This document shows positions 1-64,000 of a stretch of DNA of 64,000 nt, in pieces (the stretch's first letter is position 1; every line of letters starts with the position of its first letter). The notes beneath the pieces were generated by a model, which saw nothing but the letters and a program-made list of their open reading frames with translations, did no database searches and was not told where the DNA came from. A program made the translations under genes and the position numbers. Source of the stretch: Caldilineaceae bacterium (lineage in GTDB: Bacteria; Chloroflexota; Anaerolineae; Caldilineales; Caldilineaceae); assembly GCA_965207495.1 (NCBI GenBank), contig OZ242287.1, positions 2,780,880 through 2,844,879 on the forward strand. The letters are read 5' to 3'.

Positions 1-565
1 CGGCGTCGCAGGAAGCGTCCATGCCCCGCGACTGCATCTCTTGCCGGCAAGCTGTGCAGGAGCAGTCCTGGTCCTGAACTATATCGAAGAAGAGGCCGTC
101 CACGGCCGGCAGCTGTGCGAACATATCGTCCACATGCGCCTTGAGAAAATCAACGTAGGCAGTATTGAGGCACATCTTCGCATAGAAACCGGCCTCGTAC
201 GGTTTCTGGCCCTGGATGGACCCGTCCGCGGCCAGCTGCAACCACTGTGGTTCCTGCTGAGCGGTGTAGTAGTCCCACTGAACCGTCGTGTAGATAGGAA
301 CGCGTATGTCGCGGGCGTGACCGGCCTCGATCTGCTCGGCGAGCAGGTTGCACTGCAAGTGAGGGTGGCGCCGGTCCGGGTGCGACTTCGTTTCGTAAAA
401 GATCATGCCGTGATGGCCGCGCGCAAAGCAGGTAATGGAGTCGACGTGGGCCTCCACCAACTGTTGCCCCCAGGCCGCGGCGTCAAACTCGCCGCCGATA
501 TCAGCAAGCTGTTCGCTCGTATGAAAATCAAGGTGAATCTGGCGGTAGCGAAGGAAGTCGGACAT
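1..565 (-). CDS. glycoside-hydrolase-like TIM-barrel protein (GHL6 / beta-galactosidase-like family), N-terminal part; gene continues past the left edge
   Basis: Absent from the ORF track because it runs off the edge. Reverse-strand ATG at 565..563 opens a frame that stays open to position 2 (manual translation MSDFLRYRQIHLDFHTSEQLADIGGEFDAAAWGQQLVEAHVDSITCFARGHHGMIFYETKSHPDRRHP...). The RQxHLDFHTSE ... CFAxxHHG pattern is what I remember for the hypothetical glycosyl hydrolase 6 family. The listed 41..703 + ORF is its antisense shadow. Confidence 0.55.
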   Translation of the reverse strand, partial: MSDFLRYRQIHLDFHTSEQLADIGGEFDAAAWGQQLVEAHVDSITCFARGHHGMIFYETKSHPDRRHPHLQCNLLAEQIEAGHARDIRVPIYTTVQWDYYTAQQEPQWLQLAADGSIQGQKPYEAGFYAKMCLNTAYVDFLKAHVDDMFAQLPAVDGLFFDIVQDQDCSCTACRQEMQSRGMDASCDA

Positions 566-804
566 CGGCCTGGTTGCTCCTGTAGTACGGGTTGTGAGAA
601 GGGGTTCTATCTGTTCGGTTCGTGGTGTAGCGCAAAGGGCTGGCGCTTTTCAAAAGAATCCGTTTCGAAGCCCCTTGGATTTACCCAATCTGAACTTCTG
701 TGACAAGGGCAGAACTCGCCCTTTGCACCAATGAGGAAAACGGAGGGGCACTGAATTGGGGAAAGATGAGATTCAACGACTGGAAAGTTCTCTGGCCTTG
801 CCTG

Positions 805-1662
805 TTACGGGTTCCAGCAGCCCTCAGTGTAGGCTTCGCGAATAAAGAGCTTCTTACGAGCGGGGCCCGCGCGGGCGATCCATTCGCCGGGAATCTCCTG
901 CGTGTGACGGTGCGGAGGGCCCGCCTCCTTAAAGATATCTATATTGAAGATGCGATACGGTTGTGGCGAGTCTAAAGGTTTCGGTTCAACACCGTGGAAG
1001 ATGCGGGCGTTAATATAGACCAGGCTGCCCGGCGGCAATTCAAGTCGCTTCTCTCTAAGGGGGCGGCCCGCCTCCGCATCGTACTCGCCGGCAAGCAGCC
1101 TTTGGGGGAACTCGCTGGCAGCCGTCATGTCAGGCGCGGCATCCTCGGTCGGCGCAATGCGGTGGCTTCCCGGAATCACCTTCAGATTGCGGTCGCCGTC
1201 ACTAAACCCGTTGAGATAATAGAGAATCTGAACGTAATACCTGTCTCGTTCAGCAAGATTGACGGGATTCTCGTGCTTCCAGTGGTGGTGGTCCTGGTGG
1301 TAGCGGATCGGCCCGATGCCGCGCGGCGCGATGTTGAGCGCCGAATGGCAGAAGTGGTAAGCCTCCCCAATCGTGGCCGTCAGCAAATTGGTGATAAACG
1401 GGTCGTCGATGAGCTGGTCGCTATAAGGTCCGCGGTCGTTCCAGGGGCGAATGAAGAAGACTTCGGGTTCGCCGCGATTCTGTGGCAGTTGACCGACGAA
1501 CTCGCGCACCTGTTCAAGGCCCTCGATCTCATTGATGAGGGACTCCCTGGCCTGATCCGTGAAGACGTCGGGGAAAGCGATAAAGCCGTCATTATGGAAG
1601 GATTCGATGTCGGCCTCGGACGGGCCCGGTACGCGGAATAGGGTCCTAAATTCAGTTGCCAT
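805..1662 (-). CDS. phytanoyl-CoA dioxygenase (PhyH) family Fe(II)/2-oxoglutarate oxygenase
   Basis: ORF 805..1737. Start moved to the internal ATG at 1662 (MATEFRTLF), which has AAGGGGG 7 nt upstream. HQDHHHW (HxD) and a distal VIPGSHR His fit the PhyH facial triad. Confidence 0.75.
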   Translation of the reverse strand: MATEFRTLFRVPGPSEADIESFHNDGFIAFPDVFTDQARESLINEIEGLEQVREFVGQLPQNRGEPEVFFIRPWNDRGPYSDQLIDDPFITNLLTATIGEAYHFCHSALNIAPRGIGPIRYHQDHHHWKHENPVNLAERDRYYVQILYYLNGFSDGDRNLKVIPGSHRIAPTEDAAPDMTAASEFPQRLLAGEYDAEAGRPLREKRLELPPGSLVYINARIFHGVEPKPLDSPQPYRIFNIDIFKEAGPPHRHTQEIPGEWIARAGPARKKLFIREAYTEGCWNP

Positions 1663-1824
1663 TTTCTTGCCCCCTTGAATCCGAACTGTAGCATACGGTG
1701 GATACAGACACAAGCAGCAACGCTTCCATGGGCACACTCCCAGGTGGGGGTGACCCGCTGTATTCCTCTGGTATCGACTAGACCGCGTCCAGTCCCCACT
1801 TCAATCCCTGAAAGATCGCCCATT

Positions 1825-1990
1825 CACTGACCACTGACCACTAACCACTTACCCCTGCAGTTGTGCGTTCGGGCCTTCGGCCCTCCCTTGTGCGGGGGCT
1901 GCGCCCCCGCAACGCCCCGCCCTTGCTAGCGACCGTGTTCAATCTTCCCCAGCAAAGTGTCTAGCCAACAGTGTTCCCCCTTCCCGCCCT
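1825..1990 (+). repeat. modular intergenic repeat, copy A (heptamer array - CTGCAG - 58-nt GC-rich double hairpin - CTAG-hairpin module)
   Basis: 7-mers CACTGAC CACTGAC CACTAAC CACTTAC (1825-1852), then CCCTGCAG (1853-1860). The 58-nt block GCGTTCGGGCCTTCGGCCCTCCCTTGTGCGGGGGCTGCGCCCCCGCAACGCCCCGCCC (1865-1922) is identical to 48989-49046 and differs at 2 positions from 16832-16889. The following TTGCTAGCGACCGTG..CTTCCCCAGCA..GTCTAGCC resembles the 132-bp unit at 16918+. Confidence 0.85.
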
Positions 1991-2303
1991 GTCCTCCTAA
2001 TCAATCGATTCTCCGCCGGTAAGGCCAGGCCTAACCCCTGCCCTGCGTCTCTCCTCCAGCCGGCAAACAATCCCAGCCACAGCCGGCATTCTCTCCCGTC
2101 AGACCGATCCCACCCCAATCTAAGATGCGCACCGTGAATCGGCACTTGAGAAAATGCTCCATTACCTGCACAATGATAGGGTGGCGAGTGGGAACCAAAT
2201 TTGGTCAGATTCGCTGCGAAATCTACCTCAAAGCTCCTTCCAGACTTTCAGCATGGTAAAATGAGATAACTGCGCCGTCTACGTGGACAAGGGAAGTGAG
2301 ATC

Positions 2304-3926
2304 ATGACCATCAAACAACGCGCCTCCTTCTGGGCATTCGTTTCAATGGCTGCCCTGCTCCTCACCGCATGCGTTCCCTTACCCGCCGACCCCGGCATCC
2401 CGGTCAGTGGACCCGCGCCGGAAACACCGCTGATTTCGATTCACAACCCACTCGTGATCCCTATAGGGGACACTCCCTCGTCGTCAGGCGGACCGTTCCA
2501 GGATTGGCCGGCGTTCGAGGTCGAGCAGCACCGAATCAGAGTTTTCCATCCCAATCGGTGGCTCTTCTTGCCCACACAGGAAGAACTGGCTGCTCTCCGC
2601 CTGCAATTGGGCGCAGACGAAGCCGCCGCAGCCTTCTTCGAAGAGCGGGAAGGCTACGTCCAATCCCTGACACAGCCCGCCCAGGCCGAATACTTTGCCG
2701 GCGCCGGATTTCCTTACGACCCTGACTCACCGCCAATGGAAACCAACGGTTTCCACCTGCTCGCAGTACCCACCGAGGGCCGCACTCTCGAAACCTATGC
2801 CCGCAAGCTGAGCGACGAAATAGGGGCATCAGGATTGGCAGTGGTGGAAGGAATCGAGATCGGTCCTGGTCTGCGGCCGTGGGGTGAGGAAACAGCTTCG
2901 ATCCAATACAGAATTGACGGCACGCAGGCTTTCGGAAACCGGGTCGTCACAGTCCCCGACGCCGAGGTGGTCGGCTGGCGAGTGATACTGCTTTCTCCCG
3001 ATGGCGGGACCTTTCTCACAGTCACCTACGACGTATGGGGCGAGTACGCAGAGTGGGTTGAGGGTCTGCTGCGCGAGGTCGTTCGGCGAATCCAGTGGGT
3101 CGACGATCCTGCCTATCTGCCCCGCTCAGCGCCGTTGCTGACGCTCGATCACCTAATGAACGTCCGCGCGGGTCCAGGGACCGACTATCCAATCCTCGGC
3201 AAGGCCGGCGTGGGCGACCAGTTCCCCGCGATCAGCCAGCGCCCTTCCGGCGGGCCGGCCGGCGGCTGGTGGCAGATCGAGTACCGCGGTCAACTCGGTT
3301 GGCTGCACGGCGACTATGTCACCGCGACAACTGGCGCCGAAGACGCCCCGCAAGCAGACGAATCCGGCTGGCTGACATATGAGGACGAGACGAGGGGGCT
3401 GTCGCTTTCACTTCCGGCCGACTGGCGCTACTTTGACCCGGCGCGGCCCACAGAGGCCGACCTGGCCCTCCTGACCACCGCCAACAAGGTATCTGAAGAA
3501 CAGTTCGACGTTTTGGGCCTGGGTGAGATTGTATCGGACATGAGCCTCCGACGCGACGACGCCGTTATCGGTCTTGGTCTGCAGACGAGCCCGCAGGATA
3601 GTGATGCCAGCAACTTTATGCTTGTCTTCTCGTTCGCGGCTAATGGCCAAAACCTCGAAGGATACGCCCAGGCAGCCGCCGAGCAGACCTACAGCATCGA
3701 GCCAGCTGTTGTTGAACTGGTACAGGCCATGAGGCCGTCAGGCGAAGACGTGGTATCCATCCGATACGGTGAATACGCAACCAATAACGTGGTATGGCAG
3801 TTCTGGCTCCTCTCACCAGACGGCGAAAAACTCATCGCCCTTGGGTTCAACATTCACCGCGACCAAATTGAGGATCTGGAACCTGTGATTACCGAAGTCG
3901 TGAACCGGTTACACTGGATCGAATGA
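2304..3926 (+). CDS. secreted lipoprotein with central bacterial SH3 (SH3b) domain flanked by two related domains
   Basis: ORF 2283..3926. ATG at 2304 preferred (GGGAAGTGAG upstream). Signal peptide with lipobox-like LLTAC. SH3b motif LMNVRAGPGTDYPILGKAGVGDQF..WWQIEY.GQLGWLHGDYV. Both flanking halves end with related strings (..WRVILLSPDGGTFLTVTYDVWGEYAEWVEGLLREVVRRIQWV / ..WQFWLLSPDGEKLIALGFNIHRDQIEDLEPVITEVVNRLHWIE). Confidence 0.7.
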   Translation: MTIKQRASFWAFVSMAALLLTACVPLPADPGIPVSGPAPETPLISIHNPLVIPIGDTPSSSGGPFQDWPAFEVEQHRIRVFHPNRWLFLPTQEELAALRLQLGADEAAAAFFEEREGYVQSLTQPAQAEYFAGAGFPYDPDSPPMETNGFHLLAVPTEGRTLETYARKLSDEIGASGLAVVEGIEIGPGLRPWGEETASIQYRIDGTQAFGNRVVTVPDAEVVGWRVILLSPDGGTFLTVTYDVWGEYAEWVEGLLREVVRRIQWVDDPAYLPRSAPLLTLDHLMNVRAGPGTDYPILGKAGVGDQFPAISQRPSGGPAGGWWQIEYRGQLGWLHGDYVTATTGAEDAPQADESGWLTYEDETRGLSLSLPADWRYFDPARPTEADLALLTTANKVSEEQFDVLGLGEIVSDMSLRRDDAVIGLGLQTSPQDSDASNFMLVFSFAANGQNLEGYAQAAAEQTYSIEPAVVELVQAMRPSGEDVVSIRYGEYATNNVVWQFWLLSPDGEKLIALGFNIHRDQIEDLEPVITEVVNRLHWIE

Positions 3927-4605
3927 GAAGGCATTGCCCTATTGACGGCCTTCCGGGAGACGCCTGGCCAATCCTGTCCTAATGCACAAGCGGGTCTATT
4001 GCTGCCTCAGTCCGATTCGGCGCTCCTGGAGCCTCCCGACTACATAGTCCATTCTATCTCAGATAAGTGTCGAACTGGTTCCTTTAATCTTTCTGAAATG
4101 AAGTCAGTGGGACATCAATACTTATCGTTTGGATTGCAAATGGATCACTGAATCTCATCTCTCTTCATCCCAGATGCGCAGACCTTGTGAATCCACGCTG
4201 CAATTAACGCCTGCCAGACTACTAGGGCCAACCTAATCTGTCTTGTGTCAAAGCAGGCCCCCTTGGATAGAGCTGGTGGACTAGACTGGGACCGATCTAC
4301 CGGTTCCCCTTTCCGACTGGTCCAGTAGGCAGTCTCAGAAATCCTCTAACAGGGAGTTTTCCTGGCCAAGCCCCTTTCTGAGTCAGTTTCTTTCGAGAAA
4401 TACGGTTCTTAAGGCCCCCGGTACGTAAATCCTTCACCTCCATCTCAATATGTGAAGTGCGTCGTATGGTCAAGCCGTGTGACTGTGTCATATCCAGAAA
4501 CGGCTGAGCCAATCTTGCTGGCGCGCAAGTACCTCGAATTGCCCAGTCGACATATGGAGGACTACAATGCGGGAAACGAAGCTACGCTAAGGAAAAAAGA
4601 AAACA

Positions 4606-5778
4606 ATGACGACGCCTGTCGTAGACCTGTTCAAATTCGACGACCTGTTAACGCCCGCCCAGCGAGAACTTCGCGACCGGGTCCGAAACTATATGGAGGA
4701 CGTGGTCAGACCCAATATCAACGACTATTGGGAACGAGGCGAGATCGCGCTGGACCTGGCGCTGGGACTCCGCGACCTGCCAATCGTAGGCGGGACGTTG
4801 CAGGGGTACGGCTGCGCGGGTCTCGATCACCTGAGCGACGGCCTGGTCAAATACGAGATCTGCCGCGTAGATGGCTCGATTAGTACGATCTTCGGGGTAC
4901 ATTCCGGTCTGGCCATGGGCTCGATCGCTATGCTCGGCTCCGGGGAGCAAAAGGAACGCTGGCTGCCGTCAATGGCGCGCATGGAGCGACTGGGCGCGTT
5001 CGCGCTTACCGAGCCAGACCGCGGATCTGATGCAGCCCGCGTAACAACTACCGCCCGCCAAGTCGGCGATTACTACGTGCTCAACGGGAAAAAGAGGTGG
5101 ATCGGTAACGGAACGATTGCCGACCTGATTATCGTGTGGGCGCGCGACGAAGGCGGGCGCTTCGGAGGGTTCGTCCTCGAAGATCCTGGGGAATTGCCCG
5201 GCTTCTCGGCTTCGGCGATGCATGGCAAGATCTCGAAGCGGGCCGTACACCAGGCCGAAATCACGCTTGAGGATGTGCATGTTCCCGCATCCAATCGGCT
5301 CGTCAATTGCAGCAGCTTTCGGGACGTGGGAGCGGTACTGGCAAATACGCGCGCCGGCGTCGCCTGGGAGGCGGTGGGCTTGGCGGCAGGCTGTTACGAG
5401 ATCGCGCTGAAATACGCTTGCGAGCGGGAACAGTTCGGAAAACCGATCGCCTCTTTTCAGCTGATGCAGGCCAAGCTGGTCGAGATGGCATCCGACCTGA
5501 CGCAAATGCAACTCATGGTGTGGCGGCTCGCGCAGCTTCAACAGGCAGGCGAAGCGACGCCTGGGCAGTTCTCGCTGGCTAAACAGACCTGCGCGGCCAA
5601 GGCCCGACGTGCTACGGCGCTGGCGCGTGAGATCCTGGGCGCAAACGGTATCCTGATAGATAATCATGTCGCCCGTCTCTTTACCGATGTCGAGGCAACC
5701 TACACCTATGAAGGGACGAACGAGATAAACCTCTTGATCGCGGGCCGGGAGATCACCGGCATCGGCGCGTTCGTGTAA
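4606..5778 (+). CDS. acyl-CoA dehydrogenase, glutaryl-CoA dehydrogenase-like
   Basis: 390-aa ORF. N-terminal [26 protein letters not shown] and GYGCAGL resemble GcdH-type ACADs. C-terminal YEGTNEI motif typical of the ACAD family. Confidence 0.8.
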
Positions 5779-5936
5779 CACCAGAGGGTACTCGTCAGGG
5801 CTCGCAATGGCTGGCCTGGATCAGGCTTGAGAAGTGCATGTCCTTGCCACAAATGGCAGGAAGGCACTACAATTTCCACAGCGTTCCCCCACCCCAGCAA
5901 CATCGAAGTCACTGTGTAAAGCCAAGGAGCCATCGT

Positions 5937-7580
5937 ATGCTTACCGGCCTGATGATGGACTATCAGCTAACCATCGACCGCGTCCTGGAACACGGTAACC
6001 GCCTCTATCCCTACAAGAAGATTAAGACCAATCTCCCCGACGGCGCCCTGCACGAGTACACCTACAGCGACCTCTACAGGCGGGTAAAGCGCCTGTGCAA
6101 TGTGCTTGAGGGGCTGGGAGTAGAGCCGGGTGACCGCGTCGGCACATTTGCCTGGAACAACCACCAGCACGTGGAGCTCTACTTTGCCGCCCCCGGCGCC
6201 GGCGCGGTTGTGCATACACTCAACATTCGCCTCTTCCCCGACCAGTTGGCCTACATCATCAACCACGCCGAGGACAAGGTGATCTTTGTTGACGCCACCC
6301 TGCTGCCGCTAATCGAGAACGTATCGCAGCATATCCGTGGCGTCGATCATTTCGTGCTGTTCAACGGGCCGCAAGGGGGCATTGAAACGAAGTTGCAGGG
6401 CGAGGTCCACGACTACGAGACCCTGATGGCTGCGGCGAACGATGAGTACAGCTGGCGCGTGGAGGGGGAGAATCAGGCGATGGGTCTCTGCTATACCAGC
6501 GGCACGACCGGCCATCCCAAAGGTTCACTCTACAGCCACCGTTCGATGTACCTGCACACAGTGGGGTCGTGCCAGGCGGCCGCCGTCGGCGTGACCGAAA
6601 ACGATGTTGTGATGCCGGTTGTGCCCCAGTTTCACGCGATGGCGTGGGGCCTGCCCTATGCCGCCGTCAACGTCGGCGCTGACTTGGTACTGCCTGGACC
6701 GCACATGCAGCCGTCTGCGCTGGCGGAGCTGATCGAATCCGAGCGAGTCACAATCGCAGCCGGCGTGCCGACCATCTGGAACGGCCTCTATCACGACCTC
6801 AAGCAGAACCCACGCGATATTTCATGCATCCGCGCCCTGGTCGTGGGCGGCTCTGCCATGCCCCGCAGCCTGATCGAGGCCTATGAGAAGGAGCTGCATG
6901 TAAACGTGGTGCACGCCTGGGGCATGACGGAAATGTCGCCGCTGGGCACGGTTTCCAAGCTTCTAACCCACCACCTGGACCAGCCCCAGGACCAGCAATT
7001 GGACATTAAGGCTCGCCAGGGCTACCCGATTTCCGGGGTGGAGATGCGCATCGTCAACGAGGAGGGCCAGGAGCTACCCTGGGACGGGACAACGATGGGC
7101 GAGCTGCAGGTGCGCGGACCGTGGGTGGCACGCGCCTATTACAAGCTGGACGGCGGCGAAGACAGCTTTACCGAGGACGGCTGGTTCCGCACCGGGGACG
7201 TGGTCACCATCACCGAAGACGGCTTCATGACGATCACCGATCGAACAAAGGATCTGGTTAAGAGCGGAGGCGAGTGGATCTCGTCAGTGGAGTTGGAAAA
7301 CCTCCTCATGGGCCACCCACAGGTACTGGAAGCCGCCGTGATCGCGGTGCCCCACCAGCGCTGGCAGGAACGGCCCCTGGCGGTTGTAGTGCCGACCGAC
7401 ACCGAAAACCCGCCCGCAGCCGAAGAGCTGCAACAGTTTCTCGAACCGCAAGTCGCCAGTTGGTGGCTGCCCGATGACTACCTGCTGGCCGACGAGATTC
7501 CCAAGACAGGGACCGGCAAGTTCGACAAAAAGGTGCTGCGGGAGAGCTACGGCAGCGGTAAGCCAGCGTCTACGAAATGA
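5937..7580 (+). CDS. AMP-dependent acyl-CoA synthetase (long/medium-chain fatty-acid--CoA ligase family)
   Basis: ORF 5838..7580. ATG at 5937 preferred (AAGGAG 7 nt upstream, [12 protein letters not shown]). AMP-binding signature [18 protein letters not shown] and a C-terminal [10 protein letters not shown] motif. Confidence 0.85.
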
Positions 7581-7809
7581 CGTTCAGAGATCAGGCCCGA
7601 CCCTATTCTCCTACTGACAAGCCTCTGAAATCCTTCTGCCCTTTGGTAGGACCATAGAGGACAACGTCGGACAACCCTCCTGATCCCCAGGGAATCCCTT
7701 CGAGGTCTCTTCTACCTCCAGTTGCGTGCCCACTAATCTCCGCGAGGCCCATCACCCGCGCCCTTGGCATTGCGCCCCTTGGATCATCCAGTCACCGAGC
7801 ACAGGCAAT

Positions 7810-8700
7810 TCAGTGCGCGTCCGCCCAGGCCTGACGCAGCATTTCGATGCTCTTTGGGACTGCCGTCGCCGCATTTTCTGCACCCTCCATCTCAATGGAG
7901 CAGTAGCCGCGCCAACCCGCGTCAAGCAGGATGCGGAAGACGCGCGCGTAATCGAGATCGAGCGTGTACCAGGAGCCGCCTCCGGGGTAAGTCTTGGCGT
8001 GGGCGAGGCAAACATGTGGAGCGACCCGTTCCATTGCGCCGTACATGTCCTCCTCAAAGATGAAGTTGCCCATATCGAGAATCGCCTGCAGCCACGGCGA
8101 GTCAATCGTCTCGATGATGCGGGCCATGTCTTGGGCGAACGTGGTAAGGCCCCAATGGTTTTCGAGCAGGAGAAGCACACCCCGCCGCTCTGCGTGCGGC
8201 AGGCAGCGTTCGATCGCGTCGATTACCCAGCCGAAGCCGTCATCCATGGTGACGCCGTCCCACGGCTCAACCCACCCCTTTGCCTTGATCAGATCATCAA
8301 AGCTTCCCTGCTTGCGGAAGCCCCCCGAGTTGACGCGAATCGAAGGGATGCCCATCTCATGTGCGAGGTCGATGCACTGCAGCGTGTGGTCGATGTGCTG
8401 CTGCCGAATGGCTGGGTCGTCGTGGACAAAGTCCTGGTGAATCGACAAATTGTACAAGTCTAGCCCGAGCGAGAAAGCGTGCCTTTTTAGCTTCTGCAGG
8501 TAGGCGTTCTCTTCCGATTCCATTTGACGGTGGAGGATTTCCACCCCCGAGAGGCCTAGCTCTGCGGCAGCGTCCAGCACCGATTCGATAGGCGTCTTCT
8601 CCGGCGTGAAATGCCAGTAGGAGTAGGTCGAAGTGCCGAGGCGGAGGCTGTTGTGCGATGAAACCGTCCCACCCGGCGAACTGTTTTGGCCAGCTGACAT
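7810..8700 (-). CDS. sugar phosphate isomerase/epimerase (xylose isomerase-like TIM barrel) family protein
   Basis: 296-aa ORF. LRLGTSTYSYWHF..LDAAAELGLSGVEI and LLLENHWG are typical of the AP_endonuc_2 / xylose-isomerase-like TIM-barrel family. Substrate unknown. Confidence 0.7.
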   Translation of the reverse strand: MSAGQNSSPGGTVSSHNSLRLGTSTYSYWHFTPEKTPIESVLDAAAELGLSGVEILHRQMESEENAYLQKLKRHAFSLGLDLYNLSIHQDFVHDDPAIRQQHIDHTLQCIDLAHEMGIPSIRVNSGGFRKQGSFDDLIKAKGWVEPWDGVTMDDGFGWVIDAIERCLPHAERRGVLLLLENHWGLTTFAQDMARIIETIDSPWLQAILDMGNFIFEEDMYGAMERVAPHVCLAHAKTYPGGGSWYTLDLDYARVFRILLDAGWRGYCSIEMEGAENAATAVPKSIEMLRQAWADAH

Positions 8701-8752
8701 GGCGTTTTCTCCGTTTAGATTCTGGTTCTAGCGGTTCCCGAGGAAGCGGCAA

Positions 8753-10462
<1,710 letters not shown>

Positions 10463-10522
10463 GGGATTCTCTATCCTGTTGAAAAGATGGCCTTCTTGCA
10501 CTGTCTGCGAAATCACATCTTG

Positions 10523-12286
10523 CTACCCGGCGCTGGAGAGTTCCGCGCTCCGGCTACTCTCGGACATCATTCGTAAGCTGTCCGGCGGAGAGTCGCCGGC
10601 CGGCGGCTGCGGATGATCGATTTCGGCGCCGCGGGCCGGTAACCCGCTCTCCGCACCTGGGTGATAGTTGATAAGGAAGTATTCGACGGCGTCTGAGATC
10701 GCTGTCCAGCTGGCCTCTATGATATTGGTGCTGGCGCCAACCGTTGTCCAGTTGTGCACGCCGTCGGAACTGGTAATGAGCACACGTACCGATGCCCCCG
10801 TACCCTGGTCGCTGTTGATGATCCGTACTTTATAGTCAAGAAGGTGCATACGGTCCAGGTGGGGAAAGTGACCCTGGATCGCCTTACGCAGCGCCAGCAT
10901 CAGGGCATTGACCGGCCCATTGCCCTCGGCTACCTCGTGATAGATCCGGTCCCCCACCTCAGCCTTGATCGTCGCCTCAGATGAGAGCCCGCGCCCGGCG
11001 CGGTTCGCCACCGATACGCTGTAGTCAATGAGCGAGAAGCTCGGCTGATAACCTTCCTGCGACCGGCGCAACATGAGATCAACGCTTGCTTCGGCGCTTT
11101 CAAATTCGAAGCCGACGTTCTCCAACTCTTTAATCTGCTGGAGCACCGCCCTTTCCTTCTCCCGCGACAGCCCTTCGACGCCGAACTCATCGGCCTTGAT
11201 CGCGATATTGTCCTTGCCGCTGAGCTCACTGACAAGAACCCGCGTCTGGTTGCCCAGGCTTTCGGGCTCAACGTGTTGGTAGCTGTCCACGTTCTTGAGG
11301 ACCGCGTTGACATGCGTCCCGCCCTTGTGGGCGAAGGCGCTCTGGCCGACAAAAGGCTGGTGCGCATTGGGCCGCAGATTCGCCAGCTCATTGACGTAGT
11401 GGCTGAGGTCGGTCAGGTGCGTCAGCTTCTCCTCCGAGACGACGTCATAGCCCATTTTCAGCTGTATATTTGCGACAATACTGACGAGGTTGGCGTTGCC
11501 GCAGCGTTCCCCATAGCCGTTGATGGTCCCCTGCACATGGCTGCAACCGTTGCGGACCGCCTCCAGCGAGTTGGCCACGCCGGTGTCGCTGTCGTTGTGG
11601 GCGTGGATGCCAAGGGTGACCTTCCCTTCCCCTTTCTGGCCGCCAGCCCGATCGCCGTTCCCACTTTCACGGGGGGCCGCCAGCACAGCTGACAGGTCGC
11701 GGCGCACTGCTCGCACAATCTTGCCAACTTCCCACACGAGGCTTCCACCGTTGGTGTCGCAGAGTACGACGCAAGTGGCCCCGCCGGCGATGGCCTGTCT
11801 GAGTGTCTCTACGGCATATTCGGAATTCTTCTTGTAGCCATCAAAGAAATGCTCGGCATCGTAAACCACCTCACGACCTCGGCTAGCCAGATAGGCCACC
11901 GACTCGCGAATCATGCGCAGATTCTCTTCCGGCGTCGTCTGCAGCACATCGCGAACGTGCAGGTCCCAACTCTTGCCGAAAAGAGAAACGACCGGCGTGT
12001 TCGCCTCCAGCAGCAGCTGAATCTGCGGGTCGTCAGCCGGGTCAGTGTCCCGTTTGCAGGTGGATCCGAAAGCGGTCAGACGCGCCTGTTTGAGTGACAG
12101 TTCGCTCCCGGCCCGTTCAAAGAACTCCATGTCTTTCGGATTGGAGCCGGGCCAGCCGCCCTCGATGTAGTCCACACCGAACTCGTCCAGGCGAGCGGCG
12201 ATATGCAGTTTGTCGTCACAGCTGAGCGACACGCCTTCGGCCTGAGCGCCGTCGCGCAGTGTCGTATCAAAAAGTTGGATCTTCAC
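10523..12286 (-). CDS. cimA: LeuA-family aldolase of the citramalate synthase (CimA / LeuA-related) type
   Basis: [42 protein letters not shown] and GIHAHND match the LeuA-related (citramalate synthase) subgroup. It is distinct from the true LeuA (DGEQSPG, 32633..34405) and the homocitrate synthase (REGEQ, 51700..52857). CimA versus a second IPMS needs phylogeny or an assay. Confidence 0.65.
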   Translation of the reverse strand: MKIQLFDTTLRDGAQAEGVSLSCDDKLHIAARLDEFGVDYIEGGWPGSNPKDMEFFERAGSELSLKQARLTAFGSTCKRDTDPADDPQIQLLLEANTPVVSLFGKSWDLHVRDVLQTTPEENLRMIRESVAYLASRGREVVYDAEHFFDGYKKNSEYAVETLRQAIAGGATCVVLCDTNGGSLVWEVGKIVRAVRRDLSAVLAAPRESGNGDRAGGQKGEGKVTLGIHAHNDSDTGVANSLEAVRNGCSHVQGTINGYGERCGNANLVSIVANIQLKMGYDVVSEEKLTHLTDLSHYVNELANLRPNAHQPFVGQSAFAHKGGTHVNAVLKNVDSYQHVEPESLGNQTRVLVSELSGKDNIAIKADEFGVEGLSREKERAVLQQIKELENVGFEFESAEASVDLMLRRSQEGYQPSFSLIDYSVSVANRAGRGLSSEATIKAEVGDRIYHEVAEGNGPVNALMLALRKAIQGHFPHLDRMHLLDYKVRIINSDQGTGASVRVLITSSDGVHNWTTVGASTNIIEASWTAISDAVEYFLINYHPGAESGLPARGAEIDHPQPPAGDSPPDSLRMMSESSRSAELSSAG

Positions 12287-12303
12287 GTCTCTAAACTCCG
12301 TTA

Positions 12304-12371
12304 CAATTCAGTCACTGGTTCAATTCAGTCCCTGGTTCAATTCATTCACTGGTTCAATTCATTCACTGCAG
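12304..12371 (+). repeat. 17-bp direct tandem repeat x4 ending in CTGCAG
   Basis: CAATTCAGTCACTGGTT / CAATTCAGTCCCTGGTT / CAATTCATTCACTGGTT / CAATTCATTCACTGCAG, in the ppc-cimA intergenic gap. Shares the CACTG..CTGCAG ending with the heptamer arrays elsewhere. Confidence 0.9.
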
Positions 12372-12413
12372 CGGCCGCCTGGCCAGTCATCGTTTCCGGA
12401 TCCCTGTCAAAGA

Positions 12414-15335
12414 TCAACCCGTCGCCTGCAAACCGGCGGCAATTCCGTTAATCGACAGCAGAATCGCCTGCCGCAGACGGGGGTCATCCTCGCTCGCGTC
12501 TATACCCGCCTGCCCGGACCCGGACGGCAGTTCTGCACTGTCTCGCTGCTTGTTGAGCAAGGCGACCTGTATGTAGTTGAGCGGATCGACATAGGGATTG
12601 CGCAGATTGATGCTGCGCTGCAGCCAGGGCTCGTTGTCCAGTAGTGCAGCCTGGCCCGTAATATTCAGTATGAGCCGCTCAGTTCGTCGGAATTCCTCCA
12701 TGATCTTGCCAAATATCGCGATGCGGGTTGGCTCCTCGGCCAGCGAAGCGTAAAGCGCGGCGATGGTCATATCGGCGCGACGCATCGAGAGCTGGGCCCT
12801 GTCGATCACAGTCCGGAAGAAAGGCCAGCTGCGATACATCTCCCGCAGTACGTCCATGCGCCGAGCTGATTCGACATCCAAACCTGTACCAAGACCATAC
12901 CAGCCAGGCAGATTCACCCGGCTCTGGGTCCAGGCAAAGACCCAGGGAATCGCGCGCAGGTCAGAGATGTCGGACGTCTGGCGGCGTTTTGCAGGACGGG
13001 ACCCTATATTCATCTGTGCCAGCTGTTCAATCGGAGTCGCCTCGTGAAAATAGTTCAGAAAGGCGGGATCCTCGACCAGGCTCCTGTACTCTTGTTCCGA
13101 GCGTTCACTGGCCGCGGTCAGAATGTTCACCCAGCCCTCTTCGACTACATGAGATTCGTTCTCGCCCCCACCTTCGTCCGCCGGTGAGCCTTGTTCTGTT
13201 TCGCAACTCGCGATCAGGACGGCGTTGACGAGCTGTTCAAGATGGCGCTTGGCAATTGCCCGGTTGCTGTAACGAGCGCTGATTACCTCACCCTGCTCGG
13301 TCAACTTTATCCGCCCTTGAACCGATCCTGGCGGCTGCGCCAGAATTGCACGATTGGCCGGACCACCGCCGCGACCAATCGAGCCGCCGCGACCGTGAAA
13401 GAGCGTCAGTTTGACCCCATATTCGCTGCACGTGCGGGCCAGCCTTTCCTGGGCTTGGTAAAGCGACCAGCTCGAACGCAGGAAGCCCCCATCCTTGTTG
13501 GAGTCGCTGTAACCGATCATGATCTCCTGACGGTTGCCGCGCAGGGCCAGATGTTCTCGATAGATCGGGGACTCGAAGAGCGCGCCCATGACCTTGGGCG
13601 CCCGGATAAGGTCGTCGATTGTCTCAAAAAGAGGCGCGATGTCGATCTTGCCGAAAAGCCCGGCGTCCTTGGCCAGCAACAGCACCTCCAGCACGTGACT
13701 GACGGAGGTGGTCATGCTGATGATATAGGCGCCGATAGCCTCGGGCGCGATTCGCTCGTGAGCCTGCCGGACGAGTCGAAAGAGCGCGACCGTCTCGTTG
13801 GTCTCGTTGCTGAACAATAAGCGCGCCGTCAAGGGACGCGGGCTCTCTATCTCCTCGACAAGCAGCCGGGTCCGCTCCTCCTCCGACAACGCTGCGTAAC
13901 TGAAATCCGCGTCCTGCGCCCTGTAATAGCCATTCAGGAGTTCAGTGACCGCCTCGCGATGGCGTTCGGAGTGCTGGCGAATGTCCATTGAGGCCAGATG
14001 GAAGCCAAATATACGGGCCTGTTGCACGAGCCGGGCAAAGCGACCATCGGCCAGCCGGTCGCCCTTGTTCTGCCTCAAACTCTCCTGGATCAGCTCCAAG
14101 TCGGCAATGAATTCGGCAGCACTGGGATACGCCCAAGGGTCCGGTCGCTGCGCCTGCCAGGCTTCCCTGTTCTGGGCCATTGTCGCGCCCAGCCTCCGGT
14201 AGATTAGGATCATCTTCTGGCGGTAGGGTTCCAGAGAAAAGCGGTCTAGGCGCGCTTTGTCACTCGGTGGGGCGCTGTCCAGGTCCTCGGCCAAACTGTC
14301 CAGAAATGCCCTGGAGAAGGCGCCCCGCGAATTCGCCACGCTGAGATGCCCGTACATACCGACTACGGTCCGGCGATAGAGCTCGAGCGCCTGCTCCTTC
14401 TGCTGACGCAGAGCGTCTTCGGTGACATCCTGGGTTACATAGGGATTCCCGTCCCGGTCTCCGCCGATCCACGAACCGTATCGCAGAAAAGTAGGCAGAC
14501 CGCCTGATGCCTCTTCACCGCTGTCGCTGACTTTGCTCTCAGGAAATTCCCTTTCCAGGGCAGAGTTCAGCTCGCCGTAAATGTCAGGCAAAAGTTCGAA
14601 CAACGTAGTATCGAAGAAGTAGAGCCCTTCACGAACCTCGTCCAAGACATCAGGACGCCGGTCCCGGTTCACGTCGCTCTGCCACAGCGAGACAACGATT
14701 TCACGAATCTGATCCCAGTTTTCCTTCTTTTCGCTGGGCAAAAGGACGTGGGCGTCCAGTTCGCGCAAAAGTCTGGTCAAATCCAACAGTTTCAAGAGGA
14801 TCGTTCGGCGTTTGGCCTCGGTCGGGTGTGCCGTGAATACGGGCTTGATCAACATTTCATCGAGCAGTCGCCGCACCTCGGAAGGTTCCGTTCCCCTTAG
14901 GCGCAGCCCTTGAATCGCGGCCGCAATGGTCTCGGGCATCTGCCGGCCGTTCTCTTCCGCCTCGGCAGTGCGCTGGCGAATGACGCGCACCCGCTGCTGC
15001 TCTTCGGCCAGGTTTATCAACTGGAAGTAGGTTGTGAAGGCCTTCAACACGCCGAGCGTGCCGTCGAGGTCACTGACCAGATCTCCTGTCAGGCGCTCGA
15101 TTTGCGGGGCCGCGGTCTGGTCTCCCTGCCGTTGGGCTCGCGTCAGGGCGCGTAACTCTTCAACCAGGTCGAAGGTGGCCTGGCCTTCCTGCTCGACGAT
15201 CGTTTCGCCGAGGAGGTTGCCTAACTGGCGAACCGTCCAGCGCAACCTGCGGTCCACGTCGGGTTGAGCAGTTTCATCGCCTCCACCCGGTTCGACCCTG
15301 GTCTCGATTTGCCCCTGCCTTGACAGAGTAGCCAT
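12414..15335 (-). CDS. ppc: phosphoenolpyruvate carboxylase
   Basis: ORF 12414..15398. ATG at 15335 preferred (GAAGGA upstream, MATLSRQ). PEPC motifs VFTAHPTE, MIGYSDSNKDGG, FHGRGGSIGRGGGP and the canonical C-terminal ..GIAAGLQATG. Confidence 0.93.
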   Translation of the reverse strand: MATLSRQGQIETRVEPGGGDETAQPDVDRRLRWTVRQLGNLLGETIVEQEGQATFDLVEELRALTRAQRQGDQTAAPQIERLTGDLVSDLDGTLGVLKAFTTYFQLINLAEEQQRVRVIRQRTAEAEENGRQMPETIAAAIQGLRLRGTEPSEVRRLLDEMLIKPVFTAHPTEAKRRTILLKLLDLTRLLRELDAHVLLPSEKKENWDQIREIVVSLWQSDVNRDRRPDVLDEVREGLYFFDTTLFELLPDIYGELNSALEREFPESKVSDSGEEASGGLPTFLRYGSWIGGDRDGNPYVTQDVTEDALRQQKEQALELYRRTVVGMYGHLSVANSRGAFSRAFLDSLAEDLDSAPPSDKARLDRFSLEPYRQKMILIYRRLGATMAQNREAWQAQRPDPWAYPSAAEFIADLELIQESLRQNKGDRLADGRFARLVQQARIFGFHLASMDIRQHSERHREAVTELLNGYYRAQDADFSYAALSEEERTRLLVEEIESPRPLTARLLFSNETNETVALFRLVRQAHERIAPEAIGAYIISMTTSVSHVLEVLLLAKDAGLFGKIDIAPLFETIDDLIRAPKVMGALFESPIYREHLALRGNRQEIMIGYSDSNKDGGFLRSSWSLYQAQERLARTCSEYGVKLTLFHGRGGSIGRGGGPANRAILAQPPGSVQGRIKLTEQGEVISARYSNRAIAKRHLEQLVNAVLIASCETEQGSPADEGGGENESHVVEEGWVNILTAASERSEQEYRSLVEDPAFLNYFHEATPIEQLAQMNIGSRPAKRRQTSDISDLRAIPWVFAWTQSRVNLPGWYGLGTGLDVESARRMDVLREMYRSWPFFRTVIDRAQLSMRRADMTIAALYASLAEEPTRIAIFGKIMEEFRRTERLILNITGQAALLDNEPWLQRSINLRNPYVDPLNYIQVALLNKQRDSAELPSGSGQAGIDASEDDPRLRQAILLSINGIAAGLQATG

Positions 15336-15396
15336 TCCGCTATTCCTTCGCATACACCTTAAGCGGACGCTCCTTCTCTTATCTCGCCCCTTATGC

Positions 15397-15421
15397 AAAA
15401 AAGGGAGGCTGCAACAGCCTC
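15397..15421 (-). terminator. intrinsic terminator downstream of leuB
   Basis: Minus strand reads GAGGCTG-TTG-CAGCCTC (7-bp stem, 3-nt loop) followed by CCTTTTTTG, 27 nt after the leuB stop. Confidence 0.7.
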
Positions 15422-15447
15422 ATTCTTCGCAATTCTGCGAGCCTTTG

Positions 15448-16536
15448 CTATGCGTCACCCAACGCCTGCACGACGAGATTCCCCAGTACCTCTGTGCCCG
15501 CCGTCTCCGTTCCAGGTTGGGCAATATCCGGAGTACGTACCCCCAGAGCCAGAATCGCATCCACTGCTGCCTCGACTGCCTCGGCCTCCTTCTCCAGGCC
15601 CAGACTGTGACGGAGAAGCATGGCGCTGCTCAGAATCGCGGCCAGAGGATTTGCAATGCCCTGACCGGCAATGTCAGGCGCGCTTCCGTGGATCGGCTCG
15701 TAAAGGCCGAGCGGTAGATCATGTTGGTTGCTGACGTCGCCCAGACTGGCGGAGGGCAACATGCCCATCGACCCGGCCAGCATCGAAGCCTCATCCGTGA
15801 GGATGTCGCCGAACAGGTTCCCGGCAACGACTACGTCGAAGTCGGCGGGCCGGCGGATCAGGTGCATGGCCATGGCGTCGACCAGGATGTGCTCAACCTC
15901 TAATTCCGGATAGTCGGCCAGTGCCTCGGTAGCGACGCTGCGCCAGAGGCGGGAGGAGGCGAGAACATTCGCTTTGTCCACACTGGCAAGGCGGCGATTG
16001 CGGTCCATGGCAGCGTCCGCGGCCAGCCTGACAACGCGATCGATCTCCGGCCGTGTATAGAGCATCGTGTCGAAGGCCTCAAAATTGTCATCGGGCTCTT
16101 TGCGTTCGCCAAAATAGATGCCTCCCGTCAATTCGCGAACAACGAGAAGGTCCACACCTTCCAGTGTCTCCTCCTTGATGGTACTGGCCGAGAGCAACTG
16201 GGGCTGAAGCTTGACGGGCCTCAAGTTGGCGAACAAGTCCAGGCTTTTGCGCAGGGCAAGCACGCCCTGTTCAGGCCTGTCGGACAGGCTGGGGTCATCC
16301 CACTTTGGTCCGCCTACCGCGCCCAGCAGCACGGCCTCGGCCGCAGAGGCGGCTGCGACAGTCTCATCCGGCAAACTGGTGCCCAACTCATCGATGGACC
16401 GTCCTCCAATCTGCTGATGGTCGAAAACAAAGTCGTGGCCGAATCGGCCTGCTACAGCCGCCAGGACCTTTTTGGCTTCCGCCGTGACCTCCGGACCGAT
16501 TCCGTCACCATCCAGAATTACAATCGTTGCATCCAT
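15448..16536 (-). CDS. leuB: 3-isopropylmalate dehydrogenase (beta-decarboxylating dehydrogenase family)
   Basis: 362-aa [17 protein letters not shown]-terminus and the [26 protein letters not shown] signature. Confidence 0.92.
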
Positions 16537-16758
16537 TCGTTACTTTTCCTTCTTGAGTACCTTCCCGGAATCCTTGCTTCATTAGCAAAGTCAGGAGGGC
16601 TGATGTTTCTTCCGTAGGTAAGAGAATCCTTCTGGAGTACTTCGCTCGCAAGCCAGGTTCGCCTACCCCTTGTCTTCGAGCCTATTTCTCCGTTAAGCTA
16701 AGGCATGAGTCATATTTGCCAATAATGAAAATGGTAACGACTCAGCCACAACCGATTT

Positions 16759-16917
16759 GCGAACCTGAATGAGGCGAGCGAAAGTGTGTACTCTTTCCTC
16801 ACTCCTCTTCCCTCTCTCCTCGCATTTTTGGGCGTCCGGGCCTTCGGCCCTCCCTTGTGCAGGGGCTGCGCCCCCGCAACGCCCCGCCCTTACTAGACCA
16901 CCGTGCGCATTCTTCCC
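16759..16917 (+). repeat. modular intergenic repeat, copy B 5' module
   Basis: GCGAACCTGAATGAGGCGAGCG..CCTCACTCCTCTTCCCTCTCTCCTCGC..58-nt GC-rich block (16832-16889)..TTACTAGACCACCGTG. Collinear with copy C at 48906-49046. Confidence 0.85.
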
Positions 16918-17450
16918 CAGCATTGCGTCTAGTCGACAGTGTCTCCACCCCCCGCTCCAGACTCAGCCCCCTGATCCCGGACCCCTGATCCCTGACCCCT
17001 GCAGTTCGCTGCGCCCCGCCCTAACTAGACCACCGTGCTGATTCTTCCCCAGCATTGCGTCTAGTCGACAGTGTCTCCACCCCCCGCTCCAGACTCAGCC
17101 CCCTGATCCCTGACCCCTGATCCCTGACCCCTGCAGTTCGCTGCGCCCCGCCCTAACTAGACCACCGTGCTGATTCTTCCCCAGCATTGCGTCTAGTCGA
17201 CAGTGTCTCCACCCCCCGCTCCAGACTCAGCCCCCTGATCCCTGACCCCTGATCCCTGACCCCTGCAGTTCGCTGCGCCCCGCCCTAACTAGACCACTGT
17301 GCTGATTCTTCCCCAGCATTGCCTCTAGTCGACAGTGTCTCCAACCCCACCTGCTGCCTCCAGCCACTGACCACCGACCACGGCAGTTCCGCGCCCTTGC
17401 TAGCCACCGTACTGGTTCTTCGCCACCATCGTGGTATGCCGACAGTGTGC
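16918..17450 (+). repeat. 132-bp tandem repeat array: three near-identical units (16918-17313) plus a degenerate fourth
   Basis: CAGCATTGCGTCTAGTCGACAGTGTCTCC recurs at 16918, 17050, 17182 and 17314 (period exactly 132). Units 1-3 differ from each other by single substitutions. The unit contains (CCCCTGA/TCCCTGA) 7-mers, CCCTGCAGTTCG, and an imperfect hairpin ACTAGACCACCGTGCTG-ATTCTTCCCC-CAGCATTGCGTCTAGT spanning the unit junction. Confidence 0.9.
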
Positions 17451-17576
17451 CCCAACCAACCTGGCGGCTGCCAACCGAATAAACCATCCGAAAGCCTGAC
17501 TATCGGCGAAGATAAAGAGGTAGTCAAGACAGACACTGCTAGCGGCTTAGGAGTTACCGAAAACGAAAAAAGCAGG

Positions 17577-18455
17577 CTACGCCTGGTAGTCGATATCATC
17601 GTCTATCGACAAGGGGCGTCTGCCCCCAAAGACGGCAAGTTCGAACACTCTGAAATAGCAGTCGACATCCTCAAAGCCGATTTCGCGCAGCCAATCGCAC
17701 TGCGACTCCACCGGCGACAGAATATTGGCCCCACTGTCCTCCCGGTTATGATAGGCCGCCGCCACCTGGTCGCGTGTCTGGCCGTCACCTTCGGTCAACT
17801 GGCTTGCCCACAGCGTGTCGATGAAATAATCGTCATAAATCGCTTCGATTCGAGGTGTCGCGGACGAGACATGTTCGATGTTCACGAAGATGCCCCCGGG
17901 CACGAGCAGATCAAAGATATCGATGTAAATCTGGCGCTTTATTGAATCGGGGTGGTGGTGAATGGAGAACCCGGAGACAACCACGTCAAACGGACCATGG
18001 GCGGAAATGATATCGAACCAGCCGGGGTCTGTGTAGTCGGCAGACGAGACGTGTAGCGAGCTGCTATAGGCCTGCAGATTGCTCAGGGCCGCCTGGAGCA
18101 TAGGGGTGGAAAAATCGACCAATGTCCCTTTTGCGCTGGGATATTTCTCCAGGATCGTTGCCGCCAGAATTCCGTCGCCGCAGCCCAGGTCCAGAAAACT
18201 GTGTACAGGCCGGTCGCTCTGGGTCTGGTCGTCGCCCGGCCCCGCGATCACCCGCATCATCACATCCAACTGGATCTGCGCCAGCGGGACGCCTTTTCGC
18301 ACACTTCGGAGGTATCCGTCAACCAGAGAGGGGTTCTTCCACACCGCACTCTTGCCATCCGCCAGAGGCGCGCCCGTTGTCATCCGCTTCATCCCCTTTC
18401 CACTTGCCAGCTCTTGATCTGCTGCGACCTGAATCCTCTGGGCGGGATTCGCCAA
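17577..18455 (-). CDS. class I SAM-dependent methyltransferase
   Basis: 292-aa ORF (TTG at 18455; ATG alternative at 18392). Motif I FLDLGCGDGILA, post-I LVDFS, motif II-like VVSGFSIHH. Starts 18 nt after the leuD stop, same strand. Confidence 0.75.
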   Translation of the reverse strand: MANPAQRIQVAADQELASGKGMKRMTTGAPLADGKSAVWKNPSLVDGYLRSVRKGVPLAQIQLDVMMRVIAGPGDDQTQSDRPVHSFLDLGCGDGILAATILEKYPSAKGTLVDFSTPMLQAALSNLQAYSSSLHVSSADYTDPGWFDIISAHGPFDVVVSGFSIHHHPDSIKRQIYIDIFDLLVPGGIFVNIEHVSSATPRIEAIYDDYFIDTLWASQLTEGDGQTRDQVAAAYHNREDSGANILSPVESQCDWLREIGFEDVDCYFRVFELAVFGGRRPLSIDDDIDYQA

Positions 18456-18472
18456 CCTGAGATCAAGTGCCG

Positions 18473-19090
18473 TCAGAATGACGCAGCGGCCTCGAAGGCG
18501 CTGATCTGCTCCCCCTTGTCCAGTAGATAGCCAAGGTCATCCAGGCCCCGCAAGAGGCACTGCTTGCGAAAGGGGTCGATGTCAAATGACAAGGGACCTT
18601 CCGTATCTCCCACTGCCCCGCTGTCAAGATCCGGCAATGTGACCGTCTGGCTTGACAGGTCGATGCAAATGCTCGTTCGAGGAACCTCCTCGACCAGATC
18701 GAGCAGCCGCCCGACTGTCTCCTCGGGCAATTGGATCGGCAAGAGCCCGTTCTTCAGGCTATTGTTGTAGAAGATATCGGCAAACGCAGGTGAGATTACT
18801 GCGCGGAATCCGTACTGGGTAAGCGCCCATACAGCATGTTCGCGGCTTGAGCCAATGCCGAAATTTCGGCCGGCTACAAGTATTTGGGAACCCCGGTATT
18901 GGGGTTGATTGAGAACAAAGTCAGGGTTCGGGCTGCCGTCACGCGCGTAGCGCCACCACGAAAAAAGCCCCTCGCCCATGCCCTCCTGTGTGACGGCCGT
19001 AAGATAGCGGGCCGGTATGATCTGGTCTGTGTCGACGTTCTCGGTTCGCAGAGGCAGTGCGGTCGAAGTCAGTGTGGTGAAAGGCTGCAT
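18473..19090 (-). CDS. leuD: 3-isopropylmalate dehydratase small subunit
   Basis: 205 aa. GRNFGIGSSREHAVWAL motif. Its start overlaps the leuC stop (ATGA-type junction at 19088-19092). Confidence 0.92.
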   Translation of the reverse strand: MQPFTTLTSTALPLRTENVDTDQIIPARYLTAVTQEGMGEGLFSWWRYARDGSPNPDFVLNQPQYRGSQILVAGRNFGIGSSREHAVWALTQYGFRAVISPAFADIFYNNSLKNGLLPIQLPEETVGRLLDLVEEVPRTSICIDLSSQTVTLPDLDSGAVGDTEGPLSFDIDPFRKQCLLRGLDDLGYLLDKGEQISAFEAAASF

Positions 19091-20493
19091 CAGAGAATCT
19101 CCCGCACGTCGGTGACACGGCCGTTGACCGCCGCCGCGGCCGCCATGATCGGGCTCATCAACAGCGAGCGGCTGCCCGGACCCTGCCTGCCCATGAAATT
19201 GCGGTTGCTGGTACTGGCCACGTACTTTCCTTCACCCGCCTTGTCGTCATTCATCGCCAGGCACATGCTGCAGCCTGCGCCGCGCCACTCAAATCCGGCC
19301 TCACTGAATATTCTGTCAAGGCCTTCTGCTTCGGCTTGAGCCTTAACCGCCTTCGAGCCGGGCACAACCAGCGCCTCCACCCCAGCCGGTACGCGGCGCC
19401 CCTTTGCGATTTCAGCGGCAGCGCGCAAATCTTCAATCCGGCTGTTCGTGCAGGAGCCGATGAAAACGATGTCCACATGCTGGCCTTCGATTGGTTGGCC
19501 CTCGGTGAGACCCATATAGTCCAGCGCATTCTGCAGGCTGCGTCTTTCCGCGGGGTCGTCCAAATCGCTCGCCTTGGGCACACGTTGGGTGACCGCCACG
19601 CCCTGCCCGGGATTGGTCCCATAGGTCACCATCGGCTCAAGCGCGGATGCGTCGAGCGTCAACGCCCGATCGAAGACCGCGTCATCGTCCGTCTTCAAGG
19701 TGCGCCAGTGGGCGACGGCCCTGTCCCAGGCCTCCCCTTTCGGCGCGTAAGTTCGCCCCTTGATGTATTCAAAAGTAGTGTCGTCGGGCGCAATCAGTCC
19801 GGCGCGCGCGCCGCCCTCAATGCTCATATTACAGATGGTCATGCGGCTGGCCATGTCAAGAGCCCGGATCGCTTCACCCCGGTATTCGAACACGTAGCCA
19901 ACGCCGCCGCCGGCCCCATTCTTGGCAATAATGGCGAGGATGATATCCTTCGCCGTGACGCCCACGCCAAGTGACCCTTCAACATTGATGGCAAAGGTCA
20001 TCGCCTTCTTCTGCATAAGGCACTGGGTCGCCAGCACGTGGCCGACCTCACTCGTACCGATACCAAAAGCGAGCGCACCAAAAGCACCGTGAGTGCTCGT
20101 GTGGCTGTCGCCGCAGACAATGGTCATGCCCGGCTGAGTGACGCCCAATTCCGGTCCGATCACGTGGACGATACCCTGAATGTCCCCCTCAATGTCAAAA
20201 AGTGGAACGTCGAACTCTTCGCAATTTGTGCGCAGAGCCCGAACCTGTGTGGCCGCGTCTTCTGGCCAGTCAAGCTCCACCGCCCCGATGCGGGTGGGGA
20301 TGGCGTGGTCCATGGTCGCGAAGGTCTTGTCAGGGCGCCGTACCGGCAGGCCTCGTTCGCGTAGTGTGGCAAACGCTTGCGGTGAAGTGACTTCATGCAC
20401 CAGGTGGGCATCTATGTAGAGTACGGCAGGCGCACCCTCGTCCTGTGCAATTACGTGCGCATCCCAGATTTTTTCGAACAGCGTCTTTCCCAT
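19090..20493 (-). CDS. leuC: 3-isopropylmalate dehydratase large subunit
   Basis: ORF 19090..20562. ATG at 20493 preferred ([14 protein letters not shown]). Aconitase-family Fe-S ligand motifs [20 protein letters not shown]. Confidence 0.93.
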
Positions 20494-20542
20494 TCTATGA
20501 TTCCTAGCCTTTAATCTAATCGAAACAATTGGCTGGGGCGGA

Positions 20543-22042
20543 CTAGGGCAGGCTCGTCTCACCCATCAAGTAACGGTCGCACTCTCGCGCTGCGCCGCGC
20601 CCCTCGTTGATCGCCCACACGACAAGACTCTGACCGCGGCGCATGTCGCCCGCCGCGAAAACGCCCTGTACATTAGTAGCGTAATCTCCGTACTCTGCCT
20701 GGGCATTGGAGCGGGCATCCCGTTCCACGCCAAGCTGGTCCAGCACCGGATTCTCCGGACCTCGAAAACCCATCGCCAGAAATACCAGCTGGGCAGGCCA
20801 AACCTTCTCGGTGCCCGGCACCTCTCGCAACTGGGGACGCTGGCCGTTTTCGCTCGGCAGCCACTCGATCATGACCGTATGCAACTCCTTGAGCCGGCCG
20901 TTCTCGTCTCCAACGAACCTCTTTGTGCTGATCAGAAATGTGCGTGGGTCGTCGCCAAACCGCGCCGCTGCCTCGGCGTGACCGTAATCGACGCGAAAGA
21001 TGTTCGGCCATTCGGGCCACGGATTGCTTGCTGCCCGTTCGGGCGGCGGCTTGGGCATGATTTCAAACATGTTGACACTGTTGCATCCGTGGCGCATCGC
21101 AGTTCCCAGGCAATCATTGCCGGTGTCTCCGCCGCCAATAACGATAACGTCTTTACCCTCGGCAGAAATGAATGGATAGTCGAAGCCCTCACCGGGAACT
21201 TCACCGTACTTGCTATCCAAAACATGCTTTGTATTGCCGTGCAGAAACTCCATCGCAAAATGGACACCCTCCAACTCTCTGCCCTCAATCGGCAGATTAT
21301 TGGGATTGGTTGCCCCGCCGCAAAGCACGATGGCATCGTTCCCTTCCAGCAGACTGTCGGCTGGGATGTCATTGCCGATCTCGCAGTTTGTGACGAATGT
21401 AACCCCTTCGGCCCGCATCAGGTCGACCCGCTGCTCGACGCGCTCCTTTTCCAACTTCATATTGGGGATGCCGTACATCAGCAGCCCCCCAATGCGGTCA
21501 GCCCTTTCATAGACAGTGACAGTATGACCGGCGGAATTCAGCTGGTCCGCGCAGGCCAGCCCAGCCGGACCCGATCCGACGACCGCCACCTTCTTGCCCG
21601 TGCGTATGGCCGGCGGCTGAGCTACGACCCAGCCCTCCTCAAATCCTTTGTCGATGATCGCGCACTCAATGCTCTTGATCGTGACAGGCGGCTCGATAAT
21701 GCCAAGCGTGCACGACCCTTCACACGGGGCCGGGCAGACGCGACCGGTAAATTCAGGGAAATTATTGGTCGCGTGCAGTCTGTCCAGCGCCTCGCGCCAG
21801 CGGTTCTGATAGACCAGGTCGTTCCACTCGGGGATCAGGTTATTGATGGGGCAGCCGCCCTCCGGCATCGTCCCCGTATGGCAAAAGGGAATGCCGCAGT
21901 CCATGCAACGGGCGCCTTGCTCCTGTAGGTCCTGTGTCGACAGGTGGAGATGAAACTCGTCCCAATCTTGAATTCGTTCGAGGGGCGCGCGCTCCGGAAA
22001 TGGCTGCCGCTCAAATTCAAGAAAGCCGGTTGGTTTACCCAT
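20543..22042 (-). CDS. gltD: glutamate synthase (NADPH) small subunit
   Basis: [13 protein letters not shown]-terminus, Cys clusters CMDCGIPFC and CPAPCEGSC, and dinucleotide motif VVGSGPAGL. Confidence 0.92.
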
Positions 22043-22119
22043 TCGAAATCTCCTGGCTGCGTATTGCGTGGAAAGGGTTAACGCGCAATACAGGGTCGTT
22101 GTACTCAGTTACGCAGTGC

Positions 22120-25100
22120 TCAGTTCCCGCTCACGCGCGCCGCCAAATCCTGGCTGTTGCGCTCGAATGCGGCCATCATTGCCTCCGCCCCTTTGAGACC
22201 CATGGCTTCTACTTCTGCGAGACATTGCTGCATGCGCTTGTAATCTCTCGGCAACACCTTCACAAATTTGTCTACGCAATTATCCCAGTCCGAAAGGATC
22301 CGTCCGGCCACTTCCGAGTTGGTGTAGGCATAGTGGCGCTGGACCATTTCTCGGACTTCGGCGATCTCATCCGGGTCATCAAGTTTCCCGATCTCAACCA
22401 TTTCCAGGTTCACGCGCCTGTCAAAATGGACGCCGTCCACCGGTTCTTCGTCCAGCACATAGGCAATTCCCCCGGACATGCCAGCCGCGAAATTCCGTCC
22501 GGTGCGCCCCAATACGACCACCCGTCCGCCTGTCATGTACTCGCAGCCATGGTCGCCTACACCCTCAATTACCGCGTGCATGCCCGAGTTACGGACACAG
22601 AAGCGCTCGCCGGCCATGCCGCGAACGTAGGCCTGACCGCTCGTCGCACCATAGAACGCCACGTTACCGATGATAATGTTGTCTTCGGCTTTGAAAGTTG
22701 AGCCGTAAGGCGGGTAGGCGATGATCTTTCCGCCCGAGAGCCCCTTACCGAAATAGTCGTTGCCGTCACCCTCGAGTTCCAACGTCATCCCTGTGGGTAT
22801 AAAGGCGCCGAAACTCTGACCAGCCGCGCCCCGGAAGTGCAGTTGGATTGTGTCCTCAGGCAGCCCGTCCGGTCCGAAGCGGCGAGTGATCTCACTGCCC
22901 GTAATGGTACCCACAACACGGTTCGTGTTGCGAATGGGGAGAGACTCCTTGACTCGCTCAAGTACGACCTCCCGCCCGTCGCCGCTCTCGGCTGCGTGGG
23001 CCTGCTGTACGTCCTCTATGCTATTCTCCAGCGCGGGCTTGCAGAGTTCGAGCAGAGTTGTATTGTCCAGTGCAATGTCAAGTCCGTGGTCCTGGTCTAT
23101 CTGGCAATAGCGCCCCCAGTCCTCCGGCACGTCGGGTCGATGCAAGATAGCGGTCAGGTCGATGCCCTGCGCCTTCCAATGGTCAATCGAATGTGGCGCT
23201 TCCAGGCAGTCGGTGCGACCAATCATCTCATTCACGGTCCGGAAACCAAGCTTCGCCATGTACTCCCGCAACTCCTGGGCGATAAAGTACATGAAATTGA
23301 CAACGTGCTGCGGGTCCCCCGTGTACATCTTTCGCAGTTCGGGATTCTGCGTTGCCACGCCTACCGGACAGGTGTCAAGGTGACAAACGCGCATCATGAT
23401 GCAGCCTAGCGCGACCAGGGGACTCGTGGCAAAGCCGAACTCCTCCGCGCCCAACAGAGTAGCAATCGCAAGGTCGCGACCCGTCTTGAGCTGACCATCG
23501 GTCTCGACAACCACGCGGCTACGCAGATTGTTTATCAGCAGCGTCTGGTGGGTCTCGGCCACGCCCAGCTCCCAGGGCAGCCCGGCATGCTTGATGCTCG
23601 TCTGCGGCGAAGCACCGGTTCCACCGTCATGGCCGCTGATCAGAATAACGTCGGCATGGCCCTTGGCGACGCCCGCGGCGACGGTGCCGACGCCAACCTC
23701 CGACACCAGCTTGACGTTGATCCGGGCGTGGTGGTTGGAGTTCTTGAGGTCGTGGATCAACTCGGCCAGGTCTTCGATCGAATAGATGTCATGGTGGGGT
23801 GGGGGAGAAATCAGTCCCACGCCCGGCGTCGAGTGCCGCACCTCCGCGATCCATGGGTAGACCTTCTTACCTGGCAGCTGACCACCTTCCCCCGGCTTGG
23901 CTCCCTGTGCCATCTTGATCTGCAGCTCTCTGGCATTGACAAGATAGTTGCTGGTTACGCCGAAGCGGGCAGATGCCACCTGCTTGATCGCGCTGTTCTT
24001 TGAGTCGCCGTTAGGCTCAAGCATGTAACGCGCCGGATCTTCGCCGCCTTCGCCCGTGTTGCTCCGCCCCCCGATACGGTTCATCGCGATCGCCAGGGTC
24101 TCATGCGCCTCTTTACTGATCGAACCATAGGACATGGCCCCAGTCTTGAAACGCTTGCAGATTGACTCGACTGGCTCAACCTCTTCGATAGGGATACTCT
24201 TGGCCCCTTCAAAGTCAAACTCCAGGAGGCCGCGCAGGTTGCACCACTCCTTGTTCATCTCATCGATGTCCTTCGTATAAGCCTTGAAGGAGCTGTAGTC
24301 GTTGTCGCGCGTGGCCTTCTGCAATAAGTGCACGGTACGGGGATTGAAAAGGTGCAGTTCCCCGTCTTTGCGCCATTGGTAATCACCGCCTGGCGAAAGC
24401 AGCTGGCCGCCGTGTCCATTGCCGTTAGCAGCAGTCGCCTCTGCATTCGCTGCAACAAGACCATGGCCGTTGGACTCGCTTTGAGCATAGAGGCGGACAG
24501 GATAGGCCCGATCGTGCCGTATCTTGATTTCGCTGAAGATCTCCTTGAGACCAATGCCTTCTACACGGCTGGATGTCCAGGTGAAATACTTGTCGACTAA
24601 TCTCTGGCTCAGGCCAAGCGCCTCAAATATCTGGGCCCCGCAGTAGCTCTGGATTGTCGAGATGCCCATCTTTGACAGCACCTTGGTGACACCCTTCATC
24701 GCCGCCTTGACGTAGTTGTACATCGCTGTATCGTGGTCAATGCCGACGAGGAGCCGGTTCTCGATCATCTGGTCCAGCGTCTCCAGGGCCAAATATGGGT
24801 TTACGGCTGTCGCGCCAAACCCAATCAGAAGAGCGAGATGATGCACTTCACGCGGCTCTCCTGATTCGACGATCAATGCGGTCTGGGTTCGGGTCTCATT
24901 TCGGATCAAATGGTGATGCAGCCCCGATGTTGCCAGCAAAGCTGGGATGGGGGCGATACCGGGCCCAACGCCGCGGTCAGAAAGGATCAGGATATTGACC
25001 CCTTCCTCTATGGCCTCCGTCGCGGCCTGGAACAGGTCTTCGAGCGCCTGTTCCAGCGCTTCTCGTCCGCCGTTCACGTCGAAAAGAATTGGAAGAGTCG

Positions 25101-26940
25101 TCGCGCGGAAACCCTCTGCGTCGCTGCTCTCAATGTGCCGAATCTTGGCCAGTTCCTGGTTGGTGATGATGGGCTGTTTCAGCTTGAGTTGGCGGCAGTT
25201 CTCTGGCTTGGTCTCAAGCAGGTTTAGCTCCGTGCCCATCATCACCTCGGTAGCGGTGATCAACTCCTCACGGATGGCATCGATGGGCGGGTTGGTCACC
25301 TGGGCAAAGAGTTGCTTGAAATAGTTGTAGAGCAGCTGCGAGTGGTTGGACAGAGCCGCGGCCGGCGTATCGTTACCCATCGCGCCCAGCGCCTCTACCC
25401 CGTCAGTCGCCATTGGCGCCAAAAGAATGCGCAACTGCTCAAATGTGTAACCGAATATCTGCTGCCGTGCGAGCATCGTACTGTGGTCAACGCCCGGCAC
25501 CTCCGCCTCCGGCTCTGGAATCTCGTCCAGTCTGACCAAGTGTTCGTCGAGCCACTCCCGGTAAGGGTGGGCTGAAGCCATCGTCTCTTTCAGCTCTTCG
25601 TCAGAGATGATTCGACCCTCGGACGTGTCGACCAGAAACATGCGGCCCGGCTCAAGGCGCGACTTCTTAAGTATGCGGTCCGGCTCCATCGGCAGTACGC
25701 CAACTTCCGACGCCATAACCACCATGTCGTCTTTGGTCACGCAGTACCGCGAGGGGCGCAGCCCGTTTCGGTCCAGCACAGCGCCCACAATCGTACCGTC
25801 GGTAAAGACCATCGATGCGGGCCCGTCCCACGGCTCCATCATCGTGCTGTGGTACTCGTAGAACGCCTTCTTGGCGTCGCTCATCGTCTCATGCTGCGAC
25901 CACGGCTCCGGGATCATCATCATCATCGCGTGCGGCAGAGTGCGCCCGGAAAGATAGAGGAATTCCAGCGTCTCGTCGAATTTTGCCGAATCGCTGCCGT
26001 CGTCATGGATGATTGGCAGAATCTTCTTAATGTCGTCGCCAAACAATTCACTCTCGAAATGCGATTGGCGGGCGTACATCCAGTTTTCGTTGCCGCGCAA
26101 AGTGTTGATCTCACCATTGTGGATCATGTACCGATAAGGATGCGCGCGCTCCCAACTGGGGAAGGTATTGGTGCTGAAGCGGGAGTGAATAACGACCAGA
26201 GCCGATTCCATATCCTCGTCCAAAAGGTCAAGATAGAATCCCTTGACCTGGGGCGCCATCAACATGCCCTTATAGACGATAGTGCGCGACGAGAGGCTGG
26301 CAACGTAGAAGGCGTCGCCCTCCCGAAGCTGGGAATAGCGGATCCGGTTTTCGGCCTGCTTTCGGATCACATACAGCTTGCGTTCAAAGGAAAGGTCGTC
26401 GTCTCCGGTCAGCCGGTTAGGGTTTCGCCCGATAAAGACCTGGCGTACGACCGGTTCGCCGATACGGGCGGTGTGGCCCAGATCATCATTGGCTGTCGGA
26501 ACTGTGCGCCAGCCAAGCACGGTCTGCCCTTCCGAGCGGATTATCCTTTCAAACTGCTGCTCACACAGAAAGCGGTATTCCCGTCTCGGGGGAAGAAATA
26601 TCATCCCGACAGCGTACTCCCCCTCAGGAGGCAATTCAATCCCCTCCTTTGCCGCGACTTTACGCATGAATTTGTCAGGCATTTGCATCAGCACGCCGGC
26701 CCCGTCGCCAGTGTTCGGCTCGCATCCGCACGCGCCCCGATGCGCAAGGTTATGTAGAACCTCCAGGCCTTGTGTGACGATGGCGTTTGACTTCTCGCCC
26801 TTTATGTTGACAACAAATCCAACACCGCAAGCGTCATGCTCATACCTCGGATCGTACAGGCCTTGCTTGGCCGGCAGACCGGGCTGCGAGTGGGGAGTGG
26901 GCTTGTGACAACAGGAAGGGTTAAGTTTCATTTCCGACAT
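22120..26940 (-). CDS. gltB: glutamate synthase large subunit
   Basis: ORF 22120..27018. ATG at 26940 preferred (AGGAGA upstream). ..[11 protein letters not shown] Ntn-amidotransferase Cys, central and FMN domains, and a C-terminal GXGXG beta-helix region. About 1606 aa. Confidence 0.95.
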
Positions 26941-27159
26941 AACGTCATCTCCTAGATAGAGCCTTACCTTTCGCGTCGGGCGCTCAGGGCATACGGTTAT
27001 ACGAAACCGACTCTGCATCTGAGCGGTTGATGCGAAGGTAGAGCGTGTGCCAAGACCCGATGACGTCGTTGTCGAATCGCGAAAACCTTGCCAACAGGAG
27101 TATTCTAGAGGGCTAACCCCCTAACATTTCGCATAACTTACACGAGATTTATCAGTACG

Positions 27160-27489
27160 TCAACTTTCCGGCCCTTCTGCGGTAAAGCGGTAACCATTGC
27201 CGTACAGGATTACTTCGACACCACCATCTACGACCAGAGGATGGCTGAATTTTACGCCAAGGACCCCATCATAACCCCGATCTGACGCCTTCTGCTCCAA
27301 ATCGGCCAGGCCCTGCTCGATAGCTTTCTCGATCAGTGCTTCGTAGTGGGTCATGCGCCCGCCAACGAGATTGCGAATGTTCTCCCTGACATCTCTTACG
27401 ATATTGGCGGCGTATACAACGACTACGAAGATGAGTTCGCCGACTTCGACATCGGAGCGGTGGGGTTGATCGAGGGCGATCAGTTTCAT
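27160..27489 (-). CDS. YbjQ / UPF0145 (DUF74) family protein
   Basis: ORF 27160..27564. ATG at 27489 (MKLIALDQ..) overlaps the upstream stop as ATGA. ..ANIVRDVRENIRNLVGGRMTHYEALIEKAIEQGLADLEQKA..GYDGVLGVKF matches the YbjQ pattern (ANxxRDxxxxIRxxxGGR..Y). Confidence 0.75.
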   Translation of the reverse strand: MKLIALDQPHRSDVEVGELIFVVVVYAANIVRDVRENIRNLVGGRMTHYEALIEKAIEQGLADLEQKASDRGYDGVLGVKFSHPLVVDGGVEVILYGNGYRFTAEGPES

Positions 27490-29417
27490 TTTCGTTCCCT
27501 GTCTGCCTCGCGGTGATCTGGGACATTGACGGTTACGTTCACCTCCGTGCGGCGACGACCCCAAGCGATTTTCAGAATGAGAAACAGCAGTAGCAATCCA
27601 CCTAGAATGGGGAGCAAGTTGCGCGGATTGCTAATGGTACTTCCATTCTTTACCCAGAACAGCAGCCAGGAGACATCGCCGGAAAGCACGGGGCCCAAGT
27701 CCTCCAAGGCTTGGATAACTCTGCCTGGCCACTGCTCCCTATTCATTCCTTCTGAGAGAAAGCGAAGTGCTGCCTGCAGGTTCTGACTTTGAAGTACCGC
27801 ATTCTGAACAGGTTCGCTTTCGAGCAAAGAAATCAGTGCCGGATTGTTCAGAACGAAACTCGCCAGAAATTCTGCATCCTGAGGCGACAGTGCCGTCAAA
27901 TACCTAGTGGCGATTAGAGAAAGTTGATCTGTGTTCAAATCGCCGAGGAGCAAGGATCGAGCAGATTCCAATGTAAGGGCCAGTAGTGCCTCTCTCTCCT
28001 CCGAGTTCAGTGACATCGACTTACGAATGGCTGTCTCGTCTTCTAGCCTCAAGACGTTTTCCAATGCATCGCGGTCAGCGAATTCAGCTGCTTCACTCAC
28101 GAGATACAATTGGTGCTGGACCACTTTGAGAATGAGGTCGCTAGCAAGTTCGGCCCAACTGATGAGTGTTTCCGATCTTCCCGAATGCCGAAAAATCTCC
28201 AATGCTTCTTCAGGAAGAGTTTGCATGAACTCGAACTGCCCTGAATTGAGCAGATCCTCCAGCCTGTCCGGCTCATACTCTTCCACCAATGCAACCAGTT
28301 CTGAAAGCTTGGCAAGCTGATCTACCTCGGTAAAGTCCAGAATCTGCTTGAAGCGTGGATTCGTCTCGGACAATTCGAGGACCCGTGCAAACTTCCGGCG
28401 GAATTCCTGCCACTGGCTGAAAGCACTATCTGCAACATTTCTCGCCAGAGTAGGCAATTCCAGTCGCAGCCCTTCACTCACAGCCTCAGCCATCCATTCT
28501 TGCATTTCAGTCTTGACGGCGTCTTCTTGGAATGAGTCTTGGATGAAAGGCAGCGCACCATCTCTGGAGTTGAACAGGTCAATGACGACAAGAGCGCCTC
28601 CGACAATCCAACCAACAAAAGGGATGCCCACGGCTGCAACTCTGACTAGGATACGTGACAGGATTCGGCCAATGATATTCTTCGTAAAGACGCTGGCCAG
28701 CCTCTTGGCTAACTCGACCCCAATTGTTGAACCGATAACCACTGCGACGCCACCCGCGAGGTTCGAATGAATCTCGAGGATGTCAAGGAAGCTCTGATCT
28801 GTATCCGGATCGAGCTTCAACAGTTCCAATTCTGCCTCTATCTGCCGGTCCAACTCTGCTGTTAACGTTTTTGAGAACCGTCCACCGATGAATTCCTGCA
28901 CGCAGATCAGTGCCGAAGACGCCGACTTAGCCGTCACCAATCGAATTTCTTCAACGATGTCGTCTGCGACGACAGTCGAAAGTTCGTCGAATCGACTCGC
29001 GAATCCATCGGAGCCAAAAGCTTCCTCAGCCACCTTCGTAGCCAACTCTTCGGCTTTGGATGGCGACCACGCCGACCAGATCAGTTCCCAGAAACCTGTA
29101 TCACTGCCTACCAATTCGATTGCGTCACTTACGGCGTTGTCTACTCTCGAGTCCATTCCCATGTCTCGCCAGTGGCGTTTTATAATCTCAGCCACATCGA
29201 GACTACTTTGCTCATCCGCCACCACCGTCTGGGTGATCCGGTTCAATTCGTCGCGCAGACTGGCTTCGTCAACCTGGTCACATTCTTCAAATGTGTAGGA
29301 AATGGGAGCGGTACTTTGAGCCCTTGCCACACTTGGGGGCGACAACGACATAAGCAGCAGCGAGATGAAAAAAGAGACCATCAGACTGTAGATCTGCTTC
29401 TGGCTTGGCTTCTGCAC
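27486..29417 (-). CDS. modular membrane protein, small paralog (one copy of a ~196-aa helical module); family not recognised
   Basis: 643-aa ORF. GTG at 29417 overlaps the TAG of the upstream gene (TAGTG); ATG alternative at 29381. Signal-peptide-like N-terminus (..FFISLLLMSLSPPSVARAQ), a Cys-pair domain, a Gly-rich hydrophobic hairpin, a helical module, and a C-terminal TM (LLPILGGLLLLFLILKIAW) followed by GRRR. Confidence 0.7.
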   Translation of the reverse strand: MQKPSQKQIYSLMVSFFISLLLMSLSPPSVARAQSTAPISYTFEECDQVDEASLRDELNRITQTVVADEQSSLDVAEIIKRHWRDMGMDSRVDNAVSDAIELVGSDTGFWELIWSAWSPSKAEELATKVAEEAFGSDGFASRFDELSTVVADDIVEEIRLVTAKSASSALICVQEFIGGRFSKTLTAELDRQIEAELELLKLDPDTDQSFLDILEIHSNLAGGVAVVIGSTIGVELAKRLASVFTKNIIGRILSRILVRVAAVGIPFVGWIVGGALVVIDLFNSRDGALPFIQDSFQEDAVKTEMQEWMAEAVSEGLRLELPTLARNVADSAFSQWQEFRRKFARVLELSETNPRFKQILDFTEVDQLAKLSELVALVEEYEPDRLEDLLNSGQFEFMQTLPEEALEIFRHSGRSETLISWAELASDLILKVVQHQLYLVSEAAEFADRDALENVLRLEDETAIRKSMSLNSEEREALLALTLESARSLLLGDLNTDQLSLIATRYLTALSPQDAEFLASFVLNNPALISLLESEPVQNAVLQSQNLQAALRFLSEGMNREQWPGRVIQALEDLGPVLSGDVSWLLFWVKNGSTISNPRNLLPILGGLLLLFLILKIAWGRRRTEVNVTVNVPDHREADRERK

Positions 29418-32400
29418 TATGCTTGACCTCCCAAGAGTCGACTTATAGTGTCACGAATCTTCGGCAGGCCCTGGCGGCGGCCGAGCCAGACGACTGAAAG
29501 CGCTAGAGCTACCAGCAGAAGGAGCGCTCCTAAGAGAATGATTGATTGTACCTGATGGTAGTGCCAGTATAGTTGCCAGGGTTGGTTGCCCGAGGAGACG
29601 TCAATCGCGCCTGATAGCATAAGAGCTGTGGGCCACCAGGCTTGAGGCTTCTCGACTCTTTCAGAGACGAAAGCCAAGGCTGGCTCGAAGTTCTGCGAAT
29701 TCGCCACAGTCTGCCCAACACTCTCTTTGTCAAGCTCAGCCAACATAGTCGGTTTCTGGTCAATAGACTGTGCCACCAGAACAATGTTCTGTTCCGTCAG
29801 GTCAATACTATACTCGTGGAGCCACATTATTTCGGGGTCTGCTTCCAAAGAAAATATAGATTCCCTCGTTTCCGCTTCCAGCTGGACTAGCCATGTCAAT
29901 GTGTCCGAACCAACAAGAGCCAAAGCCTTGTCAAGTTCCTCTCGATTCCTGAAGTGATCGGGGTCCGCTTCCTTATACAGCTCTGTCTCGGCGACCTTAT
30001 CAATGGCGTCCCCGGCCAACTGCGCCCACTCGAGTGTCACTGCTGGATTCCCGCTCCAGCTAAGGATTAGAAATGCAGACTGAGGTGAGGCGAGTAACTT
30101 CTCGAACTGCCCAGACTCGTAGAATCCTGGCAGCAAATCGGGCGCAAGGGTATCCTCCGCAGTGACGACTAGGTCCGAGAGCTTCTCTATGTCATTCACA
30201 TCAGCAGTTTCCAAGGTAATTCTCAAACGCCGAAATTCGGTAGCAAGTTCTAGCACACGTCTGAACTCTTCCTCCAGTTCCTCAGAAGCTCGCAGAACGG
30301 TTACCAGCTCCGGCCTCTGTGTTATTCTTATTGCGAATAGTTGCCGGGCCTTAGTTGAAAGTCGCGAAAGATAGGACGCGAACCAGGACAGTTCATCTTC
30401 GGACAAATCAGATAACAGGGCGCCTCTTGCCTCTTCCGCCGATAGATGAAGCACGGTTTCTCTTTCTTCCGGCTCCATGGCCATGAGTCTCTGGATCGCA
30501 AGATCGTGTTCAAGGGCAAGCACGCGTTCCAACACCTCCCTTCCAGTGTATTCTGCCGGAAGCGAAACGAGGTAAAGCCCCTTCTCCACTACTTGCACGA
30601 TAGAGTCGCCAGCCAATTCGGCCCAGGCGAGGACGACTGGCGGACTACCAGTTTCGCGAAGGATTTCATTGGCCTCCTGAGGAAGAGCAAGGATCTCCTT
30701 GAACTGGCCCGATTCAATCATGTCCGCTAACTGCTCCGCATCCAAAACCTCGGTGGCCACCTTAACCAGCAATGACAGTTCCGCCACTTGGTCAGCCGGT
30801 GTCTCGACTAGAATCGAATTGATTTCACTGAATTCACCAGCTAGGTTGAGAACTGCGGCAAACTGAGACTTCAGGTCCTCAGTCTCCTGTAAGAGGGAGA
30901 TCAGGCCACGATCCCGAATTAAGAACGCCACCAGCAGGACTCGAGAGGACAAAGGCAGATCCAAGAGATAAGAGATCACCCAGTCAGTCTGTGAACTGGA
31001 CAGCTCTGAAAGTATCCACTTGGTCTGCGCAGTAGGCAATCCCAGCAACGCCTCTCGTTCTTCCACTCCTTTCTGCATCAGGTCCTGGATCAACAAGGTG
31101 TCTTCCAGAGCAAGGATCTTCTCCAGAGTCTCATGACTCCCAACCATTTCGGGCGATGTGTACTTATATAGTTCCGTCTCGACCACACTGACAATTCTCA
31201 CGTCGGCAACTTGGGCCCACCTCAGGACCAAGCCCGGATCAGAGGTGTCACGAAGTATTTTGAATGACGCTCTAGGCAGATCAAAGATAAGCTTGAAATC
31301 ACCCGATCCAATGAGTCTGTTCAACCATTCTATGCCTAGTACATCGACCGTCACCTCAACCAATTCGGACAGCTTGTCAACCTGGTCGGGCGTAACATCT
31401 TCCAGTATGAGACGAAAGTCTTCATTATTTTCGGCCAGCCTTAGGACGTGCTCGAAGTCCTGAAGGAAACTCCGCCATCGTCTGTAGATTTCGATCGTGA
31501 CTGATTGGGAGATCCCTGGCATTGAGTTGGTTAATTCCTGATCCACGACAGACACGATTTCACTGCGGATGGTCTGCTTCACATCTTCAGACTTGAGGTC
31601 ATCCTGAATCTGAGGCAATGAACCATTCCAAGCCTGATATACGTCGTAAATTATCAGGGCCCCACCGATTACCCAGCCTGCAACTGGGACGGCAGCGGTG
31701 GCCGCCCTACCAAGAATACGCGTGACGACTTTACCAAGAATTCCTTGGGCGACCCTTCTGGCAATAACATTAGCAATTTGTGTGCCCACGATTGCGCCAA
31801 TGCCGACAAATGACAATGTCCGGTCTCCCAAATCGACAAAGTCAGTCTCTCCTTCAATGTTTCCTAATTCAAGACTTTCCAACCAGGCTTTCGTACTATC
31901 CTCCAAGACTTCCGACATGACATCAGAAAACTTGGCGCCGATGAATTCCTGTACACATAAGAATGCAGAAGAAGCAGACTTCACTGTCATCAAATGAATC
32001 TCGACGGTCAAGTCTTCGACGATTGCCGAGGACAGACTGTCGATGGCTGTGCGAAATTCTGGAGTGTCGAAAGCCTGATTGGCGATTGCCTCCGCAAACT
32101 CTGCCGCCTTTTCTTCCGACCATCCGGAAAATATCCGATCTAGTGTACCTCTTTCGTCTCGAACCCGTTGTGTAGCTTCGTCGACAGCCTTGTCCACCAC
32201 GCCGTCCAGGTCAAGTTCAGTCCAATTCTCTGCGACGATCCCGGCCAAGTCCAGCCCACTCCTGTCTCGTTCCAATACCGAACTAGTGATACGATTGAGG
32301 TCGCTTAATAGGAGTGCTTCTTCGACTTCCTCGCACTCGGAAATCGTAAACGTAGGCGAGGCATCCTGTGCCTTTGCGGTTGCAGGCGGCAGAATTGTAC

Positions 32401-32503
32401 CGAGTAGGAAAAGCGCGAGGAAAACTCTGCAAAACGGCTGATACCATTGCTCAGCCTTTCTGCAGAATCTGGTGGCCCGGGGCTCTTGGTCTGGAGTCGC
32501 CAT
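29417..32503 (-). CDS. modular membrane protein, large paralog (three tandem ~196-aa helical modules); family not recognised
   Basis: 1028-aa ORF. N-terminal ~340 aa are collinear with the 643-aa neighbour. Modules at about aa 345-540, 541-737 and 738-930 (nt ~29714-31471). C-terminal TM (IILLGALLLLVALALSVVWL) followed by GRRQ. Confidence 0.7.
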   Translation of the reverse strand: MATPDQEPRATRFCRKAEQWYQPFCRVFLALFLLGTILPPATAKAQDASPTFTISECEEVEEALLLSDLNRITSSVLERDRSGLDLAGIVAENWTELDLDGVVDKAVDEATQRVRDERGTLDRIFSGWSEEKAAEFAEAIANQAFDTPEFRTAIDSLSSAIVEDLTVEIHLMTVKSASSAFLCVQEFIGAKFSDVMSEVLEDSTKAWLESLELGNIEGETDFVDLGDRTLSFVGIGAIVGTQIANVIARRVAQGILGKVVTRILGRAATAAVPVAGWVIGGALIIYDVYQAWNGSLPQIQDDLKSEDVKQTIRSEIVSVVDQELTNSMPGISQSVTIEIYRRWRSFLQDFEHVLRLAENNEDFRLILEDVTPDQVDKLSELVEVTVDVLGIEWLNRLIGSGDFKLIFDLPRASFKILRDTSDPGLVLRWAQVADVRIVSVVETELYKYTSPEMVGSHETLEKILALEDTLLIQDLMQKGVEEREALLGLPTAQTKWILSELSSSQTDWVISYLLDLPLSSRVLLVAFLIRDRGLISLLQETEDLKSQFAAVLNLAGEFSEINSILVETPADQVAELSLLVKVATEVLDAEQLADMIESGQFKEILALPQEANEILRETGSPPVVLAWAELAGDSIVQVVEKGLYLVSLPAEYTGREVLERVLALEHDLAIQRLMAMEPEERETVLHLSAEEARGALLSDLSEDELSWFASYLSRLSTKARQLFAIRITQRPELVTVLRASEELEEEFRRVLELATEFRRLRITLETADVNDIEKLSDLVVTAEDTLAPDLLPGFYESGQFEKLLASPQSAFLILSWSGNPAVTLEWAQLAGDAIDKVAETELYKEADPDHFRNREELDKALALVGSDTLTWLVQLEAETRESIFSLEADPEIMWLHEYSIDLTEQNIVLVAQSIDQKPTMLAELDKESVGQTVANSQNFEPALAFVSERVEKPQAWWPTALMLSGAIDVSSGNQPWQLYWHYHQVQSIILLGALLLLVALALSVVWLGRRQGLPKIRDTISRLLGGQA

Positions 32504-32561
32504 GAAATCAACACCGCTGAATAGTAAAGCAGTTGAGAACTGAATGGTCGTTTCTTTTCAG

Positions 32562-32604
32562 TTCCAGGAAACAAAAAAAGGGGCGGCGATTCGGTTTCTC
32601 CCGT
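32562..32604 (-). terminator. intrinsic terminator downstream of leuA
   Basis: Minus strand: GGGGCGGCGAT-(14 nt)-ATCGCCGCCCC (11-bp perfect stem) followed by TTTTTTT, 29 nt after the leuA stop. Confidence 0.85.
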
Positions 32605-32632
32605 ATCGCCGCCCCTTTGCTCGATACCTTAA

Positions 32633-34405
32633 CTAGATCCCAACCGTAGCCACCTCACCATCCCCGGCAGCAATCGCGACCTCAGCGTCGTCCTCATCGG
32701 CCGCACACAACTTATTCAATGCCTGCAGATAAGCCTTCGTGCTCGCTACGATGATATCCGTGTCCACTCCTCGGCCACTGAACAACCGCCGCCGTGTGCG
32801 CCCCTGCGCAGTCCTGCTATGACCGCGGCTCTCTGGCGCCTCGATACGCACCGTCACGTCGCCGTTGGCGTCGATCCCCTCAGTCACCGCCTGCACCAGA
32901 AACTCGGTCAGCTCATTCGGTTGCTGTACGACTTTGTCTATGCAGGTGTAGACCGCGTCAACCGGACCTGAGCCAAAGCTCACCTCTGTGATCTCTTCGC
33001 CGCTCTCGTTATTGCGCAGCGTTGCCACCGCCGTAGGCATCATGTTGGTTCCACACTGCACCTGTACGCCCAACAGCTCCCAGATTTCGACCGGCTGATA
33101 TAGCTCATCGGCCACGAGCGCTTCGATATCGGCGTCGGTGACCGTTTTCTTCTTATCAGCCAGATCCTTGAAACGAACAAAGACCTCGTGCAGATTCTCC
33201 TTGTCGAAGTGATAACCCATATCCTGCAGACGCACACTAAGCGCATGCCGCCCCGAATGCTTACCCAGAACCAATCGGCTCTGGTGCAGCCCGATGGTAT
33301 CGGCATCCATGATCTCGTACGTGCGCTTGTTCTTCAGCATGCCGTCCTGGTGAATGCCGGCCTCATGCGCAAAGGCGTTTGTCCCGACGATCGCCTTATT
33401 GGGCTGGATGACCATACCGGTGTATCGGCTGACCATGTCGCTGCTGCGGTGGATCTCCTGGCTGCGTATGTTGGTGCGCAGGTCGAAAACAGACTGGCGT
33501 GTGTACAGCGCCATGACCGTCTCTTCCAAGCTCGTATTGCCGGCACGCTCGCCAATTCCGTTGATAGTGACCTCGACCTGACGGGCGCCGTTCTGCACAC
33601 CCGACAAAGTGTTGGCTGTCGCCAACCCCAGGTCGTTGTGGCAATGTACGCTGAAGATAACGTCCTTGCCCCCTTCGACATTCTCACGCAAGTACCTGAT
33701 CAGCTCGCCAAACTCCTCCGGCGTCGTATAGCCGACCGTATCCGGAATATTCAGCGTCGTCGCCCCGGCCTGGATCGCAACGCTACACACCTTGACCAGG
33801 AACTCCGGGTCGCTGCGTCCCGCGTCCTCCGGACTGAACTCCACGTTGTCGCAGAGACTGCGGGCATACTGCACCATGTCGCCTACAGTTTCGAGGATTT
33901 CGTCGGGCGACATGCGCAGCTTGTGCTGCATGTGAATATCGCTGGTGGCGAGAAAAGTATGGATGCGCGGACGCACTGCGCCCTGCACGGCTTCCCAGGC
34001 CTTGTCGATGTCGTTCTTGTTGGCCCTCGCCAGCCCCGCAATGATTGGCGGCCCCGTTACATTTCCGTCATCGTCCTTCCGAGGTGTACAACCCACCGTT
34101 TCCGCGATGCGCTTAACTGCCGCCAGGTCGCCGGGCGAGGCCGCCGGAAAACCAGCCTCCATAATATCGATCCCCAGGCGTCCCAGCTGGCGGGCGATCT
34201 CAAGCTTCTCCTGCTCGTTTAGCGTCGCGCCCGGCGACTGTTCTCCATCGCGCAGCGTAGTGTCGAAAACGAGAATGGTATTTCCATGGGCAACCTCTTT
34301 CGCCCACTCGTCGACGTCGGCCAAACGGAACTGTTCAACATCGATCGGCGAGACATCGTCTTCGGGTGTCTCATCCAGTTGTTGCGCATCAATTGTGTTG
34401 GTCAT
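32633..34405 (-). CDS. leuA: 2-isopropylmalate synthase
   Basis: 590 aa. [29 protein letters not shown], and a C-terminal LeuA allosteric domain. Has an N-terminal extension of about 45 aa. Confidence 0.9.
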
Positions 34406-34584
34406 GGCAAGATGCCTCCGGAGGTGATTCTGTTCAAGAGATGACAGTTTCGTTCCCCCTTGCTCAAAGCAGTGGGGAACATCGTGAACGCGGAGCAGGA
34501 CTCAGCGCACAACATAAGGTCACTAAGGCCGTCATCCATGTTCACCACCCCCTTTCCAAATAGTTCAGACCTGGCGCCGAAAGC

Positions 34585-35586
34585 CTAGATTTCCTTGGCG
34601 TCCAGGAAGGTCATCATCCTGCGCAACTCTTTGCCTACATTCTCCAACTGCTGATTCTGCTCGTTGCGGCGTCGCTCGTAGTAGACCTTGCCGCCGCCGT
34701 GGTACTCGTCCATCCACTCTTCGGCAAATGCGCCCGACTGGACGTCCGCCAGAATCTTTCTCATGGATTCCTTTGTTTCGTCGGTGATAATACTCTGGCC
34801 GCTCTTGTAATCGCCCCATTCGGCCGTATCACTGATGCTGTAACGCATGTAATTGAGCCCGCCTTCGTACATCAGATCGACGATCAACTTCAGTTCGTGC
34901 AGGCACTCGAAGTAGGCGATCTCGGGCTGGTAGCCAGCATCGACCAACACTTCGAAACCGGCCTTGATCAGTTCGCTGACCCCGCCGCAGAGGACCGTCT
35001 GCTCCCCGAACAAGTCGGTCTCCGTCTCCTCGGCAAAAGTCGTCTCCAGCACGCCTGCGCGTGCCGAACCAATCGCCTTGGCGTACGCCAGCGCGTTGGC
35101 CAGGGCATCTCCCGAGGCGTCCTGATGAATGGCGACCAGGGCAGGGACGCCTGACCCTTCGACAAATACCTCTCGCACTCGGTGGCCGGGCGCCTTGGGC
35201 GCTACCATCGACACGTCCACCTCATCAGGCGCAACAATGAAGCCATAGCGCACGTTGAAACCGTGCGCGAACATTAAGGTGTTGCCGGCCTCGAGGTTGG
35301 GCTGAATCTGCTCCTCATATACCTTGCCTTGGATCGGGTCGGGAATGACGACCATGATAATATCGGCCTCTCGGGCCGCGTCGGCAACGCTTACGACCCG
35401 CAAACCGTCGGCTTCGGCCTTGGCCTTGCTGCGGCTGCCTTCGTGCAACCCAATGCGAACGTCCTGGCCGCTGTCCTTCATGTTCAGTGCATGGGCATGG
35501 CCCTGGCTGCCGTAGCCGATCACGGCGATCTTCTTGCCTTCCAACCGCGCCGTGTCAGCGTCATTCTCGTAATAAATCGTTGCCAC
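34585..35586 (-). CDS. ilvC: ketol-acid reductoisomerase (class I)
   Basis: 333 aa. [11 protein letters not shown].., Rossmann [12 protein letters not shown], and conserved ..[11 protein letters not shown].. Confidence 0.95.
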
Positions 35587-35736
35587 TTTCCCCTCCGAGG
35601 ATCTGATTTCCTGGTCTTTGAATATTTCTCAACGGTTCACTGTCGCCGCGTCGGAAGTTGGGCGGCCCAATCGAGTCATGGTCACCTCGTCCGCACAAGC
35701 AACAGCCATTTACGCTTCAAACAAGCGTTTTGTCTA

Positions 35737-36294
35737 CTACTTTTCGGCGTGAGAGCTGCCGTTAAGGCTTGCCGCGGCCTTGAATATCGACGTCGCCGGC
35801 TTATTCCGCTTGGGCCGTTCATCCCCGCGACACAATGCAACCCGGCCCGTCCGCACCATCTCCTCAATGCCGAAGGGCCGCAGCAGCTCGATCAACGAAT
35901 CGACCTTGTCTTCCGTGCCAACCGCCTGCACGACCAGATTCTCAGCGTTGACATCCACGATCTGAGCCCGGTAAATCTCGGCGCACTGCATGATCTCCCC
36001 GCGAGTCGCCGGCGTCGTCCGCACCCGGATCAGCGCCAGCTCTCGCAAGATGGCCAGCCGGTTTGTGATGTCCTCCACCGCGGTGACGTCTACGACTTTG
36101 CGCAGCTGTTTGACAACCTGGTCGGCCACGCGCTCATCGCCGTCCACCACAAATGTCATGCGGCTGATTCCAGGCGTTTCGCTATGGCTGACCTGGAGGC
36201 TGTCGATGTTGAAGTTGCGCCTGCGCAGCATTCCGGACACCCGATTCAGCACACCGGGCTTATCGCGCATCCAGGCGACAAGTGTATATTGCAT
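35737..36294 (-). CDS. ilvN: acetolactate synthase small (regulatory) subunit
   Basis: ORF 35737..36303 (GTG). ATG at 36294 preferred (AGGTGA 6 nt upstream). ACT-domain start ..[28 protein letters not shown]. Confidence 0.9.
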
Positions 36295-36384
36295 TGGTCT
36301 CACCTCTGGCGATTCTCTTTCTCAGTTTTCAGAGGCGCCAGCCAACCGGCTGCCTCTATGCCGCCGTCGTTCTTACCCAAAAAA

Positions 36385-38175
36385 TTACCAGCTCGGCTGC
36401 ACGCCGCTATAGCCCTGAACATGACCTGGCTTCGGCCGCCGAATCAGTTCATCCACGGCCGCGCCCGGCGCAACCATCGGATAGACATTTACTTCCTCTT
36501 TTACCTGGAAATCGACCAGGTACGGCCCATCGGTCGCATGCGCCTGCTCCAAAACCGAAACAACCTCGCTCGGATGGCGGACCACGGCACCGGGAATATC
36601 GTATGCCTCCGCTAGCTTGACGTAGTCCGGCGAAAGAATCGGTGTGCCGACATAACGCTTATCGTAGAAAATCTGCTGCCACTGCCGGACCATGCCAAGG
36701 AATCCGTTATTGATAATCGCGATCTTTACCGGCATTTTCTCTTGCTGGATGGTGGCCAGCTCCTGCAACGTCATCTGGAACCCGCCGTCGCCCGCCACGC
36801 ACCAGACCAGCGCCTCCGGATCTGACATCTGCGCGCCCAGGGCCGCCGGCAAAGCATATCCCATTGTGCCGAGGCCGCCGCTCGTCAACAGCATCCCGGC
36901 CTGTTCGTGTATATAGTACTGGCTTTCCCACATCTGATGCTGGCCGACGTCAGTGACAACAATGACGCGCTTTTCAGTCCTCTCTGTGGCATGCCAGAGT
37001 TGACGTATGACATAGGGCGGAATCAGCTCTTCGACCTCATATTGAATGATGTCAGCCTCGTCCGTCTCCGAACGCCATTCGCTCAGGGTATCTACCCATT
37101 CCTGGTGACGCCTGTCCTTGACCTGAGGAAGAAAGGCCGGAAGCGTTTCCGCCAGATCGCCCACAACGGCCACGTCGGGAACGATATTCTTACCGACCTC
37201 AGCCCGGTCAAGTTCGAAATGGATGATCTTGGCATCGGCCGCGAATCGATCGAGTCGCCCCGTAATTCTGTCGTCAAAGCGCATGCCCATTGCGATCAGC
37301 ACATCGCAGGACTGTACAGCCCGATTCGCGAATGCCTCACCGTGCATGCCGCCCATTCCCAGGCTGAGCGGATGTGTCTCAGGAATGTTGCCCGTGCCCA
37401 GCAGAGTCGTTACCACCGGAATACCCGCCTTCTCGACCAGCTGCAGCAGCTCGTCGCTGGTATTCGAAAGGTGGACGCCATGACCGGCCAGAATCAATGG
37501 CCGCTCTGATTCGTTAAGCAGGTCGGCCGCCTCCTGCACCGCTTCCGGACTGTATTCCGGCCACGGCTCGAAGCCGGGAAGATTGATCTCAAAGTCATAG
37601 CGAAAAGTGCCGGTCTCAATCTGAACGTCTTTGCAGACATCGACGAGAACAACACCCGGCCGACCTTCGCGGGCGATATAGAACGCCTCTTTCATGACCA
37701 GCGGCAATTCGGCTATATCGGTCACAAGATAGTTGTGTTTGCAGACCGGCTGCGTCACGCCCACGACGTCCGACTCCTGAAACGCGTCGGTACCCAGCAG
37801 GCTGGTCGGCACCTGGCCCGTGATTGCGACAACCGGAACGCTGTCCATCTGGGCCGTCGCCAGTCCGGTGACCAAATTCGTCGCACCCGGTCCGCTGGTG
37901 ACGATGCAGACGCCTACGTCGCCCGTAGCGCGCGCGAAACCGTCGGCCATATGTGCTGCACACTGCTCATGGCGGACCAGCACGTGATGGATTCGGCCGT
38001 CTGCCTCGTACTCCGCCAAGGCGTCATAAGCGGGCAAGATCGCACCGCCGGGGTGGCCAAACACAGTCCTGACTCCCTCACGCAGCAGGGATTCCCAAAT
38101 CATCTGCGATCCGGTAAATTCCTGGGGCCCCAGATCGTATCCGCTATCTGCCGGTTCTCTTTTGGCTAGCGCCAT
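36385..38175 (-). CDS. ilvB: acetolactate synthase large (catalytic) subunit
   Basis: 596 aa. ThDP enzyme motifs [14 protein letters not shown] and [16 protein letters not shown]...GDGGFQM..NN. Confidence 0.95.
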
Positions 38176-38312
38176 CCGTGTCCTCCTGCAAGCTGGCTCA
38201 ATTACTGGCCGGATCCAATTTCAGACCCAGTGAACAGGTAGCATTCTGTCCAGCTACCACTATCTAAGATGCTCTACACGTCGCCGAAGTTCCCCGATCG
38301 ACTTCCCCACCT

Positions 38313-38342
38313 AAAGAAAAACCCTTCCCGGCTGGGGAAGGG
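38313..38342 (-). terminator. intrinsic terminator in the ilvB leader (candidate attenuator)
   Basis: Minus strand: CCCTTCCC-CAGCC-GGGAAGGG (8-bp stem) followed by TTTTTCTTT. Located about 60 nt after the leader ORF stop and about 138 nt before the ilvB ATG. Confidence 0.7.
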
Positions 38343-38401
38343 TCTGCACTGACCTGAGCAAGAAGTCCGTTACTCTGGACTTCCTTGCCTTCGCCAACCA
38401 A

Positions 38402-38494
38402 TCAAGGCCTGGAGCCGCTTACAAGAAGGGCTACAAGGCCGAGAAGAAGGACCTTAAGGCTAATTAGCAGGTTCAATACAGTTAAACTTCTCAT
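38402..38494 (-). CDS. candidate branched-chain amino acid leader peptide (30 aa)
   Basis: Manual translation, minus strand, ATG 38494..38492 to TGA 38404..38402: MRSLTVLNLLISLKVLLLGLVALLVSGSRP. That is 11 Leu + 4 Val + 1 Ile out of 30, mostly CTT/GTA codons. No clear SD. Too short for the ORF track. Confidence 0.5.
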   Translation of the reverse strand: MRSLTVLNLLISLKVLLLGLVALLVSGSRP

Positions 38495-38545
38495 TTTCAG
38501 CGAGTTGGAACAGTGAATACAGTCGTCGCTCAATATCTCGTCCCT

Positions 38546-38573
38546 ATTATATTCACAATTGTAAGATGTGCAA
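38546..38573 (-). promoter_or_regulatory. sigma70-like promoter for the ilv-leu leader
   Basis: Minus strand TTGCAC (38573..38568) - 16 nt - TATAAT (38551..38546), in a locally AT-rich stretch about 50 nt upstream of the leader ATG. Confidence 0.5.
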
Positions 38574-38802
38574 CTTCCAAATCACGAAAATGCACAGTCA
38601 CCCGAATTGGACCCAAACGTATGCAGGTTGCATGGGCCGCCTGACGGGACGACGACTTCTGTAATCCAGAAATCAAGCTAAGAGTAGGCCGTATTTCGTG
38701 TTGCCTGAGACGCGATTCCTGCTGTGACATAACAGAATGGTCCTACAATGCGTCCAAGGACGAGCCTCGCATTCCCAAATTCCGCCCAGCAAGTGGCGAA
38801 AA

Positions 38803-38832
38803 AAGACACGATTCGCGCGTATGTGCTATAAT
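38803..38832 (+). promoter_or_regulatory. possible extended -10 promoter for the 38881 gene
   Basis: TGCTATAAT (38824-38832), with a weak -35 AAGACA 18 nt upstream. Divergent from the ilv promoter. Confidence 0.35.
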
Positions 38833-38880
38833 GCAGTGCATAACAGTGTGGGCATATAACGAGTGCGGAGAACGATTGGA

Positions 38881-39720
38881 ATGGCAGACCGAATTCTCAT
38901 GCTGGAGCGACTATCAGCTGTCTTCGACGAAGGGCAGGCAGAGGTTCTGGCAGAAGTCATCTACAATTCCTACAACAATCTCGTGCGCCGCGAGGATTTC
39001 AGTGAGCTCAAGGAAATCGTCCGCGATCTAGGAGCTACGCAACAGCGTACTGAGCAGCGCGTTGAGGATTTAGCAGAGGCACAACAGCGTACTGAGCAGC
39101 GCGTTGAGGATTTAGCAGAGGCACAACAACGTACTGAGCAGCGCGTTGAGGACTTGGCCGAGGCGCAACAGCGTACTGAACAGCGCGTTGAGGAACTGGC
39201 CGAGGCGCAACAGCGTACTGAGCAGCGTGTTGGGGATCTGTCAGTGGCGCAGCAGCGGACTGAAACCGCCGTCCAAAGTCTGGCCCGCGAGGTAGGCGGA
39301 CTGAGCAATCGGATCGGCGGCGATCTGGAAGACGTGGCCGCCATCGTAATTGAGGATACGCTGGAGCGAGAATTGGGATGGGAGGTCGAAGAGCTGAGCC
39401 GTGTTTGGCACACGAGGGACGGTGTTGACGAGGAAATCGACGCCTTCGGAAAAGCGCATGACCCATCCCGACCTCAAATCCCTCTTTGGATTGTGGGTGA
39501 AGTGAAGTTCAATCTGACGATGCGAGACGTCGACCGTTTTTCCAAGCTGGTGGAGAGGGCAACCACACACCTGGAAGGCGAAGTCGTTCCGGTCTGCTTC
39601 TGCTACAGGATCCGGCCCGCAGTACAGCAAAATCTGCTTGAAAAGGGTTACCGCCTGGTTCTTTCAAATGGGCGCATGCCACAAGCGGTGAATGAAAATC
39701 ATGCTAACCTTTCGTCATAA
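38881..39720 (+). CDS. coiled-coil repeat protein with C-terminal PD-(D/E)XK nuclease-like motif (DUF3782-like family)
   Basis: ORF 38863..39720. ATG at 38881 preferred. About 5.5 copies of the 14-aa unit [15 protein letters not shown]-terminal ..EEID(193)AFG...WIVGE(213)VK(215)FNL fits a D..ExK restriction-endonuclease-like core (numbering from 38863). Family recalled from memory (often mis-annotated as chordopoxvirus fusion protein). Confidence 0.55.
39037..39267 (+). repeat. 42-bp in-frame tandem repeat (about 5.5 copies)
   Basis: ACGCAACAGCGTACTGAGCAGCGCGTTGAGGATTTAGCAGAG and near-identical successors. Encodes the (A/T)[13 protein letters not shown] heptad-like units. Confidence 0.9.
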
Positions 39721-41056
39721 GCACGGGATCACCCATCTCCTCTTGCCAGCGAGCCAACTCCCCTTCTAGCCTTACCTGCTCAGCTGCAACCCCACTATCT
39801 CCTGAGAGATCATTCAACTCCCACGGATCGGTCGCCAAATGGAAAAGCTGGGTTCGACCACTGCCCTGATCTCCGTCCTGACTGTAAGTGATCAGTTTCC
39901 ATTCCTTGTCCTGAGTCATCCTCTGCACATGCTTGTAAACCGAATGTAGGTACGGTCTGGTCTCGGCGGCATTTCCCTCCATCAGCGGCAGTAGAGATTG
40001 CGCATCTGCACTCGCAGGAATCTCCAACCCCGCGAGTTCACACAAAGTCGGGTACACATCATAGGTCTGGGTAAGCGAGTCTACCAGCATACCGCTAGGC
40101 ATACCGGGTCCCCGCAAAATCAACGGCACGCGCACACTGTGATCGTACAAGTTCTGTTTTCCTAGCAGTCCGTGTTGACCCACAGAAAGCCCATGATCCG
40201 CGGTATAAACGACGATCGTGTCCTCCGCCAACCCCATTCGCGACAGCGCAGCCAGTATCTCCCCAATCTTCTCGTCCATATCCGAGATCATGCCGTAGTA
40301 CTCTGCAATGTGCCGCCGCGTCTCCTCAGGCGTACGCGGAAACGCAGCAAGCTTTTCGTCCCGCACCAGCATCTCACCATTGTCAAAAGGATGTCTCCCA
40401 GCGAAGTTGGCTGGAAGGTGCATCGACTCGGGCCTGTAGGTCCCGGCCCAGTCGGGAGGCGGCGTGCGCGGGTCATGTGGCGCGGTGAACGCGCAGTAGA
40501 GAAAGAATGGTTGGCTGCCATCCTGTCTCTCCAGGAAGCGTATGGCCGCATTACCGAACAGATCTGTAGAATACTCTTCCCCGATCGTCTGACGGCTCTT
40601 GTCGTACATGCCACTCGGATCGTAGTCCTGGACGGGTACCGCGAAATGACTGTCCATCCCACCAAAAAAGACGTTCTCGACCTCGCCGAAGGAACGCGCG
40701 AAGCTGGCTTCGTCGTTGTGCCACTTTCCCGTCGCGAAGGTAGCATACCCGCTCCTTCGAAACAGCTCAGCCAGAAACGTGTGTCCAGGATCCAGCGTTC
40801 TCAATGAACTGCTGTCATCCATGTTGTTTCCAACAGACGCGCGGAAGACATGCGCGCCCGTGTGTATGCAAGCACGGGTCGGTACACAGACGGCTCCGCT
40901 CAATCCCCCCATGTGGCAGTTCCGAAGGAAGGATGTTCCGTCAGCACAAAGCCGGTCCAGCGTTGGCGTCCGCACCGTGGGATCGCCGTAAGCCCCGATT
41001 GCCGAAGCGCGGTGGTCGTCTGCGATAAGGAAGAGTACGTTGGGCTGCTTTGACAT
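39704..41056 (-). CDS. sulfatase (formylglycine-dependent arylsulfatase family)
   Basis: ORF 39704..41077. ATG at 41056 preferred ([15 protein letters not shown]). Cys-type FGly motif [11 protein letters not shown]. Its 3' end overlaps the convergent 38881..39720 gene by 17 nt. Confidence 0.85.
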
Positions 41057-41168
41057 TCGCGGGGTGCCCCTTATCAAATGGGAGAGTTCGCAATCTGTGG
41101 GGTTATCCTGGGCCTGGCGGACGTCCCGTGACTTACGGAGTTGAATCTACATCTGGCTGCATCTGTCA

Positions 41169-42986
41169 CTACACTTCCATAAACTGCCTCTTGTAGAGGG
41201 TAGCGTACACACCCCCCTCTTCCAGCAGCTCATCGTGCGTTCCCTGACTGACGATCTTACCGTCCTGCATCGCGCAGATGAGGTCGGCCTTGCGAATTGT
41301 ACTCAGACGGTGGGCGATCACGATTGCAGTACGTCTGCTCAAAAGCCGGTCAAGCGCTTCCTGAATCAAAGCCTCGGTCGCTGTATCGACGCTGGCAGTC
41401 GCTTCATCCAGAATGAGAATCTTGGGATCAGCCAGTACCGCCCTGGCAATGCAGATCAATTGGCGCTGGCCCATCGACAAATTGGCCCCCCCTTCCAGAA
41501 TCTCAGTCTCGTACCCGTTAGGAAGGTCCATGATGAACTCATGCGCATTGGCCTGCCTCGCAGCCTCCTTCACCGACTCGCCTTCTATGTCCGGCAGCCC
41601 GAAGCGGATGTTGTCGAGCACCGTACCCGCGAACAAAAATGGTTCCTGCGAAACGATTCCCGTCTGTCGTCGCAGCGACTGCTGCATCACGGTACGAACA
41701 TCGATGTCGTCAATCAGGACTTTCCCACTGCTCACATCGTAGAAGCGCGCCACCAGATTGGCTATCGTCGACTTGCCAGCGCCTGTTGGGCCGACCAGAG
41801 CGACAGTCTGCCCCGCCTCGATAACAAGGTCAACGTCGTGCAAGACCGGAACGTCGCTTCCGTAGGAAAAGTCCACGCGACGCAGCTCAATGCGGCCTTC
41901 AATTGTCGGCATCTCCTTGCCGTTCGCTGGGTCAGCCACCTCAGGTCGAGCGTCCAGCAGTTCCAGAACGCGTTCGCCCCCGGCCATTGCCGACTGCATC
42001 GTCGTGTAAAGCTGGCTCAGCTCCTGAATAGGCTGGAAGAAACGAGTAACATAGGCCAGAAATGCCACCAGGACGCCGATTTCCAGCCCGCCCTGCGCCG
42101 CGGCCCGGCCGCCAAACCACAATACAATCGCTGTCGCCAGCACCGCCAGAAACTCCACCGTAGGCAGAAAGATGAATGAAAGCGACATCGCAGCGACGTA
42201 GGCCTTGCGATTCTCCTGGTTAGCGTCATCAAAGCGATTACGCATCGCCTCTTCCTGCGCAAATGCCTGGATCACTCTCATCCCGGCCAGGTGCTCGGCC
42301 AGCGTGCCCACGATGCCGGCTATGCTCTGGCGGGTCTGCCGGAAGGCAACTTTCGCCTTTCTCGAAAAGAAGAAAGTTGCCAGCAGCATCAGCGGAATAG
42401 TACTAAACGTCAGGAGGGCGAGCGAGGGACTAAGAACTAGCATCACCGTGATAATCCCGATCAGGACCAAGACGTCGCCGACAAGCGTGATCAAACCCTG
42501 CGACAGCAACTCGTTGATTACAGCGACATCACTAATCACCCGCGAAATTGTGACGCCTACAATATGACGGCTGTGATACCCCAGTGAAAGCGCCTGCAGG
42601 TGGCGCATCAGCTGGTTTCGCAATGTGGCCAGCACTCGCTGTCCCACCCAGGACAGAAGATAGCGCTGGCCTGATGCTGCTCCGAACAACATCAGAAAAA
42701 TGACCGCCATAGCCACTGAGATCTGCGAAAGTCCGCGCAAGTCTTGGGTGGCGATGTACCGGTCGATGGCAACCTTGAGAAGAAGTGGAATGCCAAGCGT
42801 TGAACCGGTGACGACAAGCATGAGCGCAAATGCGGCAAGCATCTTGGCCCAATGGGGCCGCAAATAGGTCAGTAGCCTGCCTACTACCTGCCCGTCAAAT
42901 GCCTTGCCCTCGGCCTCTTTTGCCATGCTGCGCAACAGGCTCTGTGGGCCGCCGCTTCGTCCGGATGATCCGATTGAAATAGACAT
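41169..42986 (-). CDS. ABC transporter permease/ATPase fusion (exporter type, MdlB/MsbA-like)
   Basis: 605 aa. N-terminal 6-TM domain, Walker A GPTGAGKST, signature LSMGQRQL, Walker B ILILDEATS. Confidence 0.88.
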   Translation of the reverse strand: MSISIGSSGRSGGPQSLLRSMAKEAEGKAFDGQVVGRLLTYLRPHWAKMLAAFALMLVVTGSTLGIPLLLKVAIDRYIATQDLRGLSQISVAMAVIFLMLFGAASGQRYLLSWVGQRVLATLRNQLMRHLQALSLGYHSRHIVGVTISRVISDVAVINELLSQGLITLVGDVLVLIGIITVMLVLSPSLALLTFSTIPLMLLATFFFSRKAKVAFRQTRQSIAGIVGTLAEHLAGMRVIQAFAQEEAMRNRFDDANQENRKAYVAAMSLSFIFLPTVEFLAVLATAIVLWFGGRAAAQGGLEIGVLVAFLAYVTRFFQPIQELSQLYTTMQSAMAGGERVLELLDARPEVADPANGKEMPTIEGRIELRRVDFSYGSDVPVLHDVDLVIEAGQTVALVGPTGAGKSTIANLVARFYDVSSGKVLIDDIDVRTVMQQSLRRQTGIVSQEPFLFAGTVLDNIRFGLPDIEGESVKEAARQANAHEFIMDLPNGYETEILEGGANLSMGQRQLICIARAVLADPKILILDEATASVDTATEALIQEALDRLLSRRTAIVIAHRLSTIRKADLICAMQDGKIVSQGTHDELLEEGGVYATLYKRQFMEV

Positions 42987-43033
42987 GAGTTGTTTCCTGA
43001 CAGCCGACTCCGGGCTGGCATCTGCGCCGCCTT

Positions 43034-44815
43034 CTAGGCTTCTACTGCAGTCAACTGGTCCTCATAAATCCTTCGATACAGCTCCGAATTCTCAAATAGC
43101 TCCTGATGGTTTCCGGCAGCTGCTATCTGGCCCTTCTCCAACATCAGAATCGTGTCGGCCAGGCGCACCGTGCTGAGTCGCTGCGCAATGACGACCGACG
43201 TTCTTCCCTTCATCAGATTCGAAAGGGCTTTCTGAATGAGGTGCTCGGTCTGAGTATCCACGCTCGAAGTCGCGTCATCCAGGATAAGTATCCGTGGATC
43301 GGTCAGCAGTGTCCTTGCGATGGCAACGCGTTGTCTCTGGCCGCCCGAAAGGGTTGCGCCCCTTTCCCCCACCTTCGTTTCGTAGCCGTCTGGAAAGCTC
43401 TCGATGAACTCGTGGGCCTGGGCCGCCTCCGCCGCCTCGACCACCTCTGCATCGGTCGCGTCGAGCCGCCCGAAAGCGATATTCTCCCGTATCGTTGTGG
43501 CAAAAAGCGTTGACTCCTGCAGGACTATGCCAATCTGACTACGGAGAGAATGCAGTGTTGCCGAACGAATATCACGCCCGTCCAGCAGAATACGCCCCTC
43601 TGTCGGGTCATAAAAGCGCGGGATCATGTTGATGATCGATGACTTGCCTGAACCGGTTGGCCCGAGCAATGCAAGCACTTGACCCGGTTCTATTTCAAAC
43701 GAAACATCACGCAGTACATGGTGAGGGCGAGCGTAGCTGAACGAAACGTTGTCGAACCGGAGGTGCCCGTCTACCTCGCCCAGCGGCGTAGCGTCCTCCG
43801 AGTCCTTTATCCTTGTCTCCTCGTCCAGGATTTCGAAAACCCGTTCGGCCGATGCGCCGGCCATCGCAATGGCGGGAATGAGAAAGCCCAGCCTGCGTAT
43901 CGGTGAAGTCAGCTGCGCAAGATAGGTGATGAAGGCCACAAGTTCGCCCAGCGTCAGACTCCCCCGGATAACAAGGTAACCCCCCAGCCAGATAATGATC
44001 ACGGTGGCGAGATTGGCAATCAGGTCCAGCATCGGCATGTTTAACGCCGTCAGTCTGGCCGTTGCCGCCGCCAGCCCGAACCACTTCTGATTCTCGGTCT
44101 CGAACCGGTCGATCTCAGTATCTTCCTGCGCAAACGCCTTGACGATGCGCGCCCCGCGCAGATTCTGTTCCAGCCGCGTCGTCAGAACCGCCAGCTGCTG
44201 CTGGATCTCCATCGACAACGGTCTGTAGCGGGCGCCGAATCGCATCGCCCGGTGCGCCAGGATCGGCATGGTAAGCATCGCCAGCAATGCCAGCAGCGGG
44301 TCCATCAAAAACAGTGCCACGGCCGAGCCAATGAGCAGGACCACGCCATTTGCAAGCCCCAGAATCGACCGCCCGGTAAGCATGCGTAACCTGTCCACAT
44401 CCTGCATCGCCCGCGACAGAAGTTGCCCCGATTCGGTCCGATCGTGATAGGCAAAGGAGAGGTCAGTGAGTTTCGAATGCAGTTCACGGCGTAAGTCGTA
44501 GGACACGCCCTGCGAAGCAATTTCAGCAAACCGGCTCGAAGCAAAAGTGAGCAGGCCGCGCACTGCCGTCAGCGCCATCAGCCCCACGACCGCCATGGTC
44601 AGCAGTTCCAGGTCATTCTGACGAATACCTTGATCGACGATCCAGCGTATGAATTGGGGCGTTACAAGAAGAATAGCGGTGGTGCCGAGGAGAGAGACGT
44701 AGGCGGCGACTGTCAGGCGAAGGTACGGGCGCAAACAACCGAGGGCCCGCAGCAGGTAGCGGCGGCTCTGGTCCGAGCTGGCATGTTTATACGGCTCGTC
44801 AGTAGCGGTTGACAT
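43034..44815 (-). CDS. ABC transporter permease/ATPase fusion (likely heterodimer partner of 41169..42986)
   Basis: 593 aa. TM domain, Walker A GPTGSGKSS, signature LSGGQRQR, Walker B ILILDDATS. 47-nt gap to the downstream paralog. Confidence 0.88.
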   Translation of the reverse strand: MSTATDEPYKHASSDQSRRYLLRALGCLRPYLRLTVAAYVSLLGTTAILLVTPQFIRWIVDQGIRQNDLELLTMAVVGLMALTAVRGLLTFASSRFAEIASQGVSYDLRRELHSKLTDLSFAYHDRTESGQLLSRAMQDVDRLRMLTGRSILGLANGVVLLIGSAVALFLMDPLLALLAMLTMPILAHRAMRFGARYRPLSMEIQQQLAVLTTRLEQNLRGARIVKAFAQEDTEIDRFETENQKWFGLAAATARLTALNMPMLDLIANLATVIIIWLGGYLVIRGSLTLGELVAFITYLAQLTSPIRRLGFLIPAIAMAGASAERVFEILDEETRIKDSEDATPLGEVDGHLRFDNVSFSYARPHHVLRDVSFEIEPGQVLALLGPTGSGKSSIINMIPRFYDPTEGRILLDGRDIRSATLHSLRSQIGIVLQESTLFATTIRENIAFGRLDATDAEVVEAAEAAQAHEFIESFPDGYETKVGERGATLSGGQRQRVAIARTLLTDPRILILDDATSSVDTQTEHLIQKALSNLMKGRTSVVIAQRLSTVRLADTILMLEKGQIAAAGNHQELFENSELYRRIYEDQLTAVEA

Positions 44816-44860
44816 GGTACAAATCCGGTTTAGTGGGGTTGCAAAGAAGACTGCGAACCC

Positions 44861-44869
44861 ATTGTACCA
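44861..44869 (-). promoter_or_regulatory. possible extended -10 element for the ABC exporter operon
   Basis: Minus strand TGGTACAAT, about 45 nt upstream of the ATG at 44815. No good -35. Confidence 0.3.
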
Positions 44870-45307
44870 CGAATTCAGATATTTGGCTCGCGCCCAACGC
44901 GGGCTCCGAGTCGCATTAGCATGGGCAGCGCGACGAGCCTCGGCAAAAGTAGACCGCTACCAGCCAAAACAGGCTGAATCTGCTTACACTATTTCACACG
45001 GCGAGGGCTCCAACACCTTGGTGACATACCACCCACTGTCACTACCAGGCCCCGATAAGCTCCGCGAAAACAGTTTCGGACCGGATGGGATTGCACGCGT
45101 CGGCAGGAACCGAACGATTCCTCAACATCCCGTCAGGATCCTATCGCTAACGCAGTCAGGCGATCCGCCTGTAAACGCAAACCAGCGAAGGCGAATCCCG
45201 AGCGAAAGTACGCTTACCGGAAAATGAGTCCTCCTCGCAGTTCACCAAGCAAACAACAATCCTTGAACCCGGATGCCACAGTCAGGTTCACGCTATAGAC
45301 TGTGAAT

Positions 45308-45853
45308 TCAGAGCTTTCGTACCACGTCACCAGCCCGAATAGGGCCAGGCTGCACCACCTTGGCGTACATGCCGCGCAAACGCATTTCTTTGCCCACCGG
45401 AGTGCTGACGAACTTAACCGCATCGACACCGAAGCGCTCCGCGAACTTCTTGCATCCGGTATGGTCGATTGGCGTAACTTCGATCACTGCCTCTCCCAAT
45501 GCAATACGCGTACCCACGGGCAGGTTAGCCTCGCTCAACTCAAGGTCGATGTAAAGTTGGTCGCCGAAAAGCTGCCAGCGTTCAGCGTCCTGTGCCAGCA
45601 GGCCCGCAACGCGGGCATTCATAATGGTAAGCTGGCGTTCCGGTTCAAGAGGGACATCCGGTGTGCGCGTACTCCAGTTGTCACCGACAAGCCCTTCGGC
45701 AACCGAGAGTTCACCTGCTTCGATCACTTCCCGTTCCCCCGATCGGGGCCGTCTCACGATCAGAGTCAATTCCCCTTCCCTTTTGGGTGAACGCCTGATC
45801 TCCTCCAGATTTCCTTCTAATTCCGCCATCTCTAAGTGGGTTACTGTTGACAT
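45308..45853 (-). CDS. MOSC domain-containing protein (YiiM-like)
   Basis: ORF 45308..45943. ATG at 45853 preferred (GAGGAG upstream). ..AEGLVGDNW...QLTIMNARV...GTRIALGEAVIEVTPIDHTGCKKF fits the MOSC beta-barrel with its conserved Cys. Confidence 0.75.
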   Translation of the reverse strand: MSTVTHLEMAELEGNLEEIRRSPKREGELTLIVRRPRSGEREVIEAGELSVAEGLVGDNWSTRTPDVPLEPERQLTIMNARVAGLLAQDAERWQLFGDQLYIDLELSEANLPVGTRIALGEAVIEVTPIDHTGCKKFAERFGVDAVKFVSTPVGKEMRLRGMYAKVVQPGPIRAGDVVRKL

Positions 45854-45881
45854 GGATCTACTCCTCTCTATCCAATGCTGA

Positions 45882-46457
45882 TCAGCCTGTGAACTCAAGC
45901 TCAGCTGGAGTCGCGGACTCTGTTTCGATCTCTTCCCAGTCATCCTTTAGTGCTGCAAGCCAGCGGCGTATGGCTATCTCGTCAGGCCTGTCACGCCGGC
46001 GCTGCAAGTATATCATTCCAGTGACCAGAAAAGGCAGCAGCACGGGGAAGAGGTAGGGCAGCGCCTCTCGCGCAGTGCTTTCAGCCGTTCCCCGCAACGC
46101 GCCGGCGACCAGGAATGCCAACGGAATCAAAGCGCTCAACCCTATCCACGCGACGGCATAAATGCGCCCAACCGGATGCCACTGGAAGTGACCCGCCAAG
46201 CGGCAGTTCTCACCATCTTCCTGGACAACGCCGTAAAAGTACGTCGAGAAAATGCCTTTGACCGCCGCCTTATTAGGAATGCGTCTGATCTTCACGCCTC
46301 GACCGGCTACCCCTCCGGTAACTTCCTCGCTCGAGGTCAACACATTCTCTAAGCGCCGAGCGGCCGCGTCGGCACCTCCCTCAAGGTTTAGCGAGAGCCG
46401 TCGCCGGCTGGGCGTCCACAGGAAAGCTATGACCGACTTCAGTTCAGTCGATAACAT
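45882..46457 (-). CDS. hypothetical membrane protein (two C-terminal TM helices)
   Basis: 191-aa ORF. Hydrophobic stretches IYAVAWIGLSALIPLAFLVAGAL and LPYLFPVLLPFLVTGMIYL. No family recognised. Confidence 0.5.
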   Translation of the reverse strand: MLSTELKSVIAFLWTPSRRRLSLNLEGGADAAARRLENVLTSSEEVTGGVAGRGVKIRRIPNKAAVKGIFSTYFYGVVQEDGENCRLAGHFQWHPVGRIYAVAWIGLSALIPLAFLVAGALRGTAESTAREALPYLFPVLLPFLVTGMIYLQRRRDRPDEIAIRRWLAALKDDWEEIETESATPAELEFTG

Positions 46458-46629
46458 GTATTCCCTCGCCCTTCAGCCTACGGTCCAGCTTTATCCGGAC
46501 CGACGCCTCTTGTCGGTGCTGTCCCACCAGCCGCCCAACCTCCCAAACCGTCTACCGCGGAAGAGCTACGAGTAAGTTCCCAATATGAAGCAGGCAGTAA
46601 GTCTATAACAGACAGGCCCTCGACGAAGG

Positions 46630-47736
46630 CTAAACGGGATGCAAACCTGGGAATCCCAATCCGGTCGCCTCGTCCCAGCCGCACATGAGATTCATGCTCT
46701 GCAGAGCGCTGCCTGCCGCCCCCTTCACCAGGTTGTCAATGGCGCAAAGCGCGACAACGCGACCCGTGCGCTCGTCCAGTTCGAAACCAACGTCCGCATA
46801 ATTGCTTCCGCTCAGGATCTTCGGCTCGGGGTAACGGTAAATGCCGGTCTTCTCCTTGACGATCCGCACAAAGGGCTCGCCGCGGAAGGTCTGACGGTAA
46901 GCCCGCCACAGATCCCGTTCGCTGACACCCTCTTTGACGAAAACATGGGCCGTCGCCAGCACCCCCCGAACATTGTCGACCGCGGTTGCGCTCATATGGG
47001 CGGCTACCGCGCCATAGTCGTCCGCTTCGGCCTGCGCCAGCGCCTGCAGCAGCTCCGCAGTGTGCCGGTGACCGGTAGGCGCGAAACTGCGCATCACCCG
47101 CGCCCGCTCCGGGTGGTGCGTCGAGTCCCCAGCCCGGTTGCCGCCTTCACTGCTGCCGACCTTGACTTCGCAGATCAAATCCCGCTGCGGGTCTGCAAGC
47201 CCGGCCGAGAAAAGCGGCCACACAGCCAGCGTACTGGCGGTAGCATTGCAGCCAACCCCACTCACATAGTGTGACCCGCGGATTTTCTCGCGGAACAACT
47301 CCGGTAAGCCATACACAAATCTGCCAAGCCACTCCGGCGCGCCGTGTTCTTTACCGTACCAGTCCACATAAGCCTGCGGATCCCGCAGGCGGAAGTCGGC
47401 ACTCATGTCGACGATACGATCGGCCAGCCGCGCGAATTCGGCGATGCGCCCCATCGCGCCGCCGTGCGGAAGCCCCAATACCAGCAGATCGCAAGGCGCC
47501 AGCTCGGCCGAACTGACAAACTTCAGCCTCGTGCGCCCGCGCAAGTTCGGATGGGTGAAATGAACGAACGAACCGGCGTTGCGTTCGCTCGTTACCTGGG
47601 CAATGTCGACGTGAGGATGTTCCAATAGGAGACGCAGCAACTCGCCGCCGGCATAGCCGCTGGCCCCCAAAATTGAAACTGAAACCTTTGAGCTGGAACT
47701 GACCTTCCCCACGCTTTGTACGCTCACATCTTGCAT
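46630..47736 (-). CDS. lysY: N-acetyl-gamma-glutamyl-phosphate reductase homolog; by context [LysW]-aminoadipate 6-phosphate reductase
   Basis: 368 aa. ILGASGYAGGELLRLL Rossmann start and the catalytic-Cys motif GVGCNATA. Directly downstream of lysW-lysX. Confidence 0.8.
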   Translation of the reverse strand: MQDVSVQSVGKVSSSSKVSVSILGASGYAGGELLRLLLEHPHVDIAQVTSERNAGSFVHFTHPNLRGRTRLKFVSSAELAPCDLLVLGLPHGGAMGRIAEFARLADRIVDMSADFRLRDPQAYVDWYGKEHGAPEWLGRFVYGLPELFREKIRGSHYVSGVGCNATASTLAVWPLFSAGLADPQRDLICEVKVGSSEGGNRAGDSTHHPERARVMRSFAPTGHRHTAELLQALAQAEADDYGAVAAHMSATAVDNVRGVLATAHVFVKEGVSERDLWRAYRQTFRGEPFVRIVKEKTGIYRYPEPKILSGSNYADVGFELDERTGRVVALCAIDNLVKGAAGSALQSMNLMCGWDEATGLGFPGLHPV

Positions 47737-47760
47737 GTGGACTTCTTCACCTTTTCCACA

Positions 47761-48642
47761 CTACTTGTTAGCCGCCTCCCAACCGTCACGCCCAACTTGC
47801 AGAGCAAAATCGGCGATGCGGCCCGGTATGTTTACCCCGGTCGGCATTACGCTGTTCCGGAACTCCATCGTGTAGTTCACCTCGTTCACGAGCAGCCCGC
47901 GATCCGGGTCCTCCAGAACGTCGATCGCCACGCACCCGCCACCGACCGCCTTGGCCGCCCCCACGCAAAGATCATTCAGTTCCGGCGTTACCGGACAAAC
48001 AGAAGCCTGACCGCCGCGCGCCGTATTCGTAATCCAATGGGCCGAGTCTCTGTAGATGGCGCAGATCGTCTCGCTGCCCACGGTAAAGGCCCTGATATCG
48101 CGTCCCGGCTTCTCGATATATTCCTGTATATAGAAAATGCTGTGATGGTATGTTCCCAGCACCTCCTTGTGTTCAAGAACCGTCTCCGCAGACTCGCGGT
48201 CGTTGATCTTACTCAACAACCGCCCCCACGATCCAATCGACGGCTTCATCACAACCGGATAGCCCAACTCCTCCATCGCATCCAGTGCGGCGTCGGTAGT
48301 GAAGGCAACCTGCGTGCGAGGCGACGGAATGCCCGCCGCGGTCAGCGCACTCGTTGTCTGAAGCTTGTCGCCGCAAACATCAGCCACCTGCACTGAATTG
48401 ACCGTTGGAATGCCGCGGTCGTTTAGAATGCGCAGACTGACCAGCGCCCGCCCATGATGGATACAGCGTTCGACGATCACATCGTAATCTTCGTAACGCG
48501 CCGTCCGTTCCTCCCCTCCGGTGATGTCGAAGATTAGCTTCCGATCATCAAGCAGGTCGAACGTAGCCCCCCTCTGTGTAAATTCCTCGAACAGCAGCTT
48601 CTCCTCGGCGCGCACGCGGCTGTAGAGGATGCCAACTCGCAT
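47761..48642 (-). CDS. lysX: RimK-type ATP-grasp ligase; alpha-aminoadipate--LysW ligase
   Basis: ORF 47761..48660. ATG at 48642 preferred ([17 protein letters not shown]), 5 nt after the lysW stop. ATP-grasp fold strings ..[15 protein letters not shown].. and ..VNEVN. Confidence 0.85.
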
Positions 48643-48647
48643 CTGTC

Positions 48648-48833
48648 CTATTCCCCCCAATCTTCGTCCTCTTCCGGAGCCAGCTCAAGCGCTACCGGGT
48701 CGATCCCAATTACCTCTAGATCCACCCCGCATTCGCCGCACTGGACGATTTCGTTCTCCATCACGTCATTTAGCTCAATCTCGCCGAAGCATTCCGGACA
48801 TTCGGCCACAGCGGTAACGGTTTTCACAGCCAT
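48648..48833 (-). CDS. lysW: amino-group carrier protein LysW
   Basis: 61 aa. Zinc-ribbon CPEC...CGEC and an acidic tail ending EEDEDWGE, the hallmark LysW C-terminus. Confidence 0.9.
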
Positions 48834-48905
48834 TCCCCATCTCCTGGTCTCTGATAATCTCGTTTGTCAATTATGAAACGTAACTGCTAAGCCAAAACTT
48901 TTTTT

Positions 48906-49046
48906 GCAAACCTGAATGAGGCGAGCGCTGGTTTCCTCACTCCTCACTCCTCACTCCTCACTCCTCTTCACTCTCTCCTCGCCTTTGGGCGTTCGGGCCT
49001 TCGGCCCTCCCTTGTGCGGGGGCTGCGCCCCCGCAACGCCCCGCCC
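48906..49046 (+). repeat. modular intergenic repeat, copy C
   Basis: GCAAACCTGAATGAGGCGAGCG, four CCTCACT 7-mers (48935-48962), CTCTCTCCTCGCC, then the 58-nt GC-rich block (48989-49046). The block has hairpins GGGCC-TTCG-GCCC.. (48995-49007) and GCGGGGGC-TGC-GCCCCCGC (49016-49034). Lies between the Nudix gene and lysW. Confidence 0.85.
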
Positions 49047-49221
49047 AAAAAACCCGCCTCATCCACCTAACGCCGTAATTCCAGCGGTGCGTCTCGTCAA
49101 AAGTGGCGGCGGCCAACGGGTACACGATGAGTTAGCCCGAAAGGCTGCGTGACTGAAGGTCTGGTCCACACGGGCACTGTATATGGCTTAGTAGCGACAA
49201 TAAAACTTTGAAAATCAATGT

Positions 49222-49671
49222 TCACCAGTGCGCCGCCACTGCCACTTCGCCCGCTGCATATTCGGCGATCCGTCGCCGCGTGCCAGGTGAAATCCCCTCA
49301 GGCAGTTCGTCGATAGCAAAACAGTTGACGCACTCTATTTCCCTGTTGCTCGCATTTCGCCAACTAAAGTTTTCGCATACGAAGACAACGACGTGATCGC
49401 TCTTTCCTTCGAAAAAGTTGCTGTAAACGCCGAACAGCCGCAACTCCTGCAGGACCGCCCCAACCTCCTCGCCAGCCTCACGACAAATGGCCGCCTCCAA
49501 AGTCTCACCCGCCTGCACCCCGCCGCCCGGAAGATACCAGCCGTCCAGATATGTGTGCCTGACCAGCAAAACCTTTCCCTCGTCAACGGCCATTAGCCTC
49601 ACACCGACTGTCAGTGGTCGGGTCAGTCGCCAGTACAACCGCCGCAGAAAATACAGCAATCTCAAGAACAT
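49222..49671 (-). CDS. NUDIX hydrolase
   Basis: 149 aa. Nudix box GGGVQAGETLEAAICREAGEEVG (GX5EX7REUXEEXGU). Confidence 0.85.
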   Translation of the reverse strand: MFLRLLYFLRRLYWRLTRPLTVGVRLMAVDEGKVLLVRHTYLDGWYLPGGGVQAGETLEAAICREAGEEVGAVLQELRLFGVYSNFFEGKSDHVVVFVCENFSWRNASNREIECVNCFAIDELPEGISPGTRRRIAEYAAGEVAVAAHW

Positions 49672-49716
49672 CAGCGCCCACCCGGCTACAGTCCTGCTCC
49701 CAGGTTTCAGAGCAAT

Positions 49717-50274
49717 CTACCCACTACCTTCGGAGGCCGGCCCCGCCAACGCGAGGCGCCGCTTGACCTGCTCTACCAATCCCCCTGCCTCCACAATCTC
49801 CTGCACCGTAGCGCTCAACGCCGGAAACGCAAACTGGCCGGACCTGCATTCGATTAGCCTTCCTTCTAGGTCGACCGAAACAAGCTCCTGCCCTTGGATC
49901 GCCTGCGCAGCCTCCGGGCAAACGATGGCCAACAGGCCGTTGTTGATGGCGTTACGGTAGAAAATCCGCGCAAAACTTTCCGCAATGACAGCACCCACTC
50001 CGTTGTAAACAAGACAGGTCGCCGCCTGTTCACGGCTGGAGCCGCAACCGAAATTGCGGCCGCCTATGACCAGATCGCCGCGCCGCACATTAGACGCGAA
50101 GGTCGGGTCCAGATCTTCCAATGCGTGGCTGGCGATCTCCTCCTGCCCTTTGACCGTGTAGGTGTACTTGCCCGGAAACAGTACATCGGTATTGATGTTA
50201 TCTCCGTATTTCCAGGCCCTGCCCTGAATTTCCACTGATCCACCCTCCGCTGCCGAAAACTGCCTGGCGTTCAA
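49717..50274 (-). CDS. hacB: aconitase-family dehydratase small subunit (LeuD-like); by context homoaconitase small subunit
   Basis: 185 aa. ..[15 protein letters not shown].. and [14 protein letters not shown] motifs of the short LeuD/HacB type. A separate leuCD pair exists at 18473..20493. Confidence 0.75.
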
Positions 50275-50320
50275 AAAAGTGCCCGAACTGTATGGTCGGC
50301 GCCCGTTTCCTTTACTGAGA

Positions 50321-51688
50321 TCAGGCTATGCTTCTCGGATCGGCAATCCTGCCCGCAACCGCCGACGCCGCCACCACCGCCGGATTCGCCAAATAGATCT
50401 CCGCGTCCTTCGTGCCCATGCGCCCCCGGAAATTCCGGTTCGCGCTCGAAATAGTAACTTCACCTGTTGCCGGTACACCCATATGATTGCCCATGCAGGG
50501 CCCGCACCCCGGCGTACCGATGGCAGCGCCAGCGGCAACAAGCGCCTGAATGTACCCCCGTTCTAAGGCCTCTTGCAAAACAAGGCTGGATGCCGGAATC
50601 ACCAGCAAGCGCGTCCCAGCAGCTACCTGTCGACCCCGCACAACCTCGGCCGCCTCGGCGATATCTTCAAGACGTCCATTGGTGCAGGTACCGATAAATG
50701 CCTGCTGCACCTTGGTACCTGCCACGGCCGAAAGCGGCGCGACATTGTCCACAGTGTGCGGGCACGAAACCGTCGGCTCCAACGCCCCGGCGCTGTACAG
50801 GTAGGTCGCGGCATACCCGGCGCCTTCATCAGGCAAGAGTTGCAACTTCTCAACATCCGCACGACTCTCTTCCGCGAGGCCTTCCTGCCTCATTCTCGCC
50901 GCCCGCCGCGCCAGAGCAGCCTCCAGATAGGACCTCGTCTTGCCGTCCGGCCGGATGTACGAAGACTTCGCCCCGAATTCGGCCATCATATTCGCAAGCG
51001 CCATCCGCGAATCGACACTCATCGCCTCGATGCCGCTGCCGCTGAACTCAATCGACGCGTAAAGACCCCCGTCTGCCCCCCAGTCGCCGATAATACGCAA
51101 GGCGAAGTCCTTGGCTGTAACGCCCCTGGGCAGCTCCCCTTCCAGCACAATGCTGATCGACTCCGGCACGCGCAGCCACAACTCGCCGGTCGCCCACAGA
51201 GCTGCAACTTCGCTGCGCCCAATCCCCGCGCCGAACGCGCCAAGCCAGCCAAAGTGCGGCGTATGGCTGTCCGCGCCGAGAACTGTCTGCCCCGGCAGAA
51301 CCAATGCCTCTTCACTGAGAACCTGGTGGCAAATCCCCCTGCCTACCTCAAAAAAACTGCTGATGCCCTGCTCCCGAACGAATTCGCGAATTTCGGCGTG
51401 ATTCTGCGCGTGGCGCGTCGTCGGCGCTGGCACGGCATGGTCCAACGTAATCGCCAGCTTATCTGGGATCACGACCCGGCCTTGACCAAACTGCAGCCAG
51501 ATCTCTCGGATGGCGGCCGTATTGTCGTGGCTCAAAACAACGTCAGGCTGCACGTCCACGACTTCGCCAACGTCGACTCTTACGCGCCCAGCCGCTCGCG
51601 CCAGCGCCTTCTGCGCAAATGTCTGTGCTTCAGGGCCGGCTGAATTTGACTGCACCCCCGATAGTTGGGAAGGTGACTTTTGGTTCAT
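50321..51688 (-). CDS. hacA: aconitase-family dehydratase large subunit; by context homoaconitase large subunit
   Basis: 455 aa. ..LSHDNTAAI.., [17 protein letters not shown] and the CGPCMG Fe-S ligand motifs. Confidence 0.75.
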
Positions 51689-51699
51689 CTCAGTTCCCC

Positions 51700-52857
51700 T
51701 TAAGCCGGCGGAGGCGCCACAGTCACCGCCCGACTGTGGTACTCTCGCAGCAACACATCCACATCATCCAGGCTCAACTTTCGCTGGTCCGCCTCCACCT
51801 TGATGTGCGCGGTCACCTCCTTCACCTGCGGATCCGTCAGGTCCAGCTGCAGCTGCTCGGCGCGCTGCTTGACCGCGTTCCACCCCGTGAGTCGATGTGC
51901 AATGTGCAGATAGCGGGTCAGACCGAAGTCCTCCGGATCCAGGATCTCGTAAGTATCCGGATTGTTAAGAATCGCCTTGGCATGAATGCCTGCCTTGTGC
52001 GTGAAAGCTGTGTAACCGGTAATATAGTTGTTAAATGGCACATCAACGCCCACGATCTCGGCAACAAAGTTCTCCACCTCACGCAACATCGGCAGATTGT
52101 ATTTGCTGCGAATCTGATCGGGATCTTGCGCATACATGCGCGCCACCAGGCCCCCCAGCGGCGTAATCCCGTTGCGCTCGCCAATCCCCAGCACCGAAGT
52201 ATCAACGTGCGTCGCCCCGGCCGCCAGCGCACAGTAGGAATTTGCGATCGCGCAGCCCGTATCATTGTGCCCGTGAAACTCGATATCGCAGGAGACCACC
52301 CCGCGCAGCGTTCGCACCAGGTCATGCACCTGCAGCGGCGTGGCGATTCCAACCGTGTCCGCGATCCCCACTCTGTCAACCCCAATCTGGTCGACCTCGC
52401 GGTAGACCGTCAGCAGGTCGACAAGGTCGCTGCGGAAAGAGTCCTCGCTGCTGAAACGGACCTCCAGACCCTGGCTCTTGATGAACTCGACAACCTGCAC
52501 CGCACTGTCGATGATTTCGCGGATCGACTTGCCATGCGAGAACTCGCGCAGGTAGCTGCTCGTGCCGAAGAGGACGTCAATGCCGTCAACGCCGGTGTCC
52601 ACGGCCAGACGCGCGTCATCCAGATGGCAGCGTGTATGGGTCAGCAGTTTCGTGCTCAGCCCCAATCCCGCGATGCGTGAGCAATCCGCACGGCTCTGCG
52701 GGCTGGCGGCAGGAGAAGTCAACTCCAGATATTCAACGCCGAAGGCATCCAATAGCCGGGCGATTTCATCCTTCTGCCCGCTGTCAAAAAAAGCATTGGC
52801 AAACTGCTCACCCTCCCGCAATGTCGACTCGATTATCGAAAAATGTTCTAAGCTCAT
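51700..52857 (-). CDS. hcs: homocitrate synthase
   Basis: ORF 51700..52953 (TTG). ATG at 52857 preferred ([19 protein letters not shown]). [12 protein letters not shown]. About 385 aa, lacking the LeuA regulatory domain. First gene of the lysine cluster. Confidence 0.8.
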
Positions 52858-52887
52858 CCTCGCGCTCCCGCCGATCTCAATGGCAAT

Positions 52888-52921
52888 AAAAAAACCGGTC
52901 CATCCTGTCTGGAATGGCCGG
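52888..52921 (-). terminator. intrinsic terminator in the homocitrate synthase leader (candidate attenuator)
   Basis: Minus strand: CCGGCCATTCC-AGACA-GGATGGACCGG (about 10 bp with bulges) followed by TTTTTTT. The U-tract ends 30 nt before the hcs ATG. Confidence 0.65.
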
Positions 52922-52965
52922 TGGCTACGGTTGCAACATCTGAGCAGGCGCAAACAACAGACAGG

Positions 52966-53031
52966 TCAGTCTGGATTCCGCTTCTTGCTCTTTATGCAAT
53001 GCAACTCAGGATACATCCTGTATATTCTCAT
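52966..53031 (-). CDS. candidate lysine leader peptide (21 aa)
   Basis: Manual translation, minus strand, ATG 53031..53029 to TGA 52968..52966: MRIYRMYPELHCIKSKKRNPD (AAG AGC AAG AAG cluster). The stop lies inside the first of three mutually complementary segments. Internal ATG alternative gives MYPELHCIKSKKRNPD. Confidence 0.45.
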   Translation of the reverse strand: MRIYRMYPELHCIKSKKRNPD

Positions 53032-53111
53032 CCACTTACTTGCCAACTGCAGGGACTGACTTTAGTCCCACCTCGATTGCTCAATTTATACCTGATTCTC
53101 AATCAGCACAA

Positions 53112-53140
53112 ATAATACTGAATCATATCGCCGTTGTCAA
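53112..53140 (-). promoter_or_regulatory. near-consensus sigma70-type promoter of the lysine cluster
   Basis: Minus strand TTGACA (53140..53135) - 17 nt - TATTAT (53117..53112), about 75-80 nt upstream of the leader ATG. Confidence 0.6.
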
Positions 53141-53240
53141 ATTCGACAACCCTCTGCGTGCATCCCCAAAAGGAAGTGAACTCATTTGTAACTTAGGTAT
53201 CGACAAGCCTCTCCCCCGTCCTCACATCCATCCTCAATAA

Positions 53241-53305
53241 ATCGCCCAATCACTGACCCCTGACCCCTGACCCCTGACCCCTGACCCCTGACCCCTGCAG
53301 TTCGG
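53241..53305 (+). repeat. modular intergenic repeat, copy D (heptamer array only)
   Basis: ATCGCCCAATCACTGA + five perfect CCCCTGA units (53257-53291) + CCCCTGCAG TTCGG. The 5' flank ATCGCCCA(A/T)TCACTGAC is shared with copy A (1815-1831). Confidence 0.9.
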
Positions 53306-53987
53306 CTCTCCGGGAATTGGCAGCCAGTTGACCAGAACCGGGTGAATAAAACAGGACAAAGGCCGAGTCAATTCGCTATGCTATGTCAGTGGGCCGCAAA
53401 GGAGCCCCTAACCCAACCAATAATCAGGAAAAATGCCAGGGATTCAGCACCGTATTCCCGTTCCACGAGCGTTGAGGGTGGAAGACCTTCAGTTCCTGGC
53501 ATCGGAGAGTCCAAGACAAGTGCAGCAGTCAACATGAGTAGCGCGCCTACACAAGCAGTCGGCAAACGGAAAAGGGCGCTTCTGTTCCATGGAATGCCTG
53601 CTCAGTTATTCGCCATCGGCGAACCCTTACCCTACTTTCCCGGTTCCGTTCAATCTATAGACGCCTTCATAAACGCATGCATTATGCAGGTTGGACATTT
53701 TCTATACGGCACAGCTACGTAGGGTTGTCGCCTACCTTTGTAGAAGTGCGATTCGCTCCACTCGGATGGGTCCAGGTGAAGGCTGAGCTACAGACACTTT
53801 TCGCCTGATTTACTCTGGTAGTCCGACAGTTCTGTGAGGCCTGTAACCCGCGATTTCGCTCCATTTTCCGAGGTCCGCCGCAAATGCACAACTGCTTGAC
53901 ACCTCCAATGTGGATAACATAAATTTTCACTGAGGATCGTGCGACATTTTGCGATAACACGTTAGGTAAAGGTGAGTCTTGGACCGA

Positions 53988-56900
53988 ATGAGGCAAAGGA
54001 CAGAGGCGCTACAAAGGCGGAAAGAGTTCCTGATCGGTTCACTGATCGGCCTCTGCGTCATGCTGCTTGCTTTGCTGGCGGCCGTCGTAACGCCGCGTCC
54101 CCGTGCCGCCCTGGCTCAGGACGCCCCGCGGGTAGCGATTTCTATAGGCGAAGCTACGCTGACCCAGGGAGACGTCACCTACGTCCATGCCGGATTCTAC
54201 AACATGCCCCAAGATCCCGATGACGCCACCGCATTCGGCACTATATCCTTCCGGTACTATTTTGATCGTAACTCTGACGGCTCTTGGACCAACGCAGACA
54301 ACTGCCTGACGGGGCTGGTCGGAAGTGACAAATATATCACCAACGCATATTGGAGATCCCCTTGGGACCACGGTCCACACCCTCTTGAACTTACAACGAC
54401 TTGCCCGGTCGGCGACTACAGGTTTCGGGTGGTCGTAACGGATAGGGACACCACCCCCCACACCAAACTTGTTACCAGCACACATGACTTCAGAGTAAAT
54501 GTAGGCCCCTCTGTGACAATCGAAATGCCGTCTGGTCCCTACTACCGCGGCACAGCTATCAATCCAACCATCAAATTCAATGACCTGGCACAAGGCGCCG
54601 ATTACACTTACAAGGGGCATCTGATGGCCAGGAACCCCTCCAACTATGCCGATGTCTGCGAAGGAACGGGGCTGGACAGACACAACAAATTCACTTTAGA
54701 TGATGTCTCCGGAAACCCAGTGCAAAAGTCGGTCACCATCACCGACAACTGTCCGGCAAATGAGTACTACATAGATGTCGTTTTGTACGACTCCGACAAC
54801 CGGAAGCGAGGATCGGACAGGAAAGAATTCGAAATCACTACGGATCCCAACGCCACTCCGTCCGTAAGCGTCAGCATGTCCGAGAGTTCCCCGGTCGCTC
54901 CAGGTACGGAATTCACCGTCACTTTCTCGTTTATGGATATTCAACCCGGCACTCAGACGAGGAATACCGATTATCTGACCAATACCAGCACAAATCAGGC
55001 AGTAGGCAGTATGGACTGCGGAGGGAGCCTGGTAGGATGGGGGCAGGACGTACAATCCGCGTTCACTAGCAACCCCTATGTAAATCGTGTGACGATTCCC
55101 TCCGACTGTCCCGCCGGCGCCTATAAGATGGTAAGCGAAATAGAGGACAGATTAGGAAATGACATTATTTCCGGTTCGATCGACTTCACCATCGGCGATC
55201 CAAATCTAACCCCAACCGCGCCAACTGTTTCCAATATGACGGCCAAACAGAATTCGCCGTTCAGCCAGCAGCTTCCCGAGGGAACCGGCGGCGACGGTAC
55301 TTTGACTTACAACGCGACCGGCCTGCCTACGGGTCTCACCTTCACGAGCTCAACGCGCACCATCGCCGGCACACCATCTGCCTCAGGAACATCCACCGTC
55401 AGATACACAGTCACGGATAGCGACAATGACTCGGACTACGTAGAATTCACGATCACGGTCGACCCAGATCTGACGCCTACCGCGCCAAGCGTTTCCGGTT
55501 ATACTGCAAAACAGAATACGCCATTCACCCAGCAACTGCCTGAGGGGAGCGGCGGAGACGGAACACTAACGTACGATGCAACGGGTCTGCCCGTAGGTCT
55601 AACCTTCATTGCCACAACTCGTACGATTACAGGCACGCCGACAGGCACAGGGTCATCTCCTGTCCGATACACGGTCACCGACAGCGACGGTGACTCGGCC
55701 CACGTTGATTTCAACATCACGGTTGAAGCCGATCTGACCCCTACCCTCCCCGCCATTTCAGGGTACAACATTAGGGTAGGCGTACAATTCACCCAGCAGC
55801 TGCCCGCGGCGACAGGGGGAGATACGCCTCTGGAGTACTCCGTCACAGATCTACCTCAAGGTCTCAGCTTTACCGAAGCGACGCGTACGATTACGGGCAC
55901 GCCAACAACCGCGGAAGCCCCCACAGTGACCTATACGGTTCGAGACAGTGACGGCGACGAAGTGAGTACGACATTTACAATCACAGTCGCCGCCGATCTC
56001 ATGCCGACGCTCTCAACCATATCGGGATATACGGCCAGAGTCGGGTCGCTATTCACTGAGGTGCTGCCGGCGGCGACAGGGGGCGACACGCCGCTGGAAT
56101 ACTCCGTGACAGACCTTCCCAACGGCCTCAACTTTATCGAGACGACGCGTACAATTACGGGAACGCCGACAGCAGTGGAATCTCCGACCGTGACCTACAC
56201 GGTGAGCGACGATGACGGCGACGAAGCGAGCGAAACGTTTACGATCGCGGTTGCAGCCGATTTGACGCCGTCACTTCCTTCGATAACAGGTTTCACGGCA
56301 ATGGTTGGCTCGCTGTTCAGCGAGGTATTGCCGGCAGCAACCAGCGGCGATACGCCGCTGGAATACTCCGTAACAGACCTTCCGAACGGCCTCAGCTTTA
56401 CCGAATCGACGCGGACCATCACGGGCACCCCCACAGCGGTGGGATCTCCGACCGTGACCTACACAGTGACCGACGACGACGGCGACGGAGACAGCAAGAC
56501 CTTTACGATCACAGTCGCAGCCGATCACATGCCTGCATTTGGCACCATTGCGGGCTATACGGCCAGAGTTGGGTCGCTGTTCACCGAGGTGCTGCCGGCG
56601 GCTACCGGGGGCGACACACCTCTGGAATATTCGGTCTCAGACCTACCCGACGGTCTCAGCTTTACCGAAACGACGCGTACAATTACGGGCACGCCGACAA
56701 AGGTGGAAGCCCCCACGGTGACCTATACGGTTCGCGACGATGACGGAGACGAAGGGAGTACGACCTTTACAATCACAGTCGCTGCCGATCAAATGCCGAC
56801 GCTTTCCACCATTTCCGGCTATACGGCCAGAGTCGGGTCGCTGTTCACTAAGGTGCTGCCGGCGGCGACAGGGGGCGATGCACCGCTGGAATACTCCGTG

Positions 56901-59900
56901 ACAGACCTTCCCAACGGCCTCAACTTTATCGAGACGACGCGTACAATTACGGGAACGCCCACGACAGAGGAATCCCCGACCGTGACCTACACGGTGAGCG
57001 ACGATGACGGCGACCAAGCGAGCGAAACGTTTACGATCGCGGTCGCAGCCGATCTGACGCCGTCACTTCCCACCATATCGGGTTACACGGCCAGAGTAGG
57101 TTCGCCGTTCAGTGAAGTGCTGCCGGCGGCAACAGGGGGCGATACGCCGCTGGAATACGCCGTAACAGACCTACCCAACGGCCTCAGCTTTACCGAATCG
57201 ACGCGGACCATCACGGGCACGCCGACAACCGTGGAATCACCGACCGTAACCTACAAGGTGCAGGACGATGACGGCGACGATGCGAGCAAGACCTTTACAA
57301 TCGCCGTCGCCGCCGATCTTCAGCCAACACTGGCGACCATAACCGACACCCACGCCAAGCTGACAAAACTGTTCACCCTTCAGTTGCCCGCTGGCACCAG
57401 CGGAGACGGCGACCTGGACTACAATGCAACTGGACTGCCTCCCGGTCTTACCTTCGTCACATCCACTCGAACGATCACAGGTACACCGACGACTGCCAAC
57501 AGATATGAAGTCACTTACACAGCAACCGATGAGGACGAAGACGTCGCGCGGCAGACGTTCTTCATCGAAGCATTCGCAATGCCTTCCCTGCAAGCGGTAC
57601 AAGACTTCATGGCAACGAAGGATGACGTATTCACACTCGTGCTAACCGCTGTCTCAGGCGGAAGGGCGCCGTTCGACTACGATGCCACCCCTCTGCCGAC
57701 TGACCTGTCTTTTGTGGAATCCTCACTGACCATCACTGGTACGCCGACAGTCATTGAAGACATCACCGTCACATTCTCAGTAGAGGACGAGGACGGAGAC
57801 ACGGCGAGCCGCGAATTCAAGATCACCGTCAGCGAGGGCGACACAGCACCTGCATTCCCCTACGAGATCCCCGACTTCGATCTGCGAGTGGGCAATCCTT
57901 TTGCGGTGACGCTGCCCAGCGCGACTGGCGGGAACGCCCCGTATACCTATACGATTTCAGGACATCCCAACACGCTCACATTCAATTTGGCCACCAAAAG
58001 ACTCGCTGGCACGCCCAACGCGAGCCAGACCGGCGTGCACCAGGTTACCTACACCGTGACGGACAGCGATCTCGACGAAGTATCACAGACTTTCGAGCTG
58101 GATGTCGCAGCAGACAACCAACCTTCAACACCGTCCATAGGCGACATGCACATGAAGGTCGGCAGTAGTCTGCGGGCGGAGTTGCCGGCAGGTACAGGCG
58201 GAGACCCACCCTATACATATACGATCTCGGCTTTGCCGTCCGGATTGACCTTCAACCTGACAACGCGAATCTTGTCTGGCAGGCCAAACTCGGCCGGCGC
58301 AACAACCGTAACATATACAGTTCTTGACAACGACAGTGACTCCGCTGCTAAAGATTTTACGATCAACGTCTATACACTACCGTCTCTGTCAAACGTCTCA
58401 GATTCGTCAGGAATGAAGGACGAACTATTCACCCTCACGCTTCCCACCGCTTCCGGAGGCAGGTCCCCGCTCGAATACTCCGTAACCGGTCTGCCAGCCG
58501 GCTTAGCGTTTATTGCAAGCTCGCGCGTCATTACCGGAACGCCGACCCAAGTCGAGATTGCAAACGTTACCTACACTGTTTCGGACAAAGACAACGATCG
58601 AGACAGCGTCACGTTCAAGATAACCGTGACCGACCTGGATCAAACTGTGGTCAACAATGGCGGCAACAATGGCGGCAACAATGGCGGCAACAATGGCGGC
58701 AACAATGGCGGCAACAACGGCGGCAACAATGGCGGCAACAACGGCGGCAACAATGGCGGCAACAACGGCGGCAACAATGGCGGCAACAACGGCGGCAACA
58801 ATGGCGGCAACCAGCAGAACCCGCCGGCACTGACCCTTTATGACTCGACAGGCTTCTCTGCCACCGTCGGAGAGCAATTCACACAGCAACTTCCGGCGGC
58901 AAATGGAGGAACACCACCCTACAGGTATAGCGTCTCCACCCTGCCCGACGGCCTGACTTTCAATAGCGGTACCCATACGATATCGGGAACGCCCACAACT
59001 GAAGGCGCGACGACCGTCACCTATACCGTGCATGACAGCAACTCCAATTCTGTCGGCGATGACTTCACAATTACAGTCAATGCAGCGCAAACCAACCCAC
59101 AGAGTCCCCAACCACTGACAGTCGTAGATGTGACAGGATTCACGGCGACAGTAGGGGAGCTATTCGAGCAGCAGCTGCCTTTTGCAAGTGGAGGTTCACT
59201 GCCATACGCATATAGGGTCACGACCCTCCCCGCCGGCCTGGACTTCATAATGTTAAGGCGTACCATTACGGGAACGCCCACGATTACGGGGACGACTGTA
59301 GTCACTTACACTGTGACCGACGGCGACTTTTTCTCTGCAAGCGACGCTTTCACCATAACCGTTCAGAGTGCCGGCAGTAACCAGGGCAGCGGCAATCAGG
59401 GCAGCGGCAATCAGGGTAGAGATAATCAGGGCGGCGGCAATCAGGGCGGCGGCAATCAGGGCGGCGGCAATCAGGGCGGCGGCAACCAGGGAGGCAGCAA
59501 CCAGGGAGGCAGCAACAAGGGCAATTCTGGCAACCAGGGTAACTCTAACAACAACAATCAGCAGAAATGGGTTCCACCGTCATCGTATTCGCCGCCTCCC
59601 CAGCAACAGTGGTCGCGCTCTGCCGTCCCGGTAGCAATTACCATCCCATCCTGGCTGAACGTACGCAGAGGGCCCGGGCTCGACTATGAGGTGATATCCA
59701 CGGTTTCTCAAGGAACTCGGGGAAACATCTACGGCAGGGACCCCGCTGACAACTGGTTCCAGGTCCAGATTGATCAAATAAGTAACATGGTGTGGCTCTG
59801 TCAGAACCTTGCCACCGTCGAAGGCTCTTTGGACAACGTACGATTGCTGGCACAGTGGGAAATCGATCTCATTCCCAAGCCGGCCGACGGCCCCGTGGCG

Positions 59901-61394
59901 ACTACAACGCCGGCAATTATGAACGTGCGCGCTGGCCCAGGGCTGACCTACGAAATTCTGACAACTGTGACCAAAGGGACGCAAGCAACTATCATTGGAA
60001 TCGGCCCTAACGCCGAGTGGTACAAAGTCACACTGGACGCAATAAACACGCCTGCCTGGATTTACGCAGGTCTGACAACGGTTGAAGGCTCAATTGGAGG
60101 CGTCAAACAGTACACGCAAGCAGAAGTCGACGCATTCACGTCAGCAAATGTCGACGGCTACGACTTAGCCAGTGCCAATGCAACGGACACGTGCAGCAGC
60201 AACCCAATCGCCGTCACCACCCCTGCGATTCTCAACGTACGCAAGGGCCCTGGTACAGAATACGAGATAGTTACAACCGTCGTGGCAGGCACGCGGGCAG
60301 AAATCATCGGAATCAACACGCAGGAGGAGTGGCTCCTGGTGGAGTTGGCAAGCCTGACCGAACCTGCCTGGATCTATAAAGACCTGACGACGGTGGTCGG
60401 CTCGCTTGCCGGGGTCACGCGAACTGATTCAGGACAGGTGAGTCAGCCCAACATCGTCACAGATACGGACCGTCCGATTGCCGTAACCTATCCGTCCCTG
60501 GTCAATATCCGTGTAGGCCCAGGCCTGACTTACCAAATCCTCAAAACTGTCGGCCAAGGTACTAGGGCCCAGATCGTGGGACTGAGTCCCGATGAGAACT
60601 GGTATCTGGTCGAAATCGACGGCTTGAGCCAACTGGGCTGGATTCGCGAGGACCTTACCGTACTCGTTGGGTCGCTGAACAATGTGAAGCGCATCACTGC
60701 TGCCGAAATCGCAATGCTGCCTGTCGCCATCGTTGACACGCCCATTCTCAACGTGAGGTCCGGTCCGGGCACTGGCTACGGTCTCGTGACGACGATTTCA
60801 CAGGGATCTTGGGTTCAGATTATCGGTGTCAACACACAAACCGACTGGTTCCAGGTAAAACTGTACGGCGTATCAGGTCAGACTTGGGTCTACCGCGATC
60901 TAACTAATCTCGCCGGACTCCTTGCCGGTGTGACCCAGATCTCCACAAGCACCGTGGTGGCGTCCGAATACTACCCTGATTTGCAGGCGACCACGATTCT
61001 GGAAGCAGCCTCTACTGTCGAGGCGACCACCACACAGCAGGTCGTCGTAAATGCGATATCCGTCGACCTTTCTCTTCCAGAAAACGGCAATATCGATCTC
61101 GATGTCAGCTGGACTGATGCAGATTTCTGTTCGGACCTCTACTCGATCTACTACAGGTCCAATTCCGACTCGACCACCTACTTCTCTTTGGAGAACGCCG
61201 TCATAGTAACGACCTCAACCTCGAAGAGCTTGAGCTTCCTCACACTGCCGAATAGAAGTCTGATTTCTGCCTGGTGCGGAACGCAAAACAGCGGTCGCCA
61301 AATCGCGGAAGTCCAGATCAACCCAAGTGAGGAAGGTACCTACAGTTCAATACCGACTCAGCAGGAAACAGGAACGGTAGCCACCGTACCCTGA
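53988..61394 (+). CDS. giant membrane-anchored surface protein: 3 Cys-paired Ig-like domains, 15 He_PIG/dystroglycan-type cadherin-like repeats, 2 Asn/Gly-rich linkers, 5 SH3b domains, C-terminal beta domain
   Basis: ORF 53979..61394 (TTG). ATG at 53988 preferred (AAGGTGAG upstream). N-terminal TM/signal anchor FLIGSLIGLCVMLLALLAAVV. Repeats carry the LPxGL(S/T)F..TRTITGTPT..TVTYTV.D.DGD motif. SH3b units read ..LNVR.GPG..YE...TV..GT.A.I.G...W..V. Confidence 0.85.
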   Translation: MRQRTEALQRRKEFLIGSLIGLCVMLLALLAAVVTPRPRAALAQDAPRVAISIGEATLTQGDVTYVHAGFYNMPQDPDDATAFGTISFRYYFDRNSDGSWTNADNCLTGLVGSDKYITNAYWRSPWDHGPHPLELTTTCPVGDYRFRVVVTDRDTTPHTKLVTSTHDFRVNVGPSVTIEMPSGPYYRGTAINPTIKFNDLAQGADYTYKGHLMARNPSNYADVCEGTGLDRHNKFTLDDVSGNPVQKSVTITDNCPANEYYIDVVLYDSDNRKRGSDRKEFEITTDPNATPSVSVSMSESSPVAPGTEFTVTFSFMDIQPGTQTRNTDYLTNTSTNQAVGSMDCGGSLVGWGQDVQSAFTSNPYVNRVTIPSDCPAGAYKMVSEIEDRLGNDIISGSIDFTIGDPNLTPTAPTVSNMTAKQNSPFSQQLPEGTGGDGTLTYNATGLPTGLTFTSSTRTIAGTPSASGTSTVRYTVTDSDNDSDYVEFTITVDPDLTPTAPSVSGYTAKQNTPFTQQLPEGSGGDGTLTYDATGLPVGLTFIATTRTITGTPTGTGSSPVRYTVTDSDGDSAHVDFNITVEADLTPTLPAISGYNIRVGVQFTQQLPAATGGDTPLEYSVTDLPQGLSFTEATRTITGTPTTAEAPTVTYTVRDSDGDEVSTTFTITVAADLMPTLSTISGYTARVGSLFTEVLPAATGGDTPLEYSVTDLPNGLNFIETTRTITGTPTAVESPTVTYTVSDDDGDEASETFTIAVAADLTPSLPSITGFTAMVGSLFSEVLPAATSGDTPLEYSVTDLPNGLSFTESTRTITGTPTAVGSPTVTYTVTDDDGDGDSKTFTITVAADHMPAFGTIAGYTARVGSLFTEVLPAATGGDTPLEYSVSDLPDGLSFTETTRTITGTPTKVEAPTVTYTVRDDDGDEGSTTFTITVAADQMPTLSTISGYTARVGSLFTKVLPAATGGDAPLEYSVTDLPNGLNFIETTRTITGTPTTEESPTVTYTVSDDDGDQASETFTIAVAADLTPSLPTISGYTARVGSPFSEVLPAATGGDTPLEYAVTDLPNGLSFTESTRTITGTPTTVESPTVTYKVQDDDGDDASKTFTIAVAADLQPTLATITDTHAKLTKLFTLQLPAGTSGDGDLDYNATGLPPGLTFVTSTRTITGTPTTANRYEVTYTATDEDEDVARQTFFIEAFAMPSLQAVQDFMATKDDVFTLVLTAVSGGRAPFDYDATPLPTDLSFVESSLTITGTPTVIEDITVTFSVEDEDGDTASREFKITVSEGDTAPAFPYEIPDFDLRVGNPFAVTLPSATGGNAPYTYTISGHPNTLTFNLATKRLAGTPNASQTGVHQVTYTVTDSDLDEVSQTFELDVAADNQPSTPSIGDMHMKVGSSLRAELPAGTGGDPPYTYTISALPSGLTFNLTTRILSGRPNSAGATTVTYTVLDNDSDSAAKDFTINVYTLPSLSNVSDSSGMKDELFTLTLPTASGGRSPLEYSVTGLPAGLAFIASSRVITGTPTQVEIANVTYTVSDKDNDRDSVTFKITVTDLDQTVVNNGGNNGGNNGGNNGGNNGGNNGGNNGGNNGGNNGGNNGGNNGGNNGGNNGGNQQNPPALTLYDSTGFSATVGEQFTQQLPAANGGTPPYRYSVSTLPDGLTFNSGTHTISGTPTTEGATTVTYTVHDSNSNSVGDDFTITVNAAQTNPQSPQPLTVVDVTGFTATVGELFEQQLPFASGGSLPYAYRVTTLPAGLDFIMLRRTITGTPTITGTTVVTYTVTDGDFFSASDAFTITVQSAGSNQGSGNQGSGNQGRDNQGGGNQGGGNQGGGNQGGGNQGGSNQGGSNKGNSGNQGNSNNNNQQKWVPPSSYSPPPQQQWSRSAVPVAITIPSWLNVRRGPGLDYEVISTVSQGTRGNIYGRDPADNWFQVQIDQISNMVWLCQNLATVEGSLDNVRLLAQWEIDLIPKPADGPVATTTPAIMNVRAGPGLTYEILTTVTKGTQATIIGIGPNAEWYKVTLDAINTPAWIYAGLTTVEGSIGGVKQYTQAEVDAFTSANVDGYDLASANATDTCSSNPIAVTTPAILNVRKGPGTEYEIVTTVVAGTRAEIIGINTQEEWLLVELASLTEPAWIYKDLTTVVGSLAGVTRTDSGQVSQPNIVTDTDRPIAVTYPSLVNIRVGPGLTYQILKTVGQGTRAQIVGLSPDENWYLVEIDGLSQLGWIREDLTVLVGSLNNVKRITAAEIAMLPVAIVDTPILNVRSGPGTGYGLVTTISQGSWVQIIGVNTQTDWFQVKLYGVSGQTWVYRDLTNLAGLLAGVTQISTSTVVASEYYPDLQATTILEAASTVEATTTQQVVVNAISVDLSLPENGNIDLDVSWTDADFCSDLYSIYYRSNSDSTTYFSLENAVIVTTSTSKSLSFLTLPNRSLISAWCGTQNSGRQIAEVQINPSEEGTYSSIPTQQETGTVATVP
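55725..57308 (+). repeat. six consecutive 264-nt (88-aa) He_PIG repeat units with a 792-nt higher-order periodicity
   Basis: Units start at aa 583, 671, 759, 847, 935 and 1023 (ORF-track numbering). Unit 4 vs unit 7 is about 93% identical in protein, 5 vs 8 about 85%, 3 vs 6 about 75%. Confidence 0.85.
58653..58811 (+). repeat. 12-bp in-frame microsatellite (AAYAAYGGCGGC) x ~13 encoding (NNGG)n
   Basis: AACAATGGCGGC / AACAACGGCGGC alternating perfectly. Encodes aa 1559-1611, NNGGNNGG.... Confidence 0.92.
59376..59564 (+). repeat. 15-bp in-frame tandem repeat encoding (NQGxG)n followed by an Asn-rich tract
   Basis: AACCAGGGCAGCGGC / AATCAGGGCGGCGGC units. Encodes NQGSGNQGSGNQGRDNQGGGNQGGG...NSNNNNQQ (aa 1800-1862). 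Confidence 0.9.
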
Positions 61395-61501
61395 ACGGCT
61401 TCGTTCTGCTGACCTCCTGGCCAGCACCTGTTTGCCAAAGTGGCCGCGAACTCTTTACAGCCAATTGCAAGTGCACCAGGAACCTGGCCCGGCTCAACCC
61501 A

Positions 61502-61537
61502 CAGCCCCCGCCAGTATATGGCGGGGGCTGCTGTTTT
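61502..61537 (+). terminator. intrinsic terminator downstream of the giant gene
   Basis: CAGCCCCCGCC-AGTATAT-GGCGGGGGCTG (11-bp perfect stem) followed by CTGTTTTG, about 108 nt after the stop. Confidence 0.8.
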
Positions 61538-61769
61538 GCCTCACAATTTGAACGAACTCAAGATGCGAACCAACATTTTCAGGATAGGAAGTACCGCCGG
61601 TCTGCCCAATCAAAATTCTATGCAAGCCGGCAAAGCGACTAACACCATTCTTAAGGCGAATGGTATGTGAATGCAAGGACGAAACGCTCTAGGTACACCG
61701 ACTACGCCCGTTTCAAATCCCGTACGACCCAGCCGAGAATTCGAATTGTCTAACGCATTCAATCTCAGC

Positions 61770-62189
61770 CTACGTCTCTTCTGCTCCCCATCGCGTGCCC
61801 TCGGGCACGTCCGTATCGCTCTCAATGTCAAGCCGGTACCCGTCAGGATCGGTTAGCGAAGTGAGCCACATCCCATTGCTCACAAAGGGCCGCGAAGCGT
61901 CGAGCCCACGCGCCCTGACCTCGTCGTATATCCGCAACGCATCCTCACAGATAAAGACAATCGTTACACCCTCGCCCACCTTCCCAGACGGAGTCCAGGA
62001 ATCGTGCCCCGAAGTTGGGAACTGCTGCAACATAATCGCCGCCTCTCCCAACGTCAACCAGCACCAACGCAGCTTCCCGTCCGGTTCCCACTTGTCTCTG
62101 ATCTCGCAGCCCAGCCCATCGACATAGAAGCCGATCGACGCCTGCATATCCGATACCTTCAAAAATGGAACTGCCTGCTTAATGCTCAT
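61770..62189 (-). CDS. VOC (glyoxalase/bleomycin-resistance/dioxygenase) family protein
   Basis: ORF 61770..62219. ATG at 62189 preferred (MSIKQAVPFLKVSDMQASIGFYVDGLG), a typical VOC beta-alpha-beta-beta-beta start. Confidence 0.7.
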   Translation of the reverse strand: MSIKQAVPFLKVSDMQASIGFYVDGLGCEIRDKWEPDGKLRWCWLTLGEAAIMLQQFPTSGHDSWTPSGKVGEGVTIVFICEDALRIYDEVRARGLDASRPFVSNGMWLTSLTDPDGYRLDIESDTDVPEGTRWGAEET

Positions 62190-62281
62190 TCCTGTATGAA
62201 CCTCAACTTTCGCTTGCAATCTCGGAGCTAGGCAATCTCTCCGCTACTTGGGAGGAGCCACTCATCGCCGGACCTGCGAGT

Positions 62282-63445
62282 CTACCAGTTCGTCACCGAC
62301 CCATCGCGACGCCGCAAATGGGGCGCCTCCCAGAAACGGAACTCCTCCGCCTTCGCCCGTTCCTCATTGAACTCAACCCCGAGCCCCGGACCGTCCGGCA
62401 CGACGTAGTAATAGCCGTCCAGCTCCGGCTGCTCAGGGAACCAGTCCTCGTCGTAGAACCTGCCTTCTTCGGTCGGCGAAACGCGCACCTCCAGCCAGGC
62501 AAAGTTCGGCACGGCCGCCGCCAGGTGGACCGTCGCCGCGCTGCATATCGGGCCCAGCGGATTGTGGGGCATCAGGTCGATGTAGTGCGCCTCCGCCATG
62601 GCCGCCACCTTGACCGCCTCCGTCAAACCGCCCACGTTGCAGACATCGATACGCGCGAACTGCGTAATGCCGCGCTCGATATAAGGCAGAAACTGCCACT
62701 TGCTGGCAAACTCCTCACCGATGGCAAAAGGCACGTCGGTCATGCTTCGCAGCGCTTCGTAAGCCTCCGGAGTCTCGTCCCGAATCGGCTCCTCAAGAAA
62801 GTCCAGCGTGCCCGAAGGCATGCGCTGACAGAATGACGCCGCCTCGGCCACGCTCAACCGGTGATGGTAGTCGATGCCCATCACCGGTCCGGGCCCAATC
62901 GCCTCACGAACCGCAGTCAGCCACTGCGCTGTTATGCCCAGAGACTCGCGTGGTTCGAAAATATAGTCAGGTTCTCCCTCATCGCTGGCGGCGCTGCGGC
63001 CGGCCCTGATCGCCGGCCAGCCCAAATCCACAAGCATCTGTACGTTCTCGATCAGCTCTTCCTGGCTTGCCCCGCCGGTCGAGGCAAAGCAAGGAACCAA
63101 CTCCCGCTGTTTTCCGCCTAGCAGCTGGTACACCGGAACGTTCAGCGCCTTTCCGGCGATGTCGTACAGCGCGATATCTATTGCCGAGATCGCAGCGGTC
63201 AATACGCGGCCCCCTTCAAAGTACTGACTGCGATACATCTCCTGCCACAACGCACCCATCCGCAACGGATCGCGGCCGATAAGAAACTCACGGTAATGGT
63301 TTACCGCGCCTGTCACAGCCAGCTCCCGCCCTGACAAGCCTGCCTCCCCCCAACCATGCAGACTCTCGTCAGTCTCCACCTTGACGATCATCTGATTGCG
63401 TTGGCCTACCCAAGCCGGATAGGTCTTGATGTCTGTTATTTTCAT
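62282..63445 (-). CDS. enolase-superfamily dehydratase (mandelate racemase/muconate lactonizing family, D-galactonate dehydratase-like)
   Basis: 387 aa. MKITDIKTY...VKVETDESLHGWGEA...DIALYDIAGKALNVPVYQLLGG resembles DgoD-like acid-sugar dehydratases. Substrate not assignable. Confidence 0.8.
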   Translation of the reverse strand: MKITDIKTYPAWVGQRNQMIVKVETDESLHGWGEAGLSGRELAVTGAVNHYREFLIGRDPLRMGALWQEMYRSQYFEGGRVLTAAISAIDIALYDIAGKALNVPVYQLLGGKQRELVPCFASTGGASQEELIENVQMLVDLGWPAIRAGRSAASDEGEPDYIFEPRESLGITAQWLTAVREAIGPGPVMGIDYHHRLSVAEAASFCQRMPSGTLDFLEEPIRDETPEAYEALRSMTDVPFAIGEEFASKWQFLPYIERGITQFARIDVCNVGGLTEAVKVAAMAEAHYIDLMPHNPLGPICSAATVHLAAAVPNFAWLEVRVSPTEEGRFYDEDWFPEQPELDGYYYVVPDGPGLGVEFNEERAKAEEFRFWEAPHLRRRDGSVTNW

Positions 63446-63759
63446 GGCTTCTTCCTGTAGTTCTCCGTTAAAACAGAACGAATAGGCATTTATGCGCTTG
63501 AATCCCGCGCCTGTAAAAGGGGAAGGAGCGATCTGCTTGTCAGGAACTCAGATTCTCGACCCCATCCTTCTTCTTTCTGTGCCCCTTACTTGAGGCGCGA
63601 CAGAAAGGGTCCTAATGTAATTGCCGTTTCTCACCAAGACTTTCCGCGCGGCTTTCGCATCTGTATCGCGCCTTCCATGTCTGCCTTTACGCAAGACGCA
63701 ATACGAAATACACAAGTCACAAAAAGCAGGTTCTCAACTTGAACGCCCATTAGATTGGG

Positions 63760-64000
63760 CTAACCATCGATTGCCGCCCGGTACCGGCTTGCTTCTTCGT
63801 CGGACAGTGCCCGGCTGCCCGCCGCGGCGTTGGTCTGCGCTTGCGCGGGTGATTTGGCGCCTGGGATCGACACGGATACGGCTGGATGGGTAAAGGTATA
63901 GCGGATCGCTGCTTGAACCATGTCCTCTCCAGGCGATACGACCTCGCCGAGACGGCCGACCTGCACCGCGCGGGTCTCGAATTGGTCTTGCTGGGAGCCG
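63760..64000 (-). CDS. aldo/keto reductase, C-terminal part; gene continues past the right edge
   Basis: The frame of ORF 63760..63966 stays open to the window end (..GSQQDQFETRAVQVGRLGEV..). ..AAIRYTFTHPAVSVSIPGAKSPAQAQTNAAA.. is a typical AKR C-terminus. Confidence 0.6.
   Translation of the reverse strand, partial: GSQQDQFETRAVQVGRLGEVVSPGEDMVQAAIRYTFTHPAVSVSIPGAKSPAQAQTNAAAGSRALSDEEASRYRAAIDG

Follow-up and report, generated by a model that had tools for sequence, protein, structure and literature searches.

Two of the three genes lying between leuA and gltB in the 64,000-nt window, the stretch of Caldilineaceae DNA that was analysed in full, encode members of a previously undescribed protein family, here given the working name X, and the third encodes a YbjQ/UPF0145 protein. 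The unit conserved across phyla consists of the small X paralog and YbjQ, and the large paralog is a lineage-specific extra. X is the first conserved partner for the YbjQ family. The best explanation, put forward tentatively, is that the three genes are co-translated and that their products form a complex of X and YbjQ at the cytoplasmic membrane, most likely an envelope-associated scaffold or sensor that would tie the extracytoplasmic space to YbjQ. The scaffold or sensor role is a best guess at the physiology.

Gene organisation and domain architecture

The three ORFs were found on the minus strand, at the coordinates given in the first-pass annotation. Gene A (29417..32503) encodes the large paralog of 1028 aa, gene B (27486..29417) the small paralog of 643 aa, which is the member conserved across phyla, and gene C (27160..27489) an acidic YbjQ/UPF0145 protein of 109 aa that lacks a signal peptide. 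The stop codon of A and the GTG start of B overlap by 1 nt in TAGTG (29415..29419, minus strand; CACTA on the plus strand), and in relatives the two genes overlap here by 1 or 4 nt or lie 2 nt apart. The B stop codon and the ATG start of the YbjQ gene lie interlocked in ATGA (27486..27489, minus strand; TCAT on the plus strand), an overlap which suggests that YbjQ is made in fixed proportion to X.

The upstream boundary of the block is the intrinsic terminator of leuA (32573..32618, minus strand), with the stem GGGGCGGCGAT/ATCGCCGCCCC followed by U7. The 11-bp G+C arm lies at 32580-32615 (14 pairs in the fold) and the U tract at 32573-32579, with a predicted folding energy of −35.9 kcal/mol (z = −5.9). 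A G+C-rich stem-loop followed by a U tract is the arrangement expected of a Rho-independent terminator. The strong terminator noticed at first pass is thus real, but the coordinates assigned to it, 32562-32604, were about 11 nt off. Fold prediction gave no terminator-like fold between the YbjQ gene and gltB, and neither Rfam nor a tRNA scan yielded anything in the window.

A and B are collinear paralogs, as had been proposed, with 34% identity over 530 aa (E 3e-94). Domain HMMs returned the order N-H-M-M-M-C for A and N-H-M-C for B. In BLASTP, the module of B matched A repeatedly (residues 331-534 of B against 536-739 of A, 40% identity, E 3e-36; residues 337-588 of B against 741-980 of A, 30% identity, E 4e-26). 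Hence, the module of ~200 aa is present three times in A and once in B, a count already made from the sequence by eye and also obtained with the module HMM. Hydropathy likewise bore out the signal-like N-terminal segment, the Gly-rich pair, and the C-terminal TM helix with an Arg tail.

Protein A begins with a putative signal peptide (aa 1-45, 32369..32503; hydrophobic at aa 23-45), and the sequence points to cleavage between AKA and Q. An acidic helical N-domain follows (aa 46-228, 31820..32368), which aligns with that of B and includes a Cys pair formed by C57 and the Cys of SASSAFLCVQEFIG. The Gly-rich TM hairpin (aa 229-289, 31637..31819) was delimited by hydropathy, loop charge and amphipathic moment, and includes an Arg-rich connector predicted to be cytoplasmic. 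Helical module 1 (aa 340-539, 30887..31486) was assigned by BLASTP against the B module and by the module HMM; module 2 (aa 540-740, 30284..30886) and module 3 (aa 741 to about 940, 29684..30283) correspond to the two BLASTP matches given above. The predicted C-terminal TM helix (aa 986-1008, 29480..29548; Kyte-Doolittle hydropathy 2.9) is followed by a basic tail, GRRQGLPKIRD... All features of A and B are on the minus strand.

In B, the corresponding parts are a putative signal peptide (aa 1-33, 29319-29417; cleavage predicted between ARA and Q), the N-domain with C46 and C172 (aa 34-215, 28773..29318), the TM hairpin with the GALP motif after it (aa 219-284, 28566..28763; from conservation and hydropathy), the single helical module that is the repeat unit (aa 337-534, 27816..28409; pLDDT above 90), the C-terminal TM helix (aa 600-620, 27558..27620; from hydropathy) and the basic tail GRRRTEVNVTVNVPD... 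(27489-27557). In the B hairpin, the sites occupied by G, R, R, P, G, G and D are invariant or near-invariant. The AlphaFold models are of good confidence overall; that of B is all-alpha (pLDDT 78), and the N-domain modelled separately has seven to eight helices (pLDDT 84.6).

Relationships of X and of the YbjQ protein

A profile search collected 542 clusters of X at 50% identity, and B has 109 close homologs; a homolog search with a diverse X profile returned Caldilineaceae only. The large proteins had been considered unplaceable in any known family, and all libraries searched (Pfam, NCBIfam, PADLOC, PHROGs, PDB sequences, and PDB and viral folds) agree, with no profile match to a characterised family obtained. 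In the Pfam scan of A and B nothing rose above the cut-off, the best scores being those of DUF6624 (16.8 bits against 27) and DUF697 (13.7 against 27.7), and NCBIfam gave no match. In a scan of 80 diverse X members, none of the 25 Pfam families listed was matched by more than 4. The best E value in the PDB profile sequence search with X was 0.094, and the best in Foldseek were 0.1 for the full B model and 0.43 for the N-domain model against the PDB, and 0.44 against the BFVD viral library, none of the three significant. The PADLOC defence profiles and PHROGs phage families also gave no significant match for A or B. DUF6624, PatD, OSCP and other matches with E of 0.005-0.3 were set aside as below the cut-off and not recurrent across members. 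Kinship with DUF697/YcjF was rejected, as hhalign of the X profile against E. coli YcjF gave a probability of 0.25% (E 0.24) for a stretch outside the hairpin. With its 542 clusters, and lacking both a Pfam model and any fold relative that could be detected, X marks a gap in protein-family coverage.

Gene C belongs to YbjQ_1 (PF01906), scoring 54.8 bits where the cut-off is 23 (E 1.6e-14; positions 16-98 of the 103 in the profile). With 109 aa and no signal peptide, its product has the make-up of the family, which is one of small, soluble, single-domain proteins of about 100-115 aa. It is 36% identical to E. coli YbjQ and has homologs in the PDB (2gtc, E 3.6e-9; 1vr4, E 5.5e-9; 1y2i, E 2.5e-6) with five chains per entry. 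Against the NCBIfam YbjQ equivalogs (PRK02877, PRK01119 and others) the best score was 41.8 bits for a cut-off of 160; gene C falls far below every one of these cut-offs and is therefore not an ortholog of the named YbjQ subfamilies. In PHROGs, YbjQ matches phrog_15412 only, and no YbjQ_1 match indicative of an X-YbjQ fusion was seen in the 80 X members scanned. The YbjQ/UPF0145 family is widespread in bacteria, E. coli included, and its structures date from the structural-genomics era. Its Pfam name is 'putative heavy-metal-binding'; a literature search found no functional study of the family.

Conservation and evolution of the locus

The linkage of X to YbjQ is conserved far beyond the source genome: among 64 related loci, 58 have a YbjQ gene downstream of X. 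Four loci of the remaining six end at a contig edge, and in one locus (L060) X is followed by a WD40 gene, without YbjQ. The distance between X and YbjQ is at most 11 nt in 40 of the 58 loci, and 27 of the 58 have the 4-nt overlap seen in the window. The pair was found in Caldilineaceae, in cyanobacteria (including loci L059, L061, and L062 from Nostoc sp. RF31YmG) and in contigs L057 and L058, in unrelated neighbourhoods. Within the clade, YbjQ identity tracks X identity (Spearman 0.65).

The lower GC content noticed at first pass was also recovered: 1-kb windows gave 0.49-0.53 within the block, as against 0.55-0.60 in its flanks. A and B have a GC of 0.516 and 0.517 and a GC3 of 0.568 and 0.555, respectively, as compared with a GC3 of 0.58-0.78 in the window's remaining 31 large ORFs and 0.69-0.77 in the adjacent biosynthetic genes. 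In summary, GC3 is 0.56 here and 0.64-0.78 in neighbouring genes, and the GC3 difference from the flanks is real. GC3 is lowered by 0.10-0.23 across one Caldilineaceae clade, and is not lowered in other Caldilineaceae, contig L057 or cyanobacterial L059, all of which carry the pair. The clade with this hypervariable yet fixed envelope locus appears to include sponge-associated Caldilineaceae.

Low GC could mark an island gained by horizontal transfer, or else a polymorphic toxin and its immunity protein, with a small coupled protein encoded after a large, variable, exported one. X is hypervariable, and in the four closest genomes the dS of the X genes is lower than that of the flanks, which suggests allele exchange between species. 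Nevertheless, such an origin is highly improbable. The order leuA-X-YbjQ-gltB is kept at the same site in about 50 Caldilineaceae species, a synteny that largely refutes it, and because the block always lies between leuA and gltB in Caldilineaceae it is not a recent island. There are no mobility or tRNA genes in the window and no plasmid matches, the GC3 depression is clade-wide, and searches with Pfam and PADLOC profiles found no toxin or defence domain in the locus proteins. The YbjQ family is widespread and of housekeeping type, with strong purifying selection acting on it (dN/dS 0.02-0.10), and X is predicted to be anchored in the membrane of its own producer at both ends.

The X genes themselves evolve fast. 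Small X proteins are only 41-49% identical to that of the window in genomes where leuA, gltB and ilvC are 91-96% identical, and the dN/dS of X, 0.15-0.33, is 4-8 times that of the flanks. This dN/dS range, together with the 542 clusters, speaks for X genes being real and under selection. Relatives have 1, 2, 3, 5 or about 10 modules by domain HMMs, which bears out the first-pass suggestion of a module of variable length, and the module copies in one locus (L024) are 83-93% identical to each other; X modules were amplified recently. The locus is of evolutionary interest in being fixed yet hypervariable, with an arm, predicted to be exposed, that changes length through duplication of a 200-aa module.

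The rate, the recent module amplification and the clade-wide fall in GC3 could mean that X proteins are mainly surface-exposed and diversify in response to phages or the animal host, serving possibly as a receptor, shield or host-interaction protein, with YbjQ as a cytoplasmic helper, for example in biogenesis, rather than a signalling partner. The 4-nt overlap of E. coli ybjQ with the gene of an exported envelope enzyme, amiD, would agree with a helper. This reading is rather unlikely, since gene-wide dN/dS stays well below 1 and the pair is also kept where GC3 is not depressed. It overlaps partly with the scaffold or sensor explanation and does not exclude it.

Membrane topology, the proposed complex and known systems

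The suggestion that the large domains are extracytoplasmic is supported by charge and Cys data from across the family. In 80 diverse X members, the net charge is +5 for the loop between TM2 and TM3 and +3.3 for the tail, as against −11 for the N-domain and −10 for the module region. The two conserved Cys reported at first pass do not vary among 48 Caldilineaceae homologs. Of the 80 diverse members, 77 have both and 2 have neither, the pair being retained or lost jointly, and in 36 of the 80 the whole protein has just two Cys. The hairpin connector has an amphipathic moment of 0.48, as compared with 0.27 in the N-domain. These patterns point to an N-domain and modules outside the membrane, with the basic loop and tail probably facing the cytoplasm and the acidic YbjQ; the YbjQ proteins paired with X have a mean net charge of −4.8. 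Helix 1 of the hairpin is of only moderate hydrophobicity (mean 1.49), and no part of the AlphaFold model has lower confidence than the hairpin (pLDDT 36-60), so that this topology rests on indirect rules.

In the complex proposed here, X would be exported via its cleavable signal peptide, which would place the acidic, presumably disulfide-bonded, helical N-domain outside the membrane. The Gly-rich helical hairpin would then dip through the membrane, with an Arg-striped amphipathic helix as its cytoplasmic connector, and the chain would re-emerge outside as one (B) or three (A) acidic all-helical modules of ~200 aa before a second anchoring by the C-terminal TM helix with its basic tail. The acidic YbjQ, predicted to be cytoplasmic, would most likely dock on the basic loop and tail of X, and may therefore cluster or regulate X. 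Physical contact between X and YbjQ, and oligomerisation, are inferred parts of this model. The ancestral unit would be small X with YbjQ, and the large paralog a Caldilineaceae-specific duplicate, the external arm of which may grow or shrink by tandem module duplication while the exposed part of X evolves fast.

Several observations weigh against this model. No similar fold or family favours a scaffold or sensor over another role, the charges of the loop and of YbjQ do not covary (rho −0.12, p 0.37), many members have short tails, and L060 lacks YbjQ. The tail motif RRRQDVNVTVVLPE is kept in Caldilineaceae, and 10 of 80 tails contain a [VI]x[VI]x[VI] motif, as compared with 1.8 in shuffled tails. 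However, many X tails have only 3-15 residues, often just 'RRR', and the motif thus cannot be a universal YbjQ docking site.

The conserved hairpin could alternatively belong to a channel or transporter, in which Gly-rich hairpins, whose second helix has a near-invariant Asp at its outer end, would oligomerise into a pore, maybe a pentamer templated by a YbjQ ring, with YbjQ as a cytoplasmic cap or gate. The G, P, G, G and D positions and the two near-invariant loop Arg residues, the five chains per entry of the PDB YbjQ homologs, and the tight translational coupling, which suggests fixed stoichiometry, would all fit. Yet each chain has just three TM helices, which, one Asp apart, show no pattern of polar residues that could line a pore. 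Pfam, Foldseek against the PDB and the PDB profile search revealed nothing similar to a channel family or fold, and the literature search returned no functional study behind the Pfam name of YbjQ. As a pore would also leave the large, fast-evolving external domains with their variable module count unexplained, a channel is considered unlikely. A broader and more speculative proposal, to which still less credence is given, is a new class of envelope machine, in which a YbjQ ring would nucleate an X oligomer, the hairpins would form a gated pore or a force-transmitting core, and the arm, its length set by the modules, would reach across the wall space as a ruler or sensor. If true, this would be the first function for the widespread YbjQ/UPF0145 family, including YbjQ of E. 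coli. As X is a cross-phylum, translationally coupled partner, the question of YbjQ function becomes experimentally approachable.

Compared with known systems, the proposed scaffold or sensor has partial likenesses. In X, as in the inner-membrane proteins of DUF697/YcjF (PF05128), a Gly-rich hydrophobic helix comes after a basic stretch, and the weak Pfam match (E 0.051) falls on the basic hairpin connector of A, though its 13.7 bits compare with a cut-off of 27.7 and the family is absent from the 25 listed by Pfam for the scan of 80 members. Tandem all-helical modules that vary in number between relatives recall alpha-helical repeat or ruler proteins such as phage tape measures, and the best, non-significant fold matches of X were designed helical repeat proteins, axonemal ARM-like proteins and tape measure proteins. 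However, the fold searches with the full B model and with the N-domain model gave merely generic helical matches, the query-normalised TM-score (TMq) was at most 0.2 with no significant match, the repeat unit of X is ~200 aa as against 30-40 aa in solenoid-like repeats, and X, unlike these proteins, is predicted to be membrane-anchored at both ends of the module array. Like the periplasmic four-helix-bundle sensors of chemoreceptors and histidine kinases, X has a helical, predicted extracytoplasmic domain of ~170 aa, preceded by a hydrophobic segment at the N-terminus and followed by a TM helix. The analogy is topological only, without a sequence or fold match; X has a connector of only ~25 aa in place of a cytoplasmic signalling domain, and its N-terminal segment resembles a cleavable signal peptide. 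A parallel in gene arrangement is E. coli ybjQ, which likewise overlaps amiD by 4 nt, the partner there being a downstream amidase and here an upstream polytopic membrane protein.

Organisation and surroundings of the A-B-YbjQ block

The three ORFs of the block are arranged head to tail on the minus strand, the large paralog, gene A (1028 aa, 29417-32503), being followed by the small paralog, gene B (643 aa, start codon GTG, 27486-29417), and by gene C (27160-27489), which encodes a YbjQ protein of 109 aa counted from the ATG. The minus-strand junctions given in the first-pass annotation, TAGTG between A and B (29415-29419) and ATGA between B and C (27486-27489), match the sequence. A and B had also been described there as paralogs carrying a repeated module three times and once, respectively, and this is borne out by their collinear alignment (34% identity across 530 aa, E 3e-94) and by residues 331-534 of B, which align twice more within A (E 3e-36 and E 4e-26); hence, A has three copies of a ~200-aa module and B has one. 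By hydropathy, both proteins have four hydrophobic segments, namely a signal-like segment at the N-terminus, a Gly-rich pair (A 229-289, B 219-284) and, at the C-terminus, a strongly hydrophobic helix with Arg residues after it. A strong intrinsic terminator of leuA has a stem at 32580-32615 in the predicted fold (-35.9 kcal/mol, z = -5.9) and a U7 tract at 32573-32579; its existence had been correctly noted, with coordinates displaced by ~11 nt. No terminator-like fold was found in the gap between YbjQ and gltB. The lower GC content suspected for the block is real, at 0.49-0.53 in 1-kb windows compared with 0.55-0.60 in the flanks, and GC3 is likewise lower, at 0.555-0.568 in A and B and 0.69-0.77 in the adjacent biosynthetic genes.

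The block sits within an extended series of minus-strand genes for amino-acid biosynthesis (12414-38175), in the order ilvB, ilvN, ilvC, leuA, the A-B-YbjQ block, gltB, gltD, leuC, leuD, a methyltransferase gene, leuB and the PEP carboxylase gene, and the amino-acid gene order around the block was found again in relatives. Two minus-strand ORFs (10523-12286 and 51700-52953) match the leuA of the window in phmmer searches, so leuA is not the only LeuA-like gene of the window; the 587-aa ORF adjacent to the first of these (8753-10516, minus strand) gave no phmmer match to leuA. A low-GC stretch (0.517) with locally reversed GC skew spans 38000-39720, and a 285-aa ORF (38863-39720, plus strand, GC3 0.58) located between ilvB and a sulfatase gene found no match in a Pfam search. 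The 2471-aa product of a plus-strand gene (53979-61394), which includes 15 He_PIG Ig-like repeats together with SH3_3, HYR and Big_9 domains, is probably a giant surface adhesin; the GC3 of this gene (0.64) is below that of most neighbours.

Family assignment and predicted topology

Searches of A and B against Pfam and NCBIfam returned nothing reaching the cut-off, and those against PADLOC and PHROGs returned no match. In PDB sequence searches, neither B by itself nor a 48-sequence profile gave an E value below 0.09. When 80 diverse members of the family comprising A, B and their relatives (designated X) were each scanned singly against Pfam, none gave a significant match, and any one Pfam family appeared in at most four members. 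The AlphaFold2 model of B is all helical (mean pLDDT 78), with values of 80-92 for the N-domain, >90 for the module and only 36-60 for the hairpin formed by the Gly-rich pair; the N-domain modelled separately reached 84.6. Foldseek found no significant match to these models in the PDB (best E 0.1 for B and 0.43 for the N-domain) or in a viral library (best E 0.44), and its top matches were generic helical repeats and coiled coils. By these tests, A and B are therefore not assignable to any known kind, in agreement with the first-pass annotation, which had been unable to place them; database entries for such sequences are hypothetical proteins only, and no Pfam or NCBIfam model covers them. A candidate DUF697 match on the connector between the hairpin helices (E 0.051) was rejected, as profile comparison with E. 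coli YcjF gave a probability of 0.25%.

Gene C, on the other hand, is a typical representative of a known but functionally uncharacterised family, scoring 54.8 bits for YbjQ_1 (PF01906) against a cut-off of 23 and sharing 36% identity with E. coli YbjQ. No functional study of YbjQ/UPF0145 was found in the literature.

The N-terminal segment of the X proteins, read from sequence, ends at an AxA-type site (ARA|Q in B and AKA|Q in A). In the N-domain, a pair of Cys residues is present in 77 of the 80 diverse members, and of the other three, two have neither Cys and one has the second at a shifted position; a total of exactly two Cys per protein is found in 36 of the 80. This pattern is as expected of a structural disulfide and argues for an oxidising, extracytoplasmic location of the N-domain. 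Across the same 80 members, the mean net charge is -11 for the N-domain and -10 for the module region, +5 for the connector and +3.3 for the 15 residues past the last TM helix. The connector forms an amphipathic helix in which about every fourth residue is Arg (hydrophobic moment 0.48, compared with 0.27 in the N-domain). The sole topology that fits the positive-inside rule at both basic segments places the N-domain and modules outside and the connector and tail inside, and this prediction is well supported, albeit indirectly, with the caveats that the first helix of the hairpin shows only moderate hydrophobicity and that the B model is weakest in the hairpin. The chain would accordingly run from the signal peptide through an external N-domain, a TM helix, the internal connector, a second TM helix, the external modules and a third TM helix to an internal tail, as the earlier proposal of extracytoplasmic large domains had predicted.

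Only the basic connector and tail of X would be reachable by a cytoplasmic YbjQ. The partner YbjQ proteins are acidic (mean net charge -4.8) and lack a signal peptide. In the Caldilineaceae, the X tail includes a conserved RRRQDVNVTVVLPE motif, and a looser motif of basic followed by beta-like residues is enriched family-wide, occurring in 10 of 80 tails compared with 1.8 in shuffles; many tails consist of just a few Arg residues. Connector charge and YbjQ charge do not covary (rho -0.12). Taken together, these data make docking of YbjQ on the connector or tail of X plausible but unproven. The three PDB homologs of the partner YbjQ contain five chains in every entry. It is distinctly unlikely that the Gly-rich hairpins of X build a channel with YbjQ as its cap.

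Conservation and evolution of the X-YbjQ pair

The close homologs of B number 109; none of these proteins has a name, and those few that come with an organism assignment derive from Caldilineaceae MAGs. Searching 1.84 billion cluster representatives with a profile identified 542 X clusters at E ≤ 0.001, of which 278 reached E ≤ 1e-30, and the architecture is unchanged in distant members. A search seeded with a distant member retrieved cyanobacterial proteins from Nostoc sp. RF31YmG, Cuspidothrix issatschenkoi LEGE 03284 and a Thermosynechococcaceae MAG.

To compare gene arrangements, 64 loci were annotated using domain HMMs cut from the X alignment. With few exceptions, the order in Caldilineaceae is ilvC, leuA, none or one large paralog, the small paralog, YbjQ and gltB. 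That the block is an island or a toxin-immunity pair is very improbable and is largely refuted by this synteny; its position is fixed in ~50 species, and it is therefore not a recent island. A YbjQ gene lies downstream of the small paralog in 58 of the 64 loci, including cyanobacterial ones, so the linkage noticed in the window is kept elsewhere. Among the six remaining loci, four end at a contig edge (L018, L039, L042 and L047), one (L050) comes from an assembly full of frameshifts, and one (L060) has a WD40 gene in place of YbjQ after X. The X stop and YbjQ start overlap by 4 nt in 27 of the 58 loci and by 1 nt in six, and are spaced by +2 nt in five. At two Caldilineaceae loci (L029, 11932-13973, and L054, 11812-13671), ~2 kb lie between X and YbjQ instead of the usual overlap. 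On a metagenomic contig (L006, 1765-5817), X and YbjQ are followed by a second X-family gene (597 aa), whereas the extra paralog of Caldilineaceae lies upstream.

Outside this setting, the neighbours of the pair are psaE and ndhO at the Nostoc locus L062, dxs and a gene with an SLH domain at L061 (genome of 7.9 Mb), and uppS, cdsA, dxr and rseP at L057, on a contig rich in GC; the pair lies beside a cyanobacterial-looking gene set at L059 and is also carried by the L058 contig. As the pair is kept in such differing neighbourhoods, the unit conserved across phyla is small X plus YbjQ. The gene-level facts and this conserved pairing are solid, and the pairing provides the strongest evidence for a functional X-YbjQ link, probably also a physical one.

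In genomes where leuA, gltB and ilvC are 91-96% identical to those of the window, identity drops to 41-49% for small X and to ~78-83% for YbjQ. In nine closer comparisons, dN/dS was 0.14-0.33 for X and 0.02-0.10 for YbjQ and the flanks, which indicates that purifying selection on X is 4-8 times weaker. In the four closest genomes (L007, L008, L009 and L015), X diverges more than the flanks at the protein level, yet dS of A and B was 0.12-0.32, compared with 0.24-1.6 for the flanking leuA, gltB and ilvC, and was below the flanks except for gene A versus gltB in L007 (0.225 vs 0.236). Alleles exchanged between species across the conserved flanks may account for the low dS, as may a codon-bias artefact in its estimation. 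A GC3 depression of X (0.10-0.23) is common to one whole Caldilineaceae clade, which, judging by bin names, presumably takes in sponge-associated MAGs; Litorilinea-like and other Caldilineaceae, as well as L057 and L059, lack it. An unlikely alternative, overlapping with the scaffold or sensor role proposed below, is that X acts mainly as a surface-exposed protein on which phages or the host exert pressure, YbjQ helping in biogenesis.

The large paralog is found in only part of the Caldilineaceae loci and has 2, 3, 5 or ~10 modules; the three of A are positional orthologs of those at two other loci (L022 and L001). At L024 (3086-9766), a 2226-aa large paralog includes ~10 modules that are 83-93% identical among themselves and ~75% identical to the module of the adjoining small paralog. 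The similarity among these copies indicates recent tandem amplification, possibly alongside gene conversion.

Proposed role of X and YbjQ

We tentatively favour the interpretation that A and B, together with YbjQ, form a membrane complex of a new family, possibly an envelope scaffold or sensor. X would display two acidic helical domains outside the membrane and offer a short basic surface to YbjQ inside, and the complex may serve as a scaffold or sensor of the envelope, the large paralog being a lineage-specific version with a longer arm. Both the X-YbjQ contact and the physiological role are inferred. The main value of these findings is that YbjQ gains a conserved partner open to experiment; in addition, a sizeable family without Pfam or NCBIfam coverage, with an unusual evolutionary pattern, is exposed. 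In E. coli K-12 (L065, 4594-5744), a 4-nt overlap joins ybjQ to the start of amiD, the gene for an exported peptidoglycan amidase, which makes a second instance of translational coupling between YbjQ and an envelope protein.

Follow-up and report, generated by a model that had tools for sequence, protein, structure and literature searches.

Organization of the Region in Front of ilvB

The window considered here is a 64,000-nucleotide stretch of DNA from a Caldilineaceae bacterium of the phylum Chloroflexota (genome 5.97 Mb, 59% G+C), and it carries on its minus strand a branched-chain amino-acid operon composed of ilvB, ilvN, ilvC and leuA. The host is uncultured, apparently sponge-associated and known solely from metagenome-assembled genomes (MAGs). 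An earlier note, made from the sequence without knowledge of its origin, had proposed that the region preceding ilvB is a leader-peptide attenuator and that the organism is probably not a proteobacterium, the latter in keeping with its placement in the Chloroflexota. The features on which the analysis turns are as follows, in the order in which they would be transcribed.

38546..38573, minus strand: promoter, with -35 TTGCAC at 38573-38568, a 16-nt spacer and -10 TATAAT at 38551-38546
38402..38494, minus strand: 30-codon leader ORF closed by TGA (ATG at 38494, TGA at 38404-38402), encoding the peptide MRSLTVLNLLISLKVLLLGLVALLVSGSRP
38443..38460, minus strand: possible segment 1, GCCUUAAGGUCCUUCUUC, spanning leader codons 12-18, from minimum-free-energy folds
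38406..38440, minus strand: hairpin P1 in the 3' half of the leader ORF, GGCCUUGUAGCCCUU-CUUGU-AAGCGGCUCCAGGCC, -16.5 kcal/mol
38388..38399, minus strand: antiterminator 5' strand, termed x, GGUUGGCGAAGG, beginning 2 nt past the leader stop codon
38360..38385, minus strand: hairpin P2, AGGAAGUCC-8 nt-GGACUUCUU, 9 bp, -12.6 kcal/mol
38351..38354, minus strand: GGUC within the invariant word CAGGUCA, placed by a constrained fold
38330..38341, minus strand: antiterminator 3' strand, CCUUCCCCAGCC, which is part of the terminator 5' arm and loop
38313..38345, minus strand: intrinsic terminator, with stem 38345-38335 paired to 38329-38319 and loop 38334-38330
38176..38312, minus strand: spacer of 137 nt from terminator to ilvB, its 3' end being the ilvB Shine-Dalgarno sequence CAGGAGG
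32633..38175, minus strand: operon predicted to be under control, ilvB, ilvN, ilvC and leuA
38175-36385, minus strand: ilvB, ATG at 38175, NCBIfam equivalog above curated cut-off
36303-35737, minus strand: ilvN, NCBIfam equivalog above curated cut-off
35586-34585, minus strand: ilvC, NCBIfam equivalog above curated cut-off
34405-32633, minus strand: leuA, NCBIfam equivalog above curated cut-off

Most of these parts had been picked out in the earlier note, and its description of them is correct to the base. The minus-strand TTGCAC-16-TATAAT promoter was located to the base, and it forms part of a GTTGCA-N17-TATAAT arrangement that is invariant in the genus (25 congeners for GTTGCA and TATAAT). 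Its -35 element matches at 3/6 positions, for which reason the consensus promoter scan does not list it; in other families the corresponding promoter of homologous leaders reads TTGACA-17-TAGAAT or TATACT. Transcription would begin near 38539, which leaves a 5' leader of ~45 nt before the ATG. The 30-codon ORF had been given exactly, with its 16 Leu, Val or Ile residues, and the hairpin described as GAAGTCC-8-GGACTTC (38383-38362) is the core of what we term P2, which extends it to 9 bp. The GC-rich hairpin with its T-run is indeed an intrinsic terminator, with 11 pairs and a predicted energy of -17.7 kcal/mol; it is also listed by a terminator scan, and its T-run TTTTTCTTT at 38321-38313 yields the U-tract UUUUUCUUU. 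The start of ilvB lies 137 nt past this T-run, as the earlier note had approximately placed it, and the order ilvB-ilvN-ilvC-leuA is borne out by NCBIfam. The intervening spacer contains some conserved words, and RNAalifold returned no consensus structure for it.

Composition and Codon Usage of the Leader Peptide

The content of Leu, Val and Ile in the leader peptide, 16/30 residues, compares with 22.3% in the long ORFs of the genome (binomial P = 2e-4). In a genome-wide scan that recovered 289 arrangements of a mini-ORF, a terminator and a gene, the ilvB leader ranked first for this property. The codons that specify these residues are themselves unusual, as the ORF contains CTT six times, GTA three times, and TTA and CTA in addition. 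CTT accounts for 6/11 of the leader Leu codons vs 11% of Leu codons genome-wide, and GTA for 3/4 of the leader Val codons vs 12% of Val codons genome-wide, while TTA and CTA, both present in the leader, make up only 2% and 3%, respectively, genome-wide. This preference for rare codons must be due in part to the CCUUC words required by the RNA folds described below.

No Shine-Dalgarno sequence precedes the leader ORF in this genus, where the start reads GAAAAUG; some of the homologous leaders of other families do have one before the start codon. The peptide has the look of one transmembrane helix, with a core, GLVALLVSG, that scarcely varies within the genus. This core coincides with hairpin P1, and its invariance therefore reflects a constraint on the RNA.

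Conservation of the Leader within the Genus

The genus was sampled through 24 congeners identified by way of ilvB (87-96% identity) and through 33 public contigs that match a pattern derived from the conserved terminator region, giving 57 leaders, 36 of them distinct. The labels of the contigs are those of Caldilineaceae MAGs in 32/33 cases and of an "uncultured Chloroflexia" in the remaining one, and several of the bin names appear to be sponge-derived.

Comparative alignment, proposed in the earlier note as a check on the mini-ORF, finds it retained in 36/36 distinct leaders of the genus, and it recurs in many further families across the class. In all 36, the ATG lies at a constant distance from the -10 box, and the frame that it opens is rich in L/V/I and runs for 28-46 codons; GGUUGG, P2 and the terminator are likewise common to all of them. 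The N-terminal half of the peptide is divergent (MRSLTVLNLLISL…, MSGHFLLDLVPSL…, MTAFSPANTVIGL…, MLIAFVPAVVIVV…), still open and hydrophobic. The stop codon occupies one of two positions, either directly before GGUUGG, as in the 30-codon form found in the window, or ~10 codons later, in P2.

The secondary structures are conserved along with the frame. Across the 36 leaders, 100% of the cells of the terminator are paired, and compensatory changes are found in five pairs of P2 and in five pairs of P1. The columns of CAGGUCA are invariant in the genus and hence yield no covariation for the pairing of GGUC with GACC considered below.

Antiterminator and Terminator as Competing Folds

The spacer between leader ORF and terminator had been described in the earlier note as rich in mutually complementary segments that could form alternative pairings. 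The segments it named, GCGAAGGC and CCCTTCCCC, are correct; what it missed is the extension of the pairing into the terminator loop, where GGUUGG pairs with CCAGCC. In full, GGUUGGCGAAGG (38399-38388) can pair with CCUUCCCCAGCC (38341-38330) over 6 bp, one mismatch and 5 bp, so that the target of the antiterminator is the distal part of the terminator 5' arm together with the entire terminator loop. The 11 pairs of this helix are formed in 99.2% of cells of the 36-leader alignment. Six of them vary one-sidedly in the genus, and nearly all such changes keep a standard pair. The terminator loop itself occurs as CAACC, CAGCC, CGACC, CAACU and UAGCC, each of which still pairs with the invariant GGUUGG. 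The earlier note had suggested folding as a means of finding mutually exclusive structures; an antiterminator that competes with the terminator does exist, and it covaries.

When the terminator 3' arm is blocked in a constrained fold, the leader sequence of the window adopts the antiterminator, capped by P2; P2 is compatible with both the terminator and the antiterminator states. The antiterminator state of the same model contains a further helix, between GGUC (38351-38354) and GACC (38344-38341) at the base of the terminator 5' arm, and this helix would account for the invariant CAGGUCA word.

The energetic balance between the two states favors termination. For the segment from x to the U-tract, the terminator state is predicted at -39.5 kcal/mol vs -33.1 kcal/mol for the antiterminator state, or ~6 kcal/mol in the terminator's favor. 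In full-length equilibrium folds with a ribosome mask placed at each codon, the terminator wins at nearly every position in nearly all 36 leaders, and it is likewise favored in nearly all of them in equilibrium folds without a ribosome. Antitermination must therefore be kinetic. The trp attenuator of E. coli is likewise described as a kinetic choice.

In the genus alignment, 83% of cells are paired in a possible 1:2 pairing of 38460-38443 with 38403-38387, around P1; the covariation of this candidate anti-antiterminator is no better than that of shuffles. P1 itself would act as a pause or timing hairpin.

Modeled Position of the Ribosome Relative to the Antiterminator

The effect of ribosome position was modeled with ensemble probabilities, computed solely for RNA that lies 3' of the ribosome footprint, on transcripts truncated ahead of the terminator 3' arm; minimum-free-energy folds of transcripts cut at the same place were too noisy through long-range pairings, and ensemble probabilities were used instead. 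In this in silico setting, stalls at internal codons typically give a probability of the antiterminator of 0.7-0.9 in most of the 36 leaders. The same probability is 0 in 36/36 leaders when the ribosome stands at the stop codon (30-codon form) or past about codon 29 (long forms). With no ribosome on the RNA, the probability spans 0.00 to 0.92 among relatives.

The layout of the ORF fits control by the ribosome. The last Leu-Leu-Val codons of the leader in the window (38428-38420) stand at least 20-23 nt before x, and across the leaders the end of the ORF always falls beside or beyond x. In 22/23 well-supported members from the class, the ORF reads into x, and on this account the 30-codon short form of the window looks derived.

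Distribution and Covariation across the Class and Phylum

The survey was extended to the ilvB upstream regions of 95 genomes across the same class and to 55 such regions from other classes of the phylum. A leader was scored as present where an ORF of 20-70 codons, its L/V/I excess being 5 or more, ended 10-70 nt before an intrinsic terminator. In the same class 38/95 upstream regions were positive vs 0/95 of their reverse complements, and in the other classes 8/55 (7/35 families) vs 0/55. The peptides so recovered are dissimilar at the class level, as exemplified by MTFTLSFLLIVVIIELLVLILGQEPLPVGRQVTRR and MFVPLVLLNLVLVVLLSLLVIIIGKEPARVGKAASTGW. What these leaders have in common is a design consisting of a run of L/V/I codons, a GCUCCU…AGGAGC hairpin within the ORF, an x strand and a terminator. 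The hairpin at the position of P1 has a median z of -2.2 across the class, and P2 is not conserved as a hairpin at this level.

Importantly, x and the terminator arm and loop change together. The class contains the combinations GUUGGG:CCCAAC, GUCGGG:CCCGAC, GCUGGG:CCCAGC and GUUUGG:CCAAAC, and in addition GUUUAGG:CCUAAAC, GUGGGGCGG:CCGCUCCAC and GGGACGG:CCGUCCC. The energy of the x:terminator duplex has a median z of -2.7 vs shuffles, with 62% of cases below -2. When x was paired with its own terminator the mean energy was -18.9 kcal/mol vs -15.0 kcal/mol with a foreign one, and the observed mean was reached by 0/10,000 permutations. In a MAFFT alignment of the class made without reference to structure, pairing stands at 81.7% over the seven loop-proximal pairs of the antiterminator; 6/7 of them show compensatory changes, a number that 2/500 shuffles reach, and the 21 cells with such changes are equaled by 0/500 shuffles. 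Slid controls score far lower than the antiterminator. These covariation counts are not to be read as probabilities, as the relatives are not independent of one another; the pattern is plain all the same.

Comparison with Known Systems

The element is comparable to the ribosome-mediated attenuators of ilvBN (ivbL), ilvGMEDA (ilvL) and leu (leuL) in Escherichia coli and Salmonella. The likeness lies in a Leu/Val/Ile-rich ORF of ~30 codons before a branched-chain operon, in an antiterminator and a terminator that exclude each other, and, as proposed here, in a decisive role for the position of the ribosome and the sensing of several amino acids. The leuL leader uses rare Leu codons. The differences are several: there is no sequence relationship, and the host belongs to the Chloroflexota; the antiterminator pairs with the terminator loop as well as with the 5' arm; the ORF crosses the antiterminator strand in most relatives; and the 1:2 anti-antiterminator is without comparative support here. 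Indeed, the window peptide and those of two relatives match no NCBIfam family at E up to 10, IvbL, IlvL and LeuL among others included. The peptide of a fourth relative gave a single chance-level match, to an unrelated family.

A non-proteobacterial precedent is offered by the ilvBNC attenuator of Corynebacterium (ilvB-II motif), where a branched-chain-rich upstream ORF precedes ilvB (PMC10272879, PMC11857589) and three hairpins are interpreted as terminator, antiterminator and anti-antiterminator, the first two overlapping (PMC11857589). That system belongs to another phylum and has genetic evidence behind it, whereas the Chloroflexota leader is known from sequence, and the two are compared by description only. 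Narunsky et al. hold that attenuation by upstream ORFs is common before ilvB, and the ilvB-OMG and Leptospira ilvB RNA motifs are reinterpreted as leaders with a branched-chain-rich upstream ORF (PMC10272879). With regard to these two motifs, Rfam 15 shows no match in the window or in the 20 leaders drawn from the class, even with E limits of 10 or 1.

In a search of the window against Rfam 15 as a whole, no family reached threshold, the best matches being chance-level ones to DsrA (16 bits) and SmY (14 bits). The 20 class-level leaders gave sub-threshold matches to Phe_leader (RF01859; 26-36 bits vs a gathering score of 55), Leu_leader (RF00512; 22.5 vs 50 bits) and Thr_leader (RF00506; 23.8 vs 55 bits). 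Those to Phe_leader lie at the right place in 7/20 leaders and on the leader strand in 6/6 cases with a recorded orientation, and they arise because the overall layout is similar. Membership in Phe_leader was considered and rejected: no match reaches threshold, a different amino acid is concerned, and none of the matches falls in the window.

The T-box (RF00230) is likewise a terminator/antiterminator switch placed before amino-acid genes, with the difference that it senses uncharged tRNA, whereas the leader described here would sense a translating ribosome. Control of trpE and ileS by T-boxes is known in Chloroflexi (PMC2494555). In this genome, serS, trpE, an AlaX-like gene and valS each have a T-box-like match in front of them, and one of these four matches exceeds the gathering score; between 37900 and 39000, in front of ilvB, there is none. 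A crude scan of the genome for other leader-peptide attenuators (Trp, His, Phe, Thr) found none, with the ilvB leader recovered as a positive control. Full-text literature searches brought up no publication in which leader-peptide attenuation is connected with Chloroflexi, Chloroflexota or Anaerolineae, and the leader family appears to be undescribed.

Proposed Mechanism and Alternative Explanations

Taken as a whole, the comparative record of these sequences supports the reading put forward in the earlier note, through the conservation of the leader, its covarying antiterminator and the geometry of the ORF end: the element is very probably a ribosome-mediated, leader-peptide transcription attenuator of the ilvBNC-leuA operon. 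We infer that the ORF is translated, that the ribosome can stall within it and that the outcome is chosen kinetically. Transcription would begin near 38539, and a ribosome would translate the 30-codon leader as RNA polymerase advances. Given an ample supply of charged Leu, Val and Ile tRNAs, the ribosome would arrive at the UGA (38404-38402), where its footprint would extend over GGUUGGCG, the first portion of x; in most relatives the ORF does not stop before x but continues through it. The masking of x would let the terminator hairpin (38345-38319) form, and transcription would stop at the U-tract with the release of a leader RNA of ~225 nt. Where the charged tRNAs are scarce, the ribosome would stall at the Leu, Val and Ile codons, which are mostly rare, and x would be left free to pair with the emerging terminator 5' arm and loop, with P2 as the tip of the structure. 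The antiterminator so formed would block the terminator, and the polymerase would proceed into ilvB.

A second role for the products of termination is conceivable. In the Sinorhizobium trp attenuator, both the rnTrpL RNA and the peTrpL peptide are reported to have a role in trans (PMC7968998, PMC7298713). It is unlikely that the ~225-nt terminated leader RNA or the hydrophobic peptide acts in trans here as well; such an activity could explain an invariance of CAGGUCA and of the GLVALLVSG core that goes beyond the apparent needs of the switch. In a milder reading, also unlikely, the ribosome would directly occlude the antiterminator, with no 1:2 anti-antiterminator, and untranslated leaders would be read through.

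One alternative is a translation-independent RNA switch. This reading, in which a ligand, a tRNA or a protein would pick between terminator and antiterminator, makes the ORF the incidental part, and it draws on the fact that the terminator/antiterminator pair is the best-supported portion of the element, that the leader ORF of the genus is without a Shine-Dalgarno sequence, that nucleotide conservation in P1 and CAGGUCA exceeds coding needs, and that T-boxes are in use in the same genome. We nevertheless judge it very improbable. An L/V/I-rich open frame is retained in more than 70 divergent leaders, with 0 in the reverse-complement control, its end always lies beside or beyond x, and rare Leu and Val codons are over-represented in the leader. 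On the side of the RNA, no Rfam family is matched at threshold, the T-box and the ppGpp riboswitches included, and there is no conserved, aptamer-like core of several helices class-wide, where only P1, x and the terminator are common.

Another possibility is that the ORF is a small gene in its own right, coding for a hydrophobic membrane peptide, or that the transcript is a small RNA, in either case with its own promoter and terminator, and that the neighboring ilvB is served by a separate promoter in the 137-nt spacer. The likeness of the peptide to a transmembrane helix, its nearly invariant core, the strength of the terminator and the conserved words in the spacer before ilvB would all agree with this reading. 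Yet the element precedes ilvB in many families and several classes, where the sequence of the peptide is not conserved; a covarying antiterminator would be purposeless for a stand-alone gene; the promoter scan lists no promoter-like site on the minus strand of the spacer; and the invariance of the core falls where hairpin P1 lies. This reading is accordingly very improbable. As for the opposite strand, the conserved block could be what is left of a gene on the plus strand (…LDFLAFANQSRPGAAYKKGYKAEKKDLKAN*), whose frame is open for ~48 codons and resembles the end of a protein. The earlier note had remarked that this frame is without a start codon, and indeed neither ATG, GTG nor TTG serves as a start for it; in relatives it is broken by indels of 1, 2 and 5 nt, which refutes the coding reading. 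The U-tract of the terminator, moreover, serves the minus strand only, and the hairpins covary as RNA, so that we give the notion of a remnant practically no credence.

Significance for the Chloroflexota

The device is a well-known kind of regulator, and its mechanism is a textbook one. What is gained is incremental, namely that ribosome-mediated attenuation of branched-chain amino-acid synthesis would thereby be extended to the Chloroflexota, a phylum for which the literature searched discusses only T-boxes and riboswitches. The leader family is nonetheless broad, being found in ~40% of the ilvB upstream regions sampled in the class, and its covariation is clear; it could therefore serve as an RNA family for the annotation of genomes that are mostly those of uncultured organisms. 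Moreover, in the same genome T-box-like leaders precede trpE and valS, and a probable leader peptide precedes ilvBNC-leuA, which would place two kinds of sensor of tRNA charging together in one organism.

Conservation of a Hairpin Within the Leader Reading Frame

Across the Anaerolineae, the hairpin that lies within the leader ORF takes the form GCUCCU…AGGAGC(C), as exemplified by three of the surveyed loci upstream of ilvB (L108:155-260, L076:183-282, and L077:230-334). Its 5' arm is made up of Leu codons, while its 3' arm is Shine-Dalgarno-like and encodes the “EP” that recurs among the leader peptides (…EPxxVG…). Taken together, this form and the composition of the two arms suggest that the hairpin may serve as a pause or timing element.

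Sequences Flanking the Leader in the Window

Between the terminator and ilvB (38176-38312, minus strand), the words GGGAACAAC, GCAUCUUAG and GAGCCAG are conserved throughout the genus, and RNAalifold returned no consensus structure for this spacer. On the other side of the leader lies one further site:

38803-38832, plus strand: AAGACA-18-TATAAT (10/12 matches), resembling a promoter with an extended -10

This site points away from the ilv leader and toward a coiled-coil gene (38863-39720); the ilv leader unit and the coiled-coil gene unit are divergent transcription units.

Other Arrangements Upstream of ilvB

Within the same family, one complete genome has no leader upstream of ilvB (L066, G168:C1:2415202-2415991); the DNA in that position appears to code for the C-terminal part of a putative TnpB-like transposon protein, which would fit an insertion having taken the attenuator's place. 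In the family of G031, about 400 nt separate the leader from ilvB (L025:1090-1500), and a second terminator-like hairpin (…CTTCGCAGCAAGGGTTTTTTT) immediately precedes the gene. In G244, a genome from a different class, the 700-nt stretch before ilvB contains another kind of element:

L204:626-727, strand opposite ilvB: SAM riboswitch (66 bits, above threshold)

Because it occupies the opposite strand, this riboswitch presumably controls a divergent gene.

T-box-like Leaders Elsewhere in the Genome

Outside the window, the organism's own genome holds four T-box-like Rfam matches, one of which exceeds the gathering score:

G000:C1:3586367-3586572
G000:C1:4335940-4336312
G000:C1:2915325-2915589
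G000:C1:2549641-2549918

By our reading of the ORFs, the genes downstream would be serS, trpE, one for an AlaX-like editing protein, and valS. Given the matches before trpE and valS, a single genome therefore appears to use both types of sensor, with tRNA-sensing leaders for tryptophan synthesis and valS, and with ilvBNC-leuA placed under a leader peptide.

What the first reader, a model, noticed from the sequence alone, without database searches (positions are those of the whole stretch)
48906..49062. Genome-specific modular intergenic repeat family with a 58-nt GC-rich double-hairpin core
Seen: the 58-nt block GCGTTCGGGCCTTCGGCCCTCCCTTGTGCGGGGGCTGCGCCCCCGCAACGCCCCGCCC occurs at 1865-1922 and 48989-49046 (identical), and at 16832-16889 (2 substitutions). 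All three copies are in the same orientation. The block contains a GGGCC-UUCG-GCCC-type hairpin and a perfect 8-bp hairpin GCGGGGGC-UGC-GCCCCCGC. Copies B and C also share a 5' module (GC(G/A)AACCTGAATGAGGCGAGCG - CCTCACT 7-mers - CTCTCTCCTCGC). Copies A and D share ATCGCCCA(A/T)TCACTGAC - 7-mers - CCCTGCAGTT. All copies lie in intergenic gaps of, or next to, minus-strand biosynthetic operons: PhyH/lipoprotein, methyltransferase/leuB, Nudix/lysW, and upstream of the lysine promoter. Established: REP/BIME-type palindromic units inside operons can act as mRNA stabilisers, processing sites or protein-binding sites. Inference: this is an analogous but apparently distinct element. It could alternatively be a small structured RNA gene or a non-autonomous mobile element. 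I do not recognise the sequence.
Basis: partly seen in the sequence, partly recalled or inferred. Interest (0 to 1): 0.6.

Follow-up and report, generated by a model that had tools for sequence, protein, structure and literature searches.

The report
Replication-oriented mini-transposons with invariant folded core
The 58-base block is the almost unchanging, hairpin-forming heart of about 240 small non-coding jumping elements (MITEs) in a sponge-associated Caldilineaceae bacterium; they are ordinary in how they move, but nearly all point the same way relative to DNA replication and are spaced more evenly than chance.

Summary
The core occurs 247 times in this 5.97-Mb genome. It also occurs in 25 of 35 species of one Caldilineaceae genus (0 to about 440 copies) and in none of 115 genomes from 25 sister genera.

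It is the internal cargo of true MITEs. Type I has GTAAC… terminal inverted repeats and 8-bp target duplications, identical to those of a 7-copy IS66-family IS in the same genome. Type II has a different 26-bp repeat, also with 8-bp duplications. All four window loci are empty in the collinear relative G001.

Three features are unusual:
- Orientation follows local GC skew in 236 of 245 copies, although genes and the IS66 copies show no strand bias.
- Spacing is over-dispersed (CV 0.745 against about 0.97).
- The core stays 100% identical at an orthologous locus where the element arms are only 87-88% identical. Compensatory changes and G·T wobbles show that the G-rich complement strand folds.

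The most likely reading is a strand-specific folded DNA or RNA module whose orientation is constrained by replication. Its function is unproven, and no RNA data were available. Earlier agents of this scan reached the same reading on other genomes (e1-3975873, e1-3023845, e1-3823222).

The parts
48880..49198 (+). Copy C, the element that contains the finding. It is a type I MITE between the Nudix stop and the lysW start. Its order is: left inverted repeat, L1 arm, (CCTCACT)n tract, core, R1 arm, right inverted repeat.
   Evidence: Inverted repeats GTAACTGCTAAGCC (48880-48893) and GGCTTAGTAGCGAC (49185-49198). Degenerate 8-bp duplication TATGAAAC/AATAAAAC, 6 of 8. The site is empty in G001 (23 bp in place of 349 bp) and in at least 12 other species.
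48989..49046 (-). The 58-nt core of copy C. The folding strand is the complement (G-rich) strand. P1 is GGGCGTT/AACGCCC, P2 is GCGGGGGC-GCA-GCCCCCGC, and P3 is GGGCC-GAA-GGCCC.
48935..48985 (+). Heptamer tract: (CCTCACT)x4 followed by CCTCTTCACTCTCTCCTCGCC. Its length varies between copies and between orthologues.
   Evidence: Orthologous copies carry 3 versus 10 units.
16734..17557 (+). Copy B. A type I MITE between leuB and a methyltransferase gene, enlarged from the inside by tandem units.
   Evidence: Inverted repeats GTAACGACTCAGCC and GGCTTAGGAGTTAC. Duplication TGAAAATG/CGAAAACG, 6 of 8. G001 has 16 bp at this site instead of 848 bp.
16832..16889 (-). Core of copy B. This is the majority A variant, which gives a G.T wobble on the folding strand.
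16890..17450 (+). Four head-to-tail units of about 132 nt. Each holds the D module, a spacer, CCCCTGA-type heptamers, CTGCAGTTCG and a short core remnant.
   Evidence: Direct-repeat family D3, period 132 nt, 91-100% identical. The same kind of array, carrying the 22-nt 3' part of the core, follows many cores genome-wide (69 partial hits).
1730..2133 (+). Copy A. A type II MITE in the divergent gap between a PhyH-like gene and a lipoprotein gene.
   Evidence: Ends GGGCACACTCCCAGGTGGGGGTGACC and GATCCCACCCCAATCTAAGATGCGCACC match the type II inverted-repeat consensus. G001 has unrelated sequence at this site.
1865..1922 (-). Core of copy A (G variant).
53157..53306 (+). Copy D. A truncated left half of a type II element: inverted repeat, L2 arm, (CCCCTGA)n and CTGCAGTTCGG, with no core.
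   Evidence: Absent from G001.

Best explanation
**What it is (shown).** The 58-nt block is the shared internal cargo of a genus-wide family of non-autonomous DDE-type transposons (MITEs).
- Type I elements carry the terminal inverted repeats of an IS66-family insertion sequence. That IS is present in 7 copies in the same genome and is the presumed mobiliser.
- Type II elements carry a different 26-bp inverted repeat. No autonomous partner was found for it.
- Both types make 8-bp target duplications. Both contain the same cargo: a variable heptamer tract, the core, and a D/R1 arm.
- After insertion the elements evolve in place, by heptamer slippage, by gain and loss of 130-190-nt tandem units whose boundary lies at the 22-nt 3' part of the core, and by patchwise replacement from other copies.

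**How it most likely works (inferred).** The core acts as a folded single strand. Its G-rich strand forms two hairpins closed by a short stem.
- The fold is kept by compensatory changes, and the sequence is kept nearly invariant.
- Because the fold is strand-specific, only one orientation relative to the replication fork is established or tolerated. Under the more likely origin assignment (3.22 Mb), that orientation puts the folding strand on the lagging-strand template.
- Since two families with different inverted repeats share the polarity and the IS66 copies themselves do not, the polarity is set by the cargo and not by the transposase. It could arise by cargo-guided insertion at forks or by rapid loss of wrongly oriented copies.

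My confidence in the descriptive part is about 0.9. My confidence in the fork-linked single-strand mechanism is about 0.35-0.4.
For: **Copy number and distribution.**
- The genome has 247 cores plus 69 short forms.
- The core is present in 25 of 35 species of one genus and in 0 of 115 genomes from 25 other genera. Copy numbers run from 0 to 438.

**MITE anatomy.**
- The 1566-bp IS has the same GTAACTACTAAGCC…TAGTTAC ends and perfect 8-bp duplications. Its transposase matches DDE_Tnp_IS66 at 6.8e-41 plus zf-IS66.
- Type I copies have duplications with 0-2 mismatches.
- In type II, 7 of 24 end pairs have an 8-9-bp duplication with 1 mismatch or fewer at offset 0.
- All four window loci are empty in the collinear relative G001. 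The lysW-Nudix site is empty in at least 12 other species.

**Polarity.**
- 236 of 245 copies agree with local GC skew, p = 3e-58.
- Every module is polar, and both inverted-repeat types are polar.
- Polarity is reproduced in G012, where 16 of 17 regions agree with skew.
- Genes are about 50/50 on the two strands. The IS66 copies split 4:3.

**Spacing.** CV is 0.745 against 0.96-1.0 under the null models (0 of 5000 and 0 of 3000 simulations as low). There are 13 gaps under 5 kb against 39-45 expected.

**Constraint on the core.**
- Core columns 5-57 are at least 97% identical across copies, apart from the polymorphic positions 21 and 29, while the arms vary.
- At an orthologous insertion in four species the arms are 88.1% and 86.8% identical and the core is 58/58 in all six pairs.

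**Fold and folding strand.**
- Compensatory changes: CG to GC at the closing pair of P2 (332 against 34 copies) and GC to CG in P3 (349 against 15). Loops vary freely.
- 299 A.C and 77 C.A cells on the written strand become G.T wobbles on the complement. Only two single cells go the other way.
- On 26 distinct variants, 92.3% of cells are paired, and 0 of 500 shuffles reach this. P2 is 98% paired and P3 99%.
- RNAalifold gives -20.2 for the complement and -8.1 for the written strand. As DNA the values are -19.9 and -16.4 kcal/mol.
Against: - No trans-acting factor was found: no Y1/HUH transposase and no RAYT-like gene between the only close inverted pair of cores.
RNA and ssDNA therefore cannot be told apart.
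- The assignment of leading and lagging strand is not settled. The dnaA gene (34 kb) and three parS-like sites (602-642 kb) lie near the other skew switch.
- Ectopic conversion demonstrably occurs. Hairpin 1 and an arm block are swapped at an orthologous locus. So part of the core's uniformity could be concerted evolution rather than selection at each copy.
- Z-scores of the single-sequence folds are modest, -0.9 to -2.65.
- Helix P1 is only 82% paired.
- Gene calls come from a crude home-made ORF scorer.
- The IS66 comparison rests on 7 copies.
Confidence: 0.55

Rival explanations
1. The cargo is a small structured RNA gene or cis-RNA module. It would be transcribed from the G-rich strand, that is the reverse complement of the written sequence. 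The MITEs would spread it, and polarity would arise because a GC-rich, R-loop-prone transcription unit is tolerated only when co-directional with replication.
For: - The fold is conserved by compensatory changes and G.U wobbles on one strand only.
- In 171 of 243 loci the next gene downstream, read in the G-rich sense, is co-oriented, p = 2e-10.
- The variable triplets of the D module fall between conserved blocks, as expected for a promoter spacer. This is my reading only.
- One sigma-70-like site in an R1 arm points toward the core.
Against: - No Rfam family matches. The best hits reach 18-19 bits against gathering scores of 39-45.
- No consensus promoter was found in the D modules, and no intrinsic terminator follows the core.
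- Protein genes show no co-orientation pressure, and the two rRNA operons and the tRNA genes show at most a weak one. A near-absolute bias for this RNA alone would be odd.
- 47 tandem loci are antisense to both neighbours.
- No expression data were available.
Confidence: 0.2
2. The core has been taken over by the host as a polar chromosomal signal. It would be a structured counterpart of KOPS or Chi-type skewed motifs, or a boundary or loading site, read by the segregation, repair or replication-restart machinery. The MITEs would be only the delivery vehicle.
For: - 96% of copies are polar with respect to GC skew, and the direction switches at the two skew turning points.
- Spacing is more even than random under three null models.
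- The core is invariant at an orthologous site while the arms drift.
- Element positions are retained among three species whose flanks are 84-97% identical.
- The two large extra contigs are depleted: 2 cores against 9.8 expected.
Against: - Copy number runs from 0 to about 440 among species of one genus, and 10 of 35 species have no copy with 3 mismatches or fewer. A core chromosomal function should not be dispensable.
- Insertion sites are not shared between G000 and G001.
- The deficit of short gaps can also come from deletion between close direct repeats.
- Each species carries its own variant, as expected for bursts from a master copy.
- No binding protein is known.
Confidence: 0.13
3. 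It is a purely selfish MITE family with no special function. The core looks invariant because of recent bursts and gene conversion. Polarity would be an insertion bias of the kind reported for many IS families, for example through transposase contacts with the beta sliding clamp.
For: - Orientation bias of IS families relative to replication is documented, including a weak bias for IS66a (PMC3971601; PMC5371812).
- Patchwise replacement between copies is seen directly.
- The core has species-specific variants.
- Copy number is highly variable.
Against: - The IS66 copies in this genome are not polar, 4:3.
- Two unrelated inverted-repeat classes, and fragments with no inverted repeats, share the same polarity.
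- Copies whose target duplications have decayed by 2-4 mismatches in 8 bp still have intact cores.
- Across species that are about 80% identical, the core consensus differs by only 1-3 bases and changes in compensating pairs. Concerted evolution alone does not slow divergence between species.
Confidence: 0.1
4. It is a REP/BIME-type element mobilised by a RAYT (Y1) transposase, acting as an mRNA stabiliser or protein-binding palindrome inside operons.
For: - GC-rich hairpins, mosaic modular organisation, intergenic location and high copy number.
- Replication-linked polarity is what single-strand (Y1) transposition produces (PMC5027513; PMC5371812).
Against: - The 97.7%-complete genome has no PF01797 match, while the control genomes do.
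- The elements have terminal inverted repeats and 8-bp target duplications and share their ends with an IS66 element.
- Internal units are direct repeats, not alternating.
- Orientation is independent of the flanking genes.
Confidence: 0.02

Closest known systems
Bacterial MITEs that carry functional or structured internal modules (Correia/NEMIS of Neisseria, ERIC/IRU, RUP, MITEAba12). The comparison rests on my own knowledge and on titles.
   Same: They are small and non-coding, with terminal inverted repeats and target-site duplications. A transposase supplied in trans mobilises them. They are intergenic, multi-copy and polymorphic between relatives, and they contain internal hairpins.
   Different: Here two families with different inverted repeats share one cargo. 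The cargo is far better conserved than the inverted repeats. Orientation is about 96% locked to replication direction, and spacing is over-dispersed. The elements also grow internal tandem arrays.
IS66 family insertion sequences, single-ORF type (ISfinder family description recalled from memory; Pfam PF03050).
   Same: Type I elements have the same GTAAC… 14-bp ends and 8-bp duplications as the 1566-bp IS66-family element of this genome.
   Different: Only the terminal 14 bp are shared. The roughly 300 bp inside are unrelated to the IS. The IS copies show no replication polarity.
IS200/IS605 elements and their derivatives, and REP/REPIN with RAYT (Ton-Hoang 2010, cited in PMC5371812; PMC5027513; PMC2817692).
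   Same: A strand-specific hairpin fold matters. Orientation mirrors replication direction, and the folding strand lies on the presumed lagging-strand template.
   Different: The genome has no Y1 transposase. The elements have inverted repeats and target duplications. The hairpins are internal, not subterminal.
Skewed chromosomal motifs (KOPS/FtsK-orienting sequences, Chi). This comparison is from my own knowledge.
   Same: They are genome-wide, their direction switches at the origin and terminus, and they are G-rich on the G-rich strand.
   Different: Those are 5-8-bp words that lie mostly inside genes and are universal within a species group. This is a 58-nt folded module delivered by transposons, and it is dispensable in sister species.
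Heptameric G-rich tandem repeats of cyanobacteria and Xanthomonas (STRR; GGGNATC repeats, PMC4692102).
   Same: They are intergenic heptamer arrays of variable unit number. 94 of 247 elements here carry a canonical G-quadruplex motif on the G-rich strand.
   Different: In Xanthomonas the repeats show no preference for the leading or lagging strand. Here the arrays are parts of MITEs and are polar.

Membership tests
Bacterial MITE (non-autonomous DDE transposon) | Terminal inverted repeats | tested here: met
   Type I has the 14-bp ends GTAACTACT(C/A)AGCC. Type II has the roughly 26-bp ends GGGTGCATCCCAAAATGGGGGTGAAC.
Bacterial MITE (non-autonomous DDE transposon) | Target-site duplication of fixed length | tested here: met
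   The duplication is 8 bp. Type I copies show 0-2 mismatches. In type II, 7 of 24 end pairs have 1 mismatch or fewer at offset 0. The chance expectation is about 4e-4 per pair.
Bacterial MITE (non-autonomous DDE transposon) | Small size and no coding capacity | tested here: met
   Median length is 389 bp, range 130-1288 bp. The only ORFs are spurious low-complexity ones.
Bacterial MITE (non-autonomous DDE transposon) | An autonomous element with the same ends in the same genome or clade | tested here: met
   For type I this is a 1566-bp IS66-family IS in 7 copies. No partner was found for type II: only 3 inverted-repeat hits lie away from a core.
Bacterial MITE (non-autonomous DDE transposon) | Insertion polymorphism, with empty sites in relatives | tested here: met
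   All four window loci are empty in G001. The lysW-Nudix site is empty in at least 12 other species.
REP/BIME (RAYT-mobilised) | A Y1 (RAYT) transposase gene in the genome | tested here: not met
   PF01797 gives no match in the 97.7%-complete genome, while 6 control genomes give matches.
REP/BIME (RAYT-mobilised) | No inverted repeats or target duplications, and REP units in alternating orientation | tested here: not met
   Inverted repeats and 8-bp duplications are present. Internal units are head-to-tail.
IS200/IS605-type single-strand elements | Orientation correlated with replication direction | tested here: met
   236 of 245 copies agree with local skew. In G012, 16 of 17 regions agree.
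IS200/IS605-type single-strand elements | Subterminal hairpins, no target duplication, and a TnpA(Y1) transposase | tested here: not met
Known structured RNA family (Rfam 15) | A match at or above the gathering score | tested here: not met
   The whole window gives no match. An E-value scan of copy C gives only 18-19-bit chance hits.
Skewed architectural motifs (KOPS/Chi-like) | Strand skew that switches at the origin and terminus | tested here: met
Skewed architectural motifs (KOPS/Chi-like) | Recognition by FtsK, RecBCD or AddAB, and conservation across the clade | tested here: not met
   Conservation fails: 10 of 35 congeneric species have no copy, and no other genus has any. Protein recognition cannot be tested with these tools.

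The most novel reading that the evidence does not exclude
The core may be a cis-acting signal read as a folded single strand at the replication fork. In that case transposons have seeded a polar, evenly spaced set of roughly 58-nt structured sites, about one per 24 kb. The cell or the element would use them for fork-coupled events such as priming or restart, strand-specific recombination, or chromosome organisation. This would be a structured, transposon-delivered counterpart of KOPS or Chi.
Probability: 0.15. Interest if true: 0.85.

Novelty: new variant of a known kind. Interest (0 to 1): 0.6.

Why it matters
MITEs are usually treated as decaying junk whose only constrained parts are their ends. 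Here the reverse holds. The ends decay, while a folded internal module stays invariant across copies and across species, and it dictates a near-absolute orientation relative to replication in two families with unrelated ends.

If the cause is selection on a strand-specific fold, this is a natural system for studying how replication asymmetry filters mobile DNA. If the host reads the cores, it would be a new class of polar chromosomal signal.

In practice, the elements mark replication direction, inversions and strain-level variation in complete genomes of abundant sponge symbionts.

Tried and rejected
- **Y1/RAYT transposase (PF01797):** absent from the genome.
- **Rfam:** nothing at the gathering threshold for the window. 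Only chance hits by E-value on copy C.
- **Promoter and terminator scans over copies A and B:** no consistent sigma-70 promoter in the D module and no terminator after the core.
- **A RAYT-like arrangement, meaning a gene flanked by inverted cores:** the only close inverted pair (C1 974.6 and 979.1 kb) flanks a 1249-aa secreted repeat protein.
- **Reverse transcriptases as a possible homing source:** the genome has one group II intron-type RT and one 1253-aa RT fusion. Neither is linked to the elements.
- **Plasmid and phage collections:** no match.
- **Locating the origin:** DnaA-box clusters were not informative (at most 3 boxes per 600 bp). No convincing dif site was found. The genes at the skew minimum are pur and ABC-transporter genes.
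- **Literature:** I found no description of this family in the held library.
- **Technical failures:** one fuzzy-regex scan and one whole-genome blast timed out and were replaced.

Full report
**1. Observation.**
- The 58-mer occurs at window 1865, 16832 (2 substitutions) and 48989, all on the + strand. No match appeared in shuffles.
- Two details need correcting. Hairpin 1 is GGGCC-TTC-GGCCC. The 'perfect' hairpin 2 is the minority form: 196 of 226 aligned copies in this genome have A at that position, which mismatches on the written strand.

**2. Scale and distribution.**
- The window is C1:2780880-2844879 of a 5.97-Mb, 6-contig assembly with 59% GC.
- The core has 247 hits of at least 36 nt. 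A further 69 hits cover only its 3' 22 nt, and these lie in 124-170-nt tandem arrays behind a full core.
- Composite elements have a median length of 389 bp and add up to about 98 kb, or 1.7% of the genome.
- An exact 23-mer of the core occurs in many Caldilineaceae MAGs, including bins from sponges and several complete chromosomes.
- In a sample of the order, 25 of 35 species of one genus have the core, with 0 to 438 copies. None of 115 genomes from 25 other genera has it.
- The family is therefore genus-wide and patchy, not genome-specific.

**3. The elements are MITEs.**
- Type I elements begin GTAACTACT(C/A)AGCC, end with its inverse, and are flanked by 8-bp duplications.
- A 1566-bp IS in 7 copies has exactly these ends and perfect 8-bp duplications. 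Its 495-aa product is an IS66-family transposase: DDE_Tnp_IS66 at 6.8e-41, plus zf-IS66. Only the 14-bp ends are shared between the IS and the MITE.
- Type II elements have a different roughly 26-bp inverted repeat. In 7 of 24 end pairs the 8-9-bp duplication has 1 mismatch or fewer at the exact boundary.
- Nearly every inverted-repeat hit has a core within 1 kb, so there is no population of these MITEs without a core.
- The relative G001 is collinear with the window at about 80% identity and lacks the element at all four window loci. The lysW-Nudix site is also empty in at least 12 other species.
- 243 of 245 chromosomal copies are intergenic. 42% lie between divergent genes, against 12% of all intergenic gaps.

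**4. Polarity.**
- Copies are on the minus strand from 0 to 0.39 Mb, on the plus strand from 0.40 to 3.18 Mb, and on the minus strand from 3.27 to 5.71 Mb. The exceptions form blocks.
- The cumulative GC skew turns at 0.33 and 3.227 Mb, and the skew is strong, 0.1-0.17 in absolute value.
- Orientation agrees with the local skew (±15 kb, element masked) in 236 of 245 copies, p = 3e-58. The 9 disagreements lie mostly where the skew is near zero.
- The block at 4.49-4.61 Mb has both inverted skew and inverted elements, which looks like an inversion.
- My crude gene calls show no gene-strand bias: 924 against 915 genes in one replichore and 1005 against 987 in the other.
- All modules are polar, and both inverted-repeat types are polar. 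The 7 IS66 copies are not: 4 against 3.
- In G012 the copies are also polar in blocks, 47 forward and 104 reverse. In 16 of 17 fetched 20-kb regions the same strand rule holds.

**5. Spacing.** The 238 chromosomal loci have a gap CV of 0.745.
- Random placement gives 0.995±0.064, and 0 of 5000 simulations are as low.
- Two nulls restricted to intergenic gaps give 0.978 and 0.957, and 0 of 3000 are as low.
- Gaps under 5 kb number 13, against 39-45 expected.
- Deletion between close direct repeats could produce this deficit without any function.

**6. Constraint on the core.**
- Across 226 copies, core columns 5-57 are at least 97% identical apart from the polymorphic positions 21 and 29. Positions 3 and 4, just upstream, are also polymorphic.
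- In 37 aligned type II elements the core is 99-100% identical, the inverted repeat about 90%, and the arm interior 50-90%.
- The lysW-Nudix insertion of G012, G058, G061 and G051 is orthologous, with the same junctions. Its arms are 88.1% and 86.8% identical, yet the core is 58/58 in all six pairs.
- At three further orthologous loci the elements are retained between G012, G058 and G061, whose flanks are 84-97% identical. They also show mosaic change. Hairpin 1 is swapped wholesale, an arm block is replaced, and the long core alternates with the 22-nt short form.
- So conversion between copies is real and contributes to uniformity. Even so, across species about 80% identical the core consensus differs by only one to three bases.

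**7. Fold and folding strand.** The core can form P1 (GGGCGTT/AACGCCC), P2 (hairpin 2) and P3 (hairpin 1).
- Among 373 copies from many species, the closing pair of P2 is CG in 332 and GC in 34. One pair of P3 is GC in 349 and CG in 15. Loops vary: GCA, GGA, AGT, AAT, TGT and GAA against CTTG.
- 299 A.C cells and 77 C.A cells on the written strand are G.T wobbles on the complement. Only two single cells go the other way.
- RNAalifold gives -20.2 for the complement and -8.1 for the written strand. As DNA the values are -19.9 and -16.4 kcal/mol.
- On 26 distinct variants, 92.3% of cells pair, and 0 of 500 shuffles reach this. Slid controls give 35-64%. P2 is 98% paired, P3 99% and P1 82%.

**8. 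Which strand is that at the fork?** The evidence is split.
- For an origin at 3.22 Mb: the standard skew rule, the parB gene at 3.316 Mb, the S10 operon at 4.877 Mb (+), rpoC at 5.707 Mb (+), and the tRNA genes, 34 co-directional against 21. Under this assignment the folding strand is the lagging-strand template.
- For an origin near 0.4 Mb: the dnaA gene at 34 kb and three parS-like sites at 602-642 kb.
- The two rRNA operons disagree with each other under either model.
- I put about 70% on 3.22 Mb.

**9. Interpretation.**
- The mode of movement is ordinary DDE MITE transposition.
- The unusual part is the cargo. It is a strand-specific fold, better conserved than the transposon ends, and it imposes replication polarity whichever transposase moves it.
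- Orientation bias of IS elements relative to replication is known. It is strong for IS200/IS605 and Tn7-TnsE and weak for IS66a (PMC3971601; PMC5371812).
- Here the matching IS itself is unbiased, so I attribute the bias to the cargo.
- I could not decide between ssDNA and RNA, or between a selfish role and a host role.

**10. Earlier work in this scan.** Other agents reached the same reading on other Caldilineaceae genomes. I saw their notes only after my own analysis was in place, and I re-derived each point here.

Noticed in passing
G000 C1 (whole chromosome); window = C1:2780880-2844879: The markers for the replication origin conflict. The GC-skew minimum (3.227 Mb), the parB gene (3.316 Mb), the S10 operon and rpoC point to one switch. 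The dnaA gene (34 kb) and three good parS-like sites (602568, 630128, 642116) lie near the other switch (0.33-0.6 Mb). Either dnaA and parS are far from the origin, or the skew is inverted in this genus.
   Followed up: partly
G000 C1, genome-wide: The GC skew is very strong (0.1-0.17 in absolute value), yet protein genes show essentially no strand bias by crude ORF-based calls. This combination is uncommon. G-quadruplex motifs are 88% on the G-rich strand.
   Followed up: partly
G000 C1:~4.45-4.63 Mb: This block has inverted GC skew, and eight elements in a row point the 'wrong' way. It is probably a recent inversion of about 150 kb, or an assembly error.
   Followed up: no
G000 C1:38857-40422 and six other sites: The 1566-bp IS66-family IS and the type I MITEs often insert into AT-rich heptamer tracts (CTAAAAA/CTGAAAA; duplications CTAAAAAC, CTGAAAAC, CTAGAAAC). 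These tracts are themselves parts of the composite repeats, so the elements nest in one another.
   Followed up: partly
G000 C1:306543-310304 and C1:815902-817719: Two reverse-transcriptase genes. One is a 605-aa group II intron-type RT with a C-terminal HNH-like tail. The other is a 1253-aa RT fusion protein of unknown type, possibly defence-related. I saw no link to the repeats.
   Followed up: no
G000 contigs C5 (110.7 kb) and C6 (119.5 kb): The two large extra contigs carry 0 and 2 cores, against 4.7 and 5.1 expected from the chromosomal density. C6 shares several near-identical genes with C1:4.68-4.69 Mb. They may be plasmids, duplicated segments or mis-binned DNA.
   Followed up: no
L145 (G000 C1:974913-978662) and window 2283-3926: These are paralogous large secreted proteins (1249 aa and 547 aa) built from the same roughly 250-aa repeat with SH3-like 'GPGTDYPV.G' modules. 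Both lie next to repeat elements.
   Followed up: no
L119, L121 (G061, G051: lysW-Nudix gap): At one orthologous insertion the heptamer tract has 3 units in G061 and 10 in G051, and a roughly 185-nt internal unit is present in two of the four species. The tracts therefore behave as hypervariable microsatellites and could serve as strain markers.
   Followed up: partly

Follow-up and report, generated by a model that had tools for sequence, protein, structure and literature searches.

Lysine synthesis in most bacteria is controlled by the L-box riboswitch. To our knowledge, regulation of the bacterial alpha-aminoadipate/LysW pathway has been studied only in Thermus, where the alpha-aminoadipate lysine cluster of Thermus thermophilus is reportedly governed by a leader-peptide attenuator in which ribosome stalling prevents termination. 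The classical attenuators of this kind are those of Proteobacteria, namely trp, his, leu, thr, ilv and pheA (Rfam RF00513, RF00514, RF00512, RF00506 and others).

The window, which is the whole 64-kb stretch of Caldilineaceae (Chloroflexota) DNA that was analysed, carries a comparable element on its minus strand, and a scan for extra copies found one unit only. This element is likely to be a ribosome-mediated leader-peptide attenuator of the downstream genes of the alpha-aminoadipate lysine pathway, with charged tRNA-Lys as its signal; the genes follow in the order hcs-hacA-hacB-nudix-lysW-lysX-lysY. Its parts and the genes are as follows.

53112..53140, minus strand: sigma-70-type promoter, -35 TTGACA at 53140-53135, 17-nt spacer, -10 TATTAT at 53117-53112
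52966..53031, minus strand: leader ORF of 21 codons plus TGA, MRIYRMYPELHCIKSKKRNPD and stop; ATG at 53031, TGA at 52968-52966
52981..52992, minus strand: regulatory codons AAG AGC AAG AAG (K-S-K-K), leader codons 14-17
52931..53004, minus strand: whole P1 hairpin (GUUGCA ... UGCAAC), enclosing the Lys codons and segments 1 and 2
52969..52974, minus strand: segment 1, CCAGAC, the Pro-Asp codons directly before the stop; pairs with segment 2
52958..52965, minus strand: segment 2, the switch strand, CCTGTCTG; alternative partners are segment 1 and segment 3
52942..52948, minus strand: 3' strand of outer P1, CCTGCTC, partner of the Lys/Ser codons
52904..52911, minus strand: segment 3, CAGACAGG, the terminator loop and the first two G of the 3' arm
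52888..52921, minus strand: intrinsic terminator, 10-bp stem and T7
51700..52857, minus strand: hcs, homocitrate synthase (TIGR02146, 2.9e-145), first regulated gene
50321-51688, minus strand: hacA (hacA/hacB family models), downstream of hcs on the same strand
49717-50274, minus strand: hacB (hacA/hacB family models)
49222-49671, minus strand: NUDIX gene (NUDIX domain match)
48648-48833, minus strand: lysW (Zn_ribbon_LysW match)
47761-48660, minus strand: lysX (LysX TIGR02144 match)
46630-47736, minus strand: lysY/argC-like gene (argC TIGR01850 match)

A promoter scan gave 11 of 12 consensus matches for TTGACA-17-TATTAT, and five promoter-like sites were seen in the region against 1.4 expected. 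The leader RNA is ~215 nt long, and its fold as a whole is only moderately better than that of shuffled sequences (z = -2.35). The P1 hairpin is present in both the MFE and the centroid structure; the 5' strand of outer P1 is formed by the Lys codons themselves, as GAGCAAG (52990-52984), and the hairpin encloses the smaller hairpin of segments 1 and 2. The terminator is built from CCGGCCATTC (52921-52912), the loop CAGACA, GGATGG-A-CCGG (52905-52895) and T7 (52894-52888), and its upper stem was detected by a terminator search. Segments 2 and 3 form 8 perfect base pairs with a duplex energy of -14.3 kcal/mol, compared with -13.5 kcal/mol for the terminator hairpin, and the complementarity of segment 2 to the apex is greater than that of 99.7% of same-length windows of the locus. 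An earlier sequence-only reading of this DNA had proposed the promoter, the 21-codon ORF, the Lys codons, segments 1-3 and the T7 terminator, all of which were found where it had placed them. The coordinates also confirmed its distance of 30 nt from the end of the T-tract to the hcs ATG at 52857, and folding together with duplex energy bore out its two alternative partners for segment 2. The pairing of the Lys codons with CCTGCTC had been overlooked in that reading.

In the proposed mechanism, transcription would start at the TTGACA/TATTAT promoter and yield a leader encoding the 21-residue peptide. With no ribosome on the Lys codons, GAGCAAG would pair with CCUGCUC and segment 1 (CCAGAC) with GUCUG of segment 2; once segment 2 is locked up in this way, the terminator hairpin would form and transcription would stop at the T7 tract. 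With ample lysine, the ribosome would reach the UGA and, since segment 2 starts 2 nt after the stop codon, would cover segment 2, again with termination as the outcome. When Lys-tRNA is scarce, the ribosome would instead stall at the Lys codons and melt the 5' strand of the hairpin, and the freed segment 2 (CCUGUCUG) would pair with the terminator apex (CAGACAGG) upon transcription of the apex. Because the 8-bp helix of segments 2 and 3 would sterically exclude the terminator stem, RNA polymerase would read through into hcs. Most likely, then, the lysine genes would stay off until charged lysine tRNA becomes scarce.

Like this element, the classical attenuators have a leader peptide that is encoded close to the promoter and rich in the amino acid concerned, regulatory codons that lie within segment 1, and pairings 1:2, 2:3 and 3:4 that exclude one another. 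In both, the stop codon would let the terminating ribosome mask segment 2, and the terminator is more stable than the antiterminator, which would place control in kinetics. The two differ in that no Rfam leader model matches here, the cognate amino acid is lysine, the Chloroflexota leader has no Shine-Dalgarno sequence, and segment 3 consists of the apical loop with the top base pairs of both arms rather than the whole 5' arm. The L-box (RF00168) resembles the element in being a cis-acting leader that controls lysine biosynthesis genes via a terminator, but the element has no five-helix junction, and its sensing would proceed via translation rather than ligand binding. At gathering thresholds, an Rfam scan found nothing in the window, including the L-box, the T-box (RF00230) and known leader families, and at E up to 10 the region 52700-53400 gave two chance-level matches to unrelated families (E=5 and E=7.5). 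The L-box, the T-box and the known leader families were rejected for want of a match, in agreement with the first reading, which had seen no L-box.

That reading had named a Thermus lysine leader as a precedent, and Thermus hcs loci were found to carry MLARAKKLGRRGVG and a stop, then CCGGCCCG-AGUU-CGGGCCGG-UUUUCUUUU, that is, a leader and a terminator. In both cases, the homocitrate synthase gene of an alpha-aminoadipate lysine cluster is directly preceded by a short ORF with adjacent Lys codons and an intrinsic terminator, and the logic of stalling against termination would be the same. The Thermus leader, however, has two AAA codons, whereas 3-5 Lys codons, mostly AAG, are found here, in a run interrupted by a Ser codon, which contributes G-C pairs. 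The Thermus sequence immediately 3' of the Lys codons pairs with the 5' arm and loop of the terminator, in contrast to the separate segment 2 that would invade the terminator apex in Chloroflexota. The hcs subtypes differ as well, the window protein resembling fungal HCS (PDB 3IVS) more than Thermus HCS (PDB 2ZTJ). A covariance model of the Caldilineaceae element, R1, gave no match in 80 Thermus-type hcs loci from Deinococcota and other phyla. The Chloroflexota element is probably analogous, not homologous, to the Thermus lysine leader.

Of 80 Caldilineaceae loci, 78 have the element upstream of hcs, and the whole arrangement recurs among them, with the terminator kept in all loci and always placed after the leader ORF. 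All loci of the window clade have an equivalent promoter, TTGACA-17-TAxxAT, which precedes the leader ATG by 78-82 nt; in most other loci the distance is 31-120 nt. The RNAalifold consensus contains outer P1, inner P1 and the terminator. Across the family, the pairing partner of the Lys codons is a CUUGCUC farther downstream, and segment 2, GUCUGG, can pair with either segment 1 or the apex CCAGAC. In the alignment, the nearly invariant columns 18-24 (Lys/Ser codons) pair with columns 65-71, and columns 35-39 pair with 49-53 as segments 1 and 2, a helix for which one locus (L074) shows a change on both sides, CCAAAC/GTTTGG. The register of segments 2 and 3 is paired in 93.4% of cells, compared with 25-46% in slid registers.

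Changes in this register were found to be coupled. Where the loop has GACAGG, GUCUG is preceded by U (37 cases), and where it has GACGG, by C (23), against 7 wobble pairs and 18 mismatches in the same count. In addition, an inserted U in segment 2 accompanies an inserted A in the terminator loop, and since this A sits in the loop it is constrained by the pairing of segments 2 and 3 alone. The coupled indel pair was counted by script, as column-wise counting of covariation cannot register it. Column-wise, double-sided covariation of the antiterminator in the Caldilineaceae alignment is zero, which counts against an attenuator, and is attributed to sequences that are almost invariant and to an informative change that is an indel pair. 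Covariation in P1 and the terminator is also sparse, at 2 of 19 pairs, and weighs on the same side.

The leader ORF by itself is not significant, as the region holds 13 ORFs of at least 20 aa. Among 59 non-redundant loci, an in-frame ATG is present in the Lys frame in 53, versus one in each other frame, and the loci that do not have ATG carry GTG or TTG in its place; in L007, TTG occupies the exact position of the clade's ATG. This conservation of the start codon, as judged from the aligned loci, argues for translation of the leader. The leader peptides range from 13 to 33 aa, with an N-terminal length that varies in frame and a retained KKSKK core, written more fully as [N/K]K[K/Q]SKK..PD-stop. 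Lysine makes up 18% of leader codons and 2.3% of codons in neighbouring genes, an 8-fold difference. The stop codon mostly precedes segment 2 by 1-7 nt or follows it immediately, and is deviant in a few loci (L066, L046 and L076), which counts against the attenuator. So does the leader ATG: in the window clade, and in most of the others, no Shine-Dalgarno sequence was found before it; hcs itself, unlike the leader ORF, has one (GGGAG/GGAG). In some distant units the ATG lies just 9-19 nt past the -10 box, suggesting short or absent 5' UTRs.

Folding of the leader gave different outcomes at equilibrium and during transcription. In equilibrium folding with ribosome masks, the antiterminator was never formed and the terminator persisted under every mask, and in the local model the terminator was 4.7 kcal/mol better than the antiterminator fold at equilibrium; both results stand against the attenuator. 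As the terminator wins at equilibrium, the switch would have to be kinetic, as in classical attenuators. The antiterminator is visible only in local co-transcriptional folding, where the 8-bp helix of segments 2 and 3 was the MFE structure with a ribosome parked on Lys16, and was absent when the ribosome was placed at the stop codon or left out. In the latter two states the ribosome masks segment 2 or P1 retains it, which leaves the terminator free to form. The attenuation reading first drawn from the sequence is supported, in that each piece of the model is backed by comparative data. Its expectation for related hcs upstream regions held for the Lys mini-ORF and the complementarity of segments 2 and 3, and failed for double-sided covariation of the antiterminator; its switch in constrained folding appeared co-transcriptionally with the ribosome on Lys16, and never at equilibrium.

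More distant units were obtained from Thermanaerothrix, Promineifilaceae and other Anaerolineae, where they sit before hcs or lysW, at times in tandem. A leader of this type before lysW in other genomes is as expected for a lysine regulon. These units have different terminator stems, with the complementarity of the apex to segment 2 mostly kept, and CCAGAC is retained at the apex even on unrelated stems. The pairing of segment 2 with the apex reaches 12 bp and -20.6 kcal/mol in Thermanaerothrix, and in L129a and L120a both partners are changed with complementarity kept. The distant members share the P1 architecture, with fold z-scores of -3.9 to -6.1, and those with KKGKK (GGGUAAG) carry GCUUGCC, so that an A-U pair of outer P1 is replaced by G-C. 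Six of 10 divergent units have a significant complementarity of segment 2 to the terminator; in the other four it does not exceed background outside a core of 5-6 bp, which counts against the attenuator.

Several other explanations were weighed against these data. It is very unlikely that the element is an untranslated cis-regulator, either a new lysine or metabolite riboswitch or a protein- or tRNA-bound RNA, with P1 and GUCUGG/CCAGAC as the switch and an incidental ORF. Nucleotide conservation is very high in AAGAGCAAGAAG, GUCUGG, CUUGCUC and the terminator apex, and a conserved terminator loop, as in ligand- or factor-binding RNAs, and an ATG without Shine-Dalgarno sequence would both fit such an RNA. 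It would leave unexplained, however, why start, frame and stop are kept despite indel-rich N-termini (53 of 59 versus 1 of 59), and the Lys run shows synonymous AAA/AAG and conservative K/Q/R/N changes. Coding and three-way pairing together account for each conserved nucleotide block, the Rfam models for the lysine riboswitch, the T-box and others gave no match, and no aptamer-like conserved multi-helix junction or unpaired core is seen. If the leader is translated, the signal might be something other than Lys-tRNA charging, with the basic nascent KKSKK chain or Pro-Asp-stop slowing elongation or termination, either unaided or upon some other cue, or with general translation capacity being read out. 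Ribosomes are known to be slowed by basic runs and by C-termini that contain Pro, the KKSKK..PD-stop core is conserved at the amino-acid level, and the L066 ORF terminates right after KK. The Pro-Asp codons, on the other hand, are exactly segment 1 (CCGGAC), and in L074 the change to Pro-Asn (CCAAAC) occurs together with segment 2, so the constraint acts on the RNA. Distant C-termini are diverse (..RTPHR-stop, ..RPQT-stop, ..RYTG-stop and ..PVVW-stop), with the Lys run and the pairing logic still in place, and the controlled genes, hcs or lysW, are lysine-specific, which makes this signal quite unlikely.

The persistence of the terminator in equilibrium folding, the main alignment without double-sided antiterminator covariation and the 4 of 10 distant units without significant complementarity would also fit constitutive hairpins, acting as an insulator, an mRNA-stability element or a small-RNA gene, with a fortuitous complementarity of segments 2 and 3. 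This explanation is highly improbable, because a strong terminator after a strong conserved promoter would silence an essential biosynthetic operon unless readthrough were regulated. It is also opposed by the apex CCAGAC kept across unrelated stems, the coupled U:A and C:G changes between segment 2 and the loop base, the significant complementarity in 6 of 10 divergent units and the conserved leader ORF.

The Lys-tRNA attenuator favoured here would be a switch of known type in a group, Chloroflexota, without an earlier description of it, and a full-text literature search found no report of a Chloroflexota lysine leader. Known attenuation principles are unchanged by it. The finding suggests that a second phylum, which includes abundant sponge- and wastewater-associated Caldilineaceae and Anaerolineae, would use its own unrelated Lys-codon attenuator, placed before both halves of the pathway (hcs and lysW) and sometimes as tandem units. 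It would also provide a natural case of an antiterminator aimed at a terminator loop. It is unlikely that the elements form a distinct class, in which an address pair, GUCUGG/CCAGAC, would direct the switch strand into the apical loop of the terminator and not its 5' arm, tandem units would carry different address pairs against cross-talk, and initiation would perhaps be leaderless or independent of a Shine-Dalgarno sequence. In the most extreme form of such a class, tRNA charging would be joined by a second lysine-specific input, supplied by the KKSKK..PD peptide or by the RNA. The family of at least 80 sequences can be used for curation in the style of Rfam and for the annotation of leader peptides missed by gene callers. 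A KKGKK-type pattern scan matched mostly an unrelated conserved coding region in Proteobacteria, and only L350 was useful; at L350a, segment 2 pairs with the apex at -16.1 kcal/mol.

The leader element lies directly upstream of the homocitrate synthase gene (hcs) and is made up, together with the genes that follow it, of these features:

53140-53112, minus: promoter with -35 TTGACA (53140-53135), 17-nt spacer and -10 TATTAT (53117-53112); promoter scan, 11/12
ATG 53031 to TGA 52968-52966, minus: leader ORF MRIYRMYPELHCIKSKKRNPD, 21 codons; sequence reading and ORF listing
53004-52931, minus: P1, a long hairpin around the segment 1:2 hairpin; minimum-free-energy and centroid folds
52992-52981, minus: Lys/Ser codons AAG AGC AAG AAG, codons 14-17; sequence reading
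52974-52969, minus: segment 1, CCAGAC, able to pair with GUCUG inside CCTGTCTG; sequence reading
52965-52958, minus: segment 2, CCTGTCTG
52911-52904, minus: segment 3, CAGACAGG, perfect 8-bp complement of segment 2
52921-52888, minus: terminator CCGGCCATTC, loop CAGACA, GGATGG-A-CCGG, then T7; sequence reading
52857, minus: hcs ATG, 30 nt beyond the end of the T-tract
51700-52857, minus: homocitrate synthase (TIGR02146, 2.9e-145)
Downstream of homocitrate synthase, same strand as the leader: homoaconitase large and small subunits
49222-49671, same strand: NUDIX hydrolase gene, flanked within the lysine cluster by hacB and lysW
48648-48833, same strand: LysW
Downstream of LysW, same strand: LysX, then an ArgC/LysY-type reductase

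The sequence-only reading had described the promoter, the lysine-rich ORF, both alternative pairings and the terminator, and each was recovered at these positions. It overlooked the pairing of GAGCAAG (52990-52984), within the Lys/Ser codons, with CCUGCUC (52948-52942), which is present in both the minimum-free-energy and centroid folds of the minus strand. It saw no L-box-like core, and the Rfam scans gave no family match at gathering thresholds over the window and none relevant over 52700-53400 with E-values of 10 or less. The genes downstream are a LysW-dependent alpha-aminoadipate lysine cluster, in which the ~390-nt gap before lysW (48834-49221) holds just one 55-aa ORF, without a family match. 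Between the divergent genes, some 110 nt beyond the leader promoter on its upstream side, the heptamer CTGACCC (plus strand) is repeated 6.4 times in perfect tandem (53253-53297; GGGTCAG/GGGGTCA on the minus strand). Divergent from the operon is a gene for a 2471-aa protein (53979-61394, plus strand) with 15 He_PIG Ig-like repeats and 5 SH3_3 domains.

A homocitrate synthase (HCS) protein scan of species-representative genomes yielded 80 loci, all from Caldilineaceae or related Chloroflexota MAGs, with 79-99% protein identity. The leader unit recurs upstream of the HCS gene in 78 of them, comprising the Lys run AAGAAGAGCAAGAAG or a near variant, CCGGAC, a stop codon, GUCUGG and GCUUGCUC, followed by the terminator ACCGGCCAUCCAGAC(A)GGAU-N-GGCCGG and a U-tract. 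In most loci a TTGACA-17-TAxxAT promoter precedes the leader ATG by 31-120 nt (78-82 nt in the window clade). The two exceptions are L052, which ends at a contig end, and the Caldilineaceae locus L040, which is without the Lys run. At ~2800-2950, upstream of its hcs, L040 retains CACTTGCTC and a weakened CCGGCC...GGCCGG-T6 hairpin, with no run of Lys codons and no CCAGAC left at the apex; this looks like a decayed attenuator. In the clade of loci L033-L044 the spacer between terminator and hcs ATG extends to 78-199 nt and carries short repeats, both direct and inverted, in arrays, for example GATTGAGAGATTGGAGATTG ... CAATCTCCTACTCTCCCAATCTC and GTGATTGGTGATTGGG ... CCCCAATCACCAATC.

Conservation of the mini-ORF as an ORF was assessed in 59 loci, none of them redundant across the variable stretch that precedes the core. 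An ORF starting with ATG, passing through the Lys codons and stopping within 20 codons is found in the Lys frame of 53 loci, and in each other frame of 1/59. The loci lacking it begin with GTG or TTG, with L007 carrying TTG at the exact site of its clade's ATG. The predicted peptides have 13-33 residues, and their N-termini vary in sequence and length yet remain in frame with the conserved core [N/K]K[K/Q]SKK, after which xxPD-stop usually comes. Lysine accounts for 18% of leader codons versus 2.3% in ten window genes, encoded by 198 AAG and 21 AAA. The stop codon falls in the segment 1-2 loop in most loci and directly after GUCUGG in one clade, as GUCUGGUGA; three loci (L066, L046, L076) deviate. 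The leader ATG has no Shine-Dalgarno-like motif ahead of it in the loci examined, although hcs has GGGAG or GGAG. In L135 (1660-1720), L120 (5120-5160) and L142 (minus strand, ~3280-3330) the leader ATG follows the -10 hexamer by just 9-19 nt, so that their mRNA may have little or no 5' leader; this could account for the lack of the motif in such distant units. The 5' UTR of the window clade is ~70 nt.

RNAalifold was applied to A1, an alignment of 72 distinct Caldilineaceae leader sequences. The consensus contains the outer P1 helix (GAGCA-G with C-UGCUC), the inner P1 helix of segments 1 and 2, and the terminator. The element varies so little that double-sided changes are confined to 2 of the 19 pairs. 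For the proposed antiterminator (segment 2:3), standard pairs fill 93.4% of cells, compared with 25-46% after a shift of the partner by 1-3 columns; no pair has a double-sided change in the column-wise count. What is informative is a pair of indels. Across 85 units, the base 5' of GUCUG and the base 3' of CAGAC are U-A in 37, C-G in 23, U-G in 7 and mismatched in 18, with C facing A once. Since the coupled A sits in the terminator loop, only segment 2:3 pairing would explain the coupling; with few events, linked by phylogeny, the support for that pairing is moderate.

In equilibrium folding, no ribosome mask abolishes the terminator. In a local co-transcriptional model, with the last 10 nt hidden in the polymerase, segment 2 stays free when a ribosome is parked at Lys16 (A site), and the 8-bp 2:3 helix is the minimum-free-energy structure once CAGACAGG emerges. 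A ribosome at the stop codon masks segment 2, and the upper stem of the terminator folds; without a ribosome, segment 2 is held by P1. The 2:3 duplex has -14.3 kcal/mol and the terminator hairpin -13.5, and with the whole terminator available the terminator-containing fold is better (-24.7 versus -20.0 kcal/mol). As the terminator fold wins once complete, the predicted competition between the two folds has to be kinetic. The switch of the E. coli trp attenuator is likewise kinetic. The antiterminator and lower terminator stem together would make an H-type pseudoknot with zero-length connecting loops, judged sterically impossible, and the two states would therefore be mutually exclusive. A lysine leader-peptide attenuator, in which the leader would be translated and readthrough would depend on lysine, is a probable model for the window element.

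R1, a covariance model built from A1, finds one copy in the window (113 bits) and scores 41-50 bits for distant Chloroflexota units among the matches listed from a motif scan. These share the P1/terminator architecture, with fold z-scores of -3.9 to -6.1. The Thermanaerothrix unit precedes hcs and has the leader MNTTIPIIISELKKSKKIQRTPHR and an unrelated terminator stem, CCACCUCACC/GGUGAGGUGG; the terminator loop retains CCAGAC, and the flanks lengthen the complementarity with segment 2 to 12 bp (-20.6 kcal/mol). A Promineifilaceae MAG has, upstream of lysW, a leader ending in GQKKSKKRPQT and the terminator AGGCUUGCC-AGACGAU-GGCAAGCCU. Two complete leader-peptide-plus-terminator units stand in tandem behind one promoter upstream of lysW in the Chloroflexota MAGs L120 (5154-5530) and L129 (7257-7550), and upstream of hcs in the Anaerolineae MAG L350 (4680-5070), where the first unit pairs CCGUUGUCUGG with CCAGAAAACGG (-16.1 kcal/mol). 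The first units of L120 and L129 encode KKGKK, and their GGGUAAG pairs with CUUGCC, an A-U to G-C change relative to GAGCAAG/CUUGCUC. Segment 2 and apex are both altered there, as GGUAUGUUGG with CCAGAUACC in L120 and GGUAUACUGG with CCAGUAUC in L129. The two units of each locus thus differ (GGUAU...UGG with CCAG(A)UA(C)C versus GUCUGG with CCGGAC), which could keep them from cross-pairing. When the post-Lys region was compared with the terminator 5' arm plus loop, against same-length windows of each unit's own locus, complementarity ranked in the top 5% for 6/10 distant units; L142 and the second units of L129, L120 and L350 keep just a 5-6 bp core.

Lysine leader-peptide attenuation has reportedly been shown for the Thermus thermophilus cluster. 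Loci with a Thermus-type hcs were gathered with the 2ZTJ sequence as query (80 loci, from Thermus, other Deinococcota and other phyla). Those of Thermus show a promoter, the ORF MLARAKKLGRRGVG with its AAA AAA codons, and CCGGCCCG-AGUU-CGGGCCGG-UUUUCUUUU as terminator, and similar xKKx leaders occur in L214 (Deinococcales MAG) and L207 (uncultured bacterium); R1 has no match in these 80 loci. The Chloroflexota element would operate as the Thermus leader does, but its pairing scheme is different and it forms a separate sequence family. A literature search turned up no description of a lysine leader in Chloroflexota. The element is real, the attenuation reading is supported by the comparative ORF and pairing data, and the element probably represents a new regulator family of a known type, spanning the phylum and staying within established attenuation principles; the tandem units and the proposed antiterminator, which would invade the terminator loop, are its unusual details.

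The window HCS matches the mitochondrial enzyme of fungi (S. pombe, PDB 3IVS, E = 1.8e-179) much more closely than that of Thermus (PDB 2ZTJ, E = 4.4e-135), and Limnocylindria and Thermoflexus loci have a Thermus-like HCS, so that at least two HCS subtypes occur in Chloroflexota. In two low-GC uncultured bacteria with Thermus-type HCS (L240, L241), other Lys-rich leader ORFs, MMRFRKKHSKKTKQKLFF and MMSFRKKQSKKTKQKTSF respectively, lie ~120-65 nt upstream of hcs after a TTGACA/TATAGC-type promoter, which suggests further independent lysine leaders.
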